Origin: Candidatus Fraserbacteria bacterium
GTDB lineage: Bacteria; Bipolaricaulota; Bipolaricaulia; RBG-16-55-9; DRXL01
Reading direction: 5' to 3'
Assembly (NCBI GenBank): GCA_037440025.1
Contig: JBBIUX010000004.1
Span: 4,290 to 68,289, forward strand
DNA length: 64,000 bases
Shown here piece by piece: positions 1-64,000 of this stretch. Numbering within the stretch: position 1 is the first letter of the stretch; every line of letters starts with the position of its first letter. The notes under the pieces are model-generated. The model saw only the letters and a list, made by a program, of their open reading frames with translations, was not told the DNA's origin and searched no databases. The position numbers were made by a program, and so were the translations under genes.

Positions 1-60
1 CAGGAGCCCGATTTATCGGGCTTCCATCTCCTAAGACGGGTGCTTGAGCACCCGACGAAT

Positions 61-1332
61 CTACGCATACAGCCCCCTCGCTCGCGCCGCCGTCGCTACG
101 CGATCTACAGCGACCATGTACGAAGCTGTCCGTAAATCTGTCCTCTCTCGCTGAGCCATCTCCCAGACGCGCTCAAAAGCGTTCACCATAAACCGCCGCA
201 GGCGCTTGTCCACCCGTTCAGGGCTCCAGAAGTAAAAAGCCCGATCTTGCACCCATTCAAAATACGAAACCGTGACTCCGCCGGCGTTGGCTAAAATATC
301 GGGCACAACCAAAATTCCTCGGTCGTACAAGATACGGTCGGCTTCGAGAGTGATCGGACCGTTGGCCAGCTCAATGATTGTCTTGGCTCTGATCTGTGAA
401 GCATTTGCTTTGGTGATCTGGTTTTCTATCGCTGCCGGGACCAAAATGTCGCACTCCAGTTCTAGAAGTTCTTGATTGGTGATGGGCTCAGTGTTCTTAA
501 ATCTCACAACTGAACCGGTCTTGCGCTCATGCTCTTTGAGCGCCACCGGCTCGATTCCATCAGGGCTATACACACCGCCTTTGGCATCGCTGATGGCGAT
601 AATCCTCGCGCCGCCTTCAGCACAGAAGCGCGCCATGTTCGAGCCGACGTTGCCAAAACCCTGAATGGCGATCCGTGCCCCCTCGAGCTTCATGTTGAGG
701 CGTTTGAGTGTCTCCAGGAGCACAAAATAGCCGCCCCGGCCGGTCGCCGTGTCGCGTCCTTCCGACCCGCCTAACACTTTGGGCTTGCCCGTGACTAGCC
801 CTGGCATGAACATGCTGTTGTGGTGCATGCTAATAGTATCAACAAACCAGGCCATCTCGCGCTCCCCGGTGAAGACATCTGGGGCGAGAATGTCTACATC
901 AGGGCCGATAATGGGCGAGATCTCTGCCGCATACCGTCGGGTGATGCGCTCCAGCTCGCCGGTGGAAAGCTCTAACGGGTTGCAGCGCACGCCGCCCTTG
1001 GCCCCGCCAAAGGGAATCTGAGCTACAGAACATTTCCAGGTCATCAAAATGGCAAGCGCTTCGACCTCTTTTAACGTAATATCGGGGTGATAGCGAATGC
1101 CGCCCTTGGTCGGCCCCAGCACCAAATGGTGCTGCACGCGAAAGCCCTCAAAATGCTGCACGCTCCCGTCGTCCATCACCACGGGGAAGACGACGATGAG
1201 CTTGCGCTTGGGGTAGCGTAACAGAGTCCGCAAGGAGTCTTCTAACTTCAGGCGGTTTGCCGCTTCATCAAAGAAGTAATGAGCTGTCTCCAACACGCCA
1301 ATCTCGGACTTGCGTTTGAGTTCCTCGGACAT
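61..1332 (-). CDS. Glutamate dehydrogenase (Glu/Leu/Phe/Val dehydrogenase family), paralog 1. True start is probably MSEELKRK at 1332. The upstream part of the listed ORF (to 1386) is read through a palindromic repeat.
   Basis: The ORF has the GPTKGGIRYHPD and GGAKGG motifs and a Rossmann NAD(P) motif (GFGNVGS). It is about 70% identical in eye-alignment to ORF 55062..56339. The N-terminal MKGGMGEGRGGGRGEV stretch is encoded by repeat copy R1. Confidence 0.88.
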   Translation of the reverse strand: MSEELKRKSEIGVLETAHYFFDEAANRLKLEDSLRTLLRYPKRKLIVVFPVVMDDGSVQHFEGFRVQHHLVLGPTKGGIRYHPDITLKEVEALAILMTWKCSVAQIPFGGAKGGVRCNPLELSTGELERITRRYAAEISPIIGPDVDILAPDVFTGEREMAWFVDTISMHHNSMFMPGLVTGKPKVLGGSEGRDTATGRGGYFVLLETLKRLNMKLEGARIAIQGFGNVGSNMARFCAEGGARIIAISDAKGGVYSPDGIEPVALKEHERKTGSVVRFKNTEPITNQELLELECDILVPAAIENQITKANASQIRAKTIIELANGPITLEADRILYDRGILVVPDILANAGGVTVSYFEWVQDRAFYFWSPERVDKRLRRFMVNAFERVWEMAQRERTDLRTASYMVAVDRVATAARARGLYA

Positions 1333-1354
1333 GGATAAAACCTCTCCTCTGCCC

Positions 1355-1440
1355 CCTCCCCGACCCTCACCCATCCCTCCCTTCAAGGGAGAGGGTGCAG
1401 GGGGAGGGTTCCCCTTCCCTTTAGAGAAAGGGACTGAGGA
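1355..1440. repeat. Palindromic GC-rich element, copy R1, in the intergenic region between lon and gdh. Made of tandem hairpins of the CCCTCCCTT..GGGAGAGGG and CCCTTCCCTTTAGAGAAAGGGA type.
   Basis: Sequence similarity to the R5 and R7 copies on the opposite strand. Hairpin-forming inverted repeats are seen directly. Confidence 0.6.
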
Positions 1441-1441
1441 G

Positions 1442-3856
1442 TTAGGTCTTCTCTCCCTCCTCTTCTTTGGTTAAGTTTAGATTCTTCTGAATCTCGCGCA
1501 GCCGTGCTTCAACACGAGCGTAGATCGTCCCTTCCGGAAATTTTCCCTCAGGGGTTCGTTCACCTGCTTGGAGCCCTGTAAGCAATTCGAGCCCCTCTTC
1601 GACAGTCTTGACAGCGTAAATATGAAATTGGCCTCGTTTGACCGCATCAATGACCTCTGGGCGAAGCATCAGGTTATCTATATTCTGCTCAGGGATGATG
1701 ACCCCCTGCTGGCCTGTCAGCCCCTGCATTTTGCAGATCTTAAAAAATCCGTCAATCTTCTCGTTGACGCTGCCGATGGGCTGAATTTCGCCCTTCTGAT
1801 TGACCGAGCCGGTCACGGCTAAGTCTTGCTTGAGGGGGACATCGGCCAGTGCTGAGATGAGCGCGTACAGTTCCGTGCTTGAGGCCGAATCGCCGTCTAT
1901 TTTCGAGTAGCTCTGCTCAAACGTGATACTAGCCGAGAGACTGAGCGGCTGGGCTTGCGCGAATTTTTCACCGAGCCAGCCCTTCAAAATCAAGACGCCC
2001 TTGCTGTGAATTTTCCCCGACAGTTCGGCCTCGCGCTCCACGTTGAGCACACCTTCTTTGCCCGTAAACACGTTGGCTGTGATGCGCGTGGGGCGACCAA
2101 AAGAGAAATCAGGCAATTGCAGGACAGAGAGTCCGTTCACACAGCCGACGCGCTCCCCCTGGGTGTCTACGAGGATATCGCCGCGGATGATGAGCTCGTG
2201 AATCTTCTCTTCAATGAGGCTATTGCGATAGAGCTTTTCTTCGATAGCTTTTTCGATATGTTCGGCTTTGACCAGGCGTGCCCCTTCGCGCTCGACCCAG
2301 TAGGACGCTTCGCGAACGATGGTCATCAAGTCGCTGAAGCGCGCCGAAAGTTTTTTCTGATCGCCCGTCACTTCGGCGGCGTACTCGGCCAGCCGCGCCA
2401 GGGCTGCTCTGTGAAAATGCTTGAGCCCCGGGCGCTCTTTGACGCGCGCCGCCACAAACGGGCCCAGCTGCTTAATATATCTCTCGTTCCATTCCATCTC
2501 ATCATCGAAGTCAGCCTTCACCGCGAACAATTTTTGGAAATCTTCGTCCACCGCCTCTAAGAGATAGTACAGATCGGGGCTGCCGATGAGAATGACCTTC
2601 ACAGACAAGGGCACCGGTTCAGGCTTCAAGCCTTCCGTAGTGGTAAATCCCATCATCGTTGCGGGGTCTTCGATCTGGATGCGCCCGCAGCGGACGGCGA
2701 TCTTGAGCGCTTCCCAGCTGATCCAGTACTTTAATAAATTGTCGGCGTTCAGTACCAAATAGCCGCCGTTGGCCTCGTGAAGCGAGCCGGGCTTGATCAT
2801 GGTAAAGTCCGCGGTCATCACACCGAACTGCACTCTTCGTTCGATCTTGCCAAAAAGATTTGTGTACGTGGCGTTCTCTTGCACCACGACTGGCGCGCCT
2901 TTGGTCCTGCTGTGGTCTACTAGGACGTTGATCGTGTATCGTCTGAAGAGATCAATCATCCCCGTGGGCAGGGGCACCCCTTGCCCTTCACCCTCTTGGC
3001 TCTCTTTCGAAGGCTCAGAGAACTCCTTGATGTTCTGCAGAATATCAGCTTCGACGTCTTCAAGAAATTCGAGAACACGAGAATAATTGTTGTAGCGGGT
3101 CTGCAATCTCTTTATCAAAGGCTTGACGGTGTAGAGTGCAATATCTCTGTCGAGTTCACCAATTGCTCTCAAGCGTTGTTCTTCGATTTGTTCGAGCTGG
3201 CTCATGGCCTCTTGTACAATCTCTTGCAGCTCTTCACGGTGGCGCGCAATTCTCTGGCGATCTCGCTCCGGCAGGTTGGCAAACGCTTCTTCGGTGAGCG
3301 GCTTGCCGTCGAGCAACGGCGTAGCTTGAAATCCCAGCACCGAGAGCTGAAAGAGAAACCCCCGACGTCGTGCCTCTTGGTCGACGGTGCTGGAGACTTT
3401 ATTGCGCAGCTCATTGAACTGCTCGTCGATGCTTTGGCGTTTTTTTCGGTATTCTTCGCTATGGTACGCTGCCGGGATGCGCTCGCGCAGTTTCTCGATC
3501 AAGTACTCCATGTCGCCGGCCAGCTTGCGCCCCAGCCCCTGAGGCAGAAGAACATAGCGCGGGCAGTAGGGGTCATCGAAGTTATGCACATAGCACAGAT
3601 CAGACGGGGGCGGCTCTTTGAGGCTGATTTTTTTCAGAAAAGCTTGAACGATGGAGTTCTTTCCGGTGCCTGGGCTGCCGGCCACATAGATATTGTAGCG
3701 AAAATCTTTGATGCCTAAGCCCAAATCAAGCGCGCGTACAGCGCGTTCCTGACCGATGACATCGTCCAGGGGCTCGCACTCGGTCGTGGTCTCGATCTCG
3801 AAGACCTTTGGGTCACAACGGCGGCGTAGCTCCTCAGGCTGCAAACGGCGTGCCAT
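1442..3856 (-). CDS. Lon-like ATP-dependent protease: an N-terminal AAA+ domain plus a C-terminal Lon S16 proteolytic domain (COG1067/LonB-like family).
   Basis: Walker A motif VAGSPGTGKNS. C-terminal Lon_C-like region with a Ser-Lys dyad context (DGDSASSTELYALISA ... KIDGFFKICK). Length is about 800 aa. Confidence 0.8.
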   Translation of the reverse strand: MARRLQPEELRRRCDPKVFEIETTTECEPLDDVIGQERAVRALDLGLGIKDFRYNIYVAGSPGTGKNSIVQAFLKKISLKEPPPSDLCYVHNFDDPYCPRYVLLPQGLGRKLAGDMEYLIEKLRERIPAAYHSEEYRKKRQSIDEQFNELRNKVSSTVDQEARRRGFLFQLSVLGFQATPLLDGKPLTEEAFANLPERDRQRIARHREELQEIVQEAMSQLEQIEEQRLRAIGELDRDIALYTVKPLIKRLQTRYNNYSRVLEFLEDVEADILQNIKEFSEPSKESQEGEGQGVPLPTGMIDLFRRYTINVLVDHSRTKGAPVVVQENATYTNLFGKIERRVQFGVMTADFTMIKPGSLHEANGGYLVLNADNLLKYWISWEALKIAVRCGRIQIEDPATMMGFTTTEGLKPEPVPLSVKVILIGSPDLYYLLEAVDEDFQKLFAVKADFDDEMEWNERYIKQLGPFVAARVKERPGLKHFHRAALARLAEYAAEVTGDQKKLSARFSDLMTIVREASYWVEREGARLVKAEHIEKAIEEKLYRNSLIEEKIHELIIRGDILVDTQGERVGCVNGLSVLQLPDFSFGRPTRITANVFTGKEGVLNVEREAELSGKIHSKGVLILKGWLGEKFAQAQPLSLSASITFEQSYSKIDGDSASSTELYALISALADVPLKQDLAVTGSVNQKGEIQPIGSVNEKIDGFFKICKMQGLTGQQGVIIPEQNIDNLMLRPEVIDAVKRGQFHIYAVKTVEEGLELLTGLQAGERTPEGKFPEGTIYARVEARLREIQKNLNLTKEEEGEKT

Positions 3857-3944
3857 CCAGTCTCCTTCACCGTGGGATATTCAGGTTTTTCTAGAATACA
3901 CAATCCCGCTGGGAAGAGCAAGCTGGCTGAATCGGGGGCTCCCG

Positions 3945-4664
3945 CTAGAAGACGCGGATCTCGGCATCTCCCACAACGGGCACGGAGAAGCGCGGGGAGA
4001 AACTGGTCAGTTGGCCGCTCAGTTTGAATAGGCCGGCCGGTGTGCCGGGCGGCACAATCACCTCGTAGACAACAGTCAGTGTCTGTCCGGCCTGGAGCCG
4101 TTGGGCCCAGAGCCATTGCAGCTCGGCCTTTTTGAAAAGTGCTCCAGCGTTCTGGCTCTCGCGTGCTGTCCAGCCCGAGGGGGGGTCTTCATCGAGTCCT
4201 AGGCCGTTGATGGCTTTATTGATGCGCAAGTGGACGGTGACCCGGACCGTTTGCCCTGTGGTGACTTGGCCTCCTGGTGGCAGGGTGATCTGGCGTCGCG
4301 TGGTTACAGCTGATTCAGCAATCCTTACGATCTTGCTGATGGAGCCTGTCGCGCCGCGGTTATCTGTGACTCGTAAGTTAATGCGCCAATCGCCGGCACG
4401 ATCAAAGAGCCGGGTGGTCGTCGGGGTTGTCTTCACTTCATCGAAGCGGCCATCGCCGTTGAAATCCCACTCGTATTTGACGATGGAGCCGTCGGGGTCT
4501 TTTGAGCTTGAGGCGTCGAAGAGCACGGGTGTATTTGTATCGGGATTGGTTGGGGTTGTCCGAAAATCGGCGCGGGGCGAGGCGTTGCTTTGCGCTTCTG
4601 CTGGGGAAAGCGCCAGCATTCCCACGGCTGCCAGAAGTGACAGAGCTTTTACAAAGGTTCTCAT
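3945..4664 (-). CDS. Secreted PKD-domain protein with a signal peptide. Start set at MRTFVKAL, which has an AGGAGG RBS 7 nt upstream.
   Basis: Signal peptide MRTFVKALSLLAAVGMLALSPAEA. PKD signature VKYEWDFNGDGRFDE. The C-terminal domain carries the GLGLDED..W..FK..W..Y.V.VP pattern shared with neighbouring genes. Confidence 0.7.
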   Translation of the reverse strand: MRTFVKALSLLAAVGMLALSPAEAQSNASPRADFRTTPTNPDTNTPVLFDASSSKDPDGSIVKYEWDFNGDGRFDEVKTTPTTTRLFDRAGDWRINLRVTDNRGATGSISKIVRIAESAVTTRRQITLPPGGQVTTGQTVRVTVHLRINKAINGLGLDEDPPSGWTARESQNAGALFKKAELQWLWAQRLQAGQTLTVVYEVIVPPGTPAGLFKLSGQLTSFSPRFSVPVVGDAEIRVF

Positions 4665-4689
4665 CGCACAGACCTCCTTCTTCACTCAA

Positions 4690-4754
4690 GGCCCTCACCC
4701 CGGCTGTGCCACCCCTCTCCCGTCTAGACGGGAGAGGGGTTGGGGGTGAGGGCC
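4690..4754. repeat. Palindromic element copy R2, intergenic. Outer stem GGCCCTCACCC/GGGTGAGGGCC, inner stem CCCCTCTCCCGTC/GACGGGAGAGGGG.
   Basis: Perfect nested inverted repeats read directly from the sequence. Confidence 0.8.
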
Positions 4755-4758
4755 GGTT

Positions 4759-6648
4759 TTACGGCAGCGGCCCGAAGACCGATGCTCCCGTGAGCCAATA
4801 GGCGACCAACGTCTGCAGAGTTTTTAGGTCAATCTTGCCGAAATCCACTCCGCCAGCTTGTTTGCTGGTCACGGATTTGTCTGCCAACCAGAAGAAAGAG
4901 ACAGCAACCTGAATTTGATCAAAACTGATAGTGTTCGTATCGAGCCACAGGTTCACTCTGGGATTGGCGGCATCGCTGACGTCCATGCGGGCGAAGACCA
5001 CGGGCCACGGCAGCTTAGTATTAATAACTTTGATCTCCGTCTCTCCCGTGATGGCCATCTCAAAATTGGGCGATGCACTGCTGATATTGCCACTGAGTTT
5101 GATCACTTGGGGCCCCATATTATCAGGGAGGATCAATTCGTATTCGATGGTGCGCACCGTGCCGGCCTCCAGGGCTTCTAAGAAGACCCACAGGGCTTCT
5201 TTGATTTCGCCGGCCTCTTTAGGCTCCCGCGGGATCCCGCTGTCACCAGCGACGGCCTTGAACTGTAACCCCCTGGGGAAACGCTCCATGACGACCAGGC
5301 CGTTCACACGGTCTATAGTACGAATAGTCAGCGTCACCTTGACGCGCTCCCCAGCGATGGTCTCATCATTGGGCAGGTTGGTGTCAATCGTGCGCGTCGC
5401 GATGGCCCGGGGGGTGAAGACCCGCACGGACTTCGTTGCGCTCGCCTTCTCGCCGTCCGTGTCGGTGACGGTGAGAGTTACAGTGTAGGTCCCATCAGCG
5501 CTGTAGCGATGGATCGGGCTCTGTTCGGCCGAGCGCGCCCCGTCGCCAAAATCCCACTCCCAGGAAACGATTCCTACGTCGTCGGTCGAACGATCTATAA
5601 ACGTGACAGGAGTATTAGCCGCCGGATCGGCAGGCAAGATATCGAAATTGGCCGTCGGCGGACGGTTGCGGTCACGCGTGACCAATGGAATCGGAGCGAT
5701 CCCCGGCGTGACCAACCGACCGCGCGAGTCCAGATAACTGAAAAGAGGCTTCAGTGAAGCCGTTCCCGTTTGTGAGCCGCCGACGGTAAAGCTGGCCTCC
5801 CAGACGTCGCCGGCGAGCAGGCTCTCTAGTTCCCAGACGATGGTCGTCGAACCATCAGGGTTTTTCGTCACGCGGTTGGGGGCATTGAACGTGGCAACCC
5901 CATAATTAAGAAGAGCGGGCAACGAGAGAGTGATCTTGATCTGGCGTGCCACGGTCTTCTTTCCCAAGGCTTTGGCGATCTCTTGAGAGACGGTGTCATC
6001 GAATTTTTCAAAGAACTGCCCTTGAGTGAGCCGGGCCAGCTCGCGCAGAAGAGTTTTATCCGGGTTGCGCCCGATGGCAACAGTGAAAATCACGACACCG
6101 CTCTCAGCGGAGCGTTGGGCCTGCGCAAGCGGCGTGCGCCCGATGTTGTAACGTCCATCGCTGACCAGCACCATAGCCCAGGACGCTTCTTCACGACCAT
6201 TCAAAATCAGGGTGTCGAGGGCTTTGCCCAACCCTTCGCCGACGGCCGTCTTCCCTATGGGGCGGAGTAGCTTCAGCCCTTGGCGCACGGCCTCATGGTC
6301 GAACGTCAAGGGCACGTCCACACGGGCATCGGTGCTGAACGAGACCAGCCCGACACGATCTTGCGGGGAGAGGGCCTCAACGATGGCTGAGCCGATCTTT
6401 TGCATCTCTGGGATATTGACGGTCGCTGAACGATCAATCACGAGAAAGAGATCTGTCGGGGCGCGCTCACCTTCCGGCCCGGAAGAGAGACGCAACGTGA
6501 GCGTGGCTTCTTGGTTGACAAAGATTGCCGGTGGAGAGATGTTCACAGTGAGCTGCACGGTAGGTGAAACTACTTGAGAATGCGCTGTCAGCCATCCCAG
6601 ACAGATCAAGCTCGCTGTGAGGGTGCTCAGGCGTTTCAATCTGGTCAT
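4759..6648 (-). CDS. Secreted vWA-domain plus PKD-domain protein with a dockerin-like C-terminal module. Start at MTRLKR (GGAGG RBS). The longer listed ORF reads into repeat R3.
   Basis: Signal peptide present. vWA/MIDAS-like LFLVIDRSATV..VGLVSFSTD..LVSDGRYN. PKD signature SWEWDFGDGARS...YTVTLTVTDTDGE. C-terminal tandem segments DTNTISFDQIQVAVSFFWL and VDFGKIDLKTLQTLVAYWL. Confidence 0.75.
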   Translation of the reverse strand: MTRLKRLSTLTASLICLGWLTAHSQVVSPTVQLTVNISPPAIFVNQEATLTLRLSSGPEGERAPTDLFLVIDRSATVNIPEMQKIGSAIVEALSPQDRVGLVSFSTDARVDVPLTFDHEAVRQGLKLLRPIGKTAVGEGLGKALDTLILNGREEASWAMVLVSDGRYNIGRTPLAQAQRSAESGVVIFTVAIGRNPDKTLLRELARLTQGQFFEKFDDTVSQEIAKALGKKTVARQIKITLSLPALLNYGVATFNAPNRVTKNPDGSTTIVWELESLLAGDVWEASFTVGGSQTGTASLKPLFSYLDSRGRLVTPGIAPIPLVTRDRNRPPTANFDILPADPAANTPVTFIDRSTDDVGIVSWEWDFGDGARSAEQSPIHRYSADGTYTVTLTVTDTDGEKASATKSVRVFTPRAIATRTIDTNLPNDETIAGERVKVTLTIRTIDRVNGLVVMERFPRGLQFKAVAGDSGIPREPKEAGEIKEALWVFLEALEAGTVRTIEYELILPDNMGPQVIKLSGNISSASPNFEMAITGETEIKVINTKLPWPVVFARMDVSDAANPRVNLWLDTNTISFDQIQVAVSFFWLADKSVTSKQAGGVDFGKIDLKTLQTLVAYWLTGASVFGPLP

Positions 6649-6662
6649 ATCGTTCCTCCCTT

Positions 6663-6783
6663 GGCCCTCACCCCGCCGCACCCCTCTCCCGTCTTTACGG
6701 ACGGGAGAGGGGCCGGGGCGAAGCGTTTTGGTGCAGCATTTTTTCAGAAAGCGGTCGCACCAAAACGCTTCGGGGTGAGGGCC
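6663..6783. repeat. Palindromic element copy R3, a compound nested copy of about 120 bp with an extra internal hairpin GAAGCGTTTTGGTGC...GCACCAAAACGCTTC.
   Basis: Outer stem GGCCCTCACCCCG/CGGGGTGAGGGCC and two internal perfect stems, read directly. Confidence 0.8.
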
Positions 6784-6795
6784 TTCTCTCCCGTT

Positions 6796-8931
6796 CTACC
6801 GCGTCGCCGCGGGCAACGGCTGATCTACGGGTGTATCCGTAAGCCAATACGAGATGAGTATTTGCAACATTCTAAAATCTATAGTCTTCCCGCAGGTGCC
6901 GACAACCTCTTCGTCTTCTAACCAGAGGGCGATGGCCGTCTGGATCTGCGCAAAACTGATCTTGTTTGAGAGCGCGACGTCAATGGTGTTCTGCTCAACA
7001 TTGAGGTGCGAGATGGCCACCGGAATGTCGAGGCACTCCACGACGTTCAATAATTGATCTTTGCCAACCTCGATCTGGAAGTTGGGCGAGAAGGACTCGA
7101 TCAAGCCTTGAATCACATACTGACTGATGATCTCGTCCATGGGAACGACGACTTCATAGATGACGCTGCGGCGAGAACCGGCGGGAATCTTCTCCGTGAA
7201 GATCCACGTGTTCGCCAATTGCTTGAAGGCGGCGCTGCTGCCTTCTAAAGGCTTCACTTCCCAGCGTTCGGGCAATTTTTCCGTCAGGGCCAAGCCAAAG
7301 AGATCTTTTTCGGCATGCACTTCGACCTTCACACGGAAGATATTCCCGCCTGGGGTGCGCAAATACACTTGGAAGAACGGGAGCGGCGCTAAGATCGAGC
7401 GCAGGGCTGAACCGCTGACCGAGGTATCTTCTTCGATGGTCCGATCTACGGGCACGTTCGCCAAGTGATGGGCGACTAGTTGTTTCAGCGATTGCAGGTC
7501 GAGTGGGGCCTCGCACGTCCCCGGCACCGCAGTATCCTCTTGCCAGAAGGCGATTCCACGTTGCATTTGGTCAAACGTGACATCCTCCGGCAAGCGCAGA
7601 TTGACAGTATCCGTTGCCGTATCCAAATGTGCCAACGCGACGAGAGGGGGCAAACAGGTCACGATGGAAATTCGTGAGTAGGATTCGTTGGTCTCTCCCA
7701 AGACGGGAATCTCTTTGATGTCCGGCACGGTGCTCGACACACGCCCGACGATGTCAAAATCTTGAGGCAGCGGGCCGCCGATCAATTGATCGGTCTTAGG
7801 GATGGTCACATCGTAGACGATGCGGCGGGTCTCGCCGCTGCGCACGATCGTGGGAAAGACCCATTGGGTTTGGGCGACTTTGAACGTTGCGCCGGCGCTG
7901 TCAATGGGGGTGACCTCCCAGTTCGCCGGTAGGTCTTCGTCCAAGCCAAGGCCGCTCATGGAAGTTCTCACAGTAATCGTCACGGTCACTCTAAAGGTCG
8001 TCCCTAGGGCAGCATGAGTCGTCGTGACCACGCGCCGGGCGAAAGCCACTTCTTTTTCGACGGTGATCGTTTTCGTGATCTGCGCGATGGCGCCCTTATC
8101 GTCGGTGACGCGCAGGGTGACTTTCACTTCGCCGATCTGGGTGAACGTGTGCTGCACTGTTGGTTTATCCGTAGAGATTTCGAAAATGTTGTCTGCATTA
8201 AAATCCCATTCGTACTTGACGATCTTGCCGTCGGCGACCGTGCTGGCACGAGCATCAAAAGTCACCGGCACGTTGATGCTCACCACTGATGGGGAGAACG
8301 TAAAGTCTGCTTTCGGGGGCGCTCGGCGGAAGGCGCTCAGCACTAAGGGCTCGACGGGGCTGGGCAGCTGAAATCTCTCGGGATTGACGGGATTACCGCT
8401 GAGCACCTGCCAGCCGTCAATGCCTCGGATAAATGTCGGGGTTATGGTGATCTCGAACTCATCGGGCAGCCCACTGATGACGACTCCGTCGGCGCGCTCG
8501 GCCAGCCAGCGCCAGGTCATCGTGGCTGTCGGCGGGGTGAACTCATACGTATCTGCCGGGTCGTCGCGCAAGGTAATTTGCGCTGTCGGGGGGAGACCGT
8601 CGAAGCGCAAGGTCGCCTCGCCGCCAGCAGGGTTGCCCGGCTTACTTAAGATAATAACTAAGCTCAGATCACGGGTGTTTTGATCTCGATAGAGAAAGAC
8701 CAGCGCCTGGTTGTCTATTTCTAAGCCGGTGTTCGGTTGATCGTTGGCGAAGCGATAGAACTCCACGGCCGATCCCGGTTGGGTCAGCGGGGTGATCGGC
8801 GTAGAAAACGCTCCTTGACGCGCGAGGAAGAAAGATGGCGTTTGCTCAGAAACTACCCCTTGGCCTGATCCTGTTACAGCGATCAATGCCAGCACCAAGA
8901 GCCCAGAGAGAACTTGCCGAATGACACGCAT
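6796..8931 (-). CDS. Secreted 711-aa PKD-domain protein with two 'GLGLDED' domains and two dockerin-like modules, one internal and one C-terminal.
   Basis: Signal peptide MRVIRQVLSGLLVLALIAVTGSG. PKD signature KYEWDFNADNIF...VKVTLRVTDDKGA. Repeated GLGLDEDLPANWEV.. and GLALTEKLPERWEV.. domains. Module copies ..ISFAQIQTAIALWL..KTIDFRMLQILISYWL and VTFDQMQRGIAFW..LDLQSLKQLVAHHL. Confidence 0.7.
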   Translation of the reverse strand: MRVIRQVLSGLLVLALIAVTGSGQGVVSEQTPSFFLARQGAFSTPITPLTQPGSAVEFYRFANDQPNTGLEIDNQALVFLYRDQNTRDLSLVIILSKPGNPAGGEATLRFDGLPPTAQITLRDDPADTYEFTPPTATMTWRWLAERADGVVISGLPDEFEITITPTFIRGIDGWQVLSGNPVNPERFQLPSPVEPLVLSAFRRAPPKADFTFSPSVVSINVPVTFDARASTVADGKIVKYEWDFNADNIFEISTDKPTVQHTFTQIGEVKVTLRVTDDKGAIAQITKTITVEKEVAFARRVVTTTHAALGTTFRVTVTITVRTSMSGLGLDEDLPANWEVTPIDSAGATFKVAQTQWVFPTIVRSGETRRIVYDVTIPKTDQLIGGPLPQDFDIVGRVSSTVPDIKEIPVLGETNESYSRISIVTCLPPLVALAHLDTATDTVNLRLPEDVTFDQMQRGIAFWQEDTAVPGTCEAPLDLQSLKQLVAHHLANVPVDRTIEEDTSVSGSALRSILAPLPFFQVYLRTPGGNIFRVKVEVHAEKDLFGLALTEKLPERWEVKPLEGSSAAFKQLANTWIFTEKIPAGSRRSVIYEVVVPMDEIISQYVIQGLIESFSPNFQIEVGKDQLLNVVECLDIPVAISHLNVEQNTIDVALSNKISFAQIQTAIALWLEDEEVVGTCGKTIDFRMLQILISYWLTDTPVDQPLPAATR

Positions 8932-9542
8932 CGCGGCCTCCTTCGTAACTTCTGGTCTCAGTATAGCGGACTATTTCCCCTGAGACAGTGATTCAAATTA
9001 CCCACTGCGCGCACTTCCCCTTAGCTTGAGCATAGCACAGCTTTGGGCCAAAGGCAAGCGGGCGTGATAGCCATTACAGTCTAAGAAAATTTAGCGACGC
9101 GTTCGAGGCCTGGGGCCAAAATCTGACTGGGCGTTTGTCTGGGGAATGGGTGCGCTCTGTCCGCTTTTATTTGACAAGCCTTGGACGAGGAGACGCTCTT
9201 CTCGATGTTGGAATGGGTTGGTGGTCCGTCTCTAGTCTCCCCTGGCAGACAGTCGCGTGAGGGAGCACCGCCATTTGAGTACATGGGAGGGCTACAAGCC
9301 ATTGATTCTGGACGGACCGGCTGGGCTGGGCTCGATCTTTCTCCGGGAGAGTATATTGCTTTGTGTTTTGTGCCCGATCCGGCGTCTGGGAAACCGCATA
9401 TCGAGCTGGGCATGGTTGCAAGCTTTCGGGTGAGGTGACCCTAAGAAGCGTTGAAGGGCAATGCTGGAACTGAAGGTTCGGCCTGTGATACCAGAGCGGT
9501 GGTCCGATCTCGAAGAACTCTTCGGAGAGCGTGGGGCGTGAG

Positions 9543-10175
9543 CTACATGCGTGCCGCAGGACAACGAGCGTCTGGAGCATCTGAGTCTGATGGCAGCGCT
9601 GTGATGATCTGGGGGCACGCGCCCAACAGGGCACACTCCGACTCGATGAAGTCCTTCAATTCAGTTGCTAGCTTCGTATAGAATTCCAGCTGGCTCTCTC
9701 GTATGAGCGTCTCGGCGAAGAGTTTGACCCAGCGCCCCAAGTGGGCTTCTAAGAACTTCTTCTGCGCGTCGCGACAGATCTCGGCTTGCTCTAAAAGATT
9801 ATTCTGAAGAGCCAGCGCTTCTTTGTACGCTAAAACGCTCATGAACTCCAGCTCCAAAGCCAGATGGTCCGGGCGCTCGTTCACGGAGAGTTCTAGCCCG
9901 AACGCCCTATAGAACCCCATAATATCTGCAAGCGTCGGCCCCTGCGAGACGGCGCGATTTCTGTCGTACTCGACTTCGTAGATCGGGCAGAGCACAGTCG
10001 TGCGATGGCTGAAAAGACGGTCGTATTCTAACCCCTCCCCGACACGGTCTTTCGGCCGCCAAAAGCCCCGCGCCAGCCCTGCATAGCGGCGGCTGCGCTC
10101 AAGGGCCAACTCGAAGTCGTTCACACTTCTCACCCGATCTCCGGCTCGCGAGGCCGTGGATGATAGAGCATCCAA
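9543..10175 (-). CDS. TorD/NarJ/DmsD-family redox-enzyme maturation chaperone, the delta subunit of the type II DMSO reductase family operon.
   Basis: PDHLALELEFMSVLAYKE motif typical of the TorD family. Position is immediately downstream of the alpha-beta-gamma genes. It overlaps the gamma gene. Confidence 0.6.
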   Translation of the reverse strand: MDALSSTASRAGDRVRSVNDFELALERSRRYAGLARGFWRPKDRVGEGLEYDRLFSHRTTVLCPIYEVEYDRNRAVSQGPTLADIMGFYRAFGLELSVNERPDHLALELEFMSVLAYKEALALQNNLLEQAEICRDAQKKFLEAHLGRWVKLFAETLIRESQLEFYTKLATELKDFIESECALLGACPQIITALPSDSDAPDARCPAARM

Positions 10176-11122
10176 ACCAAAATCGCGCCGAAGAGCAGCC
10201 CCAGTACCCCGATCACAACTGCCACCCAGCCGGGCACCCCGATCACGCGCACGCTCTCCTGCGCCGTCGCCGGAGATGGCGTTCCTGTTGCTCCTGCGGG
10301 CAATGCTTCGAGCGTCAGCTCATGCCAATTGAGCGAGACGGACTTACTCGCGCCGCGCTCCCCACTGGAGCCGTCCCACACAGCGAAATTCACAAAGCCC
10401 TTCTGTCCGGCCTCGAAGCTCGCATCACCCCTCAGCCCCGTGTGCAGCGCCCGCACGAAGACGACCCTCCAGCGTCCGTTCTCCCACATCCCCTTCCCCA
10501 AGACATGCTGCAGCTCTTGGTGCGTGAGCGTACCGAAGCCCTGAGCTATTAAGTTTTCGACAGGGGTCTGATGGTCTCGTTGCGAGCGCCAGTTGCCCAC
10601 ATCTCGCCCGACGTAAATCCCATAGGGGACTTCACTAGCATAGGGCGGATAGGTGCGATCAACGTCGGCGAGGCCGCCCTCGTCTATGTCGCGCTGCCAC
10701 GCCGCCTGCCATTGCCAGATATTCACAGCGTTCTGAGCATCCCCCATGAATGGGCTGGGATTGGCCTTCGGGTCAACGGGGAACTGCACAGCGACAGCGT
10801 CGCTGAATCTATCTGTTTGAGCAAGCTCTTGGTCTTGAATAGGATCAGCCCATTCTACAAGAAACGCGATCAGTCTGCCGTTGTGCAGGGCTCGCACGTG
10901 GAGCTCTTTGATTGCGCCGCCGCCGAAGGGCTTTGTCATCTGTTGCGGGCTGAGAGCAATCGTCACGGGCCGGACTTCGTTCCAAATCTGAGCCGTCGGG
11001 TCCGGGAGGAGCTCTTGATCAGTAAACTTCACCGTGAGCTTAACGGCCTGAGCTTGGGCCATCAAGCTTGGTAGAACAACCAGCAAGACTATCCATACTC
11101 TGCGCATGAGAGGCTCCTTCAT
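10130..11122 (-). CDS. Heme-b gamma subunit of a type II DMSO reductase family enzyme (EbdC/NxrC/DdhC-like EB_dh domain), with a signal peptide and a C-terminal transmembrane anchor.
   Basis: Signal peptide MRRVWIVLLVVLPSLMAQAQA. EB_dh-like motifs GAIKELHVRALHNG..AFLVEWAD..FSDAVAVQFP..NIWQW. C-terminal hydrophobic helix VPGWVAVVIGVLGLLFGAILVWML. Confidence 0.7.
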   Translation of the reverse strand: MKEPLMRRVWIVLLVVLPSLMAQAQAVKLTVKFTDQELLPDPTAQIWNEVRPVTIALSPQQMTKPFGGGAIKELHVRALHNGRLIAFLVEWADPIQDQELAQTDRFSDAVAVQFPVDPKANPSPFMGDAQNAVNIWQWQAAWQRDIDEGGLADVDRTYPPYASEVPYGIYVGRDVGNWRSQRDHQTPVENLIAQGFGTLTHQELQHVLGKGMWENGRWRVVFVRALHTGLRGDASFEAGQKGFVNFAVWDGSSGERGASKSVSLNWHELTLEALPAGATGTPSPATAQESVRVIGVPGWVAVVIGVLGLLFGAILVWMLYHPRPREPEIG

Positions 11123-12261
11123 GGCGTGTTGTGTCGCACGGCTTGATGCTCTCGGTCTTCGAAGGGCCGGATGTAGATAGGCTCTTGAATGGGCACCCGG
11201 ACGATCTCTGCACCCTTGGCATCGTAGCCGAACGCATAGCCATCGGCGACTTTGAATCGTTCAATCCAGCGCGGCGTCGCGCCAAAAAGCGTCAGACAGC
11301 CCAACAGCTGCTCGTCGTCTTTGAGATTTTTATAGAGATTGATGGCGTGCTCGACGTTGGGGCTGAACATCTGTTTCAAATAATCTAAGGGGACATGCAC
11401 CGGCGGGATATAGTAAATATTGGGCTCCAACCCTGTCTGGGGATAGAGAGGCAACGCGATCTTTTTGATGTGCACCAGAAAGTCTATGGGCTTTTCGGGA
11501 TCAGCTTTCTCCGGCGGGCTGATCCAGCCGTTCAGTCTTATTTTCCCAATGCACGTCGTGACACACTGGGTTTGGAAGCCCTGCTCGACTAACGGGTAGC
11601 ACCCGATGCACTTCTCGCTCACGCGCGTCACGGCGTTATAAAGAACTTTTTTATACGGGCACGCGCGCATACACTCCCGATACCCTCGGCAGCGCGATTG
11701 GTCTACAAGCACAACGCCGTCTTCTTCGCGTTTATAGATCGCTTTGCGCGGACACGCTGCTAAGCACGCCGGGTAGGTGCAATGATTGCAAATTCGGGCG
11801 AGATAGAAGCACCAAATTTTATGGGGCAGACTGAAAAAGTCGCCCTTCTCGACGGTGCCAGCGGGCTCGTCCTCTCCGATGTTGGGATGGGCCCAATCTA
11901 AATCATCGGGGAGATACCCTTGCACGGTTTGGCCAGTCGGAGCAGCCTCGAAGATTGTCTTGCCCTGATATGTTTGTCCGGCCCATTTGTTCACGCCGAG
12001 CAGCGAAAGAATTTTTACATCCCAGCCCAAGGGATAGAAGCCATAGGGCTTGGTCTCAACGTTGTTCCAGAACATATACTCTTGGCCGCGACCGCTTGTC
12101 CACGTATGCTTACACGCCATGGTGCACGTCTGACACGCAATGCACTTATTGGTATCAAAGACAGCCGCGAACTGTCTCTTGGGTCGAGACTCTTCGTAGG
12201 GGTACTCCATCTGACGGTTGATCTGCCAGTTTGAGACTTTCGACATGCTCCCTCCTGTCAC
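11119..12261 (-). CDS. Fe-S beta subunit (NarH/NxrB/EbdB-like, four-cluster ferredoxin) of a type II DMSO reductase family enzyme.
   Basis: Cysteine motifs CIACQTCTMACK, CNHCTYPACLAACP, CRGYRECMRACPY and CIGCYP..CVTTC. The 4-bp overlaps with neighbouring genes indicate an operon. Confidence 0.85.
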   Translation of the reverse strand: MTGGSMSKVSNWQINRQMEYPYEESRPKRQFAAVFDTNKCIACQTCTMACKHTWTSGRGQEYMFWNNVETKPYGFYPLGWDVKILSLLGVNKWAGQTYQGKTIFEAAPTGQTVQGYLPDDLDWAHPNIGEDEPAGTVEKGDFFSLPHKIWCFYLARICNHCTYPACLAACPRKAIYKREEDGVVLVDQSRCRGYRECMRACPYKKVLYNAVTRVSEKCIGCYPLVEQGFQTQCVTTCIGKIRLNGWISPPEKADPEKPIDFLVHIKKIALPLYPQTGLEPNIYYIPPVHVPLDYLKQMFSPNVEHAINLYKNLKDDEQLLGCLTLFGATPRWIERFKVADGYAFGYDAKGAEIVRVPIQEPIYIRPFEDREHQAVRHNTP

Positions 12262-12265
12262 TATT

Positions 12266-15200
12266 TTATTGTTCGGCTTCGATGAACCCGCCTGCCAAGT
12301 ATTTTTTCATTTCTTCGTTTTCGTAGGTGGGCCGATAGCCCAACCGCGCCGGGCGCCAGAGGCTCTTCAAGTCGGCTCCGCCCGGCTCGGCCTTGGTGAT
12401 CTTGACAAAGGACTCTTTGGGCGCACCCACCGGACAGTGAATATCAGGCGCGAAGCCCTGCCCGATGCTCTGTCCAAAAACGTCTTTTCTGACTAACGAG
12501 TCTGTCATCAGGGGAGGGCGCAGCCAGGCGCGGGTGCAGCTCTGGTGGCCGCCGTAGCGAAACATCGCTTGGTAATTTGTCTCTGGGTTTTTGGCGAGAT
12601 GATCGGGCCGGGTCTCGTGAGCTTTCACAGTCCCATGCGTCGCTTGGTACATGTTGAACCACATTCGGACGACGCCGCGCGGCGTACCGTTATAATAGCG
12701 CGCTCTGCCCATCAGCCGCGCGATCTTATAGTCGGGATCGCCGGGCTTGGCCCCGCGATATGGACGGTCTTCTGGGTCGGCGTCAATCCAGATATAGTCA
12801 CCATCTTCAATGCCGAGTTCTTTGGCGTCTTGGGGGTTTATATCAGCGTAGACTTCGCCGACCCACGGGCTGCGCTTGTCTCTTCTGTAAATATCCCCGA
12901 AGGGCCCGAAATAGACGGCTAAGACGTCCAAATCTACCGGGGTCGTGTGTGCCCCATGACGATACTTGGGTGTGATGAAGATAAATTTGAGCCCGTCTTT
13001 GGCGCGCGGGTGTTGTGATCGCACGACTTCGTCAGGGGTCTTGATGACGTTGCGCACCTGGCGTGTCTCAGGACTCAAATCATCGCGCTTGAGCCCATAC
13101 TGTTCGGGAGGTGTGGGCTTGAGCGCCTCGTGTTTTTGTGGGCCGACGATCACATTGGGCTCGTGCGGCGTGGCGTCCACCGGCTCGCGATAGACCGGGA
13201 GATTCTCTCCGTGTTCAATAAATTCGTCCTCTTCGCGATAGAATTCTAATCGTCCGGTCTTGGTGTACCACGGTTTGGACTCTTGCGTCTGCTCCCAGCC
13301 CACGATCTTCGGATACGTTCTTAACAGCTTGAGCATCGGTGTGCCCTTCTTGGCTTGCTCTTCGAGCTCTGTGAACTGATACCCGCGCAGGGAGCTGCTC
13401 GCGTCGCAGATTCTCTGAAGATACACATCAACGCGATTCTCGCGCACGAAGTGCCAATAGTCTTTGAATCGCTGATCGCCTGTCAGTTCAGCGAGCTTTT
13501 CAGCGACCCCCGCGTAGGTCTCGATGTCGCTGCGGGTATCGAAAATTCTGGGCAAGGGCGTGCGGGGAAAGACCTGCACGAACGGATTGGTCACCGAGCC
13601 GCACATGTCAGGGTATTTCAGCTCACCCCACGAATCTACCCCAAAGACGACATCGGCGTACTCACACGACATCGTCCACCACCATTCGTTCACAATAATG
13701 GCTTCGATCTTAGGCAGCGTGTTGTGAATGACATCGTAGCCCCACTTGGAGTTGCCCAAGAGTGAATTACTATTGGCGAACCACATGAATTTAGTAGGTG
13801 TGGGGATATGAGTCTTGCCGGTGAAGAGCTTTTTGCCCACTCTCAGAGGCCGGTCCCCGTAGTTATAGTAATGGGCCGACTCGGCCTTGGCGTACGATTT
13901 TGTCTTGGCGGGCTTGGTCTGGTCCAGCTCGGTATTGAACGGGTCTTCGGCGACATATTGGGGCAGGCCGTTGAAGAGCGCCACTCTGTAATTCCCGGCG
14001 TAGCTGCCGGGGCTGCCCCCGAAGTGCCCAATATTTTTCGTGAGAGCTGCAATTAAGAAAAGCGCACGGTCTTTCAGATCAGCGTTAAAGAAATGGTTGG
14101 GCCCCATGCCGTGTGACAGGAGGGTCGAGGCTTTGTTCGCGGCAATCTGGCGGGCCAGATTGACGATGGCTTCGGATGGAGCCCAACTCACTTCGGAGAC
14201 TTTTTGAGGGGTGAACTCTTTCAAATACTCTTTGATGAGATCGAAGACGGGTCGAACTTTGATCTCTTTGCCATCGAGCATCTTGACGGTGAGTGTGCCT
14301 TCTAGGGCTAGATCGAGCCCGGTGAAAAATTCCCCGACGTGGTCGCGGGTAACGACCGCGGGTTTGTTCTTAACGGCGTCCCATACGACAAAATCTCCCC
14401 ACTCGGCGCGGGCTTTCTCGGAGATATACTGGACACCTTGAGTGACATTGGGGTTAGGCTTTTCATCGAACTTGAGCACCTTGACGTAGTTGCTGAGCTC
14501 GGCGGGCTGGTAGTCTTTGATGATCTCAGAGGCCCGCAGGAGTTTGAGCGTGTCCATGCGCACCAGCAGGGGCAAGTCCGTAAATGTCTTGACATACTCT
14601 TCGTCATAGAGTTTCTCGTTGATAATGAAAGAAGCGACACCGAGGGCGAGGGCGGCATCGGTCCCCGGCCGAATGATAATGACTTCGTCGGCTTTGTTGG
14701 AAGTGGCTTGGTACTCGGTCGCAATAGTGATGACTTTCGCGCCGCGCTGGCGGGCTTCGGTCAGCCAATGGGCGTCGGGCATCTTTGTGCAGATCCAGTT
14801 CATGCCCCAGAGCGTGATCAATTTGGCGTTCTCCGCGGTGAAGAGATCGAAGTCGACGGTCTGCTGGCCGGTGACCATCGGGTGTCCTGGGGGCAGGTCC
14901 GTGTGCCAGCTATAGTTGTCCCAGACACGGCCACCGAGCGCTTGCTTGGGGCTGACATTCCGAATATGCTGATCGAGCAAGGCGAGCATATTAGCGAATC
15001 TGGCCAGCCCGTAGATGCGCGTCGCACCCAAGAAGGGCATCCCGCCACGCGCTTTCACTGTTTGGGTGCCGGCTTCGTGTGTCGCTTCGATCATGGCCGG
15101 GTCGTAATTCTGCGCTTGCAGGCGTTTGGTCCCTTCGGGGCCGGAATACGTCTGAGCGATATTGAGTAGGGCTTGGGCGACCAGTCCATAAGCTTCATCA

Positions 15201-15718
15201 AACGAGAGCTTCAGCCAAGTATCTTGGCCGCGATTGAAGTACTCTTTCGGGGGTGCGCCCGTGCGTGGGTCTCGTGGGAAGCCCGCTTGCACCCAATCTG
15301 AAAAACCCTTGCGCACCCAGACGCCCTTCACCCGGCGATCCCCATAAAAACGTCGTCCGAGAGCGAGTCCCTTTTGGCAGCAGCGCGGCTCCCACCGCGC
15401 TGAGCTCTGGTTTCCATAAAGATCGCGTGCTTCGCTGTAGCCGTACGTCGGCCCGATGCGCACCACTACCCCGTTGCGCACATACGCCCTCAACAGACAG
15501 TTATGGGTGTCATTGGGAGCGCACAGAAACGGAAAAGAACTATCATAGCGAAACTGATCTCTATAGATCTTCTCCCAGTCGCGATCGGGATAGAACTGTA
15601 AGGGGTTTTGAATATCGGGAACGAACTGGAACCCTGACAGGCCCAAGGCGTCAGCAGCTAGAGCAACTCCGGTGACTGTTACGGTGGCTTTCAGAAAGCG
15701 TCGCCGCGAGACCTTCAT
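12266..15718 (-). CDS. Molybdopterin catalytic alpha subunit of a type II DMSO reductase family enzyme. It is Tat-exported and has a NarG/NxrA-like size.
   Basis: Twin-arginine signal [26 protein letters not shown]. Length is 1150 aa, in the NxrA/NarG size class and larger than EbdA/PcrA/SerA. Molybdopterin oxidoreductase architecture. It is followed by beta, gamma and delta genes. Confidence 0.8.
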
Positions 15719-15877
15719 GCTCGCCCTCCCAATATCGAGAAGTCTCTAATGTTGGTCACAGTATCGGGGATAGCCGCTGTCTGGGTCAATGAGTTTTATC
15801 AGCGAGAAACATGAGATTCGTCAGGTTGGAGGTTTGTCCCTGGTGAGCTTCGCTTATATAATTGGGCTCGCTCTGCT

Positions 15878-16723
15878 ATGAAATTTTTCAAGAACTCAGA
15901 CTTTCGGCTCTTGGCTGAACAACCAGAGTGCTTCATCCCATCCCTCTCTTCAAAGACAAACTTAAAACTCGCGTCGGCAAAAAATCTGGCCATCGTCGAG
16001 ATCGCCGGGCGCGATTCTATTGCCGCGGCGATCCAAGCGCTCACAGAGCGACCGATTGACGCCCTCTTGCCGACGCTCGCTTATAACGGTGCCCACTATG
16101 GCAGTTTAGAATCTGTTGAGCTTGCCCTCGATCTGTTGGTGCGCCGGGTCGGACCTGAGCGCGTGCTCGATCTGGCAATCATTGGCTCGCCCCAGTTTTG
16201 GCAGGCGCTCACCGTGCGCTTCGCTGATTCTCTCACGGAACGATTCGGCTTCTACACGCCCTACGTCGCCTGTCACTTGTATATTCACGCCGTCAGGGTT
16301 CCATTAGCAAAGCGTCTGCACTGTAAGCTCATAATCTCTGGAGAGCGCGAGTCCCACAACGGGACAATCAAGCTCAACCAGACTCCTTTAGTATTAGATC
16401 GCTATGCCCAGTTGACGGCGCACTTTGGGGTCGAGCTGTGGCAGCCACTGAGAAAAGTGCAATCAGGGGACGAGATCGAAAGACTTTTGGACGAGCCGTG
16501 GCCCGCCGGGCAGAGACAGTTGCACTGTATGCTGTCGGGGAATTATAAAAACCCTGACGGCTCGGTGGACTTTGGCCCCGGGCAGCGCTTCAGCGACGAA
16601 AAATCCGCGAGATTTTTAGATCACTATGCTCTGCCCTTGGCCCGGGTTTGTCTTGAGAAGATCATGCACGGAGAGAGCGTCAACTACGAAGCTGAAGCCG
16701 TGAAAATCTTAGAGCGATCATGA
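15878..16723 (+). CDS. Hypothetical protein, possibly a degenerate PP-loop ATPase-like fold (MJ0570/Dph6-like).
   Basis: IAGRDSIAAA resembles the SGGKDS PP-loop but has substitutions. A later segment LIISGERESHNG..PL resembles the family. There is a 4-bp overlap with the downstream ApgM-like gene. A TATAAT box lies 16-21 bp upstream of the ATG. Confidence 0.35.
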   Translation: MKFFKNSDFRLLAEQPECFIPSLSSKTNLKLASAKNLAIVEIAGRDSIAAAIQALTERPIDALLPTLAYNGAHYGSLESVELALDLLVRRVGPERVLDLAIIGSPQFWQALTVRFADSLTERFGFYTPYVACHLYIHAVRVPLAKRLHCKLIISGERESHNGTIKLNQTPLVLDRYAQLTAHFGVELWQPLRKVQSGDEIERLLDEPWPAGQRQLHCMLSGNYKNPDGSVDFGPGQRFSDEKSARFLDHYALPLARVCLEKIMHGESVNYEAEAVKILERS

Positions 16724-18018
16724 GCTGGGGCAAAAGGATTTTTCTGATAACACTGGACGGGATTGCCGACCGCCCTTCAAAAGAATTGGAGGGCTGCACT
16801 CCTCTCGAAGTCGCTCGAACGCCCAATTTGGACAGGTTAGCCAGAGAGGGGATCAACGGGTTAATGCACCCTCTGAGCCCCGGCGTGCCGATGCCCACCG
16901 ACGTCGCGCATTATTTGCTCTTTGGCTATGCTCCCGAAGAGCGCCCAGGACGGTCGGTCTTTGAAGCAACTGGCTATGGCGTCTCATTCAGCCCCGATGA
17001 AGTGATCTGCTCGACAAGCTTTGCGCTGGTCGCACCCGAGAGCAATGCTCTCAAAATTATCAATCGCCGCGAGCTGGGGTTGACCCCTGACGAAGGCCAA
17101 AGATTGGTAGAAGCCGTTTCGCACTATTGCACCGAAGAGTTCGAGTTCAACGTCGTCTACACGAAGAAGCACTTCGGGATTTTGAAAATTCGTGGGCCGG
17201 CTTCCGATCAGATCACGGACTCTGACCCATTTTACTCAAAGCTGCCCGTCGTGGCTATCCACCCCTTAGACAATTCTGTCGAAGCTGCAAAGACAGCAGA
17301 AGCCCTCAATGAATATCTGCGCTGGACGTACACGGTACTTTCGAAGCTCAGCGACAAAATTAATATTTTGTTGACGAAGTGGCCCGGACGCCATCGCTCT
17401 CTCACGCTCTTTTCCGAGAAGTACGGGATGCGCGGGCTGTCGCTCTCACCAAAAGAATTGCTCAACGGGCTGGCAACTTATCTGGGGTTAGAAACCATGG
17501 ACACCAGCAGTCTGTACGAAGCTTCTCGACATCCCCTGGAAGCGAGTCTATCGCTGGTGCTCGAACGCCTTGAGAAGTACGATTTTGCGCACGTGCACGA
17601 CCCACGTCCCGATGTCATCTCGCACAAAAAAGACCCGCACGCGAAGATCGCTGTGGTGGAGCAGCTCGACGCTGAATTGGAAATTCTTCTCGCCAATCTT
17701 AAAGAAGACTGGGTCGTCTGCGTGACGGCTGATCACGTGACGCCGAGCACGGTCGGAGTGGGGAAAGCAATGCACGCAGGCGAACCCGTCCCGATCACGA
17801 TCTGGGGAACGCATGTGCTGAAAGATTCGTGCGAGGAATTTTCGGAGCGGGCAGCGGCTCGCGGTGCGCTCGGTTTCATATTGGGCAAAGACCTGATGAC
17901 GATCTTGATGAATTACGCTGACAGATTGGGCAATTACGGCTTTCGGCCGCGGCCAGTGAAGAACGTCGCCTCCTTCCGTCCAAAGCCGGAGCAGATCAAG
18001 CCGCTCCCGCCGCCGTAG
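16720..18018 (+). CDS. ApgM-type cofactor-independent phosphoglycerate mutase / phosphomutase family protein (alkaline phosphatase superfamily metalloenzyme).
   Basis: N-terminal ITLDGIADRP...CTPLEVARTPNLDRLAREG matches the archaeal-type iPGM / proposed homoserine kinase family. Length is about 430 aa. Confidence 0.7.
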   Translation: MSWGKRIFLITLDGIADRPSKELEGCTPLEVARTPNLDRLAREGINGLMHPLSPGVPMPTDVAHYLLFGYAPEERPGRSVFEATGYGVSFSPDEVICSTSFALVAPESNALKIINRRELGLTPDEGQRLVEAVSHYCTEEFEFNVVYTKKHFGILKIRGPASDQITDSDPFYSKLPVVAIHPLDNSVEAAKTAEALNEYLRWTYTVLSKLSDKINILLTKWPGRHRSLTLFSEKYGMRGLSLSPKELLNGLATYLGLETMDTSSLYEASRHPLEASLSLVLERLEKYDFAHVHDPRPDVISHKKDPHAKIAVVEQLDAELEILLANLKEDWVVCVTADHVTPSTVGVGKAMHAGEPVPITIWGTHVLKDSCEEFSERAAARGALGFILGKDLMTILMNYADRLGNYGFRPRPVKNVASFRPKPEQIKPLPPP

Positions 18019-18028
18019 ACCAAAGGCT

Positions 18029-18358
18029 CTATTTCTTGAGATCGCTGCTGAATTCGTCGTACAAATCCACGTCACTGTTTTTCTCGATCTGTCTGTCTTC
18101 ATAGGGAATGCCCAACCGACGGTAGAACTCGTCGGCGATGTTTTTGAAGACACCCGTGACGGTTGCGATGAGCCAATAGCGCAGCGTGCCGAACTGAAGC
18201 TTGATAACTTTGAGCGCCAGCCGGGTGCACGTGTAATTGAGCAGTCCGGCGAACGCGGCGTCGTAGTTTTGGGCTTTCGCTTGCTTCACTACCTGCTCGG
18301 CCAACTGGTCAATGAGGGGGTCAAGGGGACGACGATCTTGTTGGGTGATATAGGGCAT
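18029..18358 (-). CDS. Hypothetical small protein (109 aa).
   Basis: A strong AAAGGAGG RBS lies 6 nt upstream of the ATG. No recognisable domain. Confidence 0.5.
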   Translation of the reverse strand: MPYITQQDRRPLDPLIDQLAEQVVKQAKAQNYDAAFAGLLNYTCTRLALKVIKLQFGTLRYWLIATVTGVFKNIADEFYRRLGIPYEDRQIEKNSDVDLYDEFSSDLKK

Positions 18359-18461
18359 AAAGGCCTCCTTTATTCAGATATTCAGATAGACTGCCAAAAG
18401 AGTATCCCAAAATCGGCGTGACGTCTAGGGAGAGCCTCTCGATTGTCGACGGAGGTGCTTG

Positions 18462-19247
18462 TCACAGCAAGCCCGTTGCCATCCCCAGGCCCACGAGAAT
18501 CAACATACACCCTACGATAAGCTGGATCGTGCGAAGGGTGACTTTTTTTATCAAGCGTGCCCCTAGAAATGCCCCCAAGAACGCAGCCAGCGTTGCTGCG
18601 AAGACCACCCCGCCGATCTCAGAGCCGATCAAGTGAAATTGCGCTGTATAGAAAGCCCAGCCATAGGCGAGTAATCTGGCGATGTCCACAATGACTGTTG
18701 AGACAGCAGCCGTGCTGATGAAAGCCTCCTTATCCAATCCCGATTTGATCAAGAACGCTGAGCGTAGTGCTCCCTGGTTGCCGGAGAGACCTCCGAAGAA
18801 GCCTGATAATAGACCGCCAAGTATCAAATAATTCCGCTCGAAGGTCAATTTGCTGAGGCGCGGGACCATCTCCAAGAGGGCGAAGACGACGATCAGTAGG
18901 CCGATAACTCCCTTGACGACGGTGATCTCGTATTCTCGTCCTCCTACGCTATACGCAAGCAAGATAGGAAGTTGAGCGAAGAAATCCAGCAGTGCGGCGC
19001 CGGCTATAGCCGCCACCGCACCCGGCAGGGCAAAGCGTGCTATGACGTCCCAATTGGTATTCTTGCCAACCAAGACGACTTTGAAGATGTTGTTGGCCAA
19101 ATGTACGACGGCGGTCGCGGCAATCGCCAACGGCACAGGGAAGAACAGGGCAAACGCTGGCATCAGCAGAGTCCCCAGGCCAAAACCTGAGAATAGAGTC
19201 AAGCCCGAAGTGACCAAGGCTACAGTGCAGATCAGTACAAATTCCAT
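18462..19247 (-). CDS. TSUP (TauE/SafE) family membrane exporter. Start set at MEFVLICT, which has an AGGTGA RBS.
   Basis: About 8 predicted hydrophobic helices in a 4+4 arrangement with glycine-rich helices (GLSGNQGALRSAF), typical of TauE/SafE proteins. Confidence 0.65.
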   Translation of the reverse strand: MEFVLICTVALVTSGLTLFSGFGLGTLLMPAFALFFPVPLAIAATAVVHLANNIFKVVLVGKNTNWDVIARFALPGAVAAIAGAALLDFFAQLPILLAYSVGGREYEITVVKGVIGLLIVVFALLEMVPRLSKLTFERNYLILGGLLSGFFGGLSGNQGALRSAFLIKSGLDKEAFISTAAVSTVIVDIARLLAYGWAFYTAQFHLIGSEIGGVVFAATLAAFLGAFLGARLIKKVTLRTIQLIVGCMLILVGLGMATGLL

Positions 19248-19309
19248 AGTTTCACCTGTGGTGGTCGGGATAAATCTCTCTGAGCAGCTTACGCGCTTTT
19301 TGACGCAGT

Positions 19310-20479
19310 TCACAGCACGCGCCGCTTGAATTCAACCCGCCGGATAAGCCCGCTCTCCAGGGCTTCACGGATACAACCCGGCCCGTAGGTCAAGTAAATC
19401 GTTGGGAAGGCGATAAACTCTTCATTGCGCCTAAAAGTCTTCAATAAAACATGCCCGCCCGTGCTCAAGATGAGCGTGTCACTTCTCTCTGGGATGGCGA
19501 GCCATTCGGCTTGAGCATCCAGGTGCTTGGGAGCGTACTGCTTCCACACTCCTCCCCCAAGATGTGGGATCTGCGGAGCCGTTGTCGTCGTGAGAATGAC
19601 CAGGGGCATGGTGGGGATCACTTCAAAGCGCCTCATGGCTTCAAAGACCCCTTCAGTCGGAATGCGCTTCTCCTGAGTTTCAGAGAACTGAAAGATAAAT
19701 TGAGAACCTTCGAAGCGCACGTGGCGACGCTTCCTCTGGGCGTCAATACCCTCAATCATAAAAGTATCTTTGATATATTTCTCTTCAGGCACGGGCATCT
19801 CCCAAAAGGGAAAGCCCTCACGGTACAGTGCCTCCAGGACGTCAGCAGTCTCTTTCTGTAAAGCCTGCGAGTAGGCAACTTCAGGGATGACGTCTATACC
19901 CAGTAATCCCAGACAGTCCTGACGAACCCTCAGGAGCCGTTCGCTCACTTTCCCCGGGCCAGAATGCTTTTGAAAGATCGCGTCCACCTGGTCGAACCGC
20001 GCCCGAAACGCTTCGCGCTTCTCTTCGGGAGCGCTCTTGACTCGGTTTTGCCCATCTTTCAAAAATACGGCGTGATCATAGAAAAGACCATCTTGTAAGC
20101 TGGGAATGATATCCGGCTGCATAACTTTGGGGTTCACGATGCCAAACTGCACTGTATAGGCTTTCGGGGTGTCAGTTCTGGGAATATAGTTATCATATGC
20201 ACAATTGATGACTTGGTCGCGCCGCAGCCCGGCTTGGTCTACGATTTTAGGCAGAACATAATTCCCAAAGACTTCATCGAAGGGAAGATTTGGAGTCAGG
20301 TGTGAGAAAGTACAGATGAGCTCCGTCGCGCCATACAGCTCTTTGAGATGGGGAAAGCGCCGCGGAAGATCTCGACGTTCGCGCAGCAAGCGTGCGTTCT
20401 CGCGAATGATCTCCCGGACGTCAATACAATCTACGACATCCTCGACAGCCTGTGGACATCCCATAGTTGGATCGCACAA
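19310..20479 (-). CDS. Conserved hypothetical 389-aa cytoplasmic protein of unknown function. The start may be TTG at 20479 or ATG at 20464.
   Basis: Long ORF with coding-like composition and no recognisable motifs. It lies immediately upstream of the TSUP exporter on the same strand. Confidence 0.5.
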   Translation of the reverse strand: MCDPTMGCPQAVEDVVDCIDVREIIRENARLLRERRDLPRRFPHLKELYGATELICTFSHLTPNLPFDEVFGNYVLPKIVDQAGLRRDQVINCAYDNYIPRTDTPKAYTVQFGIVNPKVMQPDIIPSLQDGLFYDHAVFLKDGQNRVKSAPEEKREAFRARFDQVDAIFQKHSGPGKVSERLLRVRQDCLGLLGIDVIPEVAYSQALQKETADVLEALYREGFPFWEMPVPEEKYIKDTFMIEGIDAQRKRRHVRFEGSQFIFQFSETQEKRIPTEGVFEAMRRFEVIPTMPLVILTTTTAPQIPHLGGGVWKQYAPKHLDAQAEWLAIPERSDTLILSTGGHVLLKTFRRNEEFIAFPTIYLTYGPGCIREALESGLIRRVEFKRRVL

Positions 20480-20522
20480 GACTATCAGAGAAAAAAGCGC
20501 CCGGCAAGGTGCTCGATGTCCC

Positions 20523-20551
20523 TTGACGGACTAGCCCTGATCTGATAAGAT
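20523..20551 (+). promoter_or_regulatory. Sigma70-like promoter TTGACG-17nt-TAAGAT upstream of rpsT.
   Basis: Hexamers and spacing read directly. It sits 70-100 nt upstream of the S20 coding region. Confidence 0.4.
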
Positions 20552-20623
20552 ATTTCAGCTTTCTCAGGATGTGCTTTCACAGCGTTACAGAACAGACGTA
20601 AAGATACATTGAGGTGATCTAGT

Positions 20624-20884
20624 ATTCCCAACGTACGAGCAGCTGAAAAGGCCTTACGAAAGAGCGAGAGGCAACGCCTGCGCAATCTCACACGCAAAGA
20701 GGGTATCCGTCAGGTCATGCGGCAAATTCGCAAGCATCTCAGCGCGGGCCAGCGAGAAGAAGCCAAGGCGCTCTTGCCCCAGTTGACCAAAATCGCCGAC
20801 AAGGCGGCGGCACGCGGCACGATCCACAAGAACAAGGCGGCACGCTTGAAATCGCGCTTCATGAAGCTAGTTGTACGCGCTTAA
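20624..20884 (+). CDS. rpsT: 30S ribosomal protein S20. It has no in-frame ATG/GTG/TTG. The probable start is AUU at 20624, which is preceded by GAGGTGA and a 6-nt spacer.
   Basis: Translation IPNVRAAEKALRKSERQRLRNLTRKEGIRQ...GTIHKNKAARLKSRFMKLVVRA matches the S20 family (SAEKR..RN...IHKNKAARxKSRL). An in-frame TGA at 20615 precludes upstream canonical starts. The gene was missed by the M-start ORF track. Confidence 0.7.
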   Translation: MPNVRAAEKALRKSERQRLRNLTRKEGIRQVMRQIRKHLSAGQREEAKALLPQLTKIADKAAARGTIHKNKAARLKSRFMKLVVRA

Positions 20885-20890
20885 GGCTCC

Positions 20891-22633
20891 ATGTCCCAGA
20901 GTGTCATCGCGCGGTCGCTGCTGCACAAGCGTCGCTGGCGTCTCAAAGATTTTTCTGCCGAACGGGCAGCGCAGATCGCCCGTGAGTTCGGGTGTTCTGC
21001 TCCCTTAGCTCGTGTAGTAGCCGTGCGTGCCCCCGACAACCCGCAAGAGCTCCTCCATCACAATATAGAGCAAGTGAGTTCGCCGTGGGAACTGCTGGGA
21101 GTCAAAGAGGCCGTTCAACGGATTGATCAAGCCCTGCACAGGAACGAGAAGATCTTTATCCAAGGGGATTTTGACGTTGATGGCATCACAAGCACGGCGC
21201 TGCTCTATAAAGCATTGCGCCGGCTCGGAGCCCAAGGTATCAAAGTTGATCTCTCCGATCGAGAACGGGGGCATGGTCTCAGCCCTGCTGTTATCGAGCG
21301 ACTCAAACACGAAGGGTTCTCGCTTTTAGTGACTTCTGATTGCGGCATCTCCGAAGTTGAGTTTGTGCAGAGCCTTCAAGAGCACGGCATTGACGTGATT
21401 ATCAGCGACCATCACCATCCGCCACCGCACCTCCCTCCAGCGCACGCTATTATCAATCCGAAACAGCCGGGATGCGCCTATCCTAATAAAGATTTAGCTG
21501 CTGTGGGTGTGGTCTTTCAAGTAGTGCGCGCGCTCTATGAGCAGCGTGGGCTGCCTCCGCAAGCGTGTGAAGAATTTTTAGACTTGGCCATGCTCGGCAC
21601 GGTGGGCGATCTTGTGCCTTTGGTGCGCGGCGGCCACGCCGAAAACCAAAGACTGGTCGCGCAGGGGCTGCGGCGCATTGCTGAGGGCCACGGCTGTCTG
21701 GGGGTGCGCAAGCTCATGGAAAAGCTCTCGCTCGATCCCCAACGCACAACGACGGCTGAAGTGGGCTATATTATTGTCCCTAAGCTCAATGCGGCCAACC
21801 GCGTGGGTGACCCCCGCGATGCGTTTATGCTCTTAGTGACGGCACTCCCTGAAAAAGCCGACCAGCTCGCAGCCAAATTGCTGGCGTATAACCAAGATCG
21901 CCAGATCGCTCAAGATGACTTACTCTACCAAGCCGAAGAGATGCTCCATCAACAGCCGGACTGGCAGAACGAAAGGCTTATCTTTTTGGCCGGACAGTAC
22001 TGGAATCCCGGCCTTATTGGGCTGGTCGCTTCGGATTTGGCCGAAAAGTATTACCGCCCGACGATTCTCTTGGCTGTGGGGGACGAAGTCAGTCGCGCCT
22101 CATGTCGCAGCATTCCGGGGTTTGACATCATCGCGGCTTTAGAAGAACATAGCGAGCTATTTGAACGTTACGGCGGTCACGCCATGGCCGCGGGGTTTTC
22201 GATTCGCACCGAGAAGCTCCCTCTCTTGAGAGAGCGCCTGAGCGCCTATGCCCGCACGGTCCTGCGTGATCTGGAAGGCCCCCTGCACGAACTCGAAACG
22301 GAGCTCGCACCAGAAGAGATCACACTGGAAACGCACGCCGATATCTTACGATTAGCGCCCTTTGGCATGGGGCATCCCACACCGCGCTTTCTCCTGCGCT
22401 CTGCCCGGATTGTGGAGCTGCGCACGGTGGGCAACGGGAGCCGCCATCTGAAGCTCAGAGTCGAAGCTGGGGGCAAAGAGTTCTCGGCTATGGGGTTTTC
22501 GCTGGGAGAATTTGCCTACGAAGTTGAGCAAGCGGGCCGGGTGAGCCTCGCGTTCAAGCTCGGCTGCGATACCTGGACGGGTCGCCCACAAGTGCAGTTA
22601 GAGATCGAAGATATGCTAGAGCCCTTGATTTAA
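20891..22633 (+). CDS. recJ: Single-stranded-DNA-specific exonuclease RecJ.
   Basis: DHH family motifs DFDVDGITS and ISDHHHPP. A DHHA1-like C-terminal region. Length 580 aa. Confidence 0.9.
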   Translation: MSQSVIARSLLHKRRWRLKDFSAERAAQIAREFGCSAPLARVVAVRAPDNPQELLHHNIEQVSSPWELLGVKEAVQRIDQALHRNEKIFIQGDFDVDGITSTALLYKALRRLGAQGIKVDLSDRERGHGLSPAVIERLKHEGFSLLVTSDCGISEVEFVQSLQEHGIDVIISDHHHPPPHLPPAHAIINPKQPGCAYPNKDLAAVGVVFQVVRALYEQRGLPPQACEEFLDLAMLGTVGDLVPLVRGGHAENQRLVAQGLRRIAEGHGCLGVRKLMEKLSLDPQRTTTAEVGYIIVPKLNAANRVGDPRDAFMLLVTALPEKADQLAAKLLAYNQDRQIAQDDLLYQAEEMLHQQPDWQNERLIFLAGQYWNPGLIGLVASDLAEKYYRPTILLAVGDEVSRASCRSIPGFDIIAALEEHSELFERYGGHAMAAGFSIRTEKLPLLRERLSAYARTVLRDLEGPLHELETELAPEEITLETHADILRLAPFGMGHPTPRFLLRSARIVELRTVGNGSRHLKLRVEAGGKEFSAMGFSLGEFAYEVEQAGRVSLAFKLGCDTWTGRPQVQLEIEDMLEPLI

Positions 22634-24318
22634 TCCAAAGCTATCCGGGCGGCTTTCAACAGATAGACCTGAGCGATAAAGAGCAGGATGGCGCTGGTAC
22701 GACCCAACCGACGTGGTTCTTGGAGAAGCCGATAGAACCATTCGAGCCCCAGTTGTCGCCATCGCTGAGGGGCACGCCTCAAGCGCCCAGCCCACACATC
22801 AAAGCACCCGCCGACGCCCATCATTACTGGCACATCAAGTTTCTGACGGTTCTCTAGCATCCAACGCTCTTGCCGGGGCACACCCAAGCCAATGAGTACC
22901 ATATCGGGTTGGACTTGACGAATGACTTCTAGAACTTGATCGTTCTCGTCAGGGTGGAAATACCCGTGCTGTGTCCCTACGATCTGGAGATTCGGATATT
23001 TTTCAGTCAACCGTTGAGCGGCTCGCTCCGCTACGCCGGGCGCGGCACCCAAAAGAAAGGCTTTCAGCCCTCTTCCTTGTGAGAAGAGCCTTTCTAGGAG
23101 ATCAATTCCAGAGACGCGCTCGCGCAAAGGCGCTCCTAACAGACGCGCGGCCCAAACGAGTCCGGTGCCGTCGGGAGTCACCAAGTTCGCTCGCGCGTAT
23201 GCTTCTCTCAGTTGCCGATCTCGCTGAGCACGTAGAATGGCCGTCGTGTCCGGTGTGCAGACCAGTGCTCTTTGATGAGACACTATGAAATCTTCTATCT
23301 TTTCAACGGCTTCGTCGAGCGACACTCGATCAAGCGGTGTCCCAAAGAGAACTATCTTTTTCATCCCAGCGACGACTCGTCTCAAACGCAGGGCCGCCCA
23401 CACTATTAAGCCGACCCCGATTGCTGTGACCGCGAACACCCCAATCCAAAGCTCCCACGGCAGCCGCGTTGCCAGAAACGCTAGGACGCTCGCGTAGGAA
23501 CAGAACGCATACAGACAAAAGAGCGCTGTGGAGCGCCCGATCTTGAGGCCATCCAGCCAGGCGAAATGGAGTCTTTGACTATACACAATAGAGAGCGTAC
23601 TCGTGAAGGGCAGCCCTAGCGCAATGAGTGGTGCCAAAAGAGCTACCGAAGCCGTTGTCTTCACAAGGCCACTAATGGCCGCGAGCGCCAGACTGTAGCC
23701 GACGGCTCGGCTCCACCGTGCCACCGGCACGGCTCGCGCACGCAATCCCCTCACGGCCACCACAAGCGTGAGCAACAGCATCACGCTGAAAAATTGCTCC
23801 TGCCAGAGGCCGATCAATGCCAAGGCGCTTCCGGCGACAACAAGCGTCTTGGTCAGCAACTTGCCTGTGGAGTCAAGCTGCCCTGCAACAAACAATCCCT
23901 GGCTCACCGCGACGATCCACCCGAGCGTGAAGAGCGAGCTCCACTCACGGGGATAGAAAAAACCTCCGTTGGGGTTGGTGACAAAGTCAATGCGATAGCC
24001 CAGAGCGTAGGCCCATAGACCCGCGACGATCAGGCTGAGAAACTCAACCCCGGGGCGCGGCCTGGCCGCTGAGATGGCGAGCAACGCGGCTCCCAAGAGC
24101 ACTCCCCACAAACGTAGGTCATAGAGATTCCAAAGAAAAAAGAGAGAGAGGGGGATAAGCGTGATGAGATAAAACGCCCCTCTCCGCCAAAACGATTTGG
24201 TGCGACCACTCTTGTAAGAGAGATGCTGCGCCAAAGCGTTCCGCAACGATCTGTCTGTCGTTGCCATGTACCGACGGAATACCCCCTTTGCTTCTCCCAG
24301 TCTAAAAGAAGTCCCCAA
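22630..24318 (-). CDS. Fusion protein: an N-terminal polytopic membrane domain (O-antigen polymerase/ligase-like) plus a C-terminal WecB/TagA/CpsF-family glycosyltransferase.
   Basis: About 10 hydrophobic helices in the first ~310 aa. The C-terminus KIVLFGT...TPDGTGLVWAAR...GVPRQERW matches TagA/WecG N-acetylmannosaminyltransferases. Confidence 0.7.
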   Translation of the reverse strand: MGTSFRLGEAKGVFRRYMATTDRSLRNALAQHLSYKSGRTKSFWRRGAFYLITLIPLSLFFLWNLYDLRLWGVLLGAALLAISAARPRPGVEFLSLIVAGLWAYALGYRIDFVTNPNGGFFYPREWSSLFTLGWIVAVSQGLFVAGQLDSTGKLLTKTLVVAGSALALIGLWQEQFFSVMLLLTLVVAVRGLRARAVPVARWSRAVGYSLALAAISGLVKTTASVALLAPLIALGLPFTSTLSIVYSQRLHFAWLDGLKIGRSTALFCLYAFCSYASVLAFLATRLPWELWIGVFAVTAIGVGLIVWAALRLRRVVAGMKKIVLFGTPLDRVSLDEAVEKIEDFIVSHQRALVCTPDTTAILRAQRDRQLREAYARANLVTPDGTGLVWAARLLGAPLRERVSGIDLLERLFSQGRGLKAFLLGAAPGVAERAAQRLTEKYPNLQIVGTQHGYFHPDENDQVLEVIRQVQPDMVLIGLGVPRQERWMLENRQKLDVPVMMGVGGCFDVWAGRLRRAPQRWRQLGLEWFYRLLQEPRRLGRTSAILLFIAQVYLLKAARIALD

Positions 24319-24392
24319 AACTCGGAAGGACTATAGGAAGAGACGTCGTGGGATATTTGTCTCACACAAAGGTGATGGCAGGGGTGAGAGTC

Positions 24393-24854
24393 CTACACGG
24401 GCTCGATGACCACCCGGCGGTCGTCGCCGTGGCCTTCGCTGTGGGTGTGCACACGGGAAAACTGACTCAATGCTTCGTGGATCGCCTTGCGTTCATAGGG
24501 TTCCATCGGGGCGAGCACGATTTTCTTGCGCTCGCGCAGGGCTTCTTCAGCAAGTTGGAAGGCCAGATCGCGCAGTTCGGCCTTGCGGCGGTCGCGATAG
24601 CCGTCGGCATCTATGTGCACGCTCACAGCGCTCTTGAGCGTTCGCTTGACATAGATCTCGACCAGATGCGCCAGCGCGCGCAACGCCCGTTGATTTCGCC
24701 CCACAAAGACCTGGGCACCTTGCAGATCAACCAAGAGCCCCTCTTCGTTCTCAGTAAACCGAAGGTGGGCCGTCTCACCAGCGATATGAAAGAGCCCTTG
24801 GAGAAAGGCTTCAACGGCCTGCATGACTTTGGGATCCATCGCTGGCAGCCTCAA
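24393..24854 (-). CDS. Jag/KhpB-like RNA-binding protein (KH plus R3H domains); short form.
   Basis: R3H-like C-terminus LAPMEPYERKAIHEAL. Position immediately downstream of yidC, which is a conserved synteny. Confidence 0.6.
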   Translation of the reverse strand: MRLPAMDPKVMQAVEAFLQGLFHIAGETAHLRFTENEEGLLVDLQGAQVFVGRNQRALRALAHLVEIYVKRTLKSAVSVHIDADGYRDRRKAELRDLAFQLAEEALRERKKIVLAPMEPYERKAIHEALSQFSRVHTHSEGHGDDRRVVIEPV

Positions 24855-26463
24855 CTGTTGATACAGGGGCTTCTTCTCTTTGGGATTCGACAGGCTTGGG
24901 ACGACGGCGCAGCTCCCACATCGCCATCATCTGTTGACCAACTTGGACGAGCGTCGAGACAAAATAATGCAGCCAGAGCCCTGCCGAGAGGTCCTTCAGT
25001 AAGAAGCCAAAAACAACGGGGAAGAGCCAGGTCATCACTTGGTTTTGGCCGCTGGCCGGGGTAGGGGTCAGTCTGCCTTGAGCGACCTGCGCCAGCACTG
25101 TGAGGGCGACAATAATATACAGCGAATCGTGTTGACTGAGATCGGTCATCCAGAGAAAGCCGGGGCTCAGATGGATGGCATCGGCGCTATAGAGCACAAC
25201 CCGCCAGAGCAAAATAAAAATGGGAATCTGTAACAGAGCCGGCAGACATCCCCCCAGGGGGTTGACCCCTTCTTTGCGAAAGAGCTCCATCTGTTTTTTG
25301 GTCAATTCTTCGCGGTTTTCGCGGGCGCGGCGCTTCAGTTCGTCTTCGGACATTTTGGGATACAGCGCACGTAATTGGGTCAGCGACGGATAGCGCGTTT
25401 GCAGCCTTTCGATCTTCGGCTGGACTTCTTTCATTTTGGCCATGGAGTGAAATTGGGCGCGCGTCAGAGGGTACATCAAAAGGCGAATAGCCAACGTCAG
25501 CAAGATGAGCGCCCAGCCGTAATTCCCTGTGTACTCATAGAGCAGATTGAGAAACTTCGTCACCAAGGTGAGGGCTTGGCTCCACAGGCCGTGGTCAGTG
25601 ACGTTTTGCAGGCCGGCCTGTTCGAGCAAGAGCAAATTGAGCCGACCGGCGTAGAGCGAGAAACGATACACACGGCTCTCATGGGGTGCCAGCGTCAGTC
25701 CGTCGGAGCGCACTCCCAGAACTTGGCGTCCCTTGGCGTCCGTGCTCACCCAGGGGCGAATGTCCTTCTGGGCAGCGTCGTTGATGAGCCATAACAGAAG
25801 ATCATTCCCGACGAATCCTACACCGTCGAAGTGCCCATAGTTCTGCAGGACTTCGGTCGCTCGCAAGCCGTCAAACAGAAAACGGGCTGTTGCTTGTGCA
25901 CCGTGTACGCCCGCCCCTACAGTAAACCGAAACCCTTCCGGAAGCGAGAGTGTTGCTGTCTCCGAGAGATTTTCTATTCGCAATTCAAAGCCCACCGTGT
26001 AATATGGGTCGTTATTGACTGTGAAGGTCTTTTGAATTTTTAGATCTTCGTTTTGATGGGCAAAAGTGACCTGCTTGACTTTGGGGTTTTCACTGGGAAG
26101 GATTGCTGTCTGATAGATCGCATCCGGAGCGATTGGGCCCAGCGTCAGAACGAAGGGGAAGGTCGTCTCCGGTGCATACAATCTAGAAAGATCCTTTGGG
26201 TTCACGGTGACATCGGGCAGAACTTCTGTCGGAGGAGCCCCCCAGGGGGCCGCGAAATATAAATAGACGCTGGTGAGCGTCCCGCCGGTTTCTGAGAAGA
26301 GATAGCTCACTAGGCCCGTTTTGACTTCGAGTTCACGGGGGCTTTGCTCGCCCAGCAGGCGCGTTTGGATGGTCGTGCGCAAGTCCGACTGCTGGGAATT
26401 TACTGTGCCGACAGCTCCAAATACTATGAGACTGATGATAACCAACGTTCTGTGCGTGGTCAA
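24811..26463 (-). CDS. yidC: Membrane protein insertase YidC.
   Basis: Large periplasmic domain followed by the conserved 60-kDa insertase core (GWALILLTLAIRLLMYPL...PLGGCLPALLQIPIFI). Confidence 0.85.
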   Translation of the reverse strand: MTTHRTLVIISLIVFGAVGTVNSQQSDLRTTIQTRLLGEQSPRELEVKTGLVSYLFSETGGTLTSVYLYFAAPWGAPPTEVLPDVTVNPKDLSRLYAPETTFPFVLTLGPIAPDAIYQTAILPSENPKVKQVTFAHQNEDLKIQKTFTVNNDPYYTVGFELRIENLSETATLSLPEGFRFTVGAGVHGAQATARFLFDGLRATEVLQNYGHFDGVGFVGNDLLLWLINDAAQKDIRPWVSTDAKGRQVLGVRSDGLTLAPHESRVYRFSLYAGRLNLLLLEQAGLQNVTDHGLWSQALTLVTKFLNLLYEYTGNYGWALILLTLAIRLLMYPLTRAQFHSMAKMKEVQPKIERLQTRYPSLTQLRALYPKMSEDELKRRARENREELTKKQMELFRKEGVNPLGGCLPALLQIPIFILLWRVVLYSADAIHLSPGFLWMTDLSQHDSLYIIVALTVLAQVAQGRLTPTPASGQNQVMTWLFPVVFGFLLKDLSAGLWLHYFVSTLVQVGQQMMAMWELRRRPKPVESQREEAPVSTVEAASDGSQSHAGR

Positions 26464-26598
26464 ACTCTTCCATGCCTCCCTACGAATCTTGGCAACACCG
26501 AGCTCGCATCTTGCGAGAGAGAACGGGAAGCCTTTGTGAATATACTCATGGTAGTTTTTTAAGTTTACTGGAGCCCGGAGTGATTTTCAAACTGTTGG

Positions 26599-26628
26599 TT
26601 GAGAACCCCGGCGCTTTCTCTGTATAAT
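26599..26628 (+). promoter_or_regulatory. Sigma70-like promoter TTGAGA-18nt-TATAAT upstream of the resA-like gene.
   Basis: Read directly. An AGGAG RBS and the ATG at 26653 follow. Confidence 0.5.
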
Positions 26629-26652
26629 TTCCCTCACAGGAGCAAAAGAAAG

Positions 26653-27303
26653 ATGCTGAAAAAGCTATTGCTCGGCTTGATCGTTCTCGTGGGGTTGGCT
26701 TGGACTGGAATTATCACGTATTCGTACTTTTTCTATAGCCCTGGCCCGCAGAGCCCCGGCGCTCTGCGCCGCGAAGACCAGATCAACGAGTTCGTCCTGA
26801 AATTCAAGCGAGGGGTTTTTATTGACAAGAACGCTGAGCTTCACTTCGACGAAGAGAGGCCAGATCTGGGCTTTCGCGCTCCCGATTTTGAGCTTGAAGA
26901 CCTCAACGGACAGAAGGTCCAATTGAGTGACCTGCGCGGCAAGCCCGTGCTCTTAAATTTTTGGGCCAGTTGGTGCCCGCCCTGCCGCAAGGAGATGCCT
27001 GACCTCCAAGAGTTCGCAAGTCAATACAGTGAAAAAATTCACGTCATCGGCATCAACTGGAACGACCAGCAGACGACGGTGCAGGCGTTTCTCGATCAGT
27101 ACAGAGTCACGTACACGAATCTGCTTGACACCAACGGCAAAGTCTTTGTGCGCTACGAACTGACGGGGCTGCCTACGAGCTTTTTCATTGATGAAGATGG
27201 CATTATCCGAGGCAAGTGGCTCGGCGCGATGAGCGTGGCCGATATGGTTGCGGCCTTCCAGAAGACGACTCGCGCTCTAGATACAGCTCCAGAAAGCCAT
27301 TAG
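26653..27303 (+). CDS. Membrane-anchored thiol:disulfide oxidoreductase (TlpA/ResA family thioredoxin) for cytochrome c maturation.
   Basis: N-terminal transmembrane helix. WASWCPPCRKEMP thioredoxin active site. It is followed by ccsB/ccsA homologs. Confidence 0.8.
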   Translation: MLKKLLLGLIVLVGLAWTGIITYSYFFYSPGPQSPGALRREDQINEFVLKFKRGVFIDKNAELHFDEERPDLGFRAPDFELEDLNGQKVQLSDLRGKPVLLNFWASWCPPCRKEMPDLQEFASQYSEKIHVIGINWNDQQTTVQAFLDQYRVTYTNLLDTNGKVFVRYELTGLPTSFFIDEDGIIRGKWLGAMSVADMVAAFQKTTRALDTAPESH

Positions 27304-27307
27304 ACAC

Positions 27308-28720
27308 ATGATAGCGTTCTTTCGTGAAGTTGGCAGTGATCTCTACAAATTCTTCACATCTATCACTGTAGCTATTGTCTTGATCTCACTCCTTGCGCTG
27401 CTTTCTATTGTGGGCACGCTCATCCCTCAAGAGACGTTCACCCGCGAAGTGGACTATATCGCCCGCTACGGCATCGCAGGCTACACTATACTCAAAAAAC
27501 TCCAGTTGACGAATATTTTCGGGTCATGGTATTTTCTCTTTCTTATGGCACTCTTCACGCTCAATCTGTCGGTGTGCACCTATAGAAGACTGACGGCCTC
27601 CTGGCGCTACTGGAAGCTCCCCATGAGCTTTATCGCACCCGAGGGGCTGCGAAGATTTGAGCACTCTAGCACTCTTTCAGGGGCCATTGCTGCCGATGCT
27701 CCCGTGCAGATTCAAAGATTTTTGCAGCGGCGTGGCTACCGTGTTCGTGAGCAAAACGGTCAGATTCTCGCCGAGAAATGGCGCTGGGAACGCTTCGGCA
27801 TTGATCTCTTTCATATCAGTTTGCTCGTAGTGATCTTCGGCGGCCTGCTCACCATGCTCTTGGGGTATCGCACATTCGAGATCGCCCATCAGGGCAGTGT
27901 GATCACACTCCCCGGAGCAGACTTTACCGTGCGCGTTAATAGATTCTGGAGCGAAAACTATCAACACTCTGAGCGTGTCATGGACTGGCACAGCGAGCTC
28001 GCCGTCATCGAAGGCGACCGCGAAGTTCTTACGAAGACTATTGAAGTGAACGCCCCCTTGCGCTACAAGGGGTATAATATCTATCAGTCGGCCTTTGGAA
28101 CTGACTGGCAGGGGGCGGCCCGCGTCACGCTCCAGCTCTCTCGCACCGACGGCACCGAGCTGGGCGAGTTTGTGAGCGCCGTCAACGACGGCTTTGAAAT
28201 CCCTGAAGAACAGCTCTTTGTCAAGGTTGGAGCATTTCTCCCTGATTTTGCGCTCACAGAGAATCTGATCGCGTATAGCCGGACACAACGTTTAGAGAAC
28301 CCCGCGGCCTTCGTAGAGATCTATGACGCCCACGGTCTTCGAGTCATGCGCACCTGGACTTTCTCCCGCTCGGAGATGCAACAGTTTTGGGAGACGACCA
28401 TGAGCCGCATCAGTGGAGAAACACCCTACAGAATCAGGCTCGTGGGTATGACTGCCCCGGAATTCACAGGCTTGCAGATCACCAAAGACCCGGGACGGCC
28501 GATAGTCTATTGGGGCTTTCTCTTTGTCATTGTGGGATTGTCAGTGCACATGTACTTCAAGCACAAGCAGATCTGGGTCCATATCTCTGAGAGCGAGATC
28601 GTCATTGCCGGGATGGTGCGCAACAATTTAAGATCGTTCACACACGAGTTTCGTCGTCTGACGGAGGAGATCGAGCGACTTGGGGTCGTGGCACATCCTG
28701 AGCCGGTGCTTATCACTTGA
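27308..28720 (+). CDS. Cytochrome c biogenesis protein CcsB/ResB (system II).
   Basis: ResB-like topology: N-terminal transmembrane helices, a large soluble domain and a C-terminal transmembrane helix. It lies between the resA-like and ccsA-like genes. Confidence 0.8.
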   Translation: MIAFFREVGSDLYKFFTSITVAIVLISLLALLSIVGTLIPQETFTREVDYIARYGIAGYTILKKLQLTNIFGSWYFLFLMALFTLNLSVCTYRRLTASWRYWKLPMSFIAPEGLRRFEHSSTLSGAIAADAPVQIQRFLQRRGYRVREQNGQILAEKWRWERFGIDLFHISLLVVIFGGLLTMLLGYRTFEIAHQGSVITLPGADFTVRVNRFWSENYQHSERVMDWHSELAVIEGDREVLTKTIEVNAPLRYKGYNIYQSAFGTDWQGAARVTLQLSRTDGTELGEFVSAVNDGFEIPEEQLFVKVGAFLPDFALTENLIAYSRTQRLENPAAFVEIYDAHGLRVMRTWTFSRSEMQQFWETTMSRISGETPYRIRLVGMTAPEFTGLQITKDPGRPIVYWGFLFVIVGLSVHMYFKHKQIWVHISESEIVIAGMVRNNLRSFTHEFRRLTEEIERLGVVAHPEPVLIT

Positions 28721-29862
28721 TTCTCAAGGAGGATTCCGTGAGGTACACCAGCGTTTTGTTCTTTTATCTCAGCACGGTGAGCTACTTTGTCACGTTTGTG
28801 CTGTATCTGCTCCACGTCGTGCTGAAGAGCTCCCCTCACCCCGCGCCCTCTCCCTTGAGGGGAGAGAGATGGGGTGAGAGGACGTTGAGCATCGTCGCGC
28901 CGAGCTCTTCAGGGGGGTTATCGAATATTCATTGGGGAATCTGGGCGACTCGCGCCCTGATAGTCAGTCTCTTGATCTCCAGTGCCGGTGTGATCGCCCG
29001 CGCCATCGAACTGGGCAATGCATCCCAATGGGTCAAGATGTTCTTCTTGCCCCTTTCGACAACCTATGAGACCTTGACTTTCTTCTCGTGGTTGATCCCG
29101 GTAGTGTATTTCTTGATGGAGCGAAAGTTTGGGATCAAGCAAGTGGGTGTCTTCGTCACTGGAGCGGCGTTTGTGATGCTGGCAATAGCCGCATCACCGA
29201 GTTTTGCGCCGAGCGCTCCCACAGGCGTTCCCGCGAGCTTACAAAGCTACTGGCTGACAACGCACGTGCTCTTTATGATCACTGGGATCGCGTTCTTTAC
29301 AAGTGGTTTCGGAGCGACGCTGCTCTATCTGTGGCGCCGCTATGGGAAGACTATGTTTCTCTTGTTCGGGGCGCTGCTCGCCGTCATCGCGGGTATCATC
29401 TTGTTCGTGATCCCGCTGTTTGCTACGTTGCAAACGCCCAAGATGCTTGCCGCTGCAGCACTCTTCATAACGCTCTGTACGGGCTTCAGTTGGCTGTTGC
29501 TTTTTGTGCATCGCGAAAGCCAGGCTGTCGCTTGGCAGAGCTTAGAAAACGTCGAAGAGATGATCTATCGTTCTATCGCTATTGGGTTCCCCTTCTATGC
29601 TATTGGGGGATTGGTCTTTGGGGGCATCTGGGCCGAGCAGGCTTGGAGTCGCTACTGGGGCTGGGACCCCAAGGAGACAGCGATGCTCGTTACGGCGTTG
29701 GTCTATGCTGTCTATCTACATGCCCGACTGACCTGGGGAGCGCGTGATCCCGGCTGGCGCGGTGGCTTGGTGGCTTGGCTGTCAGTCTTCGGGTATCTCG
29801 CCGTGCTGTATGCCTGGATCGGGATTAATTACTTTGTAGCCAGCTTGCACAGTTTCGTTTGA
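28717..29862 (+). CDS. Cytochrome c biogenesis protein CcsA/ResC (heme handling). It carries an in-frame palindromic-element insertion near the N-terminus.
   Basis: WWD/Trp-rich heme-handling domain WGWDPKETAMLVTALVYAVYLHARL...W..F. There is a 4-bp overlap with ccsB. Repeat copy R4 encodes ...SSPHPAPSPLRGERWGER... Confidence 0.85.
   Translation: MILKEDSVRYTSVLFFYLSTVSYFVTFVLYLLHVVLKSSPHPAPSPLRGERWGERTLSIVAPSSSGGLSNIHWGIWATRALIVSLLISSAGVIARAIELGNASQWVKMFFLPLSTTYETLTFFSWLIPVVYFLMERKFGIKQVGVFVTGAAFVMLAIAASPSFAPSAPTGVPASLQSYWLTTHVLFMITGIAFFTSGFGATLLYLWRRYGKTMFLLFGALLAVIAGIILFVIPLFATLQTPKMLAAAALFITLCTGFSWLLLFVHRESQAVAWQSLENVEEMIYRSIAIGFPFYAIGGLVFGGIWAEQAWSRYWGWDPKETAMLVTALVYAVYLHARLTWGARDPGWRGGLVAWLSVFGYLAVLYAWIGINYFVASLHSFV
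28832..28881. repeat. Palindromic element copy R4 (short), inside the ccsA-like CDS and in frame.
   Basis: CCCCTCACCCCGCGCCCTCTCCC-TTGA-GGGGAGAGAGATGGGGTGAGAGG inverted repeats. Confidence 0.7.
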
Positions 29863-29910
29863 AACTTGCGTTCTTCTTGATGGTGCGCTAAACTATCTAT
29901 TCGAAGGAGC

Positions 29911-30225
29911 TTGTTGCCTATGCTTCGTCCACCGATCTGTGACTCACCTTTCCCGGCCACATCCCAACTCCTGCTGTGCGGCAAGATTGACGAGCGCGAC
30001 GGCAAAGAGATCGAGGTCCGCACCACTGGTCGCCAAGAGGATTACAAATCCTACTGCTACGTTCTCCAACGTGGCACAGGCTATGGTGCGGTCGAACTCG
30101 AAGCCTATAAAAACGAACTCGACGCCCGCGAAGGACATCTACGTTGGTTGCGTCGGCGTGAGCGCTGCCTTTCGTATCTTGAGGCACTGGGGATCATCTG
30201 TCGCGACGGACACCTCTGGAGCTAA
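29911..30225 (+). CDS. Hypothetical Cys-containing small protein.
   Basis: An AAGGAG RBS about 10 nt upstream. No recognisable domain. Several overlapping ORFs exist in other frames. Confidence 0.3.
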   Translation: MLPMLRPPICDSPFPATSQLLLCGKIDERDGKEIEVRTTGRQEDYKSYCYVLQRGTGYGAVELEAYKNELDAREGHLRWLRRRERCLSYLEALGIICRDGHLWS

Positions 30226-30505
30226 GAAGAAAAGGCGGCCTTCTGGCCGCCTATAGGAGGTGAGAGGGTTTGCGACTGCTTGGCTGCGCCCCGCTCCCAT
30301 CGGGGAAAATCCCATCCGCCTCCTATGGCAGACGGGCAAAACCCCGACTGTGAAGTCTTCCAGGGGCTCCTCAGCCAAGCCCAAGGAGGTGATTACACTT
30401 CACTATAAACGGCTTTTGTGTTTCTGTCAGTAACCGGCCTTACACTGGTAGATGATTTTTCAAAATACCCGTTTTCATCCAATATACACTATACACTATA
30501 CACTG

Positions 30506-31468
30506 TTACAGGTACGCTGCCGATTTCACCCAGTGCACTGTTTCGCGCAGGCCCTCGTCCAGAGAAGCTTTCGGCTCAAACCGCAAGAGGCGCTGCGCCT
30601 TAGAAATATCCAGCGCGTTGCGTTGCAACTCCCCTGGGCGCGGCGGAGCGTAGCGAGCATCACGCTCTCTTCCGAGCACTTGTGAAAATCTCTTCCGTAA
30701 TTCGTTGACGCTCGTCGCGCGCCCTGTCCCCACGTTAAAAGCGAGATCGTCTATAGAGCGTGCCGGGGCGCGATTGATCTCGTGAATCTGTTCGGTGGCC
30801 AGAAGATTCGCCGTGACGACATCCCTCACGAAGACGAAGTCGCGCGTCTGAGAGCCGTCGCCGAAGATCGTGACCGGCTCGTCCTGAAGAAATTGTCTTG
30901 AGAACGTGCTTATGACATTCGCTTCGCTCTTGGGAGTCTGGCGGGGTCCATACACGTTGGCATAGCGCAGCGCGATGTACTCTAAGCCATGAGTTTGCTT
31001 GTAGCTGAACAGATAGAACTCGCTGGTGAGCTTGGCAACACCATAGGGGCTGATGGGCTTTTTGGGAGCATCCTCCGGCACAGGAAGTCTTTCCGGCTCT
31101 CCGTAAATGACACCACCAGACGAGATAAAGATCAGCTTTTTGACAGAAAACTCTCGGCAGGCTTCCAGGAGGTTCAATAGCCCAACAATGTTCACGCGGG
31201 CATCAACCTGGGGATCTCGAACCGAAACCCGCACGTCGACTTGGGCCGCATGGTGATTGACCAGATCGAACTGCTCGCTGGCGAAGACCTCTCTCACCGC
31301 AGCGCCATCTGAGAGATCAACTTGATAGAATCGTGCTTTGGGGTTGACGAATTCCCGGCGCCCGGTCGAGAGATTGTCGAGCACCGTGACGTCATGTCCT
31401 TGGGCTATATACGCATCAGCAACGTGCGAGCCAATGAACCCTGCCCCACCAGTCACTAAGATCTTCAT
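30506..31468 (-). CDS. NAD-dependent epimerase/dehydratase (UDP-sugar 4-epimerase/decarboxylase-like SDR).
   Basis: MKILVTGGAGFIGSHV Rossmann motif and a YxxxK SDR catalytic context. Its ATG overlaps the nusB stop (ATGA). Confidence 0.85.
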   Translation of the reverse strand: MKILVTGGAGFIGSHVADAYIAQGHDVTVLDNLSTGRREFVNPKARFYQVDLSDGAAVREVFASEQFDLVNHHAAQVDVRVSVRDPQVDARVNIVGLLNLLEACREFSVKKLIFISSGGVIYGEPERLPVPEDAPKKPISPYGVAKLTSEFYLFSYKQTHGLEYIALRYANVYGPRQTPKSEANVISTFSRQFLQDEPVTIFGDGSQTRDFVFVRDVVTANLLATEQIHEINRAPARSIDDLAFNVGTGRATSVNELRKRFSQVLGRERDARYAPPRPGELQRNALDISKAQRLLRFEPKASLDEGLRETVHWVKSAAYL

Positions 31469-31884
31469 AATGGCTGCTCTCTGTGAGACCGTTCGCATTG
31501 CAGTTTTTTCCAGATGCGGTCGAGAATGCCATTGATGAAAACTGGTGAATGCTCGCCGCTATATTTTTTGGCGAGCTCAACGGCTTCGTCAATGACCGCT
31601 TGCGGAGGAACGTCGTCGCGATAGCACAGCTCATAGATAGCAAGACGCAAGATATTTCGGTCGACAGAATGCAGGCGCTCTAGTCGCCAGCCTTCGGCCT
31701 TCTCGGCAATTAACGTATCAATCTCAGACCGTTTGCTCTCTAAGCCGTGCAAGATGTCTTGCACGTAAGGATCATCGGTCGGTTGCTCAGTCAACAGTTC
31801 CGGCCAGCTGACGGAGCGAAAATCTTTCTGAAAGAGCATTTTCAGAATTCGTTCACGTGCGGCGCGGCGCGTTAAGGTCTTCAT
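31465..31884 (-). CDS. nusB: Transcription antitermination factor NusB.
   Basis: 139 aa with a NusB-family sequence (ARERILKMLFQ...AIYEL). Confidence 0.85.
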   Translation of the reverse strand: MKTLTRRAARERILKMLFQKDFRSVSWPELLTEQPTDDPYVQDILHGLESKRSEIDTLIAEKAEGWRLERLHSVDRNILRLAIYELCYRDDVPPQAVIDEAVELAKKYSGEHSPVFINGILDRIWKKLQCERSHREQPL

Positions 31885-32072
31885 CGGTAGAAAAACGAGA
31901 GGAGATCGCGCACTCGCTCACGCAGCTCTTCCGATTCAAAGAGCTTGCCAATGACAAACCCTAGCCCTGCCAGAAATAAAATCAAAAATAATCGCACACC
32001 CAGCCAGACCCACAAAACCCCCACCAGCACGCCTATGATGGCACCCAAGGCGCTCGGGGACAAGCGCGTCAT
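31881..32072 (-). CDS. Small membrane protein, DUF2273-like, associated with an Asp23 operon.
   Basis: 63 aa, a single hydrophobic hairpin. Position between amaP-like and nusB matches the Firmicutes asp23 locus. Confidence 0.5.
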   Translation of the reverse strand: MTRLSPSALGAIIGVLVGVLWVWLGVRLFLILFLAGLGFVIGKLFESEELRERVRDLLSFFYR

Positions 32073-32659
32073 CAGTCAACTTCTCCTTCGCCGCGAAAGA
32101 GCAGGCGCTCTTCCATGCCTTCGCCGGCGATGCCCGCCGCAATCACTTGCACCAGGTGCACCTTGACGCCGACCCGGTCTTCTACGCTCTCTTCGATAGA
32201 CTGCTGAATTTTTTCGGCGGTATCGAGAACGTTTCGGCCGATGGGCAGCTCGGCACGAACGAAGACGTGCAAACCATCGCCTGTTTTTTCCAAGGCAACC
32301 CGATAGCGCCGCAAACCGAACTCGTGCGCCAGAATTCGCTCGATATAAGAACGAATCGCGAAGAGCGAGATCTCGATGGGCCCGCGCGGCCCTTCATGCT
32401 GGATGCGTTTCCAGCGTCGTCGCGCTTGCAGCAGCTGGGCCAAAAAATAGAACCCCATCAAAAAGAGAAGCAACGCAAAGATGTCCAGCAGCACCGTGAC
32501 CCAAATAGTACCGGAAGCCGCAAGGAAAACATCCCACACTTTATTTGGCCGATGCGACACGCTGAATGTTATCCATAGCAGCCCTGCTGTCACCGCCCAG
32601 CAGACCAGAAACGCCCCAGCAAACAGCACTTCAGCCAGATAATCAACAGTCCGTTTCAC
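32072..32659 (-). CDS. Alkaline shock response membrane anchor protein AmaP-like.
   Basis: N-terminal transmembrane helices plus a soluble domain. It lies directly downstream of the Asp23-family gene. Confidence 0.5.
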   Translation of the reverse strand: MKRTVDYLAEVLFAGAFLVCWAVTAGLLWITFSVSHRPNKVWDVFLAASGTIWVTVLLDIFALLLFLMGFYFLAQLLQARRRWKRIQHEGPRGPIEISLFAIRSYIERILAHEFGLRRYRVALEKTGDGLHVFVRAELPIGRNVLDTAEKIQQSIEESVEDRVGVKVHLVQVIAAGIAGEGMEERLLFRGEGEVD

Positions 32660-33105
32660 ATCTCCTCCTTCTTTTTTGTGGCCTTATGATGCTGGTGCTC
32701 CACCTCGAGCTTCTTTTCGCCGATATCGAGTTCCTGCACATAGACATCCACGGCGTGCACGAGCAGCCCGGTCATGCCTTCGATCTCCTGTTTCACTTTG
32801 ACCTGCACTTTCTGGGCGACTTCATGAATAGGGTATCCGTACTGAATGACCGCCTTGAGACGAATCCGGATGGACTGGTCTCCAGTGAGCTGAGCGGCTA
32901 CCCCTCTGCCGCGGCGCTCCTCGCCGCCCAGCAGCGACGCCAAGCCGTCGGCCACTGTGCCCTTGAGTCCACTGATACCAGCCACTTCTTGAGCGGCAAT
33001 GCTGGCAATCGAGCTGACTACTTCCTCTGCAATGGAGACGCGTCCGCGCCAGCCGGATCGCTTTAGCGCTTTTCGTTCGTTAGGCATAGCTTCAGCGATT
33101 GACAC
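32656..33105 (-). CDS. Asp23/Gls24 family envelope stress protein.
   Basis: VVSSIASIAAQEVAGISGL... and the repeat architecture typical of Asp23 (DUF322). Confidence 0.8.
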   Translation of the reverse strand: MSIAEAMPNERKALKRSGWRGRVSIAEEVVSSIASIAAQEVAGISGLKGTVADGLASLLGGEERRGRGVAAQLTGDQSIRIRLKAVIQYGYPIHEVAQKVQVKVKQEIEGMTGLLVHAVDVYVQELDIGEKKLEVEHQHHKATKKKEEM

Positions 33106-33652
33106 GCTCCACGTACTGTCCGGTTCGCGTGTCCACTTTCACCCAGTCTCCAACATTGATAAAGAGTGGGACTTTCAGCTCCAACCCAGTTTCTAACACA
33201 GCGGGCTTCATGACGTTGCTCACGGTGTCGCCGCGCACGCCGGGATCCGTCTGTTTCACCTGAAGCTCGATTGTGAGCGGCAGATCAACTCTTATGAACG
33301 AGCCCTCATAGAAGAGCCCTGAGAGTTCTGTATTCTCTTTTAAATAGGGTTTGACATCGGCTACTTGCTCCTCGGTCAACGAGTATTGATCATACGTTTC
33401 CGTATCCATGAACGTATAGAGATTGCCGCTGTTATACAGATATTGCATGGGGCGCTCATCGAGGCGCACGATTTTGACCGGTGCCGAGTCGAAAAAGTTC
33501 TGTGGGATGACCTTGCCGGTCTTAATGTGTCTCAGACGGCACTGGGCCACGGGCCTTCCCTGCGCCTTCTTCACGTGCGCATAGTCTTCAATAATCCACA
33601 GTTCGCTTTCGTATTCGATCACTTTGCCTTTGCCCAGATCACTGACACCCAT
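33092..33652 (-). CDS. efp: Translation elongation factor P.
   Basis: 186 aa with the KOW-like N-terminus and conserved EF-P segments (GKGxAxVR analogue KKAQGRPVAQCRLRHIKTGKV, then KPAVLETGLELKVPLF). Confidence 0.9.
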   Translation of the reverse strand: MGVSDLGKGKVIEYESELWIIEDYAHVKKAQGRPVAQCRLRHIKTGKVIPQNFFDSAPVKIVRLDERPMQYLYNSGNLYTFMDTETYDQYSLTEEQVADVKPYLKENTELSGLFYEGSFIRVDLPLTIELQVKQTDPGVRGDTVSNVMKPAVLETGLELKVPLFINVGDWVKVDTRTGQYVERVNR

Positions 33653-33665
33653 GTCTTAGCCTCCC

Positions 33666-34547
33666 TTATCCCTTGTCGGTTGCGATCACCGTCTCGGGTT
33701 TCTTTTCAGTAAATCTGATGACCCACAATGTTGTTTCGTACAGGACAATCAAGGGGATAGCCATGGTCATCATTGTAAACGGATCTTGTGTCGGCGTGAG
33801 GACTGCGCCGAGAACGAGAGCCAAGACTACGGCGTATTTGCGTTTCTCCCGCAAGAACGTATGGGAGACCAGTCCGATCTTCGCCAATAAAAAGAGCACG
33901 ACCGGCAGCTCAAACGAGAGCCCAAACCCCAACATAAACCAGAGAATGAACGAGATATAATTATCGAACGTAAACGCTGCTTGCAAATAGTCGCCCCCAA
34001 GCTCAAGGAGAAACTTGACAGCGAGGGGGACAACAAAGAAGAGACAGCCGAACGCGCCGAGATAGAAGAGCCCTGCGCCCGCTAAAAACCCGTAGCGCGC
34101 GTATTTTTTCTCGTGAGGGAAGAGCGCCGGCACGATAAATTGCCAAATCTGATACAAAACAAAGGGCGCGCCGATGAGCAACCCGATGAAGAAAGCCAAC
34201 TTAATATAGCCGAAAAAGACCTCCGTGGGCCGAATGAAGATCAAGCTCCCGCCTTGAAAGAGAAAGCGGCGGCAATCAAAAGCCAGTTTGGCCCACTGAT
34301 CCTCGGCAAGTTGGGTGGAGCTTTGTTCTGTAAGCAGCGTTCGGCAGGATTCCAGAAGCCGCAGAAGATCAGAGCGCGAGCCGCCGAGTTCGCGCAAAGG
34401 GGTCGTGAGAAAGGCCATAATGTGCTCGCGGAAGATATACGCGACAATCGCAATGGATACAATCACCAGCAGCGAATAGACCACGCGGCCTCGCAGCTCA
34501 TCCAAATGCTCGATCAAACTCATTTGATTTGGGTCCTTCTTGGCCAT
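33666..34547 (-). CDS. tatC: Twin-arginine translocase subunit TatC.
   Basis: Six-helix TatC topology. N-terminus MSLIEHLDELRGRV. Confidence 0.85.
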   Translation of the reverse strand: MAKKDPNQMSLIEHLDELRGRVVYSLLVIVSIAIVAYIFREHIMAFLTTPLRELGGSRSDLLRLLESCRTLLTEQSSTQLAEDQWAKLAFDCRRFLFQGGSLIFIRPTEVFFGYIKLAFFIGLLIGAPFVLYQIWQFIVPALFPHEKKYARYGFLAGAGLFYLGAFGCLFFVVPLAVKFLLELGGDYLQAAFTFDNYISFILWFMLGFGLSFELPVVLFLLAKIGLVSHTFLREKRKYAVVLALVLGAVLTPTQDPFTMMTMAIPLIVLYETTLWVIRFTEKKPETVIATDKG

Positions 34548-34961
34548 AGGTTCCGCGAGCGAACAGCTCTTGAATTGGGCTTATCTGGATTATACGGAGC
34601 TGGGACTAGAAAGGCAAACGCTGAGAACCAGTGATGCGGCCCCAGCTGCACTCAGCACAAGAGCGGCCACATCACTCGCCCGTTGATTTTCTCCATAGAA
34701 ACAAAGGGCTTTCCGAAGGGGGAGCGCTCATGCTTTAATTGGCGTCCTATCAGTAATTTTGCCGCCCTTGTCGCGAAAGATCTTTTTTATCTTTCCGGCG
34801 ACCTCGTTCGCATGCACCTAGCAACCCGAGCTGATTTTCTGTCAAACAGAACCGCGAAAAGTGATTGAGCAGCGTCTCTCTTCCGTCCTAGCAATCGCAA
34901 CCCCGATCTTGTAAAATACCCCGCTGTACATCTCTAAATTTTTTACCGAGGAGGTCGAACT

Positions 34962-36887
34962 ATGATCGTCAAGCTGCCCGACGGACGGATTGTGGAGCAC
35001 AACGGCCCTGCGACTCTGAAGGATGTGCTCGCCACGACGAATAAGGAGCTTCTCAAGACCACCGTCGGCGCCAAGCTTGGCGGTGAGATCGTTGACTTTC
35101 ACAAACTGCTGCCCGCCGACGCACAAGTCGAGCTGATCCCGCTCGACTCGCCCGAAGGGGCTCAGATCTATCGGCACAGCTACTCGCATATCATGGCGCA
35201 AGCCGTGAAGAGGCTCTTCCCCGGCGTCAAATTGGCTATCGGCCCGGCCATCGAAGACGGCTTCTACTATGACTTCGACGTCGAAAAACCCTTCACACCC
35301 GAAGACTTAGAAAAGATCGCAGCCGAGATGAAGAAGATCGTCAAGGAGAACTATAAGTTTGAGCGATTAGAAGTCTCCAAGGACGAAGCGCGACACTTCG
35401 TGAAGGACGAGCCGTACAAGCTCGAACTCTTGGATGAAATCCCCGACGAAGGGGTCTCGTTCTATCGGGATGGGGATTTTATAGATCTCTGTCGCGGGCC
35501 ACACATTTTAGGGACCGGACAAGTTAAGCACTTTAAGCTCTTAAGCGTCGCCGGGGCGTACTGGCGCGGCGATGAACGCAATAAGATGCTCCAGCGCATC
35601 TACGGCACGGCGTTCGCTACCACAGAGGCTCTCGAACAGCATCTGCAGATGCTCGAAGAGGCCAAGAAGCGCGACCATAGAAAGCTGGGCAAAGAGCTGG
35701 AAATCTTCTTCTTCGATGACGAAGTGGGGCCGGGGTTGCCCCTGTGGCTGCCCAAGGGCGCGGTCATTATCGAAGAACTAGAGAAGTTAGCCAAAGAGAC
35801 CGAAGCCAAGGCGGGCTATGTCCGGGTGCGCACCCCGCACATCTGCAAAGAGTCTATGTATCTGCGCAGCGGGCATCTGCCGTACTATCAAGACTTGATG
35901 TACCCGCCGATGGAACTAGAGGGTGTCAAGTACTATCTCAAGCCGATGAACTGCCCGCATCATCATAAGATCTTTGCCGCCGTGCCACGGAGCTATCGTG
36001 ATCTGCCTTTAAGACTAGCCGAGTATGGCACTTGCTATCGCTATGAGAAATCCGGCGAACTGTTCGGGCTGATGCGCGTGCGCAGTATGCAGATGAACGA
36101 CGCCCATATCTATTGCTCTCTGGAGCAGTTCGAGAGCGAGTTTTTGGCCGTGTGTCAAATGTATCTCGATTACTTCAAGCTCTTCGGGATCGAAAAATAT
36201 CTGATGCGCTTCAGCACTCACGACCTCAAAGGGCTTGGCAAAAAATACGTCAACGAGCCGGAGCTCTGGAAACAGACTGAAGAGATGGTCCGCCGGACCC
36301 TCAAGAACGGCGGGATCAACTACGCCGAAGTTCCGGGTGAGGCCGCGTTCTACGGCCCCAAGATTGACGTGCAAGTCTGGAGCGCCATCGGGCGCGAGTT
36401 CACGCTAGCCACCAATCAAGTAGACTTTGCTGTCCCCCGACGCTTCGGGTTGGTGTATAAGAACGCGCAAGGACAAGACGAAACCCCCATCTGTATTCAT
36501 CGCGCTCCCTTGAGCACGCACGAACGCTTTATCGGGTTTTTGATTGAGCACTACGCCGGGGCGTTTCCCATCTGGCTCGCGCCGGTGCAGGCCGTCGTGC
36601 TGCCCATCACCGACCGTCAGCATGAGTACGCTGAGAAAGTGCTGCAGGGATTAAAGGACGCAGGCATCCGGGCGGAGCTTGACAGCGGCAGCCATACGCT
36701 GAACTATCGGATTCGCCAAGCGCAAACTCAGAAAATCCCCTATATGTTGATTATTGGGGATCGCGAGGCGCAGAGCGAGCAAGTCGCGATTCGTCTGCGC
36801 ACTGAGCAGGACCTGGGCGCAACGCTGCTCGCGGAGGCTATTAAGATGATCTCTGAAAAGATCGTCACCCGCTCTGCGGAACTGTGA
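34962..36887 (+). CDS. thrS: Threonyl-tRNA synthetase.
   Basis: TGS N-terminal domain, class II core motifs and a C-terminal anticodon-binding domain. 641 aa. Confidence 0.95.
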   Translation: MIVKLPDGRIVEHNGPATLKDVLATTNKELLKTTVGAKLGGEIVDFHKLLPADAQVELIPLDSPEGAQIYRHSYSHIMAQAVKRLFPGVKLAIGPAIEDGFYYDFDVEKPFTPEDLEKIAAEMKKIVKENYKFERLEVSKDEARHFVKDEPYKLELLDEIPDEGVSFYRDGDFIDLCRGPHILGTGQVKHFKLLSVAGAYWRGDERNKMLQRIYGTAFATTEALEQHLQMLEEAKKRDHRKLGKELEIFFFDDEVGPGLPLWLPKGAVIIEELEKLAKETEAKAGYVRVRTPHICKESMYLRSGHLPYYQDLMYPPMELEGVKYYLKPMNCPHHHKIFAAVPRSYRDLPLRLAEYGTCYRYEKSGELFGLMRVRSMQMNDAHIYCSLEQFESEFLAVCQMYLDYFKLFGIEKYLMRFSTHDLKGLGKKYVNEPELWKQTEEMVRRTLKNGGINYAEVPGEAAFYGPKIDVQVWSAIGREFTLATNQVDFAVPRRFGLVYKNAQGQDETPICIHRAPLSTHERFIGFLIEHYAGAFPIWLAPVQAVVLPITDRQHEYAEKVLQGLKDAGIRAELDSGSHTLNYRIRQAQTQKIPYMLIIGDREAQSEQVAIRLRTEQDLGATLLAEAIKMISEKIVTRSAEL

Positions 36888-36897
36888 AGCAAAAAGG

Positions 36898-36957
36898 AGG
36901 GCCCGGCAGGACCCCACTCCTGCCGGGCGGGCCTGCACCCTCGAAACGTTCGGGCAA
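36898..36957 (+). terminator. Two tandem GC-rich hairpins downstream of thrS (CCCGGCAGG..CCTGCCGGG and CTCGAAACGTT..AACGTTTCGAG).
   Basis: Inverted repeats read directly. There is no clear U-tract, so this is not a canonical intrinsic terminator. Confidence 0.4.
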
Positions 36958-37235
36958 AACGTTTCGAGTAAGTCTATCGGAGGGTCAAGTGGATAATCGA
37001 GAGAAACGAAGCCAGGGCTGCCAAAGTTGTCAGGAGCGCTGAGCCGGCTAGGATGACCTGTCGAGATCGTGAGAGCGTCTTCATTGCTACATTCCCCCTT
37101 GGTTGTCTTGCTACCCCAAGCATAGCAAACCCAGGGTGCCGAGTCTGTACCGGCAAAGTGAAAATTTCGTGAAAACGAAAACCCCCTCGCTCACTTCTGA
37201 GCAAGGGGGTTCTCTCTAAAGTTTTAGTAAACGCT

Positions 37236-39530
37236 CTAGCGCAAGAGCACCAGCTTGCCTAGGGTTCGAGTTCTCAGTCCGTCGGGGTTCTCTATCGTGA
37301 GCACATACCAATAGAGCCCATTGGCCGGAGTGTGTGGCCAGCGCAACGCCAACGTCGGTCCCAAGCTCTCTTGTTCGACCAGACGGCGGCCGTCGAGCGC
37401 GTATACGGCTACTTTCAGAGAGCACCCTTCGCAGTTCTGTACGCTCCAGCGCATGGCACTGGGAACGAAGCGAACGCTGTGCTCTGCTGCACGAAGCTCA
37501 ATGAACGGCTCGATGCTTTCTGGTTTGATGAGCCGGAAGCGCTTGCGCCGATCGGCCAACTTGAGCGCCGCGCGCATCTGGGAAGAGACTTTATCAATGC
37601 GCGCGATGGCTCCGTTGAGTAGAGCACGCCATTGTGCAAACGCGAGCACGAGCTTATCGCGGGCGCTTCGGATCAACTCTGCGGGCGACAGCGCTTCGAT
37701 GGGGGTAGGCTCGACCACCAGGGCTTGCATTGCTGAGAGCCCATCTCCGGCTTCTGCGAGAAGATCGAGGGCCTCTTCGATCATCGCTTCGACGGTATCA
37801 ATACGTTCGTTGGCGCCGTCGGCGAACTCGCTCAGCGCGTCAATGGCTTTCTGGATGCGGGAGGCACGCTCGGTGCTTATTGTATTTGTCTCGACGAAGG
37901 CATCGACTTGGAAGCGCACCCCTTCAGCGCGCTGCGCCAGAGATTCCATCAAAAAGCGCGTATCGGCTAAAGAGACGAGCAGTTCATTGACGGTCTCTTG
38001 AGCTTGGCTGAGGAGCTGGCGGGCACGCTCATGGGCGCCGAAGCTATTGAGTAAACTAAGGGCTGAACGCAAATCTTCGAGGGGTTTGGAGAGACTCAAC
38101 GTGCGCCCGTGTTCGATGATATCGCGCTTCATCGCGCCGAGCTCATCGCGGCCTGTGGGGGTGAGCTTCTTCGCCGTGACGGAGACGGTGCACGATGCAC
38201 TCGCGCCCTCAGGATCTGTGACGGTCAGCTTCACAGAGTATGCGCCTTCTTTATCGGCTTTAAACGTTGTGATAGCACTAGTCGGGTTCTCAATGACGGC
38301 CTGGCTGTCGGTGGGTTTACTAACGAATGCCCATTGATATGTCAGAGCTTTTCCTTCGGGGTCGGATGAGCCGGAGCCGTCAAGAGCAACTGTCTGGCCG
38401 ACGAGGACTTCAGCTGGGACGGTGCCACAGCTTGCCGTAGGCGGCTGATTAGGGGGAGGTGCTTCGCTCACTTGAATACTCTGCTGAGCCGTATCTGTTG
38501 CTCCGGCGCTGTCCGTGACGGTCAGCTTAATCGTGGCTTTTCCCGGGGTAGTAGGGCAAGTGAAACTGACTTTTGCCCCCGTCGCATCGGGCTGGCCGTC
38601 GCCGTTGAAATCCCACTCGTATTTTACAATCTGGCCTCCGGGGTCAAAGGAGCCGGAGCCGTCCAGGGTGATCGTCTGACCGGTGTTACACGTATACGGT
38701 TCGGTATCGGGTTTGCCGTCGGGGATCGGGCCTGGGTCTGCAACCGGGGGCTCGTTGATGGTGGCGACGAGTTTCTGTTTGAGTGCGCTCTCCAAATCAG
38801 CAAAGGTCTTGATGATGATCACAAAGCCGTTCTTGTGACCGGGCGGGAAGGGAGGAGCTATAACCCCTGGTTGCGGCCAAGCCAATTGCAGCAGAAAGTC
38901 TTTAAATTCTGGCTCGCCCTCCACGTCGCCGATGCCCTCGGCATCGAGTTGATCAAGCCCGGCTCTGACAGCTTCATCCCGCGCCTCGAGTGTCTGTTTT
39001 CTGGCTTCTGATGGGGGAGAGGGCATGGTGGGCTGGCCATCGGAGATGATATTGAAGACCTGGCGCGCCCCGGCGCGAGCCTTGTCGCCCGTAATGAGGG
39101 TAGCAGCAAGCCGAACCCCGGAGACCATCGGCGTAAAGCCGCCCCCTTTGATGACCGCCTTGATCCGATCTGTGACAGAACCTACAGTTTGCGGCGTGAT
39201 AATGGTCATGGGGACTTCGACACGCGCACCGGGTATCCTCGTCGTTGGATCTGTCATATTGCTGCTAAACTGCACCATCCCGAATTCAATGGTGCCGTTT
39301 TGGGGCACGACGGCAGGATCGGAGATGGCGTTGGCAACCCCAGTGATCATGGTGGTAAAATCTGCACTGGATATACTCCCCGAGCCGTCAATGATAATCA
39401 CGAGCTGGACTGTGACGTTAGTGTTCGTCTGGGCGTTTGGGGCAACAACAAACAGACAGAGCAACCCCAGGCTCATCAGAAAAATTTTCGCGCTTGTGCG
39501 ACCCATACAAAAGCCTCCTTCACTGATCAC
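37236..39530 (-). CDS. Large secreted adhesin-like protein: N-terminal vWA domain, two PKD domains, a coiled-coil region, and a C-terminal T9SS-type (Por secretion tail) sorting domain.
   Basis: Signal peptide. vWA/MIDAS VIIIDGSGSISS. PKD signatures KYEWDFNGDGQPD and LTYQWAF...YSVKLTVTDPEG. C-terminus VAVYALDGRRLV...GLYWYVLTIENPDGLRTRTLGKLVLLR fits the TIGR04183-like pattern. Confidence 0.7.
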   Translation of the reverse strand: MISEGGFCMGRTSAKIFLMSLGLLCLFVVAPNAQTNTNVTVQLVIIIDGSGSISSADFTTMITGVANAISDPAVVPQNGTIEFGMVQFSSNMTDPTTRIPGARVEVPMTIITPQTVGSVTDRIKAVIKGGGFTPMVSGVRLAATLITGDKARAGARQVFNIISDGQPTMPSPPSEARKQTLEARDEAVRAGLDQLDAEGIGDVEGEPEFKDFLLQLAWPQPGVIAPPFPPGHKNGFVIIIKTFADLESALKQKLVATINEPPVADPGPIPDGKPDTEPYTCNTGQTITLDGSGSFDPGGQIVKYEWDFNGDGQPDATGAKVSFTCPTTPGKATIKLTVTDSAGATDTAQQSIQVSEAPPPNQPPTASCGTVPAEVLVGQTVALDGSGSSDPEGKALTYQWAFVSKPTDSQAVIENPTSAITTFKADKEGAYSVKLTVTDPEGASASCTVSVTAKKLTPTGRDELGAMKRDIIEHGRTLSLSKPLEDLRSALSLLNSFGAHERARQLLSQAQETVNELLVSLADTRFLMESLAQRAEGVRFQVDAFVETNTISTERASRIQKAIDALSEFADGANERIDTVEAMIEEALDLLAEAGDGLSAMQALVVEPTPIEALSPAELIRSARDKLVLAFAQWRALLNGAIARIDKVSSQMRAALKLADRRKRFRLIKPESIEPFIELRAAEHSVRFVPSAMRWSVQNCEGCSLKVAVYALDGRRLVEQESLGPTLALRWPHTPANGLYWYVLTIENPDGLRTRTLGKLVLLR

Positions 39531-39599
39531 GCTCTGAGATCATTATAGCACAAGAAGCCCCGTAAGCAATGTAATTGGCATCACGTCCTATTGCGCAAA

Positions 39600-40766
39600 T
39601 CAGTTGATGGCTTGACGTAATGCCTCTGCACGGTCAGTCTGTTCCCAGGGCACATCGAGATCGCTTCGGCCCAAATGCCCGTAGGCCGCCAGCGGTGTGT
39701 AGATGGGCCGACGGAGATTCAATCTCTCAATAATTGCAGCGGGACGGAAGTCAAAGTGCTCACGGATGAGTTTAGCCAGCTCCCCGTTGGGAAGCTTTCC
39801 GCTGCCAAACGTATCAACCGTGATGGCAAGTGGGCGGGCTTGGCCAATGGCATAAGCGACTTGGACCTCGCACTCGGTGGCCAACCCCGCCGCGACGATG
39901 TTCTTGGCGACGTAGCGCGCATAATAGCTCGCCGAGCGATCGACTTTTGTGGGATCTTTGCCGGAAAAAGCCCCGCCGCCGTGGCTGCCGTAGCCTCCGT
40001 ATGTATCGACTTCGATCTTGCGCCCGGTCATGCCCGTATCGCCGCAGGGGCCGCCCACTTCAAACCGCCCCGACGGATTGACCAAGATCACCGTCTTCGG
40101 GTCGAGCCATCTCCCTAGAACAGGGCGCACGACATACTCAGTCAGGTCGCGTCGGATTTGCTCTTGGGGGACGTCTCCGTCGTGTTGGGCCGAGAGCACC
40201 ACGGTGTGCGCCCGCACGGGATGGCCCTTCTCGTCGTACTCGATAGTCACTTGGGATTTGCCATCGGGGCGCAGATAAGGGAGCTTCTTGCTGCGGCGCA
40301 GCTCAGCGAGCTTGCGCACCAGCGCGTGGGCGAGCATGATAGGAAGCGGCATCAGCTCGGGGGTCTCTCTGCAAGCGTAGCCGTACATGATTCCCTGGTC
40401 ACCCGCGCCGAGGCTCTCGTATTTATCAGAGCTTGATTGTTTGAGCACAGCTCCGGCGATATCTGGGGACTGCTCATGGATCGAGACGAGCACGCCGCAG
40501 CTGTCGGCATCGAAGCCATACTCGGGCTTGTCGTAGCCGATCTTTCGAATCGTCTCTCGGGCGATTGTGGCGTAATCCACGCGCGCTGACGTCGTGATCT
40601 CCCCGGCGATCAAGACCAGCCCATTCGTAGCGAAGGTCTCGCAGGCCACGCGGGCATATGGGTCTTGGGTGAGAAGAGCGTCGAGAATGGCATCGGAAAT
40701 CTGATCGCACAGCTTATCGGGGTGTCCTTCAGCAACTGACTCAGAAGTGAAAAGATACATGCTCAT
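39600..40766 (-). CDS. metK: S-adenosylmethionine synthetase. Start set at MSMYLFTSE, which has an AAGGGAAG RBS.
   Basis: [12 protein letters not shown] and GAGDQG motifs. Confidence 0.95.
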
Positions 40767-40866
40767 AAATGTCTTCCCTTGGCTATAAGCCAGATCGTCC
40801 TTGTCCGAATTATAGCAAGCCCATCTTCGGTAAGCTAGTACTCGAGCCAGGCGAAGGTTGTAGGAT

Positions 40867-40942
40867 GTCATTCTGAGCGTAGCGAAGAATCTCTCCTTTT
40901 GTGGGACAGGAGATTCTTCGTCGCTTCGCTCCTCAGAATGAC
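40867..40942. other. Long imperfect hairpin (~30 bp stem) in the divergent metK-uppP intergenic region, within the predicted metK 5' leader.
   Basis: GTCATTCTGAGCGTAGCGAAGAATCTC...GAGATTCTTCGTCGCTTCGCTCCTCAGAATGAC, read directly. Confidence 0.5.
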
Positions 40943-40987
40943 ACCTTCTGCCGTTGCATTACTGATTGATGTTGATTAAGATGAACG

Positions 40988-41776
40988 ATGCTTCCGTTTA
41001 TCCTTTTGGGGATTTTGCAGGGGCTCACGGAATTTTTGCCCATCAGTAGCTCTGGGCACTTGGCGCTGGCCGAGCAGCTCTTTCGTGTGCATAAGCCGGG
41101 GATCGTCTTCGATATCTTTGTGCACTTCGGGACGTTGCTGTCGGTGCTGTGGGTCTTTCGTCAAAAAGTTTGGCGCTTGGTGCTCGCGCCCTTTCGCGGG
41201 GGAGAAGACCTGAGACTGTTGGGAATGCTGATCGTTGGCTCGATCCCGACGGGGATTTTGGGGCTGGCGCTGGATTCTGTCGCCGAAGCGGCGTTTGCAC
41301 AAAGCTGGGCGGTGGGAGCGGGCCTGCTCATCACCGCGATAGTTCTCTTTTTTGTCGAGCGCCGAGGCGTGGCAAGCGCAAAGCCGTTAGAGCAGCTCCA
41401 TTGGCAAGAGGCGCTCTGGGTGGGGCTGGCACAGGGGATCGCCGTCTTGCCGGGGATTTCGCGCAGTGGCAGCACGATTGCGATGGGGCTTCTCTGTGGG
41501 CTGCGCCGCACCGACGCTGCCGAATTTTCGTTCTTGCTCTTCATCCCCGCGATCGTGGGAGCGACGGCTTTAAAGCTCGGCGAGGCGCTCTCCAATCCTG
41601 GAGCGCACGGGGCTTTCTGGGGGAGTTATCTTGCTGGGACGGTGGTCGCCTTTCTGTCGGGGATTGTTGCGATTCGCTTCTTGATGCGATTCTTGCGCGA
41701 GCGGCGCTTGACGCCGTTTGGGATCTACTGTGCTATGTTGGGCATTGTTGCGATCTTGTGGCATGTCGCCCGCTAG
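40988..41776 (+). CDS. uppP: Undecaprenyl-diphosphate phosphatase (BacA/UppP).
   Basis: BacA family conserved segments (EFLPISSSGHL, PGISRSG). Confidence 0.9.
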   Translation: MLPFILLGILQGLTEFLPISSSGHLALAEQLFRVHKPGIVFDIFVHFGTLLSVLWVFRQKVWRLVLAPFRGGEDLRLLGMLIVGSIPTGILGLALDSVAEAAFAQSWAVGAGLLITAIVLFFVERRGVASAKPLEQLHWQEALWVGLAQGIAVLPGISRSGSTIAMGLLCGLRRTDAAEFSFLLFIPAIVGATALKLGEALSNPGAHGAFWGSYLAGTVVAFLSGIVAIRFLMRFLRERRLTPFGIYCAMLGIVAILWHVAR

Positions 41777-41868
41777 TTTTCCGAGTTTGTGCTTGACGAT
41801 TTCGCACAAGTGCAGTATCATTCCCCCGGCAAATTCTATTACTATACTTTATGGAGGTGGCCTGCGCT

Positions 41869-45146
<3,278 letters not shown>

Positions 45147-45150
<4 letters not shown>

Positions 45151-45881
45151 TCCAACGGATGTATGTCGTCGAATCACTTGATTCTACTAATGACTATCTC
45201 AAAGAACTAGCGCGATCCGGCGCATCCGAAGGCACTGTCGTCATCGCGCGAGAACAGACGGCAGGCAAAGGACGTCTAGGACGAGCATGGGTCTCTCCGG
45301 TCGGCGGCGCATGGTTCTCGTTCTTGCTGAGGCCTAAGATCACGCTCGACCAAGCAGGTTGTATCTCGATATTGTTGGCCGTGTCGCTCGCGCAAGCCCT
45401 TAGAGAACGATGGAGCGTGCCCGTCGGGGTTAAGTGGCCCAACGATCTCTATGTAAGAAATCGCAAGCTGGGTGGAGTCCTGATCGAGCTGAGTAGCCAA
45501 GCCGAGAGCATCGAGTGGCTCGTCGCGGGTATCGGTATCAATGTCAATAACGAGCCGCCGAAAGATACTCGCGTCCCGGCGACGTCGCTTGCCCACGAGC
45601 TAGGGAAACGAATCTCACTCGAAGAGTTTTTCGACACGGTGCTTGAGGCCATCGCGCAAGACTATCAAAGATTTTTAGCGGAGGGGTTTGAATTTATCCG
45701 TCAGCGCTGGAAGGAGCTATCTGTTCTCACGCAGCACATAGGCATCTCTAGTAGCACAGGGCTGCTGAAAGTTGAGGTGCTAGGGCTCGCCGAATCAGGT
45801 AAACTCATCGTGCGCACAGAAGAGGGCGTGCGCGAACTCAGCAGTGAGGAAGTGACTCTATGCCTGCCAGCGCTGTCTTAG
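45147..45881 (+). CDS. birA: Biotin--[acetyl-CoA-carboxylase] ligase (ligase domain only).
   Basis: GRLGRAWVSP..GGAWFS motif. ATGA overlap with ileS. Confidence 0.85.
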
Positions 45882-47170
45882 GTGCTCAATGGGGTGACGA
45901 AGGCAAGGGCAAGGTAGTGCACTTGTTCTCACGCGACGCCGATTACTGCGTGCGCTTTAACGGGGGAACGAACGCCGGCCATCGCGTCGTCACCAGTCGC
46001 ATCCCCGCGTTCGTTGGAGCCAACGGTGACGACGAGCCCACAGAGACTCAAGAGTTCAAGTTTCACCTCATTCCCTCAGGAGCGCTCCACAAAGGCTGCA
46101 CCGGTGTTTTAGGGCATGGCATGGTCATTGACCCTTACGCGCTCGTGCAAGAGCTGAACGCCCTGCGCGAGCTGCGCGGCCGAGAGCCAGATATCTTTGT
46201 CAGCTCCAACGCGCATTTGCTGCTGCCCTACCATCCCATCGTCGAACGATTAGAAGGCTCCCAAACGGCGCTAGACACGACGGCCAAGGGCATCGGACCG
46301 GCCTATCGCGACAAGACGGCCCGCATTGGCCTGAGAATGGCCGACCTGCTCTTCCCTGAAAGATTTTTAGAAAAGCTCTCTCTCGTATTGGAGCGTTATC
46401 GCACAGTGTGGCCCGATCACGCCGAGATGAGCCGCCTGCAGGCAGACACGCTCGCCGACGACGTGCTGACACTTGCAGAGGGCTTTCGGGATCGCATTGT
46501 GGACACGGTGCATCTGCTGCACGACGCTCTTGATCGAAATAAGTATATTATTTTTGAGGGTGCACAGGCAGCGTTGCTCGACCTCGATTTGGGAACGTAC
46601 CCATACGTGACGTCCTCCACGGCGACAATAGGTGGGATTGGCTCAGGAGCCGGTGTGCCTCCTCAGCAAGTGAGTCGTGTGATTGGGGTTGCCAAAGCTT
46701 ATACAACGCGCGTGGGCAGTGGGCCTTTCCCTACAGAAGCCACAGATAGCACTGGTGAACGCCTGCGCGCGCAAGGGCACGAGTTTGGAACGACGACGGG
46801 GCGGCCGCGCCGCTGCGGCTGGCTCGATCTCGTCGCGTTGCGCTATGCAGTGATGGTCAACGGCTTTACTGAGATGGCCCTGACCAAGCTTGATGTGCTC
46901 ACGGGTTTTTCAGAGATTCCAGTGGCGGTGGGCTATCGCTGTCGCGGGCGCACGCTGCAAGAGTTTTCGGCGATTTGTGAGGTATTACAAGAGTGTCAGC
47001 CCCTCTATGAACGATTGCCTGGCTGGCAGGAGCCCCTCTCCGACTGCCGCGACTTTTTTGACCTCCCCACGGCAGCTCAAAAGTATGTACGTTTCATCGA
47101 GGATGAAGTGGGGGTTCCCATCTCGATCATCTCTGTCGGTCCAGGCGACGAGCAGAACCTCTGGCGCTAG
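45860..47170 (+). CDS. purA: Adenylosuccinate synthetase.
   Basis: GAQWGDEGKGK P-loop and a GxxTTGRPRRCGW motif. Confidence 0.95.
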   Translation: MPASAVLGAQWGDEGKGKVVHLFSRDADYCVRFNGGTNAGHRVVTSRIPAFVGANGDDEPTETQEFKFHLIPSGALHKGCTGVLGHGMVIDPYALVQELNALRELRGREPDIFVSSNAHLLLPYHPIVERLEGSQTALDTTAKGIGPAYRDKTARIGLRMADLLFPERFLEKLSLVLERYRTVWPDHAEMSRLQADTLADDVLTLAEGFRDRIVDTVHLLHDALDRNKYIIFEGAQAALLDLDLGTYPYVTSSTATIGGIGSGAGVPPQQVSRVIGVAKAYTTRVGSGPFPTEATDSTGERLRAQGHEFGTTTGRPRRCGWLDLVALRYAVMVNGFTEMALTKLDVLTGFSEIPVAVGYRCRGRTLQEFSAICEVLQECQPLYERLPGWQEPLSDCRDFFDLPTAAQKYVRFIEDEVGVPISIISVGPGDEQNLWR

Positions 47171-47220
47171 AGGCGGTCCCAATCCATGAATGCCGCAGGG
47201 AATCGCGTTTTTGTGGAGGC

Positions 47221-47249
47221 TTGTCTTTGATCCTTCTACGTGCTACAAT
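47221..47249 (+). promoter_or_regulatory. Sigma70-like promoter TTGTCT-17nt-TACAAT upstream of a small ORF.
   Basis: Read directly. Confidence 0.35.
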
Positions 47250-47285
47250 GAAATTGAAGATTTCTCCTGAGTAAAGGGGGCGCAT

Positions 47286-47483
47286 ATGAGAAAGGCGGCG
47301 CGTATACTCACAGGGAGCTTGGTCAGCCTCACGACACTCAGCCGTGTTAGTTTTGCGCAACAGGCGTCGAGCAGTCCCTACCAACCCAACGGCCCGGAGA
47401 TGGTCTTTCTCTTGGTTCTTGTCGCCTTTGCTATTGGGGGTTGGGTTGGGTATGAGTGGATCCGCAAGAGCAGAAGCGTATAG
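47286..47483 (+). CDS. Hypothetical small secreted/membrane protein (65 aa).
   Basis: An AAAGGGGG RBS 6 nt upstream. An N-terminal signal-like segment plus a C-terminal transmembrane helix. Confidence 0.35.
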   Translation: MRKAARILTGSLVSLTTLSRVSFAQQASSSPYQPNGPEMVFLLVLVAFAIGGWVGYEWIRKSRSV

Positions 47484-47772
47484 AGATTGATCCAGGGAGC
47501 TCGTGAGGCCATTATCTTTACCTCATCCCTGGAAGAGACCTGACGAGGGCTTCATCGGGTTTCGAGATTCTCTCGGTGAAGGCTGCAATTCGTCAGGTCG
47601 GAACCCCCTTTCCCGCGGGACGGTCCCCCCGGGCCGTCCCGTTCCTTCCTTTTGAAATTTTGCTCCCCTTTCCTTGTTTGATAAAGATCAATAGCCACAC
47701 TGATCGGCATCATGGCTCACCTCGCCCAAGCTCCGTAAGATAGCTTTGGAACCTTGAAGAAAGGGGACCCGT

Positions 47773-49125
47773 ATGAGCGTCTTGCTAAGCCCGCGACAGG
47801 AGACAAGACCATTGATCTGGCGCGAGGTTCACCCTCCCTTGGAAGAGCCGGAAGCACTGATCGAGGCCGATCGCTGTCTTGAGTGCGGAGGGCCGTACGC
47901 CCCAGCTCCCTGCACAGCCGCTTGCCCGGCCCGCGTCCCAGTACCGCAGTTCATCCGAGCGATTCGCGAAGGCCGCCCCGAGGAGGCCGCCCGTCTCATC
48001 TTTGAAGCCAACATTGTAGGGGGCAGCTGCGCCCGCGTCTGCCCTGTAGAAGAGCTCTGTGAAGGAGCCTGTGTGCTGACCAAAGAGGGCCGCCGTGCTG
48101 TCTCCATTGGGCGCCTGCAACGCTATGCGACCGATGTGGCCCTGCAACATCAGATGAACTTCTTCGCTCGTCCCGCTTGGAAGACTCAGAGCGTCGGGGT
48201 CATCGGGGCCGGGCCTGCGGGGTTGGCATGTGCGGCTGAGCTGGCTAAGTTGGGCTACGAAGTCGTCGTCTATGAAAGTCGCCCCGCCCCAGGGGGATTG
48301 GTCACATCGGCCATCGCGCCCTACAAACAGATGAAAGAGCCGTTGCCTGCTGAAGTCGCCATGATCGAGCGACTGGGTGTGAAACTGCACTATGGGATGA
48401 CCGTTGGGAAAGATATTGCTATAGAAGAGCTTGAGCACCGACACCATGCGATCTTTCTCGGCGTCGGCTTGGGTGCGGATACGAAGGCGGGCCTTCCAGG
48501 CGAAGAGCTGCTGGGTGTCTGGGACTCGCTAGATTTTATCGGCCAGATCAAGCAGGGACATCTGCCGAAGATCGGCCCCACGGTGGCCGTCATCGGCGGC
48601 GGCAACACAGCCATTGACGTCGCCCGCGAGGCGGTGCGCCTTGGAGCGACCAACGTTATGGTACTCTATCGGCGTACCGAAGACCAAATGCCAGCCTTCA
48701 AGCATGAAGTCAAAGCCGCTCGCAAAGAGGGCGTGCACTACTATTGGCTGACGGCGCCCATACGGTTGATCGGCGACGGCAAAGTCAGACAAATCGAGTG
48801 TGTGCACATGAAGCTGGGTGCGGCAGATAGATCGGGCCGACCCGCCCCGGAGCCCGTTCCCGGCACAGAGTTCACCCTTGACGTCGACACGGTTATCAAA
48901 GCTATTGGGCAAGAGAAGCGCGTCGGGTTTTTCAAACAACTGGGATTGGAAACCGAAGGCGGGTTGGTCAAAGTCGGTGAAGGCTTTCAGACGAGCCGTG
49001 CCAAATACTTTGCGGGCGGCGATTGTGTCAACGGGGGCGATACGGTGGTCGAAGCTGTCCGACACGGCAAGATTGCTGCTCAAAGCATAGCGAAGTTCCT
49101 GTCGAAGGGGGGAGCTGATGCTTGA
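47773..49125 (+). CDS. GltD-family NAD(P)H-dependent FAD/Fe-S oxidoreductase (glutamate synthase small subunit-like or NfnB/SudA-like).
   Basis: N-terminal Cys cluster (CLECGGPY..C..C). Two dinucleotide folds (GVIGAGPAGLACA and VIGGGNTAIDVA). It lies upstream of the por/kor genes. Confidence 0.8.
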   Translation: MSVLLSPRQETRPLIWREVHPPLEEPEALIEADRCLECGGPYAPAPCTAACPARVPVPQFIRAIREGRPEEAARLIFEANIVGGSCARVCPVEELCEGACVLTKEGRRAVSIGRLQRYATDVALQHQMNFFARPAWKTQSVGVIGAGPAGLACAAELAKLGYEVVVYESRPAPGGLVTSAIAPYKQMKEPLPAEVAMIERLGVKLHYGMTVGKDIAIEELEHRHHAIFLGVGLGADTKAGLPGEELLGVWDSLDFIGQIKQGHLPKIGPTVAVIGGGNTAIDVAREAVRLGATNVMVLYRRTEDQMPAFKHEVKAARKEGVHYYWLTAPIRLIGDGKVRQIECVHMKLGAADRSGRPAPEPVPGTEFTLDVDTVIKAIGQEKRVGFFKQLGLETEGGLVKVGEGFQTSRAKYFAGGDCVNGGDTVVEAVRHGKIAAQSIAKFLSKGGADA

Positions 49126-49699
49126 GATTCGTTGGCACGGGCGCGGTGGGCAAGGGGCCAAGACGGTGTCGCAGTGCTTGGCTGGAGCAGCACTCCGGCG
49201 CGGACAGTACGCACAAGCGTTCCCCGAATACGGCCCGGAGCGCAGTGGTGCCCCAATGAAAGCTTTCAATCGGCTCGACACCAAGGAGATTCGCTTGCAC
49301 TGTAGCGTGTACGAGCCGGACATCGTTGTGGTGCTTGACCCAACGCTGCTGCAAGCCAAAGAAGCCCGCGTCACCGATGGGCTGAAGCGGCAGGGGACGT
49401 TGCTTGTTAACACACCGCGTACTCCCGATGAGATTGGGCAGCAAACGGGCTTTGTGGGAAAGATTGTCACACTCGATGCGGAGGCGCTGGCTCGCTCTGT
49501 CGGCGCGCGGTTCTCCAACGTCGTGATGGTAGGAGCTCTGGCGCGCTTGATAGGAGACATCGCTCTCGAAGAGTTGGAGCAAGAATTTTCGCAGGCATTT
49601 GGTGAAAAAGCGCTGACAACTAATATCGCGGCCCTGCGTGCCGGCTTCTCTGCAGTCAACGGGAACTTGGGCGAGACCCGTGAGGAGGCGTCATCGTGA
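49118..49699 (+). CDS. porG: 2-oxoacid:ferredoxin oxidoreductase gamma subunit (Por/Vor gamma).
   Basis: MLEIRWHGRGGQGAKT N-terminus typical of gamma subunits. Gamma-delta-alpha-beta gene order. Confidence 0.8.
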   Translation: MLEIRWHGRGGQGAKTVSQCLAGAALRRGQYAQAFPEYGPERSGAPMKAFNRLDTKEIRLHCSVYEPDIVVVLDPTLLQAKEARVTDGLKRQGTLLVNTPRTPDEIGQQTGFVGKIVTLDAEALARSVGARFSNVVMVGALARLIGDIALEELEQEFSQAFGEKALTTNIAALRAGFSAVNGNLGETREEASS

Positions 49700-50022
49700 A
49701 GCGGTATCAAGAATTACCCATCGGAGGGGTCGTCCCCGGAGGCGCAACGCCCCAATTAGTCCAGACCGGAGGCTGGCGGTCTGGGAAGAAACCCCTCTTC
49801 GATGAAAAACTCTGTGTGAACTGCCTGCTGTGCTGGGTTCATTGTCCCGAAGCAACGATTATCGTCGAACGGGCTCAGATGCGCGGCTTCAGCTACGATC
49901 ACTGTAAGGGATGTGGTATCTGTTCGCAAGCCTGTCCGACGGGCGCCATCGCGATGGTCGCAGAAGCGGCGGACGAACCCCAGATACCGGAACAGAAAGT
50001 GGGGGAGGAAGTATGCGCGTAG
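49696..50022 (+). CDS. porD: 2-oxoacid:ferredoxin oxidoreductase delta subunit (2x[4Fe-4S] ferredoxin).
   Basis: CVNCLLCWVHCPE and CKGCGICSQACP motifs. Confidence 0.8.
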   Translation: MKRYQELPIGGVVPGGATPQLVQTGGWRSGKKPLFDEKLCVNCLLCWVHCPEATIIVERAQMRGFSYDHCKGCGICSQACPTGAIAMVAEAADEPQIPEQKVGEEVCA

Positions 50023-51308
50023 CAGCGCCTCCAACTAAGCTCACTTTAATGACAGGCGCAGAGGCTGCCGCTCATGCCATGCGCCAAGTCAGGCCGGATG
50101 TCGTGCCCATCTATCCCATCACGCCGCAGACGCCGGTCATCGAGACGTTTGCCCAATTTGTGGCCGACGGGCAATGCGACACGGAGATCATTACCGTAGA
50201 AAGCGAGCACAGCGCCATGAGCGCAGCTGTCGGAGCTTCTTGTGCGGGAGCACGGGTGATGACCGCGACCAGCTCACAGGGACTGGCATTGATGTTAGAG
50301 ATCGTCTACATCGCAGCCTCCATGCGCTGCCCCATCGTGTTAGCTATCGGCAGCCGGGCACTCTCCGGCCCCATTAATATTCACTGCGATCACTCTGATA
50401 GCATGATGGCCCGCGACGCCGGCTGCGTGCAAATATTCGCTGAGAACGCCCAAGAAGCCTATGATATGATGGTGGTCGCCCAACGGCTGGCCGAAGACCG
50501 ACGGGTCTTGGTCCCAGTGATGGTGATGCAAGACGGCTTTACGATCACCCACTCAGCCGAGCCGGTCGCGCTTCTGCCCGATGAGACGGTGAAAGAATTT
50601 GTTGGCGAGTACGAGCCGCTCTATCCCTTGCTCGATACAGATCGTCCGACGACGCAGGGGCCTTTTGTGCTGCCCGACTATTACTTTGAGCTCAAGCGCC
50701 AGCAGGTGGACGCGCTCGAAGCAGCTCGTGACGTCTGGCTGGAACTACAAGAGAAGTTCGCTGCGATTTCGGGCCGTCGCTATCAGGGGTTCTTTGAGGA
50801 GTATAAGCTCAGCGATGCGGAGTATGCTCTGGTGATACTGAGCTCGACGGCAGGTACAGCGAAAGTCGTCGTTGATCGTCTGCGGCGCAAGGGGATCAAG
50901 GTTGGGCTCTTAAAACTCTGGCTCTTCCGACCCTTTCCGGGAAAAGAAATTGCTCAGGCATTGGCCGATAAGCGAGCTGTCGCCGTTTTGGATCGTGCGA
51001 TCTCTTTTGGGAGCTGGGGGCCTTTGTATCTCGAGATCGGCGCGGCGCTCAATAGAGCCCTCACCCCCGACCCCTCTCCCGGACCTAACCCCACCCCCTT
51101 CCCTAAAGGGAAGGGGCTCCCCTCCCTCTTTAGGGGAGGGGTTGGGGGAGAGGTCAGAGGGGTGAGGGCCTCAGGTCCCAGAATCTATAACTATATCTAC
51201 GGTTTGGGTGGACGCGACACCCCTCCGGAGCTTTTAGCTTCAGTCGTCACCGATCTCCAGAGCGAACTCGACCCAACAGTGCTGCGCTATCTGGGGCTGC
51301 GGGAGTGA
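50013..51308 (+). CDS. porA: 2-oxoacid:ferredoxin oxidoreductase alpha subunit, with an in-frame palindromic-element insertion near the C-terminus. The start is likely MRVAAPPTKL at 50013.
   Basis: Por alpha family sequence. The insertion encodes TPDPSPGPNPTPFPKGKGLPSLFRGGVGGEVRGVRASG between conserved blocks. Confidence 0.85.
   Translation: MRVAAPPTKLTLMTGAEAAAHAMRQVRPDVVPIYPITPQTPVIETFAQFVADGQCDTEIITVESEHSAMSAAVGASCAGARVMTATSSQGLALMLEIVYIAASMRCPIVLAIGSRALSGPINIHCDHSDSMMARDAGCVQIFAENAQEAYDMMVVAQRLAEDRRVLVPVMVMQDGFTITHSAEPVALLPDETVKEFVGEYEPLYPLLDTDRPTTQGPFVLPDYYFELKRQQVDALEAARDVWLELQEKFAAISGRRYQGFFEEYKLSDAEYALVILSSTAGTAKVVVDRLRRKGIKVGLLKLWLFRPFPGKEIAQALADKRAVAVLDRAISFGSWGPLYLEIGAALNRALTPDPSPGPNPTPFPKGKGLPSLFRGGVGGEVRGVRASGPRIYNYIYGLGGRDTPPELLASVVTDLQSELDPTVLRYLGLRE
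51058..51180. repeat. Palindromic element copy R7 inside porA, in frame. It shares the hairpin pair with R5 and has the GGGGTGAGGGCC terminus of R2, R3 and R6.
   Basis: CCCTTCCCT-AAA-GGGAAGGG and CCCCTCCCTC-TTTA-GGGGAGGGG hairpins, followed by ...GGTCAGAGGGGTGAGGGCC. Confidence 0.8.
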
Positions 51309-52267
51309 TTTTTGTGCCCAACACCAAAGAGCTGGCACATCATGAAGAAGTGTGCAAGCGGTTCACCGGTGCCCATGCCCTGTGTGCCGGGTGCGGCATT
51401 CCGGTCTGTGTGCGCACTATTTTGAATGCGATTGAGGAGCCGGTCGTGGTGCTCAACGCCACAGGCTGTCTCGAAGTCGCCACGACGCGCTACCCCACAA
51501 CGGCATGGAACGTCCCGTGGCTGCATGTCGCTTTTGAGAATACGGCTGCGGTTGCCAGTGGAGTCGAAACAGCCTATCGTATTTTACGGCGGCGGGGCAA
51601 GATTACCAAAGACATACGCTTTGTCGCCTTTGGGGGTGATGGCGGCACGTATGATATAGGCTTGCAGGCCCTTTCTGGGGCTCTGGAGCGCGGGCATAGA
51701 TTTCTCTATGTGTGCTACGACAACGAGGCGTATATGAACACAGGCAACCAGCGTTCCGGGGCGACTCCCTTCGCGTCTCAGACGACGACGGCTCCCACGG
51801 GAGAAAAGAGCTTTGGCAAGCCCCAGCGACGCAAAGACCTCACGGAGATCGTTGCCGCTCACCATGTTACGTATCTCGCTCAGGCTTCCATCAGCGATTG
51901 GCATGATCTGGCAGTCAAGGTCCGCAAGGCCGTCTCGGTGGAAGGCTCATCGTTTCTGAATGTTCTTTCGACCTGTCCGCGCGGGTGGGGACATCCTTCT
52001 GATCAGAGCATCAAGATCGCTCATCTTGCCGTGGAGACGTGCTATTGGCCCTTGTACGAGATCACTGACGGGAGATGGCACGTCAATTATATCCCTGAAG
52101 AGAAGCGCCCGATCACAGAGTGGCTGTGCTTGCAGCAGCGATTTGCCCATCTCTTTGAGCCGAGAAATAAAGGGCTCTTGCTTCAGATCCAGCAGCAAGT
52201 AGATGAAGACTGGGATCGTCTGGTGCGCAAGTGTCAGGAGTCGGATGGGGTTTATGAGACGCTATGA
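51305..52267 (+). CDS. porB: 2-oxoacid:ferredoxin oxidoreductase beta subunit (TPP-binding).
   Basis: GDGG..D TPP motif (FGGDGGTYDIG). C..C cluster ligands. Confidence 0.88.
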   Translation: MIFVPNTKELAHHEEVCKRFTGAHALCAGCGIPVCVRTILNAIEEPVVVLNATGCLEVATTRYPTTAWNVPWLHVAFENTAAVASGVETAYRILRRRGKITKDIRFVAFGGDGGTYDIGLQALSGALERGHRFLYVCYDNEAYMNTGNQRSGATPFASQTTTAPTGEKSFGKPQRRKDLTEIVAAHHVTYLAQASISDWHDLAVKVRKAVSVEGSSFLNVLSTCPRGWGHPSDQSIKIAHLAVETCYWPLYEITDGRWHVNYIPEEKRPITEWLCLQQRFAHLFEPRNKGLLLQIQQQVDEDWDRLVRKCQESDGVYETL

Positions 52268-52487
52268 GCAGGGCAGTTTTTTCTTAGCGATTGAGCCGCG
52301 TCGCTGTAAAAGCTGCGGAGTCTGCGTCCAGAGTTGCCCCACGGGGATTCTCGTACTGAATGGGGAAGGCAAAGTCACGGTGCAGGATATCGCTCGTTGT
52401 GTCTTCTGTGGCATCTGTGAACAGAGATGCCCAGACTTTGCCATCTCCGTGCACAAGGACGCTGTGTTGCAGCCATCACCCCTATGA
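52245..52487 (+). CDS. Ferredoxin-like delta subunit of a second 2-oxoacid:ferredoxin oxidoreductase. The start is uncertain (52203, 52245 or 52254).
   Basis: CKSCGVCVQSCP and CVFCGICEQRCP motifs. ATGA overlap with the downstream alpha gene. Confidence 0.65.
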   Translation: MGFMRRYEQGSFFLAIEPRRCKSCGVCVQSCPTGILVLNGEGKVTVQDIARCVFCGICEQRCPDFAISVHKDAVLQPSPL

Positions 52488-53686
52488 AAAAGAAGAGAAG
52501 CAGCAGCCAGACGAGACGCGCAACGCATGCAAACAACAACAGAGAGCCGGAGCTCGTTCAAGGCAATGAGGCTTGTGCTCAAGGCGCTCTCTATGCGGGT
52601 TGCCGTTTTTTTGCTGGGTATCCCATTACTCCCAGCAGTGAGATCATGGAATACCTAGCCCGCGAGCTTCCCAAGGCCGGCGGCGTCTGTATACAGATGG
52701 AGGACGAGATCGCTTCTATTTCGGCAGTGATTGGGGCTTCGTGGGGCGGCGCCAAAGCAATGACGGCCACGAGCGGGCCGGGGTTTTCGCTCATGCAAGA
52801 GAGCATTGGCTACGCCGCGATCACGGAGACCCCCTGTGTCATCGTGGATGCCCAGCGCGGTGGCCCCAGCACCGGCCAGCCGACGAAGGCTGCTCAGGGA
52901 GATGTGATGCAAGCTCGTTGGGGCACCCACGGCGATCACCCCGTGATCGTCCTAACGGCTTCGTGGGTGCGCGAGATCTTTGAGATGACTGTGTATGCTT
53001 TTAATCTCTCGGAGAGGTACCGGGTGCCGGTGATCTTATTGCTGGACGAGGTGCTCGCGCATCTGCGCGAGAATGTTGTCTTGCCGGAGCCCGGAGAATT
53101 GGAAGTGATCTCCCGTCGCCGCCCGGAGGACCCAGAGGAGTTTCGACCGTTTCTTGATGAGGCTATGGTCAACTTCGGTGAAGGCGCTCGGCTGATGGTC
53201 ACGGGGATGTCTCATGATGAGATGGGGTTCCCAGCTCAGGGCAAGAAGGCCGCCGAGCAGCTGAGACGAATCGTCGCGAAGATCGAAAGCCGAGCTGAAG
53301 CATTGGCCCTCTATCAGGCGCATTTTATAGATGATGCCGAATGTGTGATTATCAGTTACGGAATAACCAGCCGTGCCGCCGAAGAAGCGGTCCGGGAGTT
53401 ACGGGCCGCCGGAATCTCGGTGGGCTGGCTTGATCTCAAAACTCTGTGGCCCTTTCCAGAAAAGTTGGTGCGTTCCTGCACGGAGAACGCACGCTATGTG
53501 CTTGTCCCGGAACTGAATCTCGGGCAACTGGTGCGGGAGGTAGAACGTGCTGTGGCGGGTCGTGCCCTGGTCGAGCATGTGGGCCGTGTGGATGGTGCAT
53601 TGATCACGCCGCAAGAGATCTGTCAGAGCCTGCGTGAACGCGAATCTGTAGGATATACTGTCGGTCGGAGGGCGCATGGCCCATAA
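52484..53686 (+). CDS. Second 2-oxoacid (likely 2-oxoglutarate):ferredoxin oxidoreductase alpha subunit (KorA-like).
   Basis: LVQGNEACAQGALYAGCRFFAGYPITPSSEI N-terminus typical of KorA/OorA. Confidence 0.8.
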   Translation: MKKKRSSSQTRRATHANNNREPELVQGNEACAQGALYAGCRFFAGYPITPSSEIMEYLARELPKAGGVCIQMEDEIASISAVIGASWGGAKAMTATSGPGFSLMQESIGYAAITETPCVIVDAQRGGPSTGQPTKAAQGDVMQARWGTHGDHPVIVLTASWVREIFEMTVYAFNLSERYRVPVILLLDEVLAHLRENVVLPEPGELEVISRRRPEDPEEFRPFLDEAMVNFGEGARLMVTGMSHDEMGFPAQGKKAAEQLRRIVAKIESRAEALALYQAHFIDDAECVIISYGITSRAAEEAVRELRAAGISVGWLDLKTLWPFPEKLVRSCTENARYVLVPELNLGQLVREVERAVAGRALVEHVGRVDGALITPQEICQSLRERESVGYTVGRRAHGP

Positions 53687-54509
53687 TTTTCAAGAGTATC
53701 TCAGACTGGAAAAGTTGCCCCACGTCTGGTGCCCCGGCTGTGGTCATGGGATGATCACCCATGCGCTGGCCCAGGCAATGGCTGAGCTGGAATTAGATTC
53801 CCGGCAAACGGTCGTGGTGGGCGGGATCGGCTGCTCTGGGCGCGCGGCGTTTCTCTTCGATATGGACACCATGCATACGACTCACGGGCGGGCCATTGCC
53901 TTTGCGGCCGGCCTGAAGCTCGTGCGGCCCACGCTAACGGTTCTGTTGACTCTTGGCGACGGTGATGCCCTGGGCATCGGAGGCAATCACTTTATTCACG
54001 CTTGTCGGCGCAATTTGGACTTAACAGCGATTATCTATAACAATTCGATTTACGGCCAGACGGGTGGACAGCTTGCGCCGACAACGCCCTCTTATAAGAA
54101 GAGCACGACCAGCCCCTATGGGAATCTCGAGCATCCGTTCGATATCGCACGGCTCGCTGCGGCTGCCGGCGCAACGTATGTAGCCCGAACGACCAGTTTT
54201 GATTTCCCTGATATGGTAAAGCGTATCACACAAGGCATTGTTCATAAGGGGTTTTCCGTCATAGAAGTTCTCACTGATTGCCCGACGTATTACGGGCGGA
54301 TGAACGACATGCGCGATCCCTATGAGATGCTGCACCATCTCAAAGAGCATACGGTGCCTGTCGAAGACTGGGAAAAGCTGAGCGATGAAGAACGCGCTGA
54401 TAAAATAGTCATCGGCGAGTTGGTTTGTGAAGAACGCCCGGAGTTTGTCGAGAGTTACTATCGTTTGATAGCACGGGTACAAGTGCGGGTGGAAGCGCAT
54501 GGCCACTAA
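53676..54509 (+). CDS. Second 2-oxoacid:ferredoxin oxidoreductase beta subunit (KorB-like, TPP-binding).
   Basis: WCPGCGHG and GDGDALGIGGNHF TPP motifs. Confidence 0.85.
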   Translation: MAHNFQEYLRLEKLPHVWCPGCGHGMITHALAQAMAELELDSRQTVVVGGIGCSGRAAFLFDMDTMHTTHGRAIAFAAGLKLVRPTLTVLLTLGDGDALGIGGNHFIHACRRNLDLTAIIYNNSIYGQTGGQLAPTTPSYKKSTTSPYGNLEHPFDIARLAAAAGATYVARTTSFDFPDMVKRITQGIVHKGFSVIEVLTDCPTYYGRMNDMRDPYEMLHHLKEHTVPVEDWEKLSDEERADKIVIGELVCEERPEFVESYYRLIARVQVRVEAHGH

Positions 54510-55038
54510 ACAGATACAGCTCACGGGGGCGGGGGGGCAGGGGTTGGTCTTGGCTGGTATCATCTTGGCTGAAGCGGCAATGCGCGACGGCAAGAACGTC
54601 GCAGTCGCGCAGAGCTACGGCCCTGAAGCCCGCCTGGGAGCCAGTAAAGCCGAAGTCATCATTTCGACCGAAAAGATCGCCTACCCGCAGGTAACGCATC
54701 CCCATATTTTGCTCTGTCTCTCGCAAGAAGCTTTTGATAAATATCTTCCGGCTGTAGCCGAGCAGGTCCTGGTATTGATAGACTCACTGCAGGTGCAAGT
54801 GCCATCGTCAACGCAGAAAAACATTCGTACGTTGCCGCTCGTGCGTTCAGCTGTCGAGCAAGTTGGCACCAAATTGGTCGCCAATGTTATTGCTTTAGGA
54901 GCACTGAATGCGCTGGCGGAATTGGTCTCGTGGGAGAATTTGCAGGAGGCGGTGGCGCGCCGGACGCCGGAAAAGTATCGAGCCCAGAACCTACGCGCCC
55001 TGGAGATCGGTCGTCAGTTGGCTCAAACGCTACAATGA
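54499..55038 (+). CDS. Second 2-oxoacid:ferredoxin oxidoreductase gamma subunit (KorC-like).
   Basis: QIQLTGAGGQGLVLAG N-terminus typical of gamma subunits. Confidence 0.75.
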   Translation: MATKQIQLTGAGGQGLVLAGIILAEAAMRDGKNVAVAQSYGPEARLGASKAEVIISTEKIAYPQVTHPHILLCLSQEAFDKYLPAVAEQVLVLIDSLQVQVPSSTQKNIRTLPLVRSAVEQVGTKLVANVIALGALNALAELVSWENLQEAVARRTPEKYRAQNLRALEIGRQLAQTLQ

Positions 55039-55061
55039 CGCAGACAAAGGAGGCCTGATCT

Positions 55062-56339
55062 ATGGCAACAACGGCAGAAGTCAAACGAGAAGGCGAGCTA
55101 AAGATGCTCAAGACGGCACGGTATTTTTTCGATGTGGCGGCGAACAGGCTGAAGCTAGAAGAGAGTCTAGTGGAGCTCTTGCGCTACCCAAAGCGCAAGC
55201 TGATCGTCAACTTCCCCGTGCGCATGGACGATGGCCGGACGATTAACTTTGAGGGCTATCGCGTGCAATGTCACCCAGTGCTGGGGCCGGGCAAGGGCGG
55301 TATTCGCTATCATCCGGACACCACGGTCGAGGAGGTCGAAGCCTTGGCTGTCCTGATGAACTGGAAGTGCGCGGTGGCCGGATTGCCCTTTAGTGGGGCC
55401 AAGGGTGGCGTCAAGTGCAACCCCAAAGAGATGTCTGTTGGGGAGATCGAGCGGCTCACCCGGCGCTATGCGGCGGAAATCTCGCCGATCATCGGGCCAG
55501 ACGCAGATATTCCTGCACCCGATGTGTACACAAGCTCGCGGGAGATGGCTTGGATCGTGGACACGATCAGCATGCATAAGAGCGGCGAATTCGTGCCCGG
55601 TCTCGTGACGGGTAAGCCGTTGCTGCTGGGCGGCTCCCTGGGGCGTGAGACGGCCACGGCCCGCGGCGGCTTCTTCTGCACGCTCGAGGCGCTCGATCAC
55701 TTAAAAACCAAGCTCGCAGGGGCTACGGTTGCTATTCAGGGCTATGGCAACGCCGGGTGGTACTATGCCAATTTCGTGCATGAAGCCGGCGCCAAAGTGA
55801 TCGCGGTGAGCGACTCGCGTGGCGGTATCTATAATAGCAAAGGTCTCGACCCTCAAGCCGTCCAAGCGTTCAAGAAAGAGACGGGCACGGTCGTCGGTTT
55901 CAAGGGAGCAGATAAGATCACTAACGAAGAGCTGTTGGAACTCAAGTGTGACATCCTAGCGCCTTCCGCGTTGGAGGACCAACTGCATGAGCGCAACGCC
56001 AGCAAAGTGCAAGCTCGGGTCATCTGCGAGCTGGCCAACGGTCCGACGACACAAGAAGCCGATGCCATTTTGTACCAGCGGGGGATCTTTGTCATCCCGG
56101 ATATTTTGGCCAACTCCGGCGGTGTCACGGTCTCGTACTTTGAGTGGGTGCAAGATCGTTATCGTTACTTCTGGGACGCTAAGAAAGTGGACAAGCGCCT
56201 GAAGCTCTTTATGACGGAATCGTTCCGGCGTGTTCTGGCCATGCACCTCAAAGAGAAAGTAGACGTACGCACGGCGGCATTTATGACGGCCGTAGCTCGT
56301 GTTGCCGAAGCGGCGCGGGCTCGCGGACTGTACGCCTAG
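55062..56339 (+). CDS. Glutamate dehydrogenase (Glu/Leu/Phe/Val dehydrogenase family), paralog 2.
   Basis: GPGKGGIRYHPD and GAKGG motifs. Highly similar to ORF 61..1332 in the opposite orientation. Confidence 0.9.
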   Translation: MATTAEVKREGELKMLKTARYFFDVAANRLKLEESLVELLRYPKRKLIVNFPVRMDDGRTINFEGYRVQCHPVLGPGKGGIRYHPDTTVEEVEALAVLMNWKCAVAGLPFSGAKGGVKCNPKEMSVGEIERLTRRYAAEISPIIGPDADIPAPDVYTSSREMAWIVDTISMHKSGEFVPGLVTGKPLLLGGSLGRETATARGGFFCTLEALDHLKTKLAGATVAIQGYGNAGWYYANFVHEAGAKVIAVSDSRGGIYNSKGLDPQAVQAFKKETGTVVGFKGADKITNEELLELKCDILAPSALEDQLHERNASKVQARVICELANGPTTQEADAILYQRGIFVIPDILANSGGVTVSYFEWVQDRYRYFWDAKKVDKRLKLFMTESFRRVLAMHLKEKVDVRTAAFMTAVARVAEAARARGLYA

Positions 56340-56371
56340 TTAATAGATAAGGCGACGTTGGTAGGGGCACG

Positions 56372-57493
56372 GTGACCGTGCCCCTCTGTCTTTCTCGTCG
56401 TCTGCCTCCTGCTAAAGACGATCGGCCCGCCAAGGGTTTGCAGCAGGGCAGCAATCGGCATCCGTTTGGCGCTTTGCTCTCATCTATGCTATGCTCTCTT
56501 CCGTCTATGTGGTGGCTGAGTCTGGGGGCATTTTTCGCAAGCTTGGTCTTGACATGGTTATGGCTTGGCCTGCAAGGGCGCAGAAAGCTCGGCCAGCCCA
56601 TTCGTGACTACGGCCCAGAGATACACACTCATAAGAAAGGCACGCCTACAGCGGGTGGAGTCTCGCTCTTGCTCGCGTTCTTCTTGAGCTGGGCCGTGCT
56701 GCTTCAGAGTCCACCAGATGCAAAAGCGCTCTTCGTCGGTGGAGCTATGCTGGGCTTCGGACTGATTGGCTTCCTCGATGATGGGCTCAAAATGTTTCAG
56801 CAACACTCGCAAGGTCTGCTGGGGCGACACAAGCTGCTCTTGCAGTGTGTTGTTTGCAGTTTGCTCGCCTGGGGAGCGTTCGTCTTTGCGCCTTTGCCCT
56901 CGGTACGAATCCCATTTGTTGGAGAGACCGTCGCGCTCTCTCCCTGGCTCTTTGTGGGATTAGTCTTTCTGGTCTTTATCAGCACAGTGAATGCTTTCAA
57001 CGAGACCGACGGTCTGGACGGCCTTCTCGGAGGCGTGACGCTGATCGCGCTGGGGGCGTATGGGGTCATTCTTTGGCTCCAGAGCGAGCTCACGCTCTTG
57101 AGCGTCGTCTTGCTCGCTGCGATGGCCCTGTTGGGTTTTTTGTGGTGGAACGCCCATCCGGCGAGAATTATCTTAGGCGACACCGGCTCGTTTGCGCTCG
57201 GCGGACTGATTGGGGCGTTGGCGCTGGTGACCGGCACGGCGCTCTTGCTGCCGTTGCTCGCGCTCATTCCCGTGCTGGAGACGCTCTCGGTGATTATTCA
57301 AGTTATCAGCTTCAAGCTTTTTAAGAAGCGCGTCTTCAAAGTTTCGCCGCTGCACCATCACTTCGAAAAAGCCAAGGGCGTTGACTATGAGTTTTTTCTG
57401 CCCAACCAAGAGTGGCCCGAAGTCCTCATCACACTAAGATTTTGGATTGTCGCTGTGATCGGGGCGCTGTTGGGACTGCTAGGGTATCGCTAA
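56372..57493 (+). CDS. mraY: Phospho-N-acetylmuramoyl-pentapeptide transferase-like (MraY/WecA GT4 family). The start is uncertain, probably an internal Met near 56500.
   Basis: HTHKKGTPTAGG (the MraY-type loop motif), LIGFLDDGLKMF and NAFNETDGLDGL motifs. About 10 transmembrane helices. Confidence 0.7.
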   Translation: MTVPLCLSRRLPPAKDDRPAKGLQQGSNRHPFGALLSSMLCSLPSMWWLSLGAFFASLVLTWLWLGLQGRRKLGQPIRDYGPEIHTHKKGTPTAGGVSLLLAFFLSWAVLLQSPPDAKALFVGGAMLGFGLIGFLDDGLKMFQQHSQGLLGRHKLLLQCVVCSLLAWGAFVFAPLPSVRIPFVGETVALSPWLFVGLVFLVFISTVNAFNETDGLDGLLGGVTLIALGAYGVILWLQSELTLLSVVLLAAMALLGFLWWNAHPARIILGDTGSFALGGLIGALALVTGTALLLPLLALIPVLETLSVIIQVISFKLFKKRVFKVSPLHHHFEKAKGVDYEFFLPNQEWPEVLITLRFWIVAVIGALLGLLGYR

Positions 57494-57540
57494 GCCCCTC
57501 AGGTTTGATTCCCCCATCGCTTTTCTTTTATAGTGAGATC

Positions 57541-57774
57541 ATGATTAGGATTAGTGCCAATGTAGAAAGGCTTATAGTCGAGCAGGCTGCGTTGATCGCA
57601 GCCCAGATGAACTCTATCGCCCGTTCAGCCCGCTCTGAAGAGGACGTGCGTCACGAGTGCAACAAGCTCATTGAAGATTTTCTTCAGAAAGCCGGACTTC
57701 AGATCAAAGGGCGTCACGAGTACGGGCTGGCTGGTGGACGGGTAGATTCAAAATATGCTGGGATGGCTCTGTAG
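57541..57774 (+). CDS. Hypothetical small protein (77 aa). The longer listed ORF from 57412 overlaps the mraY end.
   Basis: ORF only, with a weak RBS. Confidence 0.25.
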   Translation: MIRISANVERLIVEQAALIAAQMNSIARSARSEEDVRHECNKLIEDFLQKAGLQIKGRHEYGLAGGRVDSKYAGMAL

Positions 57775-57789
57775 AAATCCTTGGGTGCC

Positions 57790-57894
57790 GGATGCTCAAG
57801 CATCCGTCTCAGCAGATACAAGCCCGCTGAAGCGGGCTGGTGAGCGTGCTTGAGCACGCTTCCACCTGCTGAGCCGGCGACTTGAGTCGCCGGT
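57790..57894 (+). other. Array of four tandem short hairpins with tetraloops (TCAA, TGAA, TTGA, TTGA); candidate structured RNA or REP-like element.
   Basis: GGATGC-TCAA-GCATCC, AGCCCGC-TGAA-GCGGGCT, AGCGTGC-TTGA-GCACGCT and CCGGCGAC-TTGA-GTCGCCGG, read directly. Confidence 0.45.
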
Positions 57895-58032
57895 CCCAGG
57901 GAGGTTTTCTACAGAGCCGTTCTACCGACCACTGCTTCCGTATCATTTGGTAGCGGTTGTCAAGCGACTGGATGGAGACGGATTCATTATCACAAGCTAT
58001 GTGACAGATAGGATCAAGGAAGGAGAGCAGAT

Positions 58033-58251
58033 ATGGCCCACATCCGCGTGATCCATGATCCAATTGGAGAGACGCTCACGGTCTATTGGAAGGCTCCTTC
58101 GCAAGATCAAATATGCGAGGAGACAGGCGAAGGCGTGATTCTTATCAAAGATCGCCAGACCGGAGAAATCATCGGCTTTGAGCGGCTCTACTATAAGCCT
58201 GAGGCCCAAGTGCAGGCCGTCACCGTAGAGACGGTCGAAGCCGTTCGGTAA
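58033..58251 (+). CDS. DUF2283-like small protein.
   Basis: 72 aa. N-terminus IRVIHDPIGETLTVYW resembles the DUF2283 YDxExDxLYI motif. Confidence 0.45.
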   Translation: MAHIRVIHDPIGETLTVYWKAPSQDQICEETGEGVILIKDRQTGEIIGFERLYYKPEAQVQAVTVETVEAVR

Positions 58252-58262
58252 ATTGGTCAGAG

Positions 58263-58796
58263 ATGGCTCTCTTCCAACGCAAACCAGAAAAATATTTTCA
58301 GTTTTATGCTCAGGTGCACTTTCTCACCTGCGAGTTGTGCTTGAGCCATCACGGGGAGATTACTGATACTCCTACACTTCAACCCCCATTACACCCGACG
58401 TGTCGCTGCCATCTGCTCGAATTTCTCCCTACAGAGCTAGAATACTATCGCGAACAGGCCGAACGGATGAGACTTCGTGCTCAGCAAGAGCTTCAACGCC
58501 GCCAGCTCTGGAGAGAAGCCGTCGAGAGCTTAAACGGCGCCGACCCCACACAAGCTGAGGCGCTCTTTCGCCAAGCGGCCCAGGTCGAATTCTACCTCGA
58601 AGAGGTCGAACAGCTCTGCCAAGAGAAGCGCGACTTGCTTGCAAGCACCCCGGAGCTGCGCGCGCGGTTGCAGAAGCTCTTTATAAAGTCCTATCGCATG
58701 AAATTTAGCTTAGACAAATATCGCCCGATGTCCTCGCGGCTGATCTTGCTGTGGGAGACCCAGGGGATCGAACGGATCAAAGAACTCTTGCCATGA
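58263..58796 (+). CDS. Hypothetical protein with an N-terminal Cys/His cluster containing a PLHPxCRC motif (phage MuF-C-terminal-like), followed by a predicted coiled coil.
   Basis: CELCLSHHGEI...PPLHPTCRCHL. Recalled similarity to the HPNCRC motif of phage head morphogenesis (Mu F/SPP1 gp7) C-terminal domains. Confidence 0.4.
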   Translation: MALFQRKPEKYFQFYAQVHFLTCELCLSHHGEITDTPTLQPPLHPTCRCHLLEFLPTELEYYREQAERMRLRAQQELQRRQLWREAVESLNGADPTQAEALFRQAAQVEFYLEEVEQLCQEKRDLLASTPELRARLQKLFIKSYRMKFSLDKYRPMSSRLILLWETQGIERIKELLP

Positions 58797-59122
58797 CGCT
58801 CAAAAAGTCCGATCAGTTAGTCTTAGTGGGTTTTGTCGCTGTGGCGCTCGCGACGGCGCTCCTGACGCGGGCCACCCTGGCTCCAGAGAAGAGCATAGCA
58901 CAATTTGTCACCCGTCTGAGCGAGCCGCTCGATCTCAACACAGCAACCCTCGAAGAACTGATAGATCTGCCGGGGATCGGGCCGGTCTTAGCCAGGCGCA
59001 TCATTGCATATCGAGAAGCACGCGGGGGCTTTAAGAGTGTCGAGGAACTTTTAGAGATTCGCGGGATCGGCCCGAAGAGATTAGAGCAATTACGCCTGCG
59101 TGTCGAAGTTGGACAGCGCTAG
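58793..59122 (+). CDS. comEA: ComEA-like helix-hairpin-helix DNA-binding protein (membrane-anchored).
   Basis: N-terminal transmembrane helix. LDLNTATLEELIDLPGIGPVLARRIIAYRE...FKSVEELLEIRGIGPKRLE HhH pair. ATGA overlap with the upstream ORF. Confidence 0.75.
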   Translation: MTLKKSDQLVLVGFVAVALATALLTRATLAPEKSIAQFVTRLSEPLDLNTATLEELIDLPGIGPVLARRIIAYREARGGFKSVEELLEIRGIGPKRLEQLRLRVEVGQR

Positions 59123-59160
59123 ATTTGAGTTTTCCGTTCCTTCTGCTAGACTAGAGCGTC

Positions 59161-62100
59161 ATGTTCCGTTTGGTAGATCGCTACTTCGTACGCGAGATGA
59201 TCTTTCCCTTTGTGCTCGCCGTCGTGGGATTTGTGCTCTTCATCGTGCTCAACCTCATCCAACAGCTCTCAGACTTCATGCTTGATCGCAATATCTCTCT
59301 CTGGGTGCTCTTTCAAATATTGGCCTATCGCCTGCCCGAACTCTTAGTGTATGGCTTGCCCGTCGGTGTTTTATTCGCGATCTTCTGGGCACTGGGCCGC
59401 CTCAGCCATGACCGCGAGCTGGTTGCTCTCCAAGCCGCAGGGTTCTCACTCAGAAGACTGATGTGGCCCGTCTTGCTCATGGGATTTATCACGACGGCCA
59501 CGGCTTTCGCCGTGGGAGAACTGTGGATGCCCTGGGCCAATCATCGTTACTACGATCTCTTGCGCGAGATCTTTTTGATACGCTCTGCTCCGCAGATTCG
59601 TGAGTCGACGTTCGTGAAGATCAGCGACAGCGCTTACGCTTATATCGAACGGTACGACCCTCAGACCAAGGAGCTGCGCACCGTGATGGTCTTCGACCGA
59701 GGCGGCGGCGAATATCTCGATGAGCTGGCAGCACGCTTTCCCAAGATCATCACCGCCGAAGAAGGTCTGTGGGACGGCGAATATTGGCGACTGGCAAACG
59801 GGAAACTCCATAAGTTGCGCGATGATGGCCAGTTCGAGTACACCGTTATCTTTGAACAGCTTTCGATACGAGCCGGGCCCTATCTGCAAAAGCTCTTCTT
59901 TGAGCAGCGCACTCCTCATGAGATGGGTATACTCGAACTGTATAAACAGATAGAGTTGCTCCACCGCAGCGGTCTGGGAGCGGAGAGCTTGATCGTCGAG
60001 CTGCACTCCAAGATCGCCGTGCCATTTTCGGCTTTGATCTTTGCACTCTTTGGTGCTCCCCTGAGTTTGATCTTCGCGCAGGGAGGTGCCCCGCGCGGAC
60101 GGGCTGCCGGTGTCATTATGAGCTTGCTCTTGGTTGCCGGCTACCAGGGGTTACTCTTATGGATGTCAACGCTGGGCAGGCGGAGCTTGATCGCACCTAT
60201 CTTGGCTCCTTGGATTCCCAATATTCTGTTCGCGCTGATCGGGCTTCTTTTGCTGCTCTGGGTGGATCGGCTCAGCCGCATGGATCTTCTCGCGCGTCTG
60301 CGACGGCTCGTCCCGTTTGGGGCGTTCCTACTGGCTTTCGGGAACTTTTACACCGTTGCTCAAGAGCCACCGCCCATCTCGCTCGACCTGCAAGCCGACA
60401 AGCTCACCGTTGCCCGCGATTGGCGCGAGCTGACCGCTGATGGGCACGTTCGCCTGGAGTACGCCAATGGCCGACTCCAAGCGGACAGACTGAGTGCCCA
60501 GCGGATTCCCCCCTCTCTCTCTGATAAAGGGAGAGCGGAAGGAAGGAAGGGTGAAGCGTGGCGCATCGCTGCCCAAGGGAGCGTCTCTTGGGAAGGTGAG
60601 GGCTTCAAGGGCGAGACAGAAGCCATCGAACTCCAAATAGGGTGGGATGGCACTGCGTGGCAGCTAGAGGACGCACGATTACTGACAGCTCGCTTGGAGT
60701 ACGAGCAGGGGAGCCTGCGCGCCGATGAGATCGTTGTGCGGCGCGCCGAGCATGAGCGCATATGGATCGCCGAAGCACGCGGCCGTGTGCGTCTAGAAGA
60801 GCAAGGGGACAAAAAGACTGTAGACTACGCTGACGCCGACGAACTGACGCTCGAACTGGTCACCCCTAGCCCTTCTTCCGTTCGTGAAGACGGGGCAGGG
60901 CAGGGTGAGGGCCAAGTGCGAGCCCGTTCGGCTGTATTGAAGAATTTCATCGGCCAGACGCGCTTTGAAAGCGCCGCCAAAAAGCAAGAGACCCTGCGTT
61001 TCCAAGGCCGCCAAGCCCAAGCGACTTTCTCCCCAGACGGACGCATCAAACTTCTAGAAATAGCCACGGGCGAGATCACCACGTGTACCTGCCCTGACCC
61101 GATCACACGATCAGCCTACTCGATCGCTGCGGCCGGCGTCCGATTGGAGCTTGGTGAGTCTGTTCTGGCAACCAATATCCTGTTAAAAACCTATGGGGTA
61201 CCCATCTTCTGGGCCCCAGTCTACTTTGCCTCCCTGAAAGAAGAGACGAAAAACCCCTTGCTGCCAGACTTTGGACAGCTGCCCGCCCGCGGCTGGTACG
61301 TCCGCTGGCGCTTTCCCTTTGTCATTGACAAGAACAATACCGGCACGCTCGTGGTTGACTATTACACCAAACTGCCCGAAGTGGGAACGGGCATAGAATA
61401 TAACTATAGATTTTGGTCGCAGCAGGGCCAGATGTCGGTCTATCGCCTCGTTGGTCGCGGCGAGTCCAGGGCCGTTGATTGGAACCATCAGGCCCAGCTG
61501 CCGCTGAACATGCGTTTATCTCTGGGGGTCTCTTCACGAACTGGCCTCTTAGAACAAGAAGCCCAGCGGCTCTTCTCGCGAGCGCTCTTGTCGGCTGACT
61601 GGGGGCCTGTGCGCTGGAGCGCGCTCTGGAGCCGTGATCACAACCTGCTGCAACCGGAGCCGGATAAAGAACAAATAATTCTCTATCGTCTCTTGGAAAA
61701 GACCCCGGAGCTGACGCTCTCGCTCGTGCCCCTGCGCTTGGGACCGCTCCCGCTCTCGCTGACGCTGGGTGTCGCGTGGGGCACATATCGTGAAAAGAAG
61801 CTGGATCGAGAAAACTTTGACGAGAGCACACGGTTTGATACCGTCGTGGGCTTGCAGTCTCTCGCGCTGGGAACGGCTATCTTCACCATGCAGACCAGCA
61901 CCAATTATCGGCTCTCGCTCTATGAGCCCCAACGATATCGTCGTGAGGCGTATGATCTGACCGTGGCGCTCAGCCTGCGCCCGCTGCCCGGCTTGAGCGC
62001 CGACATAACGTATTCGTATCGGCGCGTCATAGGGCAAAGCCCATTTAGCTTCGATCAGCTCAGTCTGCTGCACCGGGTCACCATACGAGCGACCTCGACG

Positions 62101-62730
62101 ACCGTACCATTCAAGCCTGTCTTCACGACCGGCTACGATCTTGAGCTAAAGACATTCGATCCGTTGCGTCTTGTGCTCCGCGAAAAGATCACGGGTCTTG
62201 ATGTCGTCACCACCTGGGAGTATGATCTCAATCGATATCTTTGGAATAGAGCAGAACTCAGCCTGAGTGGGGCCCTGGATATTGTTGCTCTCGCTGCGCT
62301 GATGCCGGAGCCGCTGCGATCATCGTTGGATGTGCCTGGAGAGATACCCCCCCTCACCGTGCAGCTCTTGGCGGCCTATCTTTTTCCCATAAAATCATTT
62401 GAAGATCTGATTCTCAAGTTGCGTTGGGGCACGCACGGCTTGGGCATCAATTTTGATCTCAATCGTCTCTCTCTCAGACGATTCAATCTCGAAACGAGTT
62501 GGCAATGGGGGTCCGACTGGGAGTTTTCCATCAAAGGCGAGTACGATCTGCCCACGCAACGCCTCACGGCTCTGCAAGTAGGCGTGATAAAAAAATTCTG
62601 TCAGGCGTGTTGGCAGCTGGGCGTCTATAGTGACAGCCAGAGAATATGGCTCCAGGCACAGATCAACGCGTTCCCCACAGCGCAGGTGCGCTACTCGCCG
62701 ACCGACCAAAGACTGTCATTCGGTTCCTAG
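59161..62730 (+). CDS. Single continuous ORF fusing an LptF/LptG-family LPS export permease (residues ~1-370) to a signal-peptide-like helix, an OstA_N (LptA-like) domain and an LptD-like OstA_C beta-barrel region (residues ~375-1189).
   Basis: N-terminus YjgP/YjgQ family (MFRLVDRYFVREMIFPFVLAVVGF...ELVALQAAGFSL). Junction MDLLARLRRLVPFGAFLLAFGNFYTVAQE. LptA-like LQADKLTV...GHVRLEYANGRLQADRL. LptD-like GVPIFWAPVYFASL...LLPDFG...GWYVRWRFPF..D.N..GTLVVDYY..GTGIEYNY. No stop codon in 3.57 kb. Confidence 0.8.
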   Translation: MFRLVDRYFVREMIFPFVLAVVGFVLFIVLNLIQQLSDFMLDRNISLWVLFQILAYRLPELLVYGLPVGVLFAIFWALGRLSHDRELVALQAAGFSLRRLMWPVLLMGFITTATAFAVGELWMPWANHRYYDLLREIFLIRSAPQIRESTFVKISDSAYAYIERYDPQTKELRTVMVFDRGGGEYLDELAARFPKIITAEEGLWDGEYWRLANGKLHKLRDDGQFEYTVIFEQLSIRAGPYLQKLFFEQRTPHEMGILELYKQIELLHRSGLGAESLIVELHSKIAVPFSALIFALFGAPLSLIFAQGGAPRGRAAGVIMSLLLVAGYQGLLLWMSTLGRRSLIAPILAPWIPNILFALIGLLLLLWVDRLSRMDLLARLRRLVPFGAFLLAFGNFYTVAQEPPPISLDLQADKLTVARDWRELTADGHVRLEYANGRLQADRLSAQRIPPSLSDKGRAEGRKGEAWRIAAQGSVSWEGEGFKGETEAIELQIGWDGTAWQLEDARLLTARLEYEQGSLRADEIVVRRAEHERIWIAEARGRVRLEEQGDKKTVDYADADELTLELVTPSPSSVREDGAGQGEGQVRARSAVLKNFIGQTRFESAAKKQETLRFQGRQAQATFSPDGRIKLLEIATGEITTCTCPDPITRSAYSIAAAGVRLELGESVLATNILLKTYGVPIFWAPVYFASLKEETKNPLLPDFGQLPARGWYVRWRFPFVIDKNNTGTLVVDYYTKLPEVGTGIEYNYRFWSQQGQMSVYRLVGRGESRAVDWNHQAQLPLNMRLSLGVSSRTGLLEQEAQRLFSRALLSADWGPVRWSALWSRDHNLLQPEPDKEQIILYRLLEKTPELTLSLVPLRLGPLPLSLTLGVAWGTYREKKLDRENFDESTRFDTVVGLQSLALGTAIFTMQTSTNYRLSLYEPQRYRREAYDLTVALSLRPLPGLSADITYSYRRVIGQSPFSFDQLSLLHRVTIRATSTTVPFKPVFTTGYDLELKTFDPLRLVLREKITGLDVVTTWEYDLNRYLWNRAELSLSGALDIVALAALMPEPLRSSLDVPGEIPPLTVQLLAAYLFPIKSFEDLILKLRWGTHGLGINFDLNRLSLRRFNLETSWQWGSDWEFSIKGEYDLPTQRLTALQVGVIKKFCQACWQLGVYSDSQRIWLQAQINAFPTAQVRYSPTDQRLSFGS
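60515..60565. repeat. Degenerate palindromic-element-like segment inside the LptD-like domain, in frame.
   Basis: CCCCCTCTCTCTCTGATAAAGGGAGAGCGGAAGGAAGGG encodes PPSLSDKGRAEGRKGE, similar to the PPSLKGRG..SLGEGLGER peptides from copies R5 and R7. Confidence 0.4.
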
Positions 62731-62824
62731 CGTTGCCCAGGCTTGGCAGTTTGATGTATACTGAGAAGGGCACGTTGTAACATGCCCCTACTGGAAAACG
62801 ATTCTTGCAATGGGGTGATCTCGT

Positions 62825-64000
62825 ATGGAGGTACGGACCGTTTGTTTATTGGGGCACGCCAGCGCCGGTAAGACTGCTCTGGCCGAAGCGCTTCTGAAAA
62901 AAGGTGGCTATGACGCGAAATTCGATGTTACGCCCGAGGCCAAAAGTCGAGGACACTCTGTAGATTTAGGGGTCGGTAGTCTCCTCCAGGGCGAGAAGCT
63001 CCTACAGATTCTCGATACTCCGGGCTTCAGCGAGTTCGTCGAAGAGATCTATAAAGCCCTGTGGGCCTCTGAGACAGCCCTGTTGGTAGTCAACGCTGAA
63101 AAGGGCGTCGAGGTGCACACGGAAAAAGCGTGGGAGTTGCTGCAGAAGTTCAAAAGACCCTCTCTGGTCGTCATCAACAAGATGGACTTACCCAATGCTG
63201 ATTTACCCAAGGCCTTAGAATCATTGCGCACGACGCTCTCCGGGAGGTTCGCTTGTCTAGAGCTTCCTATTCGTGAAGGCACGAACTTCGTCGGCTATGT
63301 GGATTTGATCGAAAATACAGCCGTCTACACAGATAAACGCAAGGGTGAGATCCCAGCGAATTTGAAAGAGATTGTCGCCGCGGAGCGCGAAAGTTTATTG
63401 GAAGTTCTCGCCGAAGCGAACGATGAGTTGATGGTCCATTTTCTCGAAGGCCAAGAGATCCCGGTGAACGAGATCCACCAAGCACTCAAAGATGCGCTGC
63501 GCAAGCGCATCTTCAGTCCGGTGCTCTGCGCATCACTGACCTCGGGGGCAGGCATTGATGCTCTGCTGGAAATGCTGCAGGCCGAAACGCCGACGTTCAC
63601 GGAAGTGAACAGACCGTCAGAGAACTTTGTCGCCCAGGCGTTCAATCTCTTCTCTGACCAGTATCTGGGCAGGCTGGCATTTTTGAAGATTGTGGGCGGG
63701 ACCATCTCTGAGGGAGACACTATCACGAACGTTAACACTGGTGCTCAAGAGCGCGTCAAAGAGATTTTGCGTTTTCACGGTGATAAGTCCGAAAAAATCC
63801 CACGAGCGCACGCTGGGGAGATCGTGGCGCTGGCCAAGTTGACCGATTGCCAGCTGGGCGATACATTTTCAGTCAACGGCTCAGCACAGAAGTTGCCCTG
63901 GCTTGAATTCCCCAAACCCGTCTTCGCCCGCGCGGTGACGCCGGAAACCCAAGCCGATGACGAGAAGATGAGCGGCGCCCTGAAAGAGATCGCCAGTGTC
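62825..64000 (+). CDS. Elongation factor G-like translational GTPase (an EF-G paralog). The CDS runs past the window end.
   Basis: G1 motif GHASAGKT, DTPGFSEF (G3) and NKMD (G4). EF-G domain II-like ...FSDQYLGRLAFLKIVGGTI. The M-start ORF track missed it because no stop falls inside the window. Confidence 0.85.
   Translation, partial: MEVRTVCLLGHASAGKTALAEALLKKGGYDAKFDVTPEAKSRGHSVDLGVGSLLQGEKLLQILDTPGFSEFVEEIYKALWASETALLVVNAEKGVEVHTEKAWELLQKFKRPSLVVINKMDLPNADLPKALESLRTTLSGRFACLELPIREGTNFVGYVDLIENTAVYTDKRKGEIPANLKEIVAAERESLLEVLAEANDELMVHFLEGQEIPVNEIHQALKDALRKRIFSPVLCASLTSGAGIDALLEMLQAETPTFTEVNRPSENFVAQAFNLFSDQYLGRLAFLKIVGGTISEGDTITNVNTGAQERVKEILRFHGDKSEKIPRAHAGEIVALAKLTDCQLGDTFSVNGSAQKLPWLEFPKPVFARAVTPETQADDEKMSGALKEIASV

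What the first reader, a model, noticed from the sequence alone, without database searches (positions are those of the whole stretch)
51058..51180. In-frame palindromic-element insertion in the por alpha subunit (and also in ccsA)
The alpha subunit of the first 2-oxoacid:ferredoxin oxidoreductase has a ~35-aa insertion (TPDPSPGPNPTPFPKGKGLPSLFRGGVGGEVRGVRASG) encoded by an element copy that is ~85% similar to the ileS copy at 42519-42600 but read in a different frame. The ccsA-like gene (28832-28881) carries a shorter copy encoding PAPSPLRGERWGER. So the same DNA element is tolerated in several frames within essential proteins.
Basis: seen in the sequence. Interest (0 to 1): 0.7.

Follow-up and report, generated by a model that had tools for sequence, protein, structure and literature searches.

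The report
Palindromic repeat translated inside essential genes
A GC-rich palindromic repeat of about 115 bases, built from the same sequence blocks as the E. coli BoxC/"triplex motif" repeats, sits in frame inside the pyruvate:ferredoxin oxidoreductase alpha subunit (and inside IleS, CcsA and an LptF/G-like gene) of a Bipolaricaulota genome. It most likely adds a disordered loop to the protein, as the palindromic elements of Rickettsia do, but in another phylum and with another element family.

Summary
Window 51057-51170 is a nested palindrome that adds 35 residues to PorA. All 62 aligned homologues lack it, as do the other eight members of its own 90%-identity cluster, including one 97% identical outside the insert.

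Its ~81-nt core (GGACCTAACC…GAGAGGTC) is 85% identical to the ileS copy and is read in a different frame there. The ccsA copy is real too. AlphaFold models place the PorA and CcsA inserts in low-confidence loops.

The window holds nine copies: three intergenic and six in coding sequence. The core is nearly invariant in ten further metagenomic copies, seven of them in frame in Pfam-verified genes (FtsH, GcvT and others).

The outer and inner stems use the same 9-mers as the published E. coli BoxC/TM_ECO motif, which is reported as always intergenic there. The canonical ~55-nt palindrome occurs in many phyla, also in frame in MutL, PolA, SMC and PurD.

The pyrimidine-only and purine-only arms cannot encode stop codons, which explains the tolerance. 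None of the 12 aligned core copies shows a target-site duplication, and no transposase was found among the window genes examined (26 ORFs scanned). The mobilising mechanism is unresolved.

Verdict: a new variant of a known kind (coding palindromic repeats), of moderate interest.

The parts
51057..51170 (+). Copy G: full-length nested palindrome in porA. Layout: outer stem GCCCTCACCCC/GGGGTGAGGGC, second stem CCCCTCTCCC/GGGGGAGAGG, then the core with two inner hairpins. Translated as ALTPDPSPGPNPTPFPKGKGLPSLFRGGVGGEVRGVRA.
   Evidence: (MFE -84 kcal/mol, z = -4.6)
50013..51308 (+). porA, the pyruvate:ferredoxin oxidoreductase alpha subunit (431 aa; homologues are 382-403 aa).
   Evidence: TM-score 0.89 normalised to target against 9bt4_A
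42505..42600 (+). Copy E: core-only copy in ileS, in the loop before the WTTTPWT motif. It lacks the left outer arms and is read in a different frame from G.
43957..44022 (+). Copy F: canonical ~66-nt palindrome in ileS, in the loop before LLDRWILSRL. Translated as ALTPPFGHPAPAAPGEGRGVRA. It is also present, 20% diverged, in sister contig L002.
41851..45150 (+). ileS (1099 aa), which hosts copies E and F.
28824..28885 (+). Copy D: short palindrome in the ccsA-like gene, in the loop between the first two predicted helices. Translated as SSPHPAPSPLRGERWGERT.
28738..29862 (+). ccsA/ccsB-type cytochrome c biogenesis gene (374 aa from Met; PF01578).
1340..1450 (-). Copy A: intergenic copy of the same core family in reverse orientation. 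Its GACCTAAC end supplies the TAA stop of the Lon-like gene.
   Evidence: (I3-I5)
4691..4754 (.). Copy B: intergenic canonical palindrome. Its right half, CCCCTCTCCC..GGGAGAGGGG-TTG-GGGGTGAGGG, uses the same 9-mers as E. coli TM_ECO type B.
   Evidence: (z = -7.0)
6664..6783 (.). Copy C: intergenic canonical outer and inner stems, plus an unrelated nested 15-bp hairpin.
   Evidence: (z = -9.8)
60508..60556 (+). Copy I: decayed remnant in the LptF/G-like ORF, at the site where the orthologue in L132 carries an intact core copy.
60860..60916 (+). Copy H: degenerate palindrome inside a window-specific 41-aa insert of the same ORF.
   Evidence: (I17)

Best explanation
Window 51057-51170 is one copy of a non-autonomous, GC-rich, nested-palindromic repeat family. 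The family has a core of about 81 nt, GGACCTAACC…GAGAGGTC, and optional outer arms CCCTCACCCCC-N3-CCCCTCTCCCC … GGGGGTGAGGG. It is a lineage-specific composite of the widespread BoxC/TM_ECO-type polypyrimidine/polypurine palindromes.

Shown:
- The copy entered, or replaced, a hypervariable loop of porA recently in this lineage.
- It keeps the reading frame and has no stop codon.
- The same core is read in other frames and in both orientations in other genes.

Inferred:
- It is translated into a Pro/Ser-rich then Gly/Glu/Arg-rich disordered loop that is close to neutral for the enzyme.
- Tolerance follows from the design. Arms made only of C/T or only of G/A cannot encode stop codons in any frame, so only loops and junctions can close a frame. 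Selection then keeps only copies whose net length is a multiple of three and which sit in permissive loops or inter-domain linkers. That would explain why the same loops are hit again and again in orthologues.

Spread is copy-and-paste without target-site duplication and with replacement of 25-45 nt of resident sequence. My preferred mechanism is hairpin-provoked replication or repair template switching, or short-patch conversion from another copy (about 0.4 on its own). A hairpin-recognising single-strand (HUH/RAYT-like) transposase acting in trans is the main alternative.
For: Insertion status:
- All 62 aligned homologues lack the insert.
- The other eight members of the 90% cluster are 382-396 aa.
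- Sister-strain contig L001 is 98.7% and 96.5% identical on the two sides of the site and has 31-33 nt where the window has 136 nt.

Repeat family:
- 12 copies have a nearly invariant ~80-nt core, and the flanks diverge immediately outside it.
- Their hosts are only about 70% identical at protein level.

Coding tolerance:
- Each copy has 2-4 of 6 frames free of stops, and most have 3-4.
- The core is read in at least three ways.
- 7 of 11 metagenomic loci carrying the core have it in frame in Pfam-verified genes.
- The canonical palindrome is in frame in MutL, PolA, SMC, PurD and others, mostly between Pfam domains.

Disordered loops:
- PorA residues 359-385 have pLDDT below 50 and lie between helix 337-350 and strand 390-396.
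- CcsA residues 40-57 have pLDDT below 50 and lie between helices 4-30 and 66-95.
- The IleS inserts fall in gaps relative to the solved chain 8c8v.

Neutrality and decay:
- Intragenic hairpins are weaker than intergenic ones, with z = -2.1 to -4.6 against -7.0 and -9.8.
- Copy F differs by 20% between strains against 7.3% at four-fold sites.
- Remnants and footprints are seen in orthologues.

Mechanism:
- There is no target-site duplication.
- No transposase was found among the 26 window ORFs scanned, and the syntenic genes are all ordinary.
- Holder et al. 2015 (PMC4666352) link the same motif to local instability without any transposon association.
Against: - Translation of the insert is inferred only from the open frame. 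There is no proteomic or transcript evidence.
- Copy G is supported by a single assembly, an NCBI contig of 82,639 nt.
- The near-invariance of the core across diverged hosts fits an enzyme-recognised mobile element, or horizontal transfer, better than passive template switching.
- Only 64 kb of the genome was examined, so a trans-acting transposase elsewhere is not excluded.
- Clusters of mostly synonymous changes next to copies G and E could instead mean import of a diverged allele by homologous recombination.
- Solvent exposure of the insert in the assembled four-subunit enzyme was not modelled.
Confidence: 0.75

Rival explanations
1. The element is a REP/REPIN-like or IS200/IS605-like non-autonomous element. 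A hairpin-recognising HUH (Y1, RAYT-type) transposase encoded elsewhere in the genome moves it as single-stranded DNA. In-frame survival is then the same selective filter.
For: There is no target-site duplication, and the element has terminal and subterminal hairpins. The core sequence, loops included, is nearly invariant across hosts, as expected if a protein recognises it. Both 'empty' sites contain a perfect 7-bp hairpin, which occurs in only 1.5-3% of random windows.
Against: No Y1 or other transposase was found among the 26 window ORFs scanned or in the syntenic loci. The copies share no conserved GTAG/CGTC tag and no constant target tetranucleotide next to their ends (criterion from the title and abstract of PMC3733652 as listed). 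The insertions replace resident sequence. E. coli copies of the related motif show no link to mobile elements.
Confidence: 0.25
2. The element is a classical MITE mobilised by a DDE transposase that recognises terminal inverted repeats.
For: Its size (80-120 nt) fits. It has short inverted termini, GACCT…AGGTC, extendable to about 12 nt with two mismatches. It has many dispersed copies.
Against: None of the 12 aligned core copies (two of them with an orthologous site lacking the element) shows a target-site duplication, nor does copy D. No parent insertion sequence was seen. Modules are nested and exchangeable (copies B, C, G), unlike a fixed MITE body.
Confidence: 0.07
3. The inserts are adaptive. 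Either the encoded Pro/Gly-rich loops act as linkers or interaction segments, or the very stable hairpins in DNA or mRNA regulate expression (for example mRNA stabilisation, or ribosome pausing at domain boundaries). On this view they are kept by selection rather than merely tolerated.
For: Copies lie preferentially between Pfam domains. In L086 the element peptide links a DAO domain and a Peptidase_M19 domain in a single ORF. Copy G lies 140 nt upstream of the porA stop, just before porB, and has an MFE of -84 kcal/mol.
Against: Presence and absence vary between strains that are 96-99% identical. The element evolves faster than synonymous sites. It is read in different frames, giving unrelated peptides. 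Hairpins decay inside genes. PIT/TM_ECO motifs showed no promoter or terminator activity in E. coli (PMC4666352).
Confidence: 0.08
4. The insert is an assembly or binning artefact, a chimeric join through a repeat, and is not present in the real porA gene.
For: The 431-aa PorA is recorded from one NCBI contig only. Repeats can mislead assemblers.
Against: The insert is exactly 105 nt net, in frame and free of stops. It is flanked by colinear porA sequence. At 114 nt it is shorter than typical reads. Analogous in-frame copies occur in independent assemblies and samples. The ccsA copy is present in two assemblies.
Confidence: 0.03
5. The segment is native, conserved PorA/CcsA/IleS sequence whose resemblance between genes is low-complexity coincidence.
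For: The loops concerned are compositionally biased and variable in all relatives.
Against: Homologues lack it. Nucleotide identity between genes is 85-96%, with zero matches in shuffles. Twelve copies are near-identical in unrelated genes.
Confidence: 0.01

Closest known systems
Rickettsia palindromic elements (RPE; Ogata et al. 2000 Science, 2002 Genome Res; summarised in PMC10969869 and PMC3184786)
   Same: Both are palindromic repeats of about 100-150 nt, dispersed in the genome and inserted in frame into many unrelated housekeeping genes. Orthologues lack them, and the positions are compatible with the protein fold. The mobilising mechanism is unknown in both cases.
   Different: The phylum differs (Bipolaricaulota and others versus Rickettsia), and no sequence relationship is expected or was seen. 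Here the arms are strictly polypyrimidine/polypurine and G+C-rich. The same core is read in several frames and both orientations, whereas the review describes each RPE as encoding a conserved peptide. Here the events replace loop sequence.
E. coli BoxC / PIT / TM_ECO G/C-rich intrastrand triplex motif (Holder et al. 2015, PMC4666352; Hoyne/Maher; BoxC in PMC2267715)
   Same: The 9-mer blocks CCCTCTCCC, GGGAGAGGG and GGGTGAGGG(C) are identical and in the same order. Palindromic paired configurations exist. There is no transposon association, and both are linked to local sequence instability.
   Different: In E. coli the motif is reported as always intergenic, whereas here 6 of 9 copies are in coding sequence. 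Loop lengths fall outside the published pattern: there are 0 strict matches and 3 with relaxed loops. The porA and ileS copies are a larger composite with two extra hairpins. Triplex formation was not tested here.
REP/BIME/REPIN elements with RAYT transposases (PMC3733652 and references in PMC3184786)
   Same: Both are short GC-rich palindromes in many copies, sometimes clustered or nested, with no target-site duplication.
   Different: There is no conserved GTAG/CGTC tag and no RAYT gene in the window. The elements are not extragenic, and the unit is longer and multi-hairpin.
Other bacterial repeats fused to ORFs: BRE of Bordetella, pneumococcal BOX/RUP/SPRITE, Coxiella QMITE1/2 (PMC3184786, PMC5896051)
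   Same: Small non-autonomous repeats occasionally lie inside genes, extend them in frame, or supply stop codons. Copy A does this for the Lon-like gene.
   Different: The Coxiella QMITEs carry short direct repeats, and these families are mostly intergenic or sit at gene ends. Here internal in-frame copies in core housekeeping genes are frequent.
Mobile GC clusters of yeast mitochondrial genomes (my own knowledge, not checked here)
   Same: Both are GC-rich palindromic mini-elements that can sit in frame inside protein-coding genes.
   Different: That is an organellar, AT-rich genome context with an unrelated sequence. The parallel is conceptual only.

Membership tests
BoxC / TM_ECO intrastrand triplex motif | Three blocks in the order CCCTCNCCC … GGGNGAGGG … GGGNGAGGG | tested here: met
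   Copies A, B and C match exactly with relaxed loops. Copies D-G match with at most 1 mismatch per block. There were 0 matches in 100 block shuffles. The 9-mers are identical to Table 1 of PMC4666352.
BoxC / TM_ECO intrastrand triplex motif | Published spacing: first loop 3-6 nt, second loop 3 nt | tested here: not met
   There are no strict-pattern matches in the window. Copy B has an 8-nt first loop (extended by GTC/GAC pairing). Its second loop is 5 nt with 9-mer blocks, or 3 nt (TTG) if the blocks are taken as 10-mers.
BoxC / TM_ECO intrastrand triplex motif | Always intergenic (as reported for E. coli K-12) | tested here: not met
   Six of nine window copies lie in ORFs. Copies elsewhere are in Pfam-verified genes.
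BoxC / TM_ECO intrastrand triplex motif | Forms a purine-motif intrastrand triplex in vitro | not testable with these tools
   By hand, all ten triads of copy B (GGGAGAGGGG / TTG / GGGGTGAGGG) are permitted (G.G:C, A.A:T, T.A:T). The hairpin-B plus GGGGGAGAGG arrangement in copies E and G is not fully compatible. There are no biophysical data.
BoxC / TM_ECO intrastrand triplex motif | Associated with locally elevated sequence variability | tested here: met
   Copy F diverges 20% against 7.3% at four-fold sites. Sites are replaced and flanking changes cluster. The largest of the four indels of at least 9 nt in a 20-kb comparison is copy D.
RPE-like coding palindromic elements | Dispersed palindromic repeat of about 100-150 nt | tested here: met
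   The full form is about 115 nt and the core about 81 nt. There are 12 aligned copies and significant folds.
RPE-like coding palindromic elements | In-frame insertion in unrelated protein-coding genes, with orthologues lacking it | tested here: met
   Hosts are PorA, IleS (two copies), CcsA and LptF/G-like in the window, and FtsH, GcvT, an ABC ATPase, a GT2 and others elsewhere.
RPE-like coding palindromic elements | Insert lies on the protein surface or in a loop compatible with the fold | tested here: inconclusive
   Monomer AlphaFold models show low-pLDDT loops, and the IleS inserts fall in gaps relative to solved IleS. Exposure in the assembled complexes was not modelled.
RPE-like coding palindromic elements | Sequence homology to the ten Rickettsia RPE families | not tested
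   No RPE sequences were compared. Composition (G+C-rich, purine/pyrimidine arms) and host phylum make homology unlikely. The resemblance is functional.
MITE | Target-site duplication flanking the element | tested here: not met
   None of the 12 aligned core copies shows one, nor does copy D; three of these sites (G, E, D) could be compared with an orthologous site lacking the element.
MITE | Terminal inverted repeats matching a parent insertion sequence | tested here: inconclusive
   There are short termini GACCT/AGGTC. No insertion sequence lies in the window. The rest of the genome was not available.
REP/REPIN-RAYT | Conserved GTAG or CGTC tag at one end of the palindrome | tested here: not met
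   The consensus has no conserved tag. A CTAC occurs upstream of hairpin A in only some copies.
REP/REPIN-RAYT | Cognate RAYT (Y1 transposase) gene flanked by the repeats | tested here: inconclusive
   None was found among the 26 window ORFs scanned with Pfam. Only 64 kb of the genome was seen.
Intron / intein / translational bypass element | Catalytic RNA or protein-splicing motifs, so that the host frame need not be kept | tested here: not met
   There are no Rfam matches in the window. The 35-aa insert is too small for an intein. All intragenic copies keep an open frame.

The most novel reading that the evidence does not exclude
The BoxC/TM_ECO-type palindrome GCCCTCACCCC-N3-CCCCTCTCCC-loop-GGGAGAGGGG-N3-GGGGTGAGGGC and its composites may be a single, cross-phylum, still-active class of 'coding-competent' selfish DNA. 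Its purine/pyrimidine arm design would make it intrinsically free of stop codons. It would then populate loops and inter-domain linkers of core housekeeping proteins (IleS, PorA, PolA, SMC, MutL, FtsH, PurD) in Bipolaricaulota, Chloroflexota, Cyanobacteria, Armatimonadota, Verrucomicrobiota and Proteobacteria. It would be moved by a conserved mechanism that creates no duplication and has not been identified. It would be a general source of disordered-loop and linker innovation, including gene fusions.
Probability: 0.3. Interest if true: 0.75.

Novelty: new variant of a known kind. Interest (0 to 1): 0.55.

Why it matters
In-frame palindromic repeats in housekeeping genes are textbook only for Rickettsia. 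This case shows the same phenomenon in a deep-branching, uncultured phylum, with an element built from the BoxC/triplex-motif blocks that are described as strictly intergenic in E. coli.

It gives a simple sequence-level reason for coding tolerance: arms made only of purines or only of pyrimidines cannot encode stop codons.

It identifies hypervariable loops in IleS, CcsA and PorA as recurrent landing sites.

It provides near-isogenic filled and empty alleles with which to study how such repeats move and what they cost an enzyme.

On the practical side, these inserts inflate protein lengths, perturb alignments and can be mistaken for lineage-specific domains in annotation of metagenome-assembled genomes.

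Tried and rejected
- The strict published TM_ECO pattern gave no match in the window. Only relaxed loop lengths fit.
- Rfam (gathering thresholds) and ARAGORN found nothing in the window, so no known RNA family explains the hairpins.
- A full-text search for the typical encoded peptides (GEGPGVRA and similar) returned no papers. A search aimed at Rickettsia elements was swamped by retinal 'RPE' papers.
- A scan of 2.9 million viral contigs with the outer-stem pattern gave a single hit, so phage carriage is not a general vector.
- The look-up of P0241 for the source record failed. The source is known only as an NCBI contig of 82,639 nt.
- In one search I gave wrong minus-strand coordinates for two loci. 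That alignment is superseded.
- Hairpin-targeted insertion: both 'empty' sites carry a perfect 7-bp stem (1.5-3% of random windows), but their folding energies are unremarkable (27% of windows fold as well). I keep this only as a weak lead.
- Covariation support for the structure: none is possible, because the core hardly varies (0 compensatory pairs).
- Searching the window for a transposase found none among the 26 ORFs scanned.
Full report
**1. The observation**

The ORF 49911..51308 contains TPDPSPGPNPTPFPKGKGLPSLFRGGVGGEVRGVRASG. That ORF overlaps the preceding ferredoxin-type delta subunit, so the likely PorA start is the Met at 50013, which gives 431 aa.

The DNA at 51057-51170 is a nested palindrome. 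It has an outer stem GCCCTCACCCC/GGGGTGAGGGC, a second stem CCCCTCTCCC/GGGGGAGAGG, and two inner hairpins (CCCTTCCCT-AAA-GGGAAGGGG and CTCCCCTCCCT-CTTT-AGGGGAGGGG). Its MFE is -84 kcal/mol and its z-score is -4.6.

Chance does not explain it. A 21-mer from the element has 5 matches in the window with up to 3 mismatches, against none in 100 shuffles. A 45-nt block is 96% identical between the porA and ileS copies (D5).

**2. It is an insertion, not PorA sequence**

The 120 best homologues listed out of 5.8 billion proteins are 367-403 aa and come mostly from Candidatus Bipolaricaulota/Acetothermia. In alignments of 13 and 63 sequences, the 35 extra residues are unique to the window protein. The nearest relative, P0001, is 97% identical outside the insert.

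The exact 431-aa protein is on record from one NCBI contig of 82,639 nt. The other eight members of its 90% cluster are 382-396 aa.

The contig that encodes P0001 (L001, Logan ERR14790940) is 98.7% and 96.5% identical to the window on the two sides of the site. It has 31-33 nt where the window has 136 nt.

The event is not a clean insertion. About 33 nt of a loop (…ALERSLLKRPLL…) are replaced. That loop is itself hypervariable, indels included, among relatives at least 90% identical.

**3. The other copies**

A motif census finds seven clear copies:
- A, 1340-1450
- B, 4691-4754
- C, 6664-6783
- D, 28824-28885
- E, 42505-42600
- F, 43957-44022
- G, 51057-51170

Two decayed copies lie in the 1189-aa LptF/G-like ORF: I at 60508-60556 and H at 60860-60916. 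A, B and C are intergenic and the other six are in coding sequence.

ileS therefore carries two copies. Against the solved IleS chain 8c8v they appear as a 27-aa and a 13-aa insertion, the first before the WTTTPWT motif and the second before the LDxWILSRL motif.

In the sister-strain contig L002 (95.5% and 96.7% identical on the two sides), copy E is replaced by about 45 unrelated or partly related nucleotides. Copy F is present but diverged.

Copy D is shared with sister contig L135. It is absent from the 91%-identical genome GCA_900175145.1 (L136), where about 27 nt differ and 24 nt are missing. In that 20-kb comparison only four indels of at least 9 nt exist, and D is the largest.

**4. Frames**

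Copies E and G share an 81-column core, 69/81 = 85% identical with two 3-nt indels (counted on the alignment). They are read in different frames: DLTTLPPSLKGRGDSPPSLGEGLGERS in ileS and GPNPTPFPKGKGLPSLFRGGVGGEV in porA.

Each copy has 2-4 of 6 frames free of stops, and most have 3-4. The reason can be read from the sequence. The arms are pure C/T or pure G/A, and no stop codon can be written with only pyrimidines or only purines. Frames close only at junctions such as GGG-TGA-GGG or at loop TAA/TAG triplets.

**5. Structure**

An AlphaFold model of PorA, built on a 63-sequence alignment, has mean pLDDT 83 and pTM 0.85. Residues 359-385 have pLDDT below 50 and lie between helix 337-350 and strand 390-396. 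The fold matches the PFOR alpha subunit, with TM-scores of 0.89-0.91 normalised to target against 9bt4_A and 5c4i.

For CcsA (mean pLDDT 85), the insert falls in the only long low-confidence segment, residues 40-57, between helices 4-30 and 66-95.

These are monomer models. Exposure in the assembled complexes was not tested.

**6. Hot spots**

In alignments of IleS and CcsA orthologues from Bipolaricaulota, the same loops carry different element-like inserts in different lineages. Examples are PNPPAPFPKGKGESSPPRAGEGLGERS, ALTPSPSPLRGRGEGVRA and KPPFLKGRGDSPPPLGEGVGERS. Apparent deletion footprints also occur (PNPQA…RLGERS). Baseline orthologues have no insert.

A second, unrelated palindromic insert family (…AWTVHxAAxGGxxHSPDEVW) uses the same two IleS loops. 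Because different families hit the same loops, these sites look permissive, which points to a selective filter more than to sequence-specific targeting.

**7. The family**

A metagenome scan with the double-hairpin core returned 11 loci. Together with E and G they define a nearly invariant core of about 81 nt: GGACCTAACCCCC-TAC-CCCCTTCCCTAAAGGGAAGGGG-GAG-CTCCCCTCCCTCTTTAGGGGAGGGG-CTGGGGGAGAGGTC. The flanks diverge immediately outside the core, apart from the optional outer arms CCCTCACCCCC-N3-CCCCTCTCCCC … GGGGGTGAGGG.

No target-site duplication is visible. There is also no covariation, because the core hardly varies.

Seven of the 11 loci have the copy in frame in genes verified by Pfam, in both orientations and several frames:
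- FtsH
- GcvT
- an ABC ATPase
- a family-2 glycosyltransferase
- a FAD-binding oxidoreductase
- a protein with an OmpR-type C-terminal DNA-binding domain
- the LptF/G-like protein

The LptF/G host is only about 69% identical to the window orthologue, while the element core is about 90% conserved.

**8. Relationship to known repeats**

The outer and inner stems use exactly the 9-mers of the E. coli TM_ECO (BoxC/PIT) motif, CCCTCNCCC-N3-6-GGGNGAGGG-N3-GGGNGAGGG (Holder et al. 2015, PMC4666352).

That paper reports the following:
- 3610 copies in 262 proteobacterial genomes;
- a strictly intergenic location in E. coli K-12;
- no link to mobile elements;
- stable triplex formation by the single strand in vitro, but no evidence for it in vivo;
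- elevated local variability.

The published spacing is not met here. There are 0 strict matches, 3 with relaxed loops, and all copies match with at most 1 mismatch per block.

They come from Chloroflexota, Cyanobacteria, Verrucomicrobiota, Armatimonadota, Acidobacteriota, several classes of Proteobacteria and Bipolaricaulota. The exact inner 9-mer CCCTCTCCC is counted 69 times and its complement GGGAGAGGG 63 times across the 122 matched inserts.

About 21 of the 122 matches lie in ORFs of at least 400 aa. Ten of these were scanned with Pfam, and all are bona fide genes with the element mostly between domains:
- MutL
- DNA polymerase I
- SMC
- PurD
- an amidohydrolase
- an AMP-binding ligase
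- a type ISP restriction enzyme
- a FAD oxidase
- an Eco57I-type methylase
- a single ORF that combines a DAO domain and a Peptidase_M19 domain, with the element peptide as the linker

Only one hit was found in 2.9 million viral contigs.

**9. Dynamics**

Intragenic copies fold less well than intergenic ones, with z-scores of -2.1 to -4.6 against -7.0 and -9.8.

Copy F differs at 13 of 66 positions (20%) between the window and L002. Four-fold degenerate sites of the same gene differ by 7.3%. Each allele has a different stem mismatch (read).

Codons immediately flanking G and E carry clusters of mostly synonymous differences.

These features match the 'instability' reported for the E. coli motif. 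They fit a nearly neutral, error-prone or frequently converted segment.

**10. Mechanism**

*Shown.* The element is a recently spreading repeat, it is tolerated in frame in loops, it has no target-site duplication, it replaces resident sequence, and no transposase lies in the window. The last point rests on 26 ORFs scanned with Pfam, with the rest ordinary by synteny.

*Inferred.* The insert is translated as a disordered loop, and selection acts as the filter.

How the element moves is unresolved. I favour hairpin-provoked template switching or short-patch conversion between copies. This would account for the replacement, the modular nesting (copies B, C, G), the lack of duplications and the recurrence at sites that already hold small hairpins. 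The main rival is a trans-acting HUH/RAYT-like enzyme, which would better explain the near-invariant core.

Both 'empty' sites contain a perfect 7-bp hairpin, found in 1.5-3% of random windows. Their folding energies are unremarkable, so this is only a lead.

**11. Comparison and novelty**

In-frame palindromic repeats are established for Rickettsia RPEs. They are noted sporadically for BRE, pneumococcal repeats and Coxiella QMITEs. The kind of phenomenon is therefore known.

Three things are new relative to the papers I could read:
- the element family, a BoxC/TM_ECO-type composite;
- its frequent coding location, in contrast with the strictly intergenic E. coli copies;
- the host phylum.

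The apparent cross-phylum occurrence inside core housekeeping genes, and the simple stop-free arm logic, are also not described in those papers. A full-text search for the typical encoded peptides found nothing, but the library does not cover subscription journals.

I rate it a new variant of a known kind, with interest 0.55.

Noticed in passing
IleS orthologues P0122, P0123, P0141, P0144-P0158 (alignment), at the loops equivalent to window 42505-42600 and 43957-44022: A second, unrelated family of in-frame palindrome-encoded inserts (…AWTVH[LR]AAxGGxxHSPDEVW, and SSGLYTLPRSGKMNGPGGAW as another reading) occupies the same two IleS loops in other Bipolaricaulota lineages.
   Followed up: partly
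window 1340-1475: The GACCTAAC end of intergenic copy A supplies the TAA stop codon (1442-1444, minus strand) of the Lon-like protease gene 1442..3856. The purine-rich C-terminal codons (…TKEEEGEKT*) may also derive from the element. The copy lies just upstream of the glutamate dehydrogenase start (ATG at 1332, minus strand).
   Followed up: partly
window 59161-62730: An 1189-aa ORF has an N-terminal LptF/LptG permease domain (residues 7-366) and a long uncharacterised C-terminal part. It carries two decayed element copies. Copy I is at the site where the orthologue in L132 has an intact core copy. Copy H lies in a 41-aa window-specific insert.
   Followed up: partly
window 6716-6772 (and 3606-3640): Copy C encloses an additional perfect 15-bp hairpin, GAAGCGTTTTGGTGC…GCACCAAAACGCTTC, with a T-rich loop. 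A similar sequence occurs at 3606-3640 (D3). This may be another small repeat or a terminator-like element.
   Followed up: no
window 61-1386 (-) and 55062-56339 (+): Two glutamate dehydrogenase paralogues (ELFV_dehydrog) lie in inverted orientation about 54 kb apart, 71-83% complementary at the DNA level (I1/I2).
   Followed up: partly
window 47773-55038: Two 2-oxoacid:ferredoxin oxidoreductase operons lie in tandem (gamma-delta-alpha-beta, then delta-alpha-beta-gamma). They are preceded by a GltD-like Fer4_20/Pyr_redox_2 protein. The arrangement is conserved in sister contig L001.
   Followed up: partly
window 3945-8931 and 37236-39530: A cluster of PKD/VWA-domain proteins shares 60-76% identical DNA segments (D1/D4). 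Intergenic copies B and C separate three of these genes.
   Followed up: no
window 9543-15718: An operon encodes a molybdopterin oxidoreductase, a 4Fe-4S subunit, an ethylbenzene-dehydrogenase-type haem subunit and a NarJ-like chaperone. It is a periplasmic Nar/Ebd-type complex of unknown substrate.
   Followed up: no
L086:115-2541 (-): In an unrelated genome the element-encoded peptide (PPSPRPSPRREGRGEG) lies between a DAO domain (18-371) and a Peptidase_M19 domain (481-804) within one 809-aa ORF. This may be a gene fusion bridged by the element.
   Followed up: partly
L081:299-5146 (-), L063:5138-7999 (+), L082:1114-4809 (-): Single genes in other phyla carry two element-derived peptides each: a type ISP restriction enzyme, a FAD oxidase and SMC. 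This shows multiple hits per gene outside Bipolaricaulota.
   Followed up: partly
L124, L126 and L128: In three metagenome loci the core copy directly follows two other conserved hairpins (…CGGCGGATGAATCCGCCGG… and …GCAAGCGTGCTGAAGCACGCTG…). This suggests composite arrays of different palindromic repeats.
   Followed up: no

Follow-up and report, generated by a model that had tools for sequence, protein, structure and literature searches.

[quoted passage not shown] According to the main text of that paper the protein is conserved throughout the Thermotogae, was detected by mass spectrometry and is enriched in the toga, and the wording implies homologues in other phyla. It is modelled there as one envelope-spanning chain; an internal signal peptide or a processing step is not discussed in the main text. 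As far as this source describes it, the Thermotoga host resembles that of the locus presented here: Thermotogae, the sister phylum of Bipolaricaulota, likewise are diderms that have a toga-type outer membrane and lack LPS genes. Bipolaricaulota are diderm, and Ran1, the sole closed genome analysed, is without LPS genes (PMC6092417; bioRxiv 10.1101/2025.11.21.689855). Bipolaricaulota have the Omp-alpha/Omp-beta tether in common with Thermotoga (bioRxiv 10.1101/2021.05.31.446380).

The proteobacterial Lpt system consists of LptB2FG, LptC, LptA and LptD/E. Lpt-like systems also occur in other diderms without LPS (Borrelia burgdorferi, Deinococcus, Thermus), which have a divergent LptD homologue without LptE and non-LPS cargo. 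In B. burgdorferi the Lpt-like system with the BB0838/LptD homologue handles surface lipoproteins (bioRxiv 10.1101/2022.12.21.521298; PMC10353723). Unlike here, these systems are encoded by separate genes and a fusion to the permease is unreported. Acetonema longum, a diderm Firmicutes of the Terrabacteria, has a single LptF/G homodimer and an atypical LptD without LptE (PMC13018214). It is similar to our locus in that one LptF/G-type protein takes the place of the LptF and LptG pair, but its genes are separate, its LptD reportedly has 16 strands versus ~26–29 strand segments here, and it makes LPS.

We analysed a window of 64,000 nucleotides from a Candidatus Fraserbacteria bacterium, in which an earlier note had pointed out a fused ORF of 1189 aa. 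This ORF exists exactly as claimed (59161..62730, on the + strand like all features below; ATG start, stop codon 62728–62730). It encodes, in this order, an LptF/G permease, a signal-peptide-like helix, an OstA-type jellyroll and an LptD-type barrel. The domain order is supported by AF2, Pfam and Foldseek, and the topology drawn up in the note is self-consistent. Calling such a protein highly unusual has to be toned down, since the fusion architecture has been published for T. maritima. The likeness to G4FGC1 lies in the single-ORF LptF/G, LptA and LptD architecture and was drawn from the published description rather than from the sequence.

A single-base error could in principle fuse neighboring genes by a lost stop codon or a frameshift, and in one relative (L066) the two genes do lie side by side as separate genes. 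However, the survey of relatives proposed in the note revealed both parts uninterrupted in a single frame at ~50 independent MAG loci (GTDB species, 24–100% identity) coming from different MAGs, studies and assemblers. About 80 protein clusters (29–100% identity) also keep the permease and the LptD-like part in one frame, as do all 32 aligned homologues with identities down to 29%. Cluster P0001 of a public protein collection, with 4 member sequences, contains the identical protein, and the GC content is continuous across the junction. Because ~50 independent loci and ~80 clusters retain one stop-free frame, the fusion is not an artefact, and we regard the probability of an assembly or sequencing error as negligible. 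Permease and LptD-like part are genuinely combined in one gene across Candidatus Bipolaricaulota/Acetothermia and Fraserbacteria-labelled MAGs (taxon labels of the fused relatives: Bipolaricaulota/Acetothermia/Fraserbacteria). Among the matches there were no names of cultured Thermotoga species, 'Thermotogae' labels being restricted to uncultured MAGs. As part of the overall explanation that we favor, the fusion was probably fixed anciently in Candidatus Bipolaricaulota/Acetothermia. Its very long retention might mean that the linkage is useful, a point against processing of the product.

Residues 1–373 (59161..60279) form an LptF/LptG-family ABC permease domain with TM1–3, a periplasmic beta-jellyroll and TM4–6, in agreement with the six-helix permease that had been proposed for residues 1–370. 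Pfam LptF_LptG (PF03739) matches residues 7–366 with E=7.9e-81 (272 bits, cut-off 27.9). With phmmer, residues 4–367 match the solved E. coli LptF (6mhu_F, E=1.5e-9) and LptG (2e-7), and Foldseek comparison with LptF/G chains yields TMt values of 0.6–0.7. AF2 predicts six long helices (2–43, 47–83, 102–121, 275–307, 313–340, 349–373) and the jellyroll strands at residues ~150–237 (59608..59871). The coupling-helix region (residues 80–96, RLSHDRELVALQAAGFS, 59398..59448) is near-invariant in the 32 homologues; its Glu86 aligns with Glu84 of E. coli LptF (counterpart segment in 6mhu_F: KLYTESEITVMHACGLS), the residue which contacts LptB in the E. coli system.

The N-terminal part is clearly an LptF/LptG permease, and it shares the coupling-helix Glu with the proteobacterial system. 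Since its NCBIfam scores (175 bits for LptF, 168 bits for LptG) both stay below the equivalog cut-offs of 230/240, it is assignable to neither LptF nor LptG. Further differences from canonical Lpt are that a single gene replaces at least two, and the gene neighborhood: no lptB, lptA or lptC genes are located in the window or, at 64 of 65 related loci, within 10 kb on each side, which counts against a processed Lpt precursor, and neither a second LptF/G paralogue nor lptE is found nearby.

In its layout the C-terminal part follows canonical LptD: behind the signal peptide come a jellyroll at the N-terminus and a large barrel, with cysteines at LptD-equivalent positions. Its extended OstA/LptA/LptD_N-type beta-jellyroll (residues 401–~695, 60361..61245; AF2 strands 409–691) begins ~8 residues past the junction helix and continues directly into the barrel. 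With two low-confidence loops (453–463, 572–583) it has ~85–100 residues more than shorter homologues, and its length is ~1.6 times that of E. coli LptD_N. The large LptD-like beta-barrel (residues ~703–1189, 61267..62727), supported by AF2, Foldseek and profile searches, comprises 26–29 strand segments (DSSP on the AF2 model) with pLDDT values mostly of 85–93.

The note had read this part as OstA_N-like and LptD-like and had taken an HMM match to OstA_C as decisive. Pfam OstA_C/LptD (PF04453) gives no match at all on the window protein, so that the barrel, unlike that of canonical Lpt, is missed by the Pfam LptD model. LptD_N stays sub-threshold (15 bits vs 20.4, E 0.023–0.065), although it matches 6 of 11 family members (best 5e-6). 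Together with a direct, non-transitive profile of the C-terminal part against PDB that reaches just E=0.33, an hhalign probability of 38.7% against a canonical LptD-containing fusion, and TM-scores to LptD below 0.5 (0.37–0.44), this could mean that a large outer-membrane barrel unrelated to LptD, e.g. porin or usher-like, has been over-interpreted.

The deeper profiles and the fold override the silence of Pfam. Foldseek of the full-length model against PDB returned LptD for all top 15 hits (E 1.8e-22), and the C-terminal part alone for all top 37 (E 4.7e-20); the next family (BtuB, 3e-5) trails by 15 orders of magnitude. A profile built from the C-terminal part and 52 of the 2383 stand-alone relatives found in the preceding profile search hits solved LptD with 1.1e-29 and solved LptA with 7e-10. 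In the profile alignments the blocks GVPIFWAPVYF, GWYVRWRFPF and DYYTKLPE, correctly singled out as LptD signatures in the note, fall on the conserved stretch where jellyroll and barrel meet in solved LptD.

Two cysteine motifs, located by homologue and profile alignments, also match solved LptD. At the end of the jellyroll, Cys642-x-Cys644 (TTCTC, 61084..61092) contains the invariant Cys642, which is preserved even in distant stand-alone relatives and aligns with 'YTRC' of solved LptD (8h1r_A). In a C-terminal barrel strand, Cys1147-x-x-Cys1150 (FCQACW, 62599..62610) contains the invariant Cys1150 aligning with 'CCW' of solved LptD. In the alignments Cys642 and Cys1150 fall on the interdomain cysteines of LptD. 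Some relatives match PF04453 or LptD_2 or carry the NCBI name LptD, and the barrel is fused to LptF/G. An unrelated barrel is therefore very improbable. With PF04453 silent and LptD_N sub-threshold, the assignment as a divergent LptD-like barrel is based on structure prediction and transitive profiles.

Both parts are joined by the signal-peptide-like segment that the note had described, residues 374–400 (MDLLARLRRLVPFGAFLLAFGNFYTVA, 60280..60360). The n-region RLRRL precedes the hydrophobic core LVPFGAFLLAFG, after which come the c-region NFYTVA and a predicted SPase I site, A400|Q401, with the cut at nt 60360/60361. Altogether 32 homologues and 26 additional loci conserve this pattern. Over 45 unique junctions, a small residue at −3 and A/G/S at −1 are present in 42, the 10 residues before the core have a median net charge of +3, and the median length of the uncharged run is 18 aa, compared to 23 for the permease TM helices. 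The hydrophobic cores measure 11–15 aa, many of them just 11–14 aa before D/E/R follows. Judged by these sequence features, the joint is built like a Sec signal peptide of the cleavable type and not like a TM anchor. In the window the uncharged stretch of 18–19 aa could still span a membrane, which is a point against cleavage.

The segment begins with an in-frame ATG, located at 60280 and not at 60282 as noted earlier, and the window and its 3–4 closest relatives share this Met374. Together with a GGTGGA ~14 nt upstream, it could suggest internal translation initiation, i.e. an lptD nested in an lptG read-through and giving two proteins. This part of the note is not supported. As many as 28 of the 32 homologues have Leu/Ile/Arg here though the joint is otherwise conserved, GGTGGA belongs to the conserved W-V-D codons and is too distant from the ATG, and no promoter-like site was found near the junction. 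Moreover, where the genes are truly split, in L066, a stop codon, a well-spaced RBS-like GGTGGAGGGG and a different ATG start separate the two adjacent genes. We consider a nested start highly improbable.

The LptD-like protein of L066 starts with MDSLTH...LLSWAGRA|QDVASLDVKAD. A second relative, L042, has a stand-alone LptD-like gene starting with MRAIAAVAAVVCAVLAPVVLA|ADE and with no LptF/G in the 10 kb flanking it on each side. In both, the segment equivalent to the junction serves as the N-terminal signal peptide. In the NJ tree both are nested among fused forms, indicating secondary splits; the covalent linkage is therefore dispensable.

Because of the signal-peptide-like joint and the split forms starting with the same segment, we favor a two-in-one precursor (polyprotein) that is probably cut by SPase I over an uncleaved single chain. 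In the latter, which the note had proposed, the hydrophobic segment would be a permanent seventh, LptC-like TM anchor, the polypeptide would reside in both membranes and the jellyroll would bridge the periplasm. Its topology is consistent, the arrangement of a helix and a jellyroll edge within ~8 residues mimics LptC, an uncleaved anchor, and the fusion is kept across the whole phylum. The toga-enriched G4FGC1 has likewise been hypothesised to span the envelope (PMC10160955), whereas joint and split forms here point to a cleaved precursor.

An anchor needs neither a short core nor a polar c-region nor a conserved small-x-Ala site, and two nested lineages have separate genes. AF2 leaves the junction helix undocked against the permease (pLDDT<50 for residues 374–406), and the jellyroll varies in length by ~100 aa among homologues. 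The ~290-aa jellyroll, joined directly to the barrel and extending a few nm as estimated from strand counts, cannot bridge the ~70 nm of the toga-type periplasm, a width given for Thermotoga (PMC10160955) and not for Bipolaricaulota, which weakens the argument for cleavage. We are not aware of any bacterial protein in which a single chain is integral to both membranes. The single trans-envelope machine fits the topology, yet it appears rather unlikely.

Processing at an internal signal peptide is known from the cytochrome b-c1 precursor FbcH of Bradyrhizobium japonicum, a polyprotein reportedly cut by signal peptidase. As a lead by analogy, FbcH likewise begins with a polytopic membrane protein whose end lies in the cytoplasm, followed by a signal peptide and then by a partner that is exported; however, proteins and pathway are unrelated, and the FbcH partner remains at the inner membrane, compared to the outer membrane proposed here. 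An LptF-LptD fusion from an Alphaproteobacteria MAG (P0315/P0317, MBE6449261.1; PF03739 1.2e-68) has the same domain order with a signal-peptide-like joint (KFLARFFIVLALFFPTPIFGA|SNV), LptD_N and a barrel. Unlike in the window, this barrel is canonical Pfam LptD (PF04453, 1.5e-42) in a classically LPS-bearing lineage. Aligned with hhalign, the two proteins are distant kin (E=3e-4), and the alphaproteobacterial gene is likely an independent fusion.

For the favored cleaved precursor the following route can be proposed. The permease would insert co-translationally with its C-terminus left in the cytoplasm, and the linker between both parts, acting as the Sec-type signal peptide that belongs to the LptD-like protein, would thread in-to-out and export the ~790-aa C-terminal part. 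After a cut behind Ala400 the short seventh helix would stay with the permease, while the mature LptD-like protein, stapled by its conserved Cys pairs as in LptD, would assemble in the toga-like outer membrane. An unlinked LptB-like ATPase may be the partner of the permease. Since Ran1, the sole closed genome analysed, is without LPS genes (PMC6092417), the cargo would have to differ from LPS. A fusion architecture known from Thermotoga maritima is thus present in a phylum reported without LPS genes, where permease and LptD-like product may stand at either end of an Lpt-like pathway. Such a pathway would supply the outer membrane with cargo other than LPS, either an amphipathic lipid or something lipid-anchored.

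The window carries at positions 59161–62730 (+) an uninterrupted ORF of 1189 aa with an ATG start, along which the GC content is level (0.52–0.62). Residues 7–366 of the product match the Pfam family LptF_LptG (PF03739) with E = 7.9e-81 (272 bits, cut-off 27.9), spanning profile positions 1–352 of 353. Using phmmer, residues 4–367 gave an end-to-end alignment to solved E. coli LptF (1.5e-9), the match to LptG being weaker (2e-7). In the AlphaFold2 (AF2) model there are six TM helices, and a periplasmic beta-jellyroll (residues 150–237) is placed between TM3 and TM4; Foldseek aligned the window protein to LptF/G chains with a TMt of 0.6–0.7. Within the coupling-helix motif RLSHDRELVALQAAGFS a nearly invariant glutamate of the family, Glu86, is aligned with Glu84 of E. 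coli LptF; this residue presumably engages LptB. Because the scores for both NCBIfam equivalogs stay below their cut-offs (TIGR04407, LptF: 175 bits vs 230; TIGR04408, LptG: 168 vs 240), the permease half is, judged by its sequence, a member of the LptF/LptG family that can be assigned to neither the LptF nor the LptG orthologue.

Behind the permease the same frame continues into a second part (residues 401–1189), described in the earlier note as a fused LptA/LptD-like portion. The probability that this arrangement is an artefact of sequencing or assembly is negligible given its recurrence: an identical protein is present in the public protein collection (cluster P0001, four member sequences) and 32 homologues align over both halves, down to 29% identity. 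Scanning one genome per GTDB species we obtained 65 related loci. In every one of these with enough upstream DNA (about 50) the HMMs of permease and barrel both match within a single frame free of stops, and a profile search with diverse fusions added roughly 80 further clusters of 970–1200 aa. The fused proteins carry the taxon labels Candidatus Bipolaricaulota, Acetothermia, Bipolaricaulia and Fraserbacteria or come from MAGs loosely labelled “uncultured Thermotogae”; remoter fused relatives are found in MAGs labelled Bacillota. A related protein of about 900–970 aa occurs in Atribacterota, where Pfam shows no LptF/G domain. In NCBI the fused proteins are simply named “LptF/LptG family permease”. 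The permease-barrel fusion, correctly spotted from the DNA and now traced through its relatives as the note had proposed, is essentially certain.

The identity of the C-terminal part is less evident from domain searches. On the window protein Pfam LptD_N (PF03968) remained sub-threshold (15.2–15.4 bits vs 20.4) and PF04453, the LptD/OstA_C barrel, gave no match; Pfam and NCBIfam searches of the C-terminal part returned nothing beyond the sub-threshold LptD_N. Among 11 family members LptD_N is above threshold in six (best 5e-6) and PF04453 matches one (0.036), as it does 3 of 53 relatives (3e-5). With phmmer no match to PDB sequences was found for the C-terminal part, and the 11-sequence family profile gave marginal LptD matches in the PDB (E 0.33–0.54). 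The AF2 model, built from a 32-sequence alignment (mean pLDDT 78.7), contains an unconfident stretch at residues 374–406, a long beta-jellyroll at about 409–695 and then a large barrel at pLDDT 85–93; modelled by itself, the C-terminal part reached a pLDDT of 83.6 and a pTM of 0.61. When the full model was compared with the PDB by Foldseek, places 1–15 were all LptD chains (E = 1.8e-22), followed by LptF/G chains. For the C-terminal part alone places 1–37 were all LptD (E = 4.7e-20, 780–940 aligned columns), the next family being BtuB with 3e-5. The TM-scores to LptD are modest (0.37–0.44), and the C-terminal part is therefore to be seen as a divergent LptD relative.

We searched 1.84 billion proteins with a profile of the 11 family members (A2), which yielded 2383 cluster representatives at the 50% identity level, many of them stand-alone proteins of 680–800 aa with E 1e-26 to 1e-72. 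A profile of the window C-terminal part and 52 stand-alone relatives from this search (A3) matched solved LptD in two stretches with 1.1e-29 to 1e-20, and LptA with 7e-10. The sequence-level tie to LptD is transitive; its first step, between the window family and the members of A3, has E 1e-26 to 1e-72. The motif blocks listed in the earlier note land on the conserved LptD jellyroll/barrel junction in these profile alignments. Furthermore Cys642, at the end of the jellyroll, and Cys1150, in a C-terminal barrel strand, are invariant in the alignments A1, A2 and A3 and aligned to the “YTRC” and “CCW” cysteines of LptD; this LptD-equivalent pair would form a putative link. The note had held that a missing OstA_C HMM match would refute the assignment. 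Pfam indeed finds none in the window protein, an outcome overridden by the stronger structure and profile evidence. A barrel outside the LptD family is accordingly very improbable, and based on the Foldseek fold comparison and the transitive profiles it is essentially certain that the C-terminal part belongs to the LptD superfamily, homologous over jellyroll and barrel.

Two observations concern the wider family. In the clade of the window protein the jellyroll contains about 85–100 extra residues, encoded at 60493–60549 and 60733–60960 (residues ~445–463 and ~525–600), which in comparison with homologues such as P0010 and P0034 form two extra beta-hairpins and two low-confidence charged loops; the length of the periplasmic arm therefore varies within the family. 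Among the approximately 2,400 LptD-like A2 representatives, mostly stand-alone proteins of 680–800 aa, PF04453 matched none of eight sampled and 3 of 53. One of the sampled relatives (P0057–P0183) is from Margulisiibacteriota and others are from MAGs labelled Firmicutes/Bacillota or Atribacterota.

Next to the question of what is fused stands that of how the two halves are joined. An in-frame internal ATG, which the earlier note had placed at 60282, is located at 60280 and encodes Met374. A nested lptD start at this codon is very unlikely, since position 374 is Met in the four closest sequences only and Leu, Ile or Arg elsewhere, and no promoter-like site was found near the joint. The joint is conserved as a pattern rather than as a sequence: an R/K-rich stretch (RLRRL, RARRF, RAKRL) comes first, next a short hydrophobic core and a polar tail, then a small-x-Ala site, after which the mature part begins with QEPPP...LDLQAD. 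We located 45 unique junctions by an HMM-anchored method. The median length of their uncharged run is 18 aa vs 23 for the TM helices of the permease itself; the hydrophobic cores comprise 11–15 aa, in many cases 11–14 aa followed by Asp, Glu or Arg. The median net charge of the ten residues before the core is +3, and 42 of the 45 junctions have an AXA-type site. A positive n-region, a core of about 7–15 aa, a polar c-region and small residues at -3/-1, the features of a signal peptide, are all found at the joint. In the window protein the segment is internal, following TM6, and it is N-terminal solely in the split forms described below. By its anatomy the joint is a retained Sec-type signal peptide with putative cleavage. 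As the C-terminus of LptF/G is cytoplasmic, the joint would thread from the inside to the outside, and the site would thereby come to lie on the periplasmic side, open to signal peptidase I.

In two lineages the halves are apart. In L066 (6001–9505) they form an adjacent two-gene operon: the permease gene ends with TAG, followed by the RBS-like sequence GGTGGAGGGG and the ATG opening the LptD-like gene, whose product starts with MDSLTHANSGPCAKHWVLPSLVFLTLLSWAGRA/QDVASLDVKAD (the slash marking the putative cleavage site). In L042 (9875–12049), on a complete 1.73-Mb chromosome (CP070725.1), the LptD-like gene stands alone and unlinked, with a product starting MRAIAAVAAVVCAVLAPVVLA/ADEVPFRLQADEL and no permease gene within 10 kb on either side. 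In a simple distance (neighbour-joining) tree of the C-terminal parts both lie inside clades of fused forms, which points to secondary fission. Taken at face value, the fused state would be ancestral here and linkage would have been lost twice without gene loss; the hydrophobic segment would then act as an ordinary N-terminal signal peptide in the split forms.

We favour, with some confidence, a precursor (“polyprotein”) that would be cut by signal peptidase I. One product would be a permease with a short seventh helix left on it, the other the mature LptD-like protein of the outer membrane. With an LptB-type ATPase encoded at an unlinked site, they would make up both ends of an Lpt-like pathway whose cargo would be a non-LPS lipid or lipid-anchored. 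An uncleaved single chain bridging the envelope is possible but the less favoured reading; its LptC-like layout and the long retention of the fusion speak for it. We consider it doubtful that such a chain, integral to the inner membrane by seven helices and to the outer membrane by an LptD-type barrel, forms fixed contact sites pumping non-LPS lipid. The jellyroll begins about 8 residues past the hydrophobic segment and continues directly into the barrel, and from strand counts its ~290 residues are estimated to be a few nm long. The lateral periplasm of Thermotoga maritima measures ~70 nm by cryo-ET (PMC10160955), and in Bipolaricaulota the Omp-alpha/Omp-beta/CsaB tether is likewise found, as is a toga-like sheath (bioRxiv 10.1101/2021.05.31.446380; 10.1101/2025.11.21.689855). 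If this width, carried over from another phylum, applies here, one jellyroll tethered to the inner membrane cannot bridge it.

Regarding the partners of the permease, neither an LptB ATPase nor a second LptF/G-like permease (tblastn for LptF/G) was found in the 64-kb window. None of the 65 related loci has a second permease in the 10 kb flanking it on each side. A precedent for a single LptF/G acting as a homodimer exists in Acetonema (PMC13018214). An operon with lptB was also considered and rejected, as 64 of the 65 loci are without an ABC ATPase near the gene. In the window the neighbours of the fused gene are unrelated housekeeping genes: upstream are genes for a ComEA-like helix-hairpin-helix protein, MraY and glutamate dehydrogenase, downstream one for an EF-G-like GTPase, cut off by the window's edge. 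The ComEA-like gene is immediately preceded by a 177-aa ORF (58263–58796, +) with Cys/His-rich motifs (CELCLSHH ... HPTCRCH) and no Pfam match. Elsewhere the window contains two glutamate/leucine-type dehydrogenase genes of the ELFV family (61–1386, -; 55062–56339, +). A 561-aa protein (22630–24318, -) has a glycosyltransferase of the WecG/TagA family in its C-terminal 165 aa (E = 3e-68) and no Pfam match in its N-terminal ~370 aa; it may have a bearing on the secondary cell-wall polymer anchoring SLH/Omp-alpha tethers. In addition there are three large predicted PKD-repeat proteins (4759–8931 and 37236–39530, -), two of them also with von Willebrand factor A domains; a role at the cell surface or in adhesion is probable for all three.

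The fusion architecture is already published for T. maritima: Sexton et al. (PNAS 2023, PMC10160955) describe the “putative ABC permease” G4FGC1 as a fusion of LptF/G-, LptA- and LptD-homologous domains, enriched in the toga by MS and conserved in all Thermotogae, and the wording implies homologues in other phyla. The window protein resembles G4FGC1 in combining LptF/G, LptA-like and LptD-like parts in one ORF of an LPS-less, toga-bearing diderm; the likeness is one of architecture and description, with sequence homology assumed. No cultured Thermotoga species name appeared among the matches of the genome scan, the diverse-fusion profile search or the cluster names, the “Thermotogae” labels being those of uncultured MAGs only. 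In the main texts consulted we found no mention of an internal signal peptide or of processing, nor was the fusion described there for Bipolaricaulota; searching the literature for bacterial polyproteins with an internal signal peptide gave nothing useful. What is added here is the question of precursor versus single chain. The closed Ca. Bipolaricaulis genome, the only one analysed in the literature, has no LPS genes (PMC6092417), no LptE is reported from Terrabacteria (bioRxiv 10.1101/2021.05.31.446380), and in LPS-less Borrelia LptD homologues handle surface lipoproteins (bioRxiv 10.1101/2022.12.21.521298).

Fusions of other kinds were encountered outside the window. A 1078-aa protein on 10 contigs (P0315/P0317; MBE6449261.1, “LptF [Alphaproteobacteria bacterium]”) matches PF03739 with 1.2e-68 and the canonical Pfam LptD barrel PF04453 with 1.5e-42, and its joint is signal-peptide-like in the same manner as that of the window protein (KFLARFFIVLALFFPTPIFGA/SNV). 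When A2 was compared by hhalign with this fusion and its canonical LptD, the match was weak (38.7% probability, E = 3e-4); the LptF-LptD fusion here seems to have arisen independently, in a lineage that classically bears LPS. Proteins P0306–P0314 (773–814 aa) contain LptF-LptG or LptG-LptF in tandem in one polypeptide, are so annotated by JGI and represent another way to hard-wire Lpt subunit stoichiometry.

The fused locus bears on how LPS-less outer membranes obtain their lipids and on the cargo of “reduced” Lpt systems in Thermotogae-like deep-branching diderms. The LptF/G-LptD fusion is no Thermotoga oddity and, with the distance tree taken at face value, would be ancestral in a whole neighbouring phylum. 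The retained signal peptide at its joint poses a concrete question, namely whether there is one chain or two. If the chain is uncleaved, this deep-branching diderm would have an Lpt bridge made of one protein, as far as we know the first to be embedded in both membranes of a bacterium. Finally, LptD-like barrels form a large family (about 2,400 representatives at 50% identity) that is invisible to Pfam's LptD model, and Pfam- or COG-based surveys scoring lptD as “absent” in atypical diderms may under-count it.
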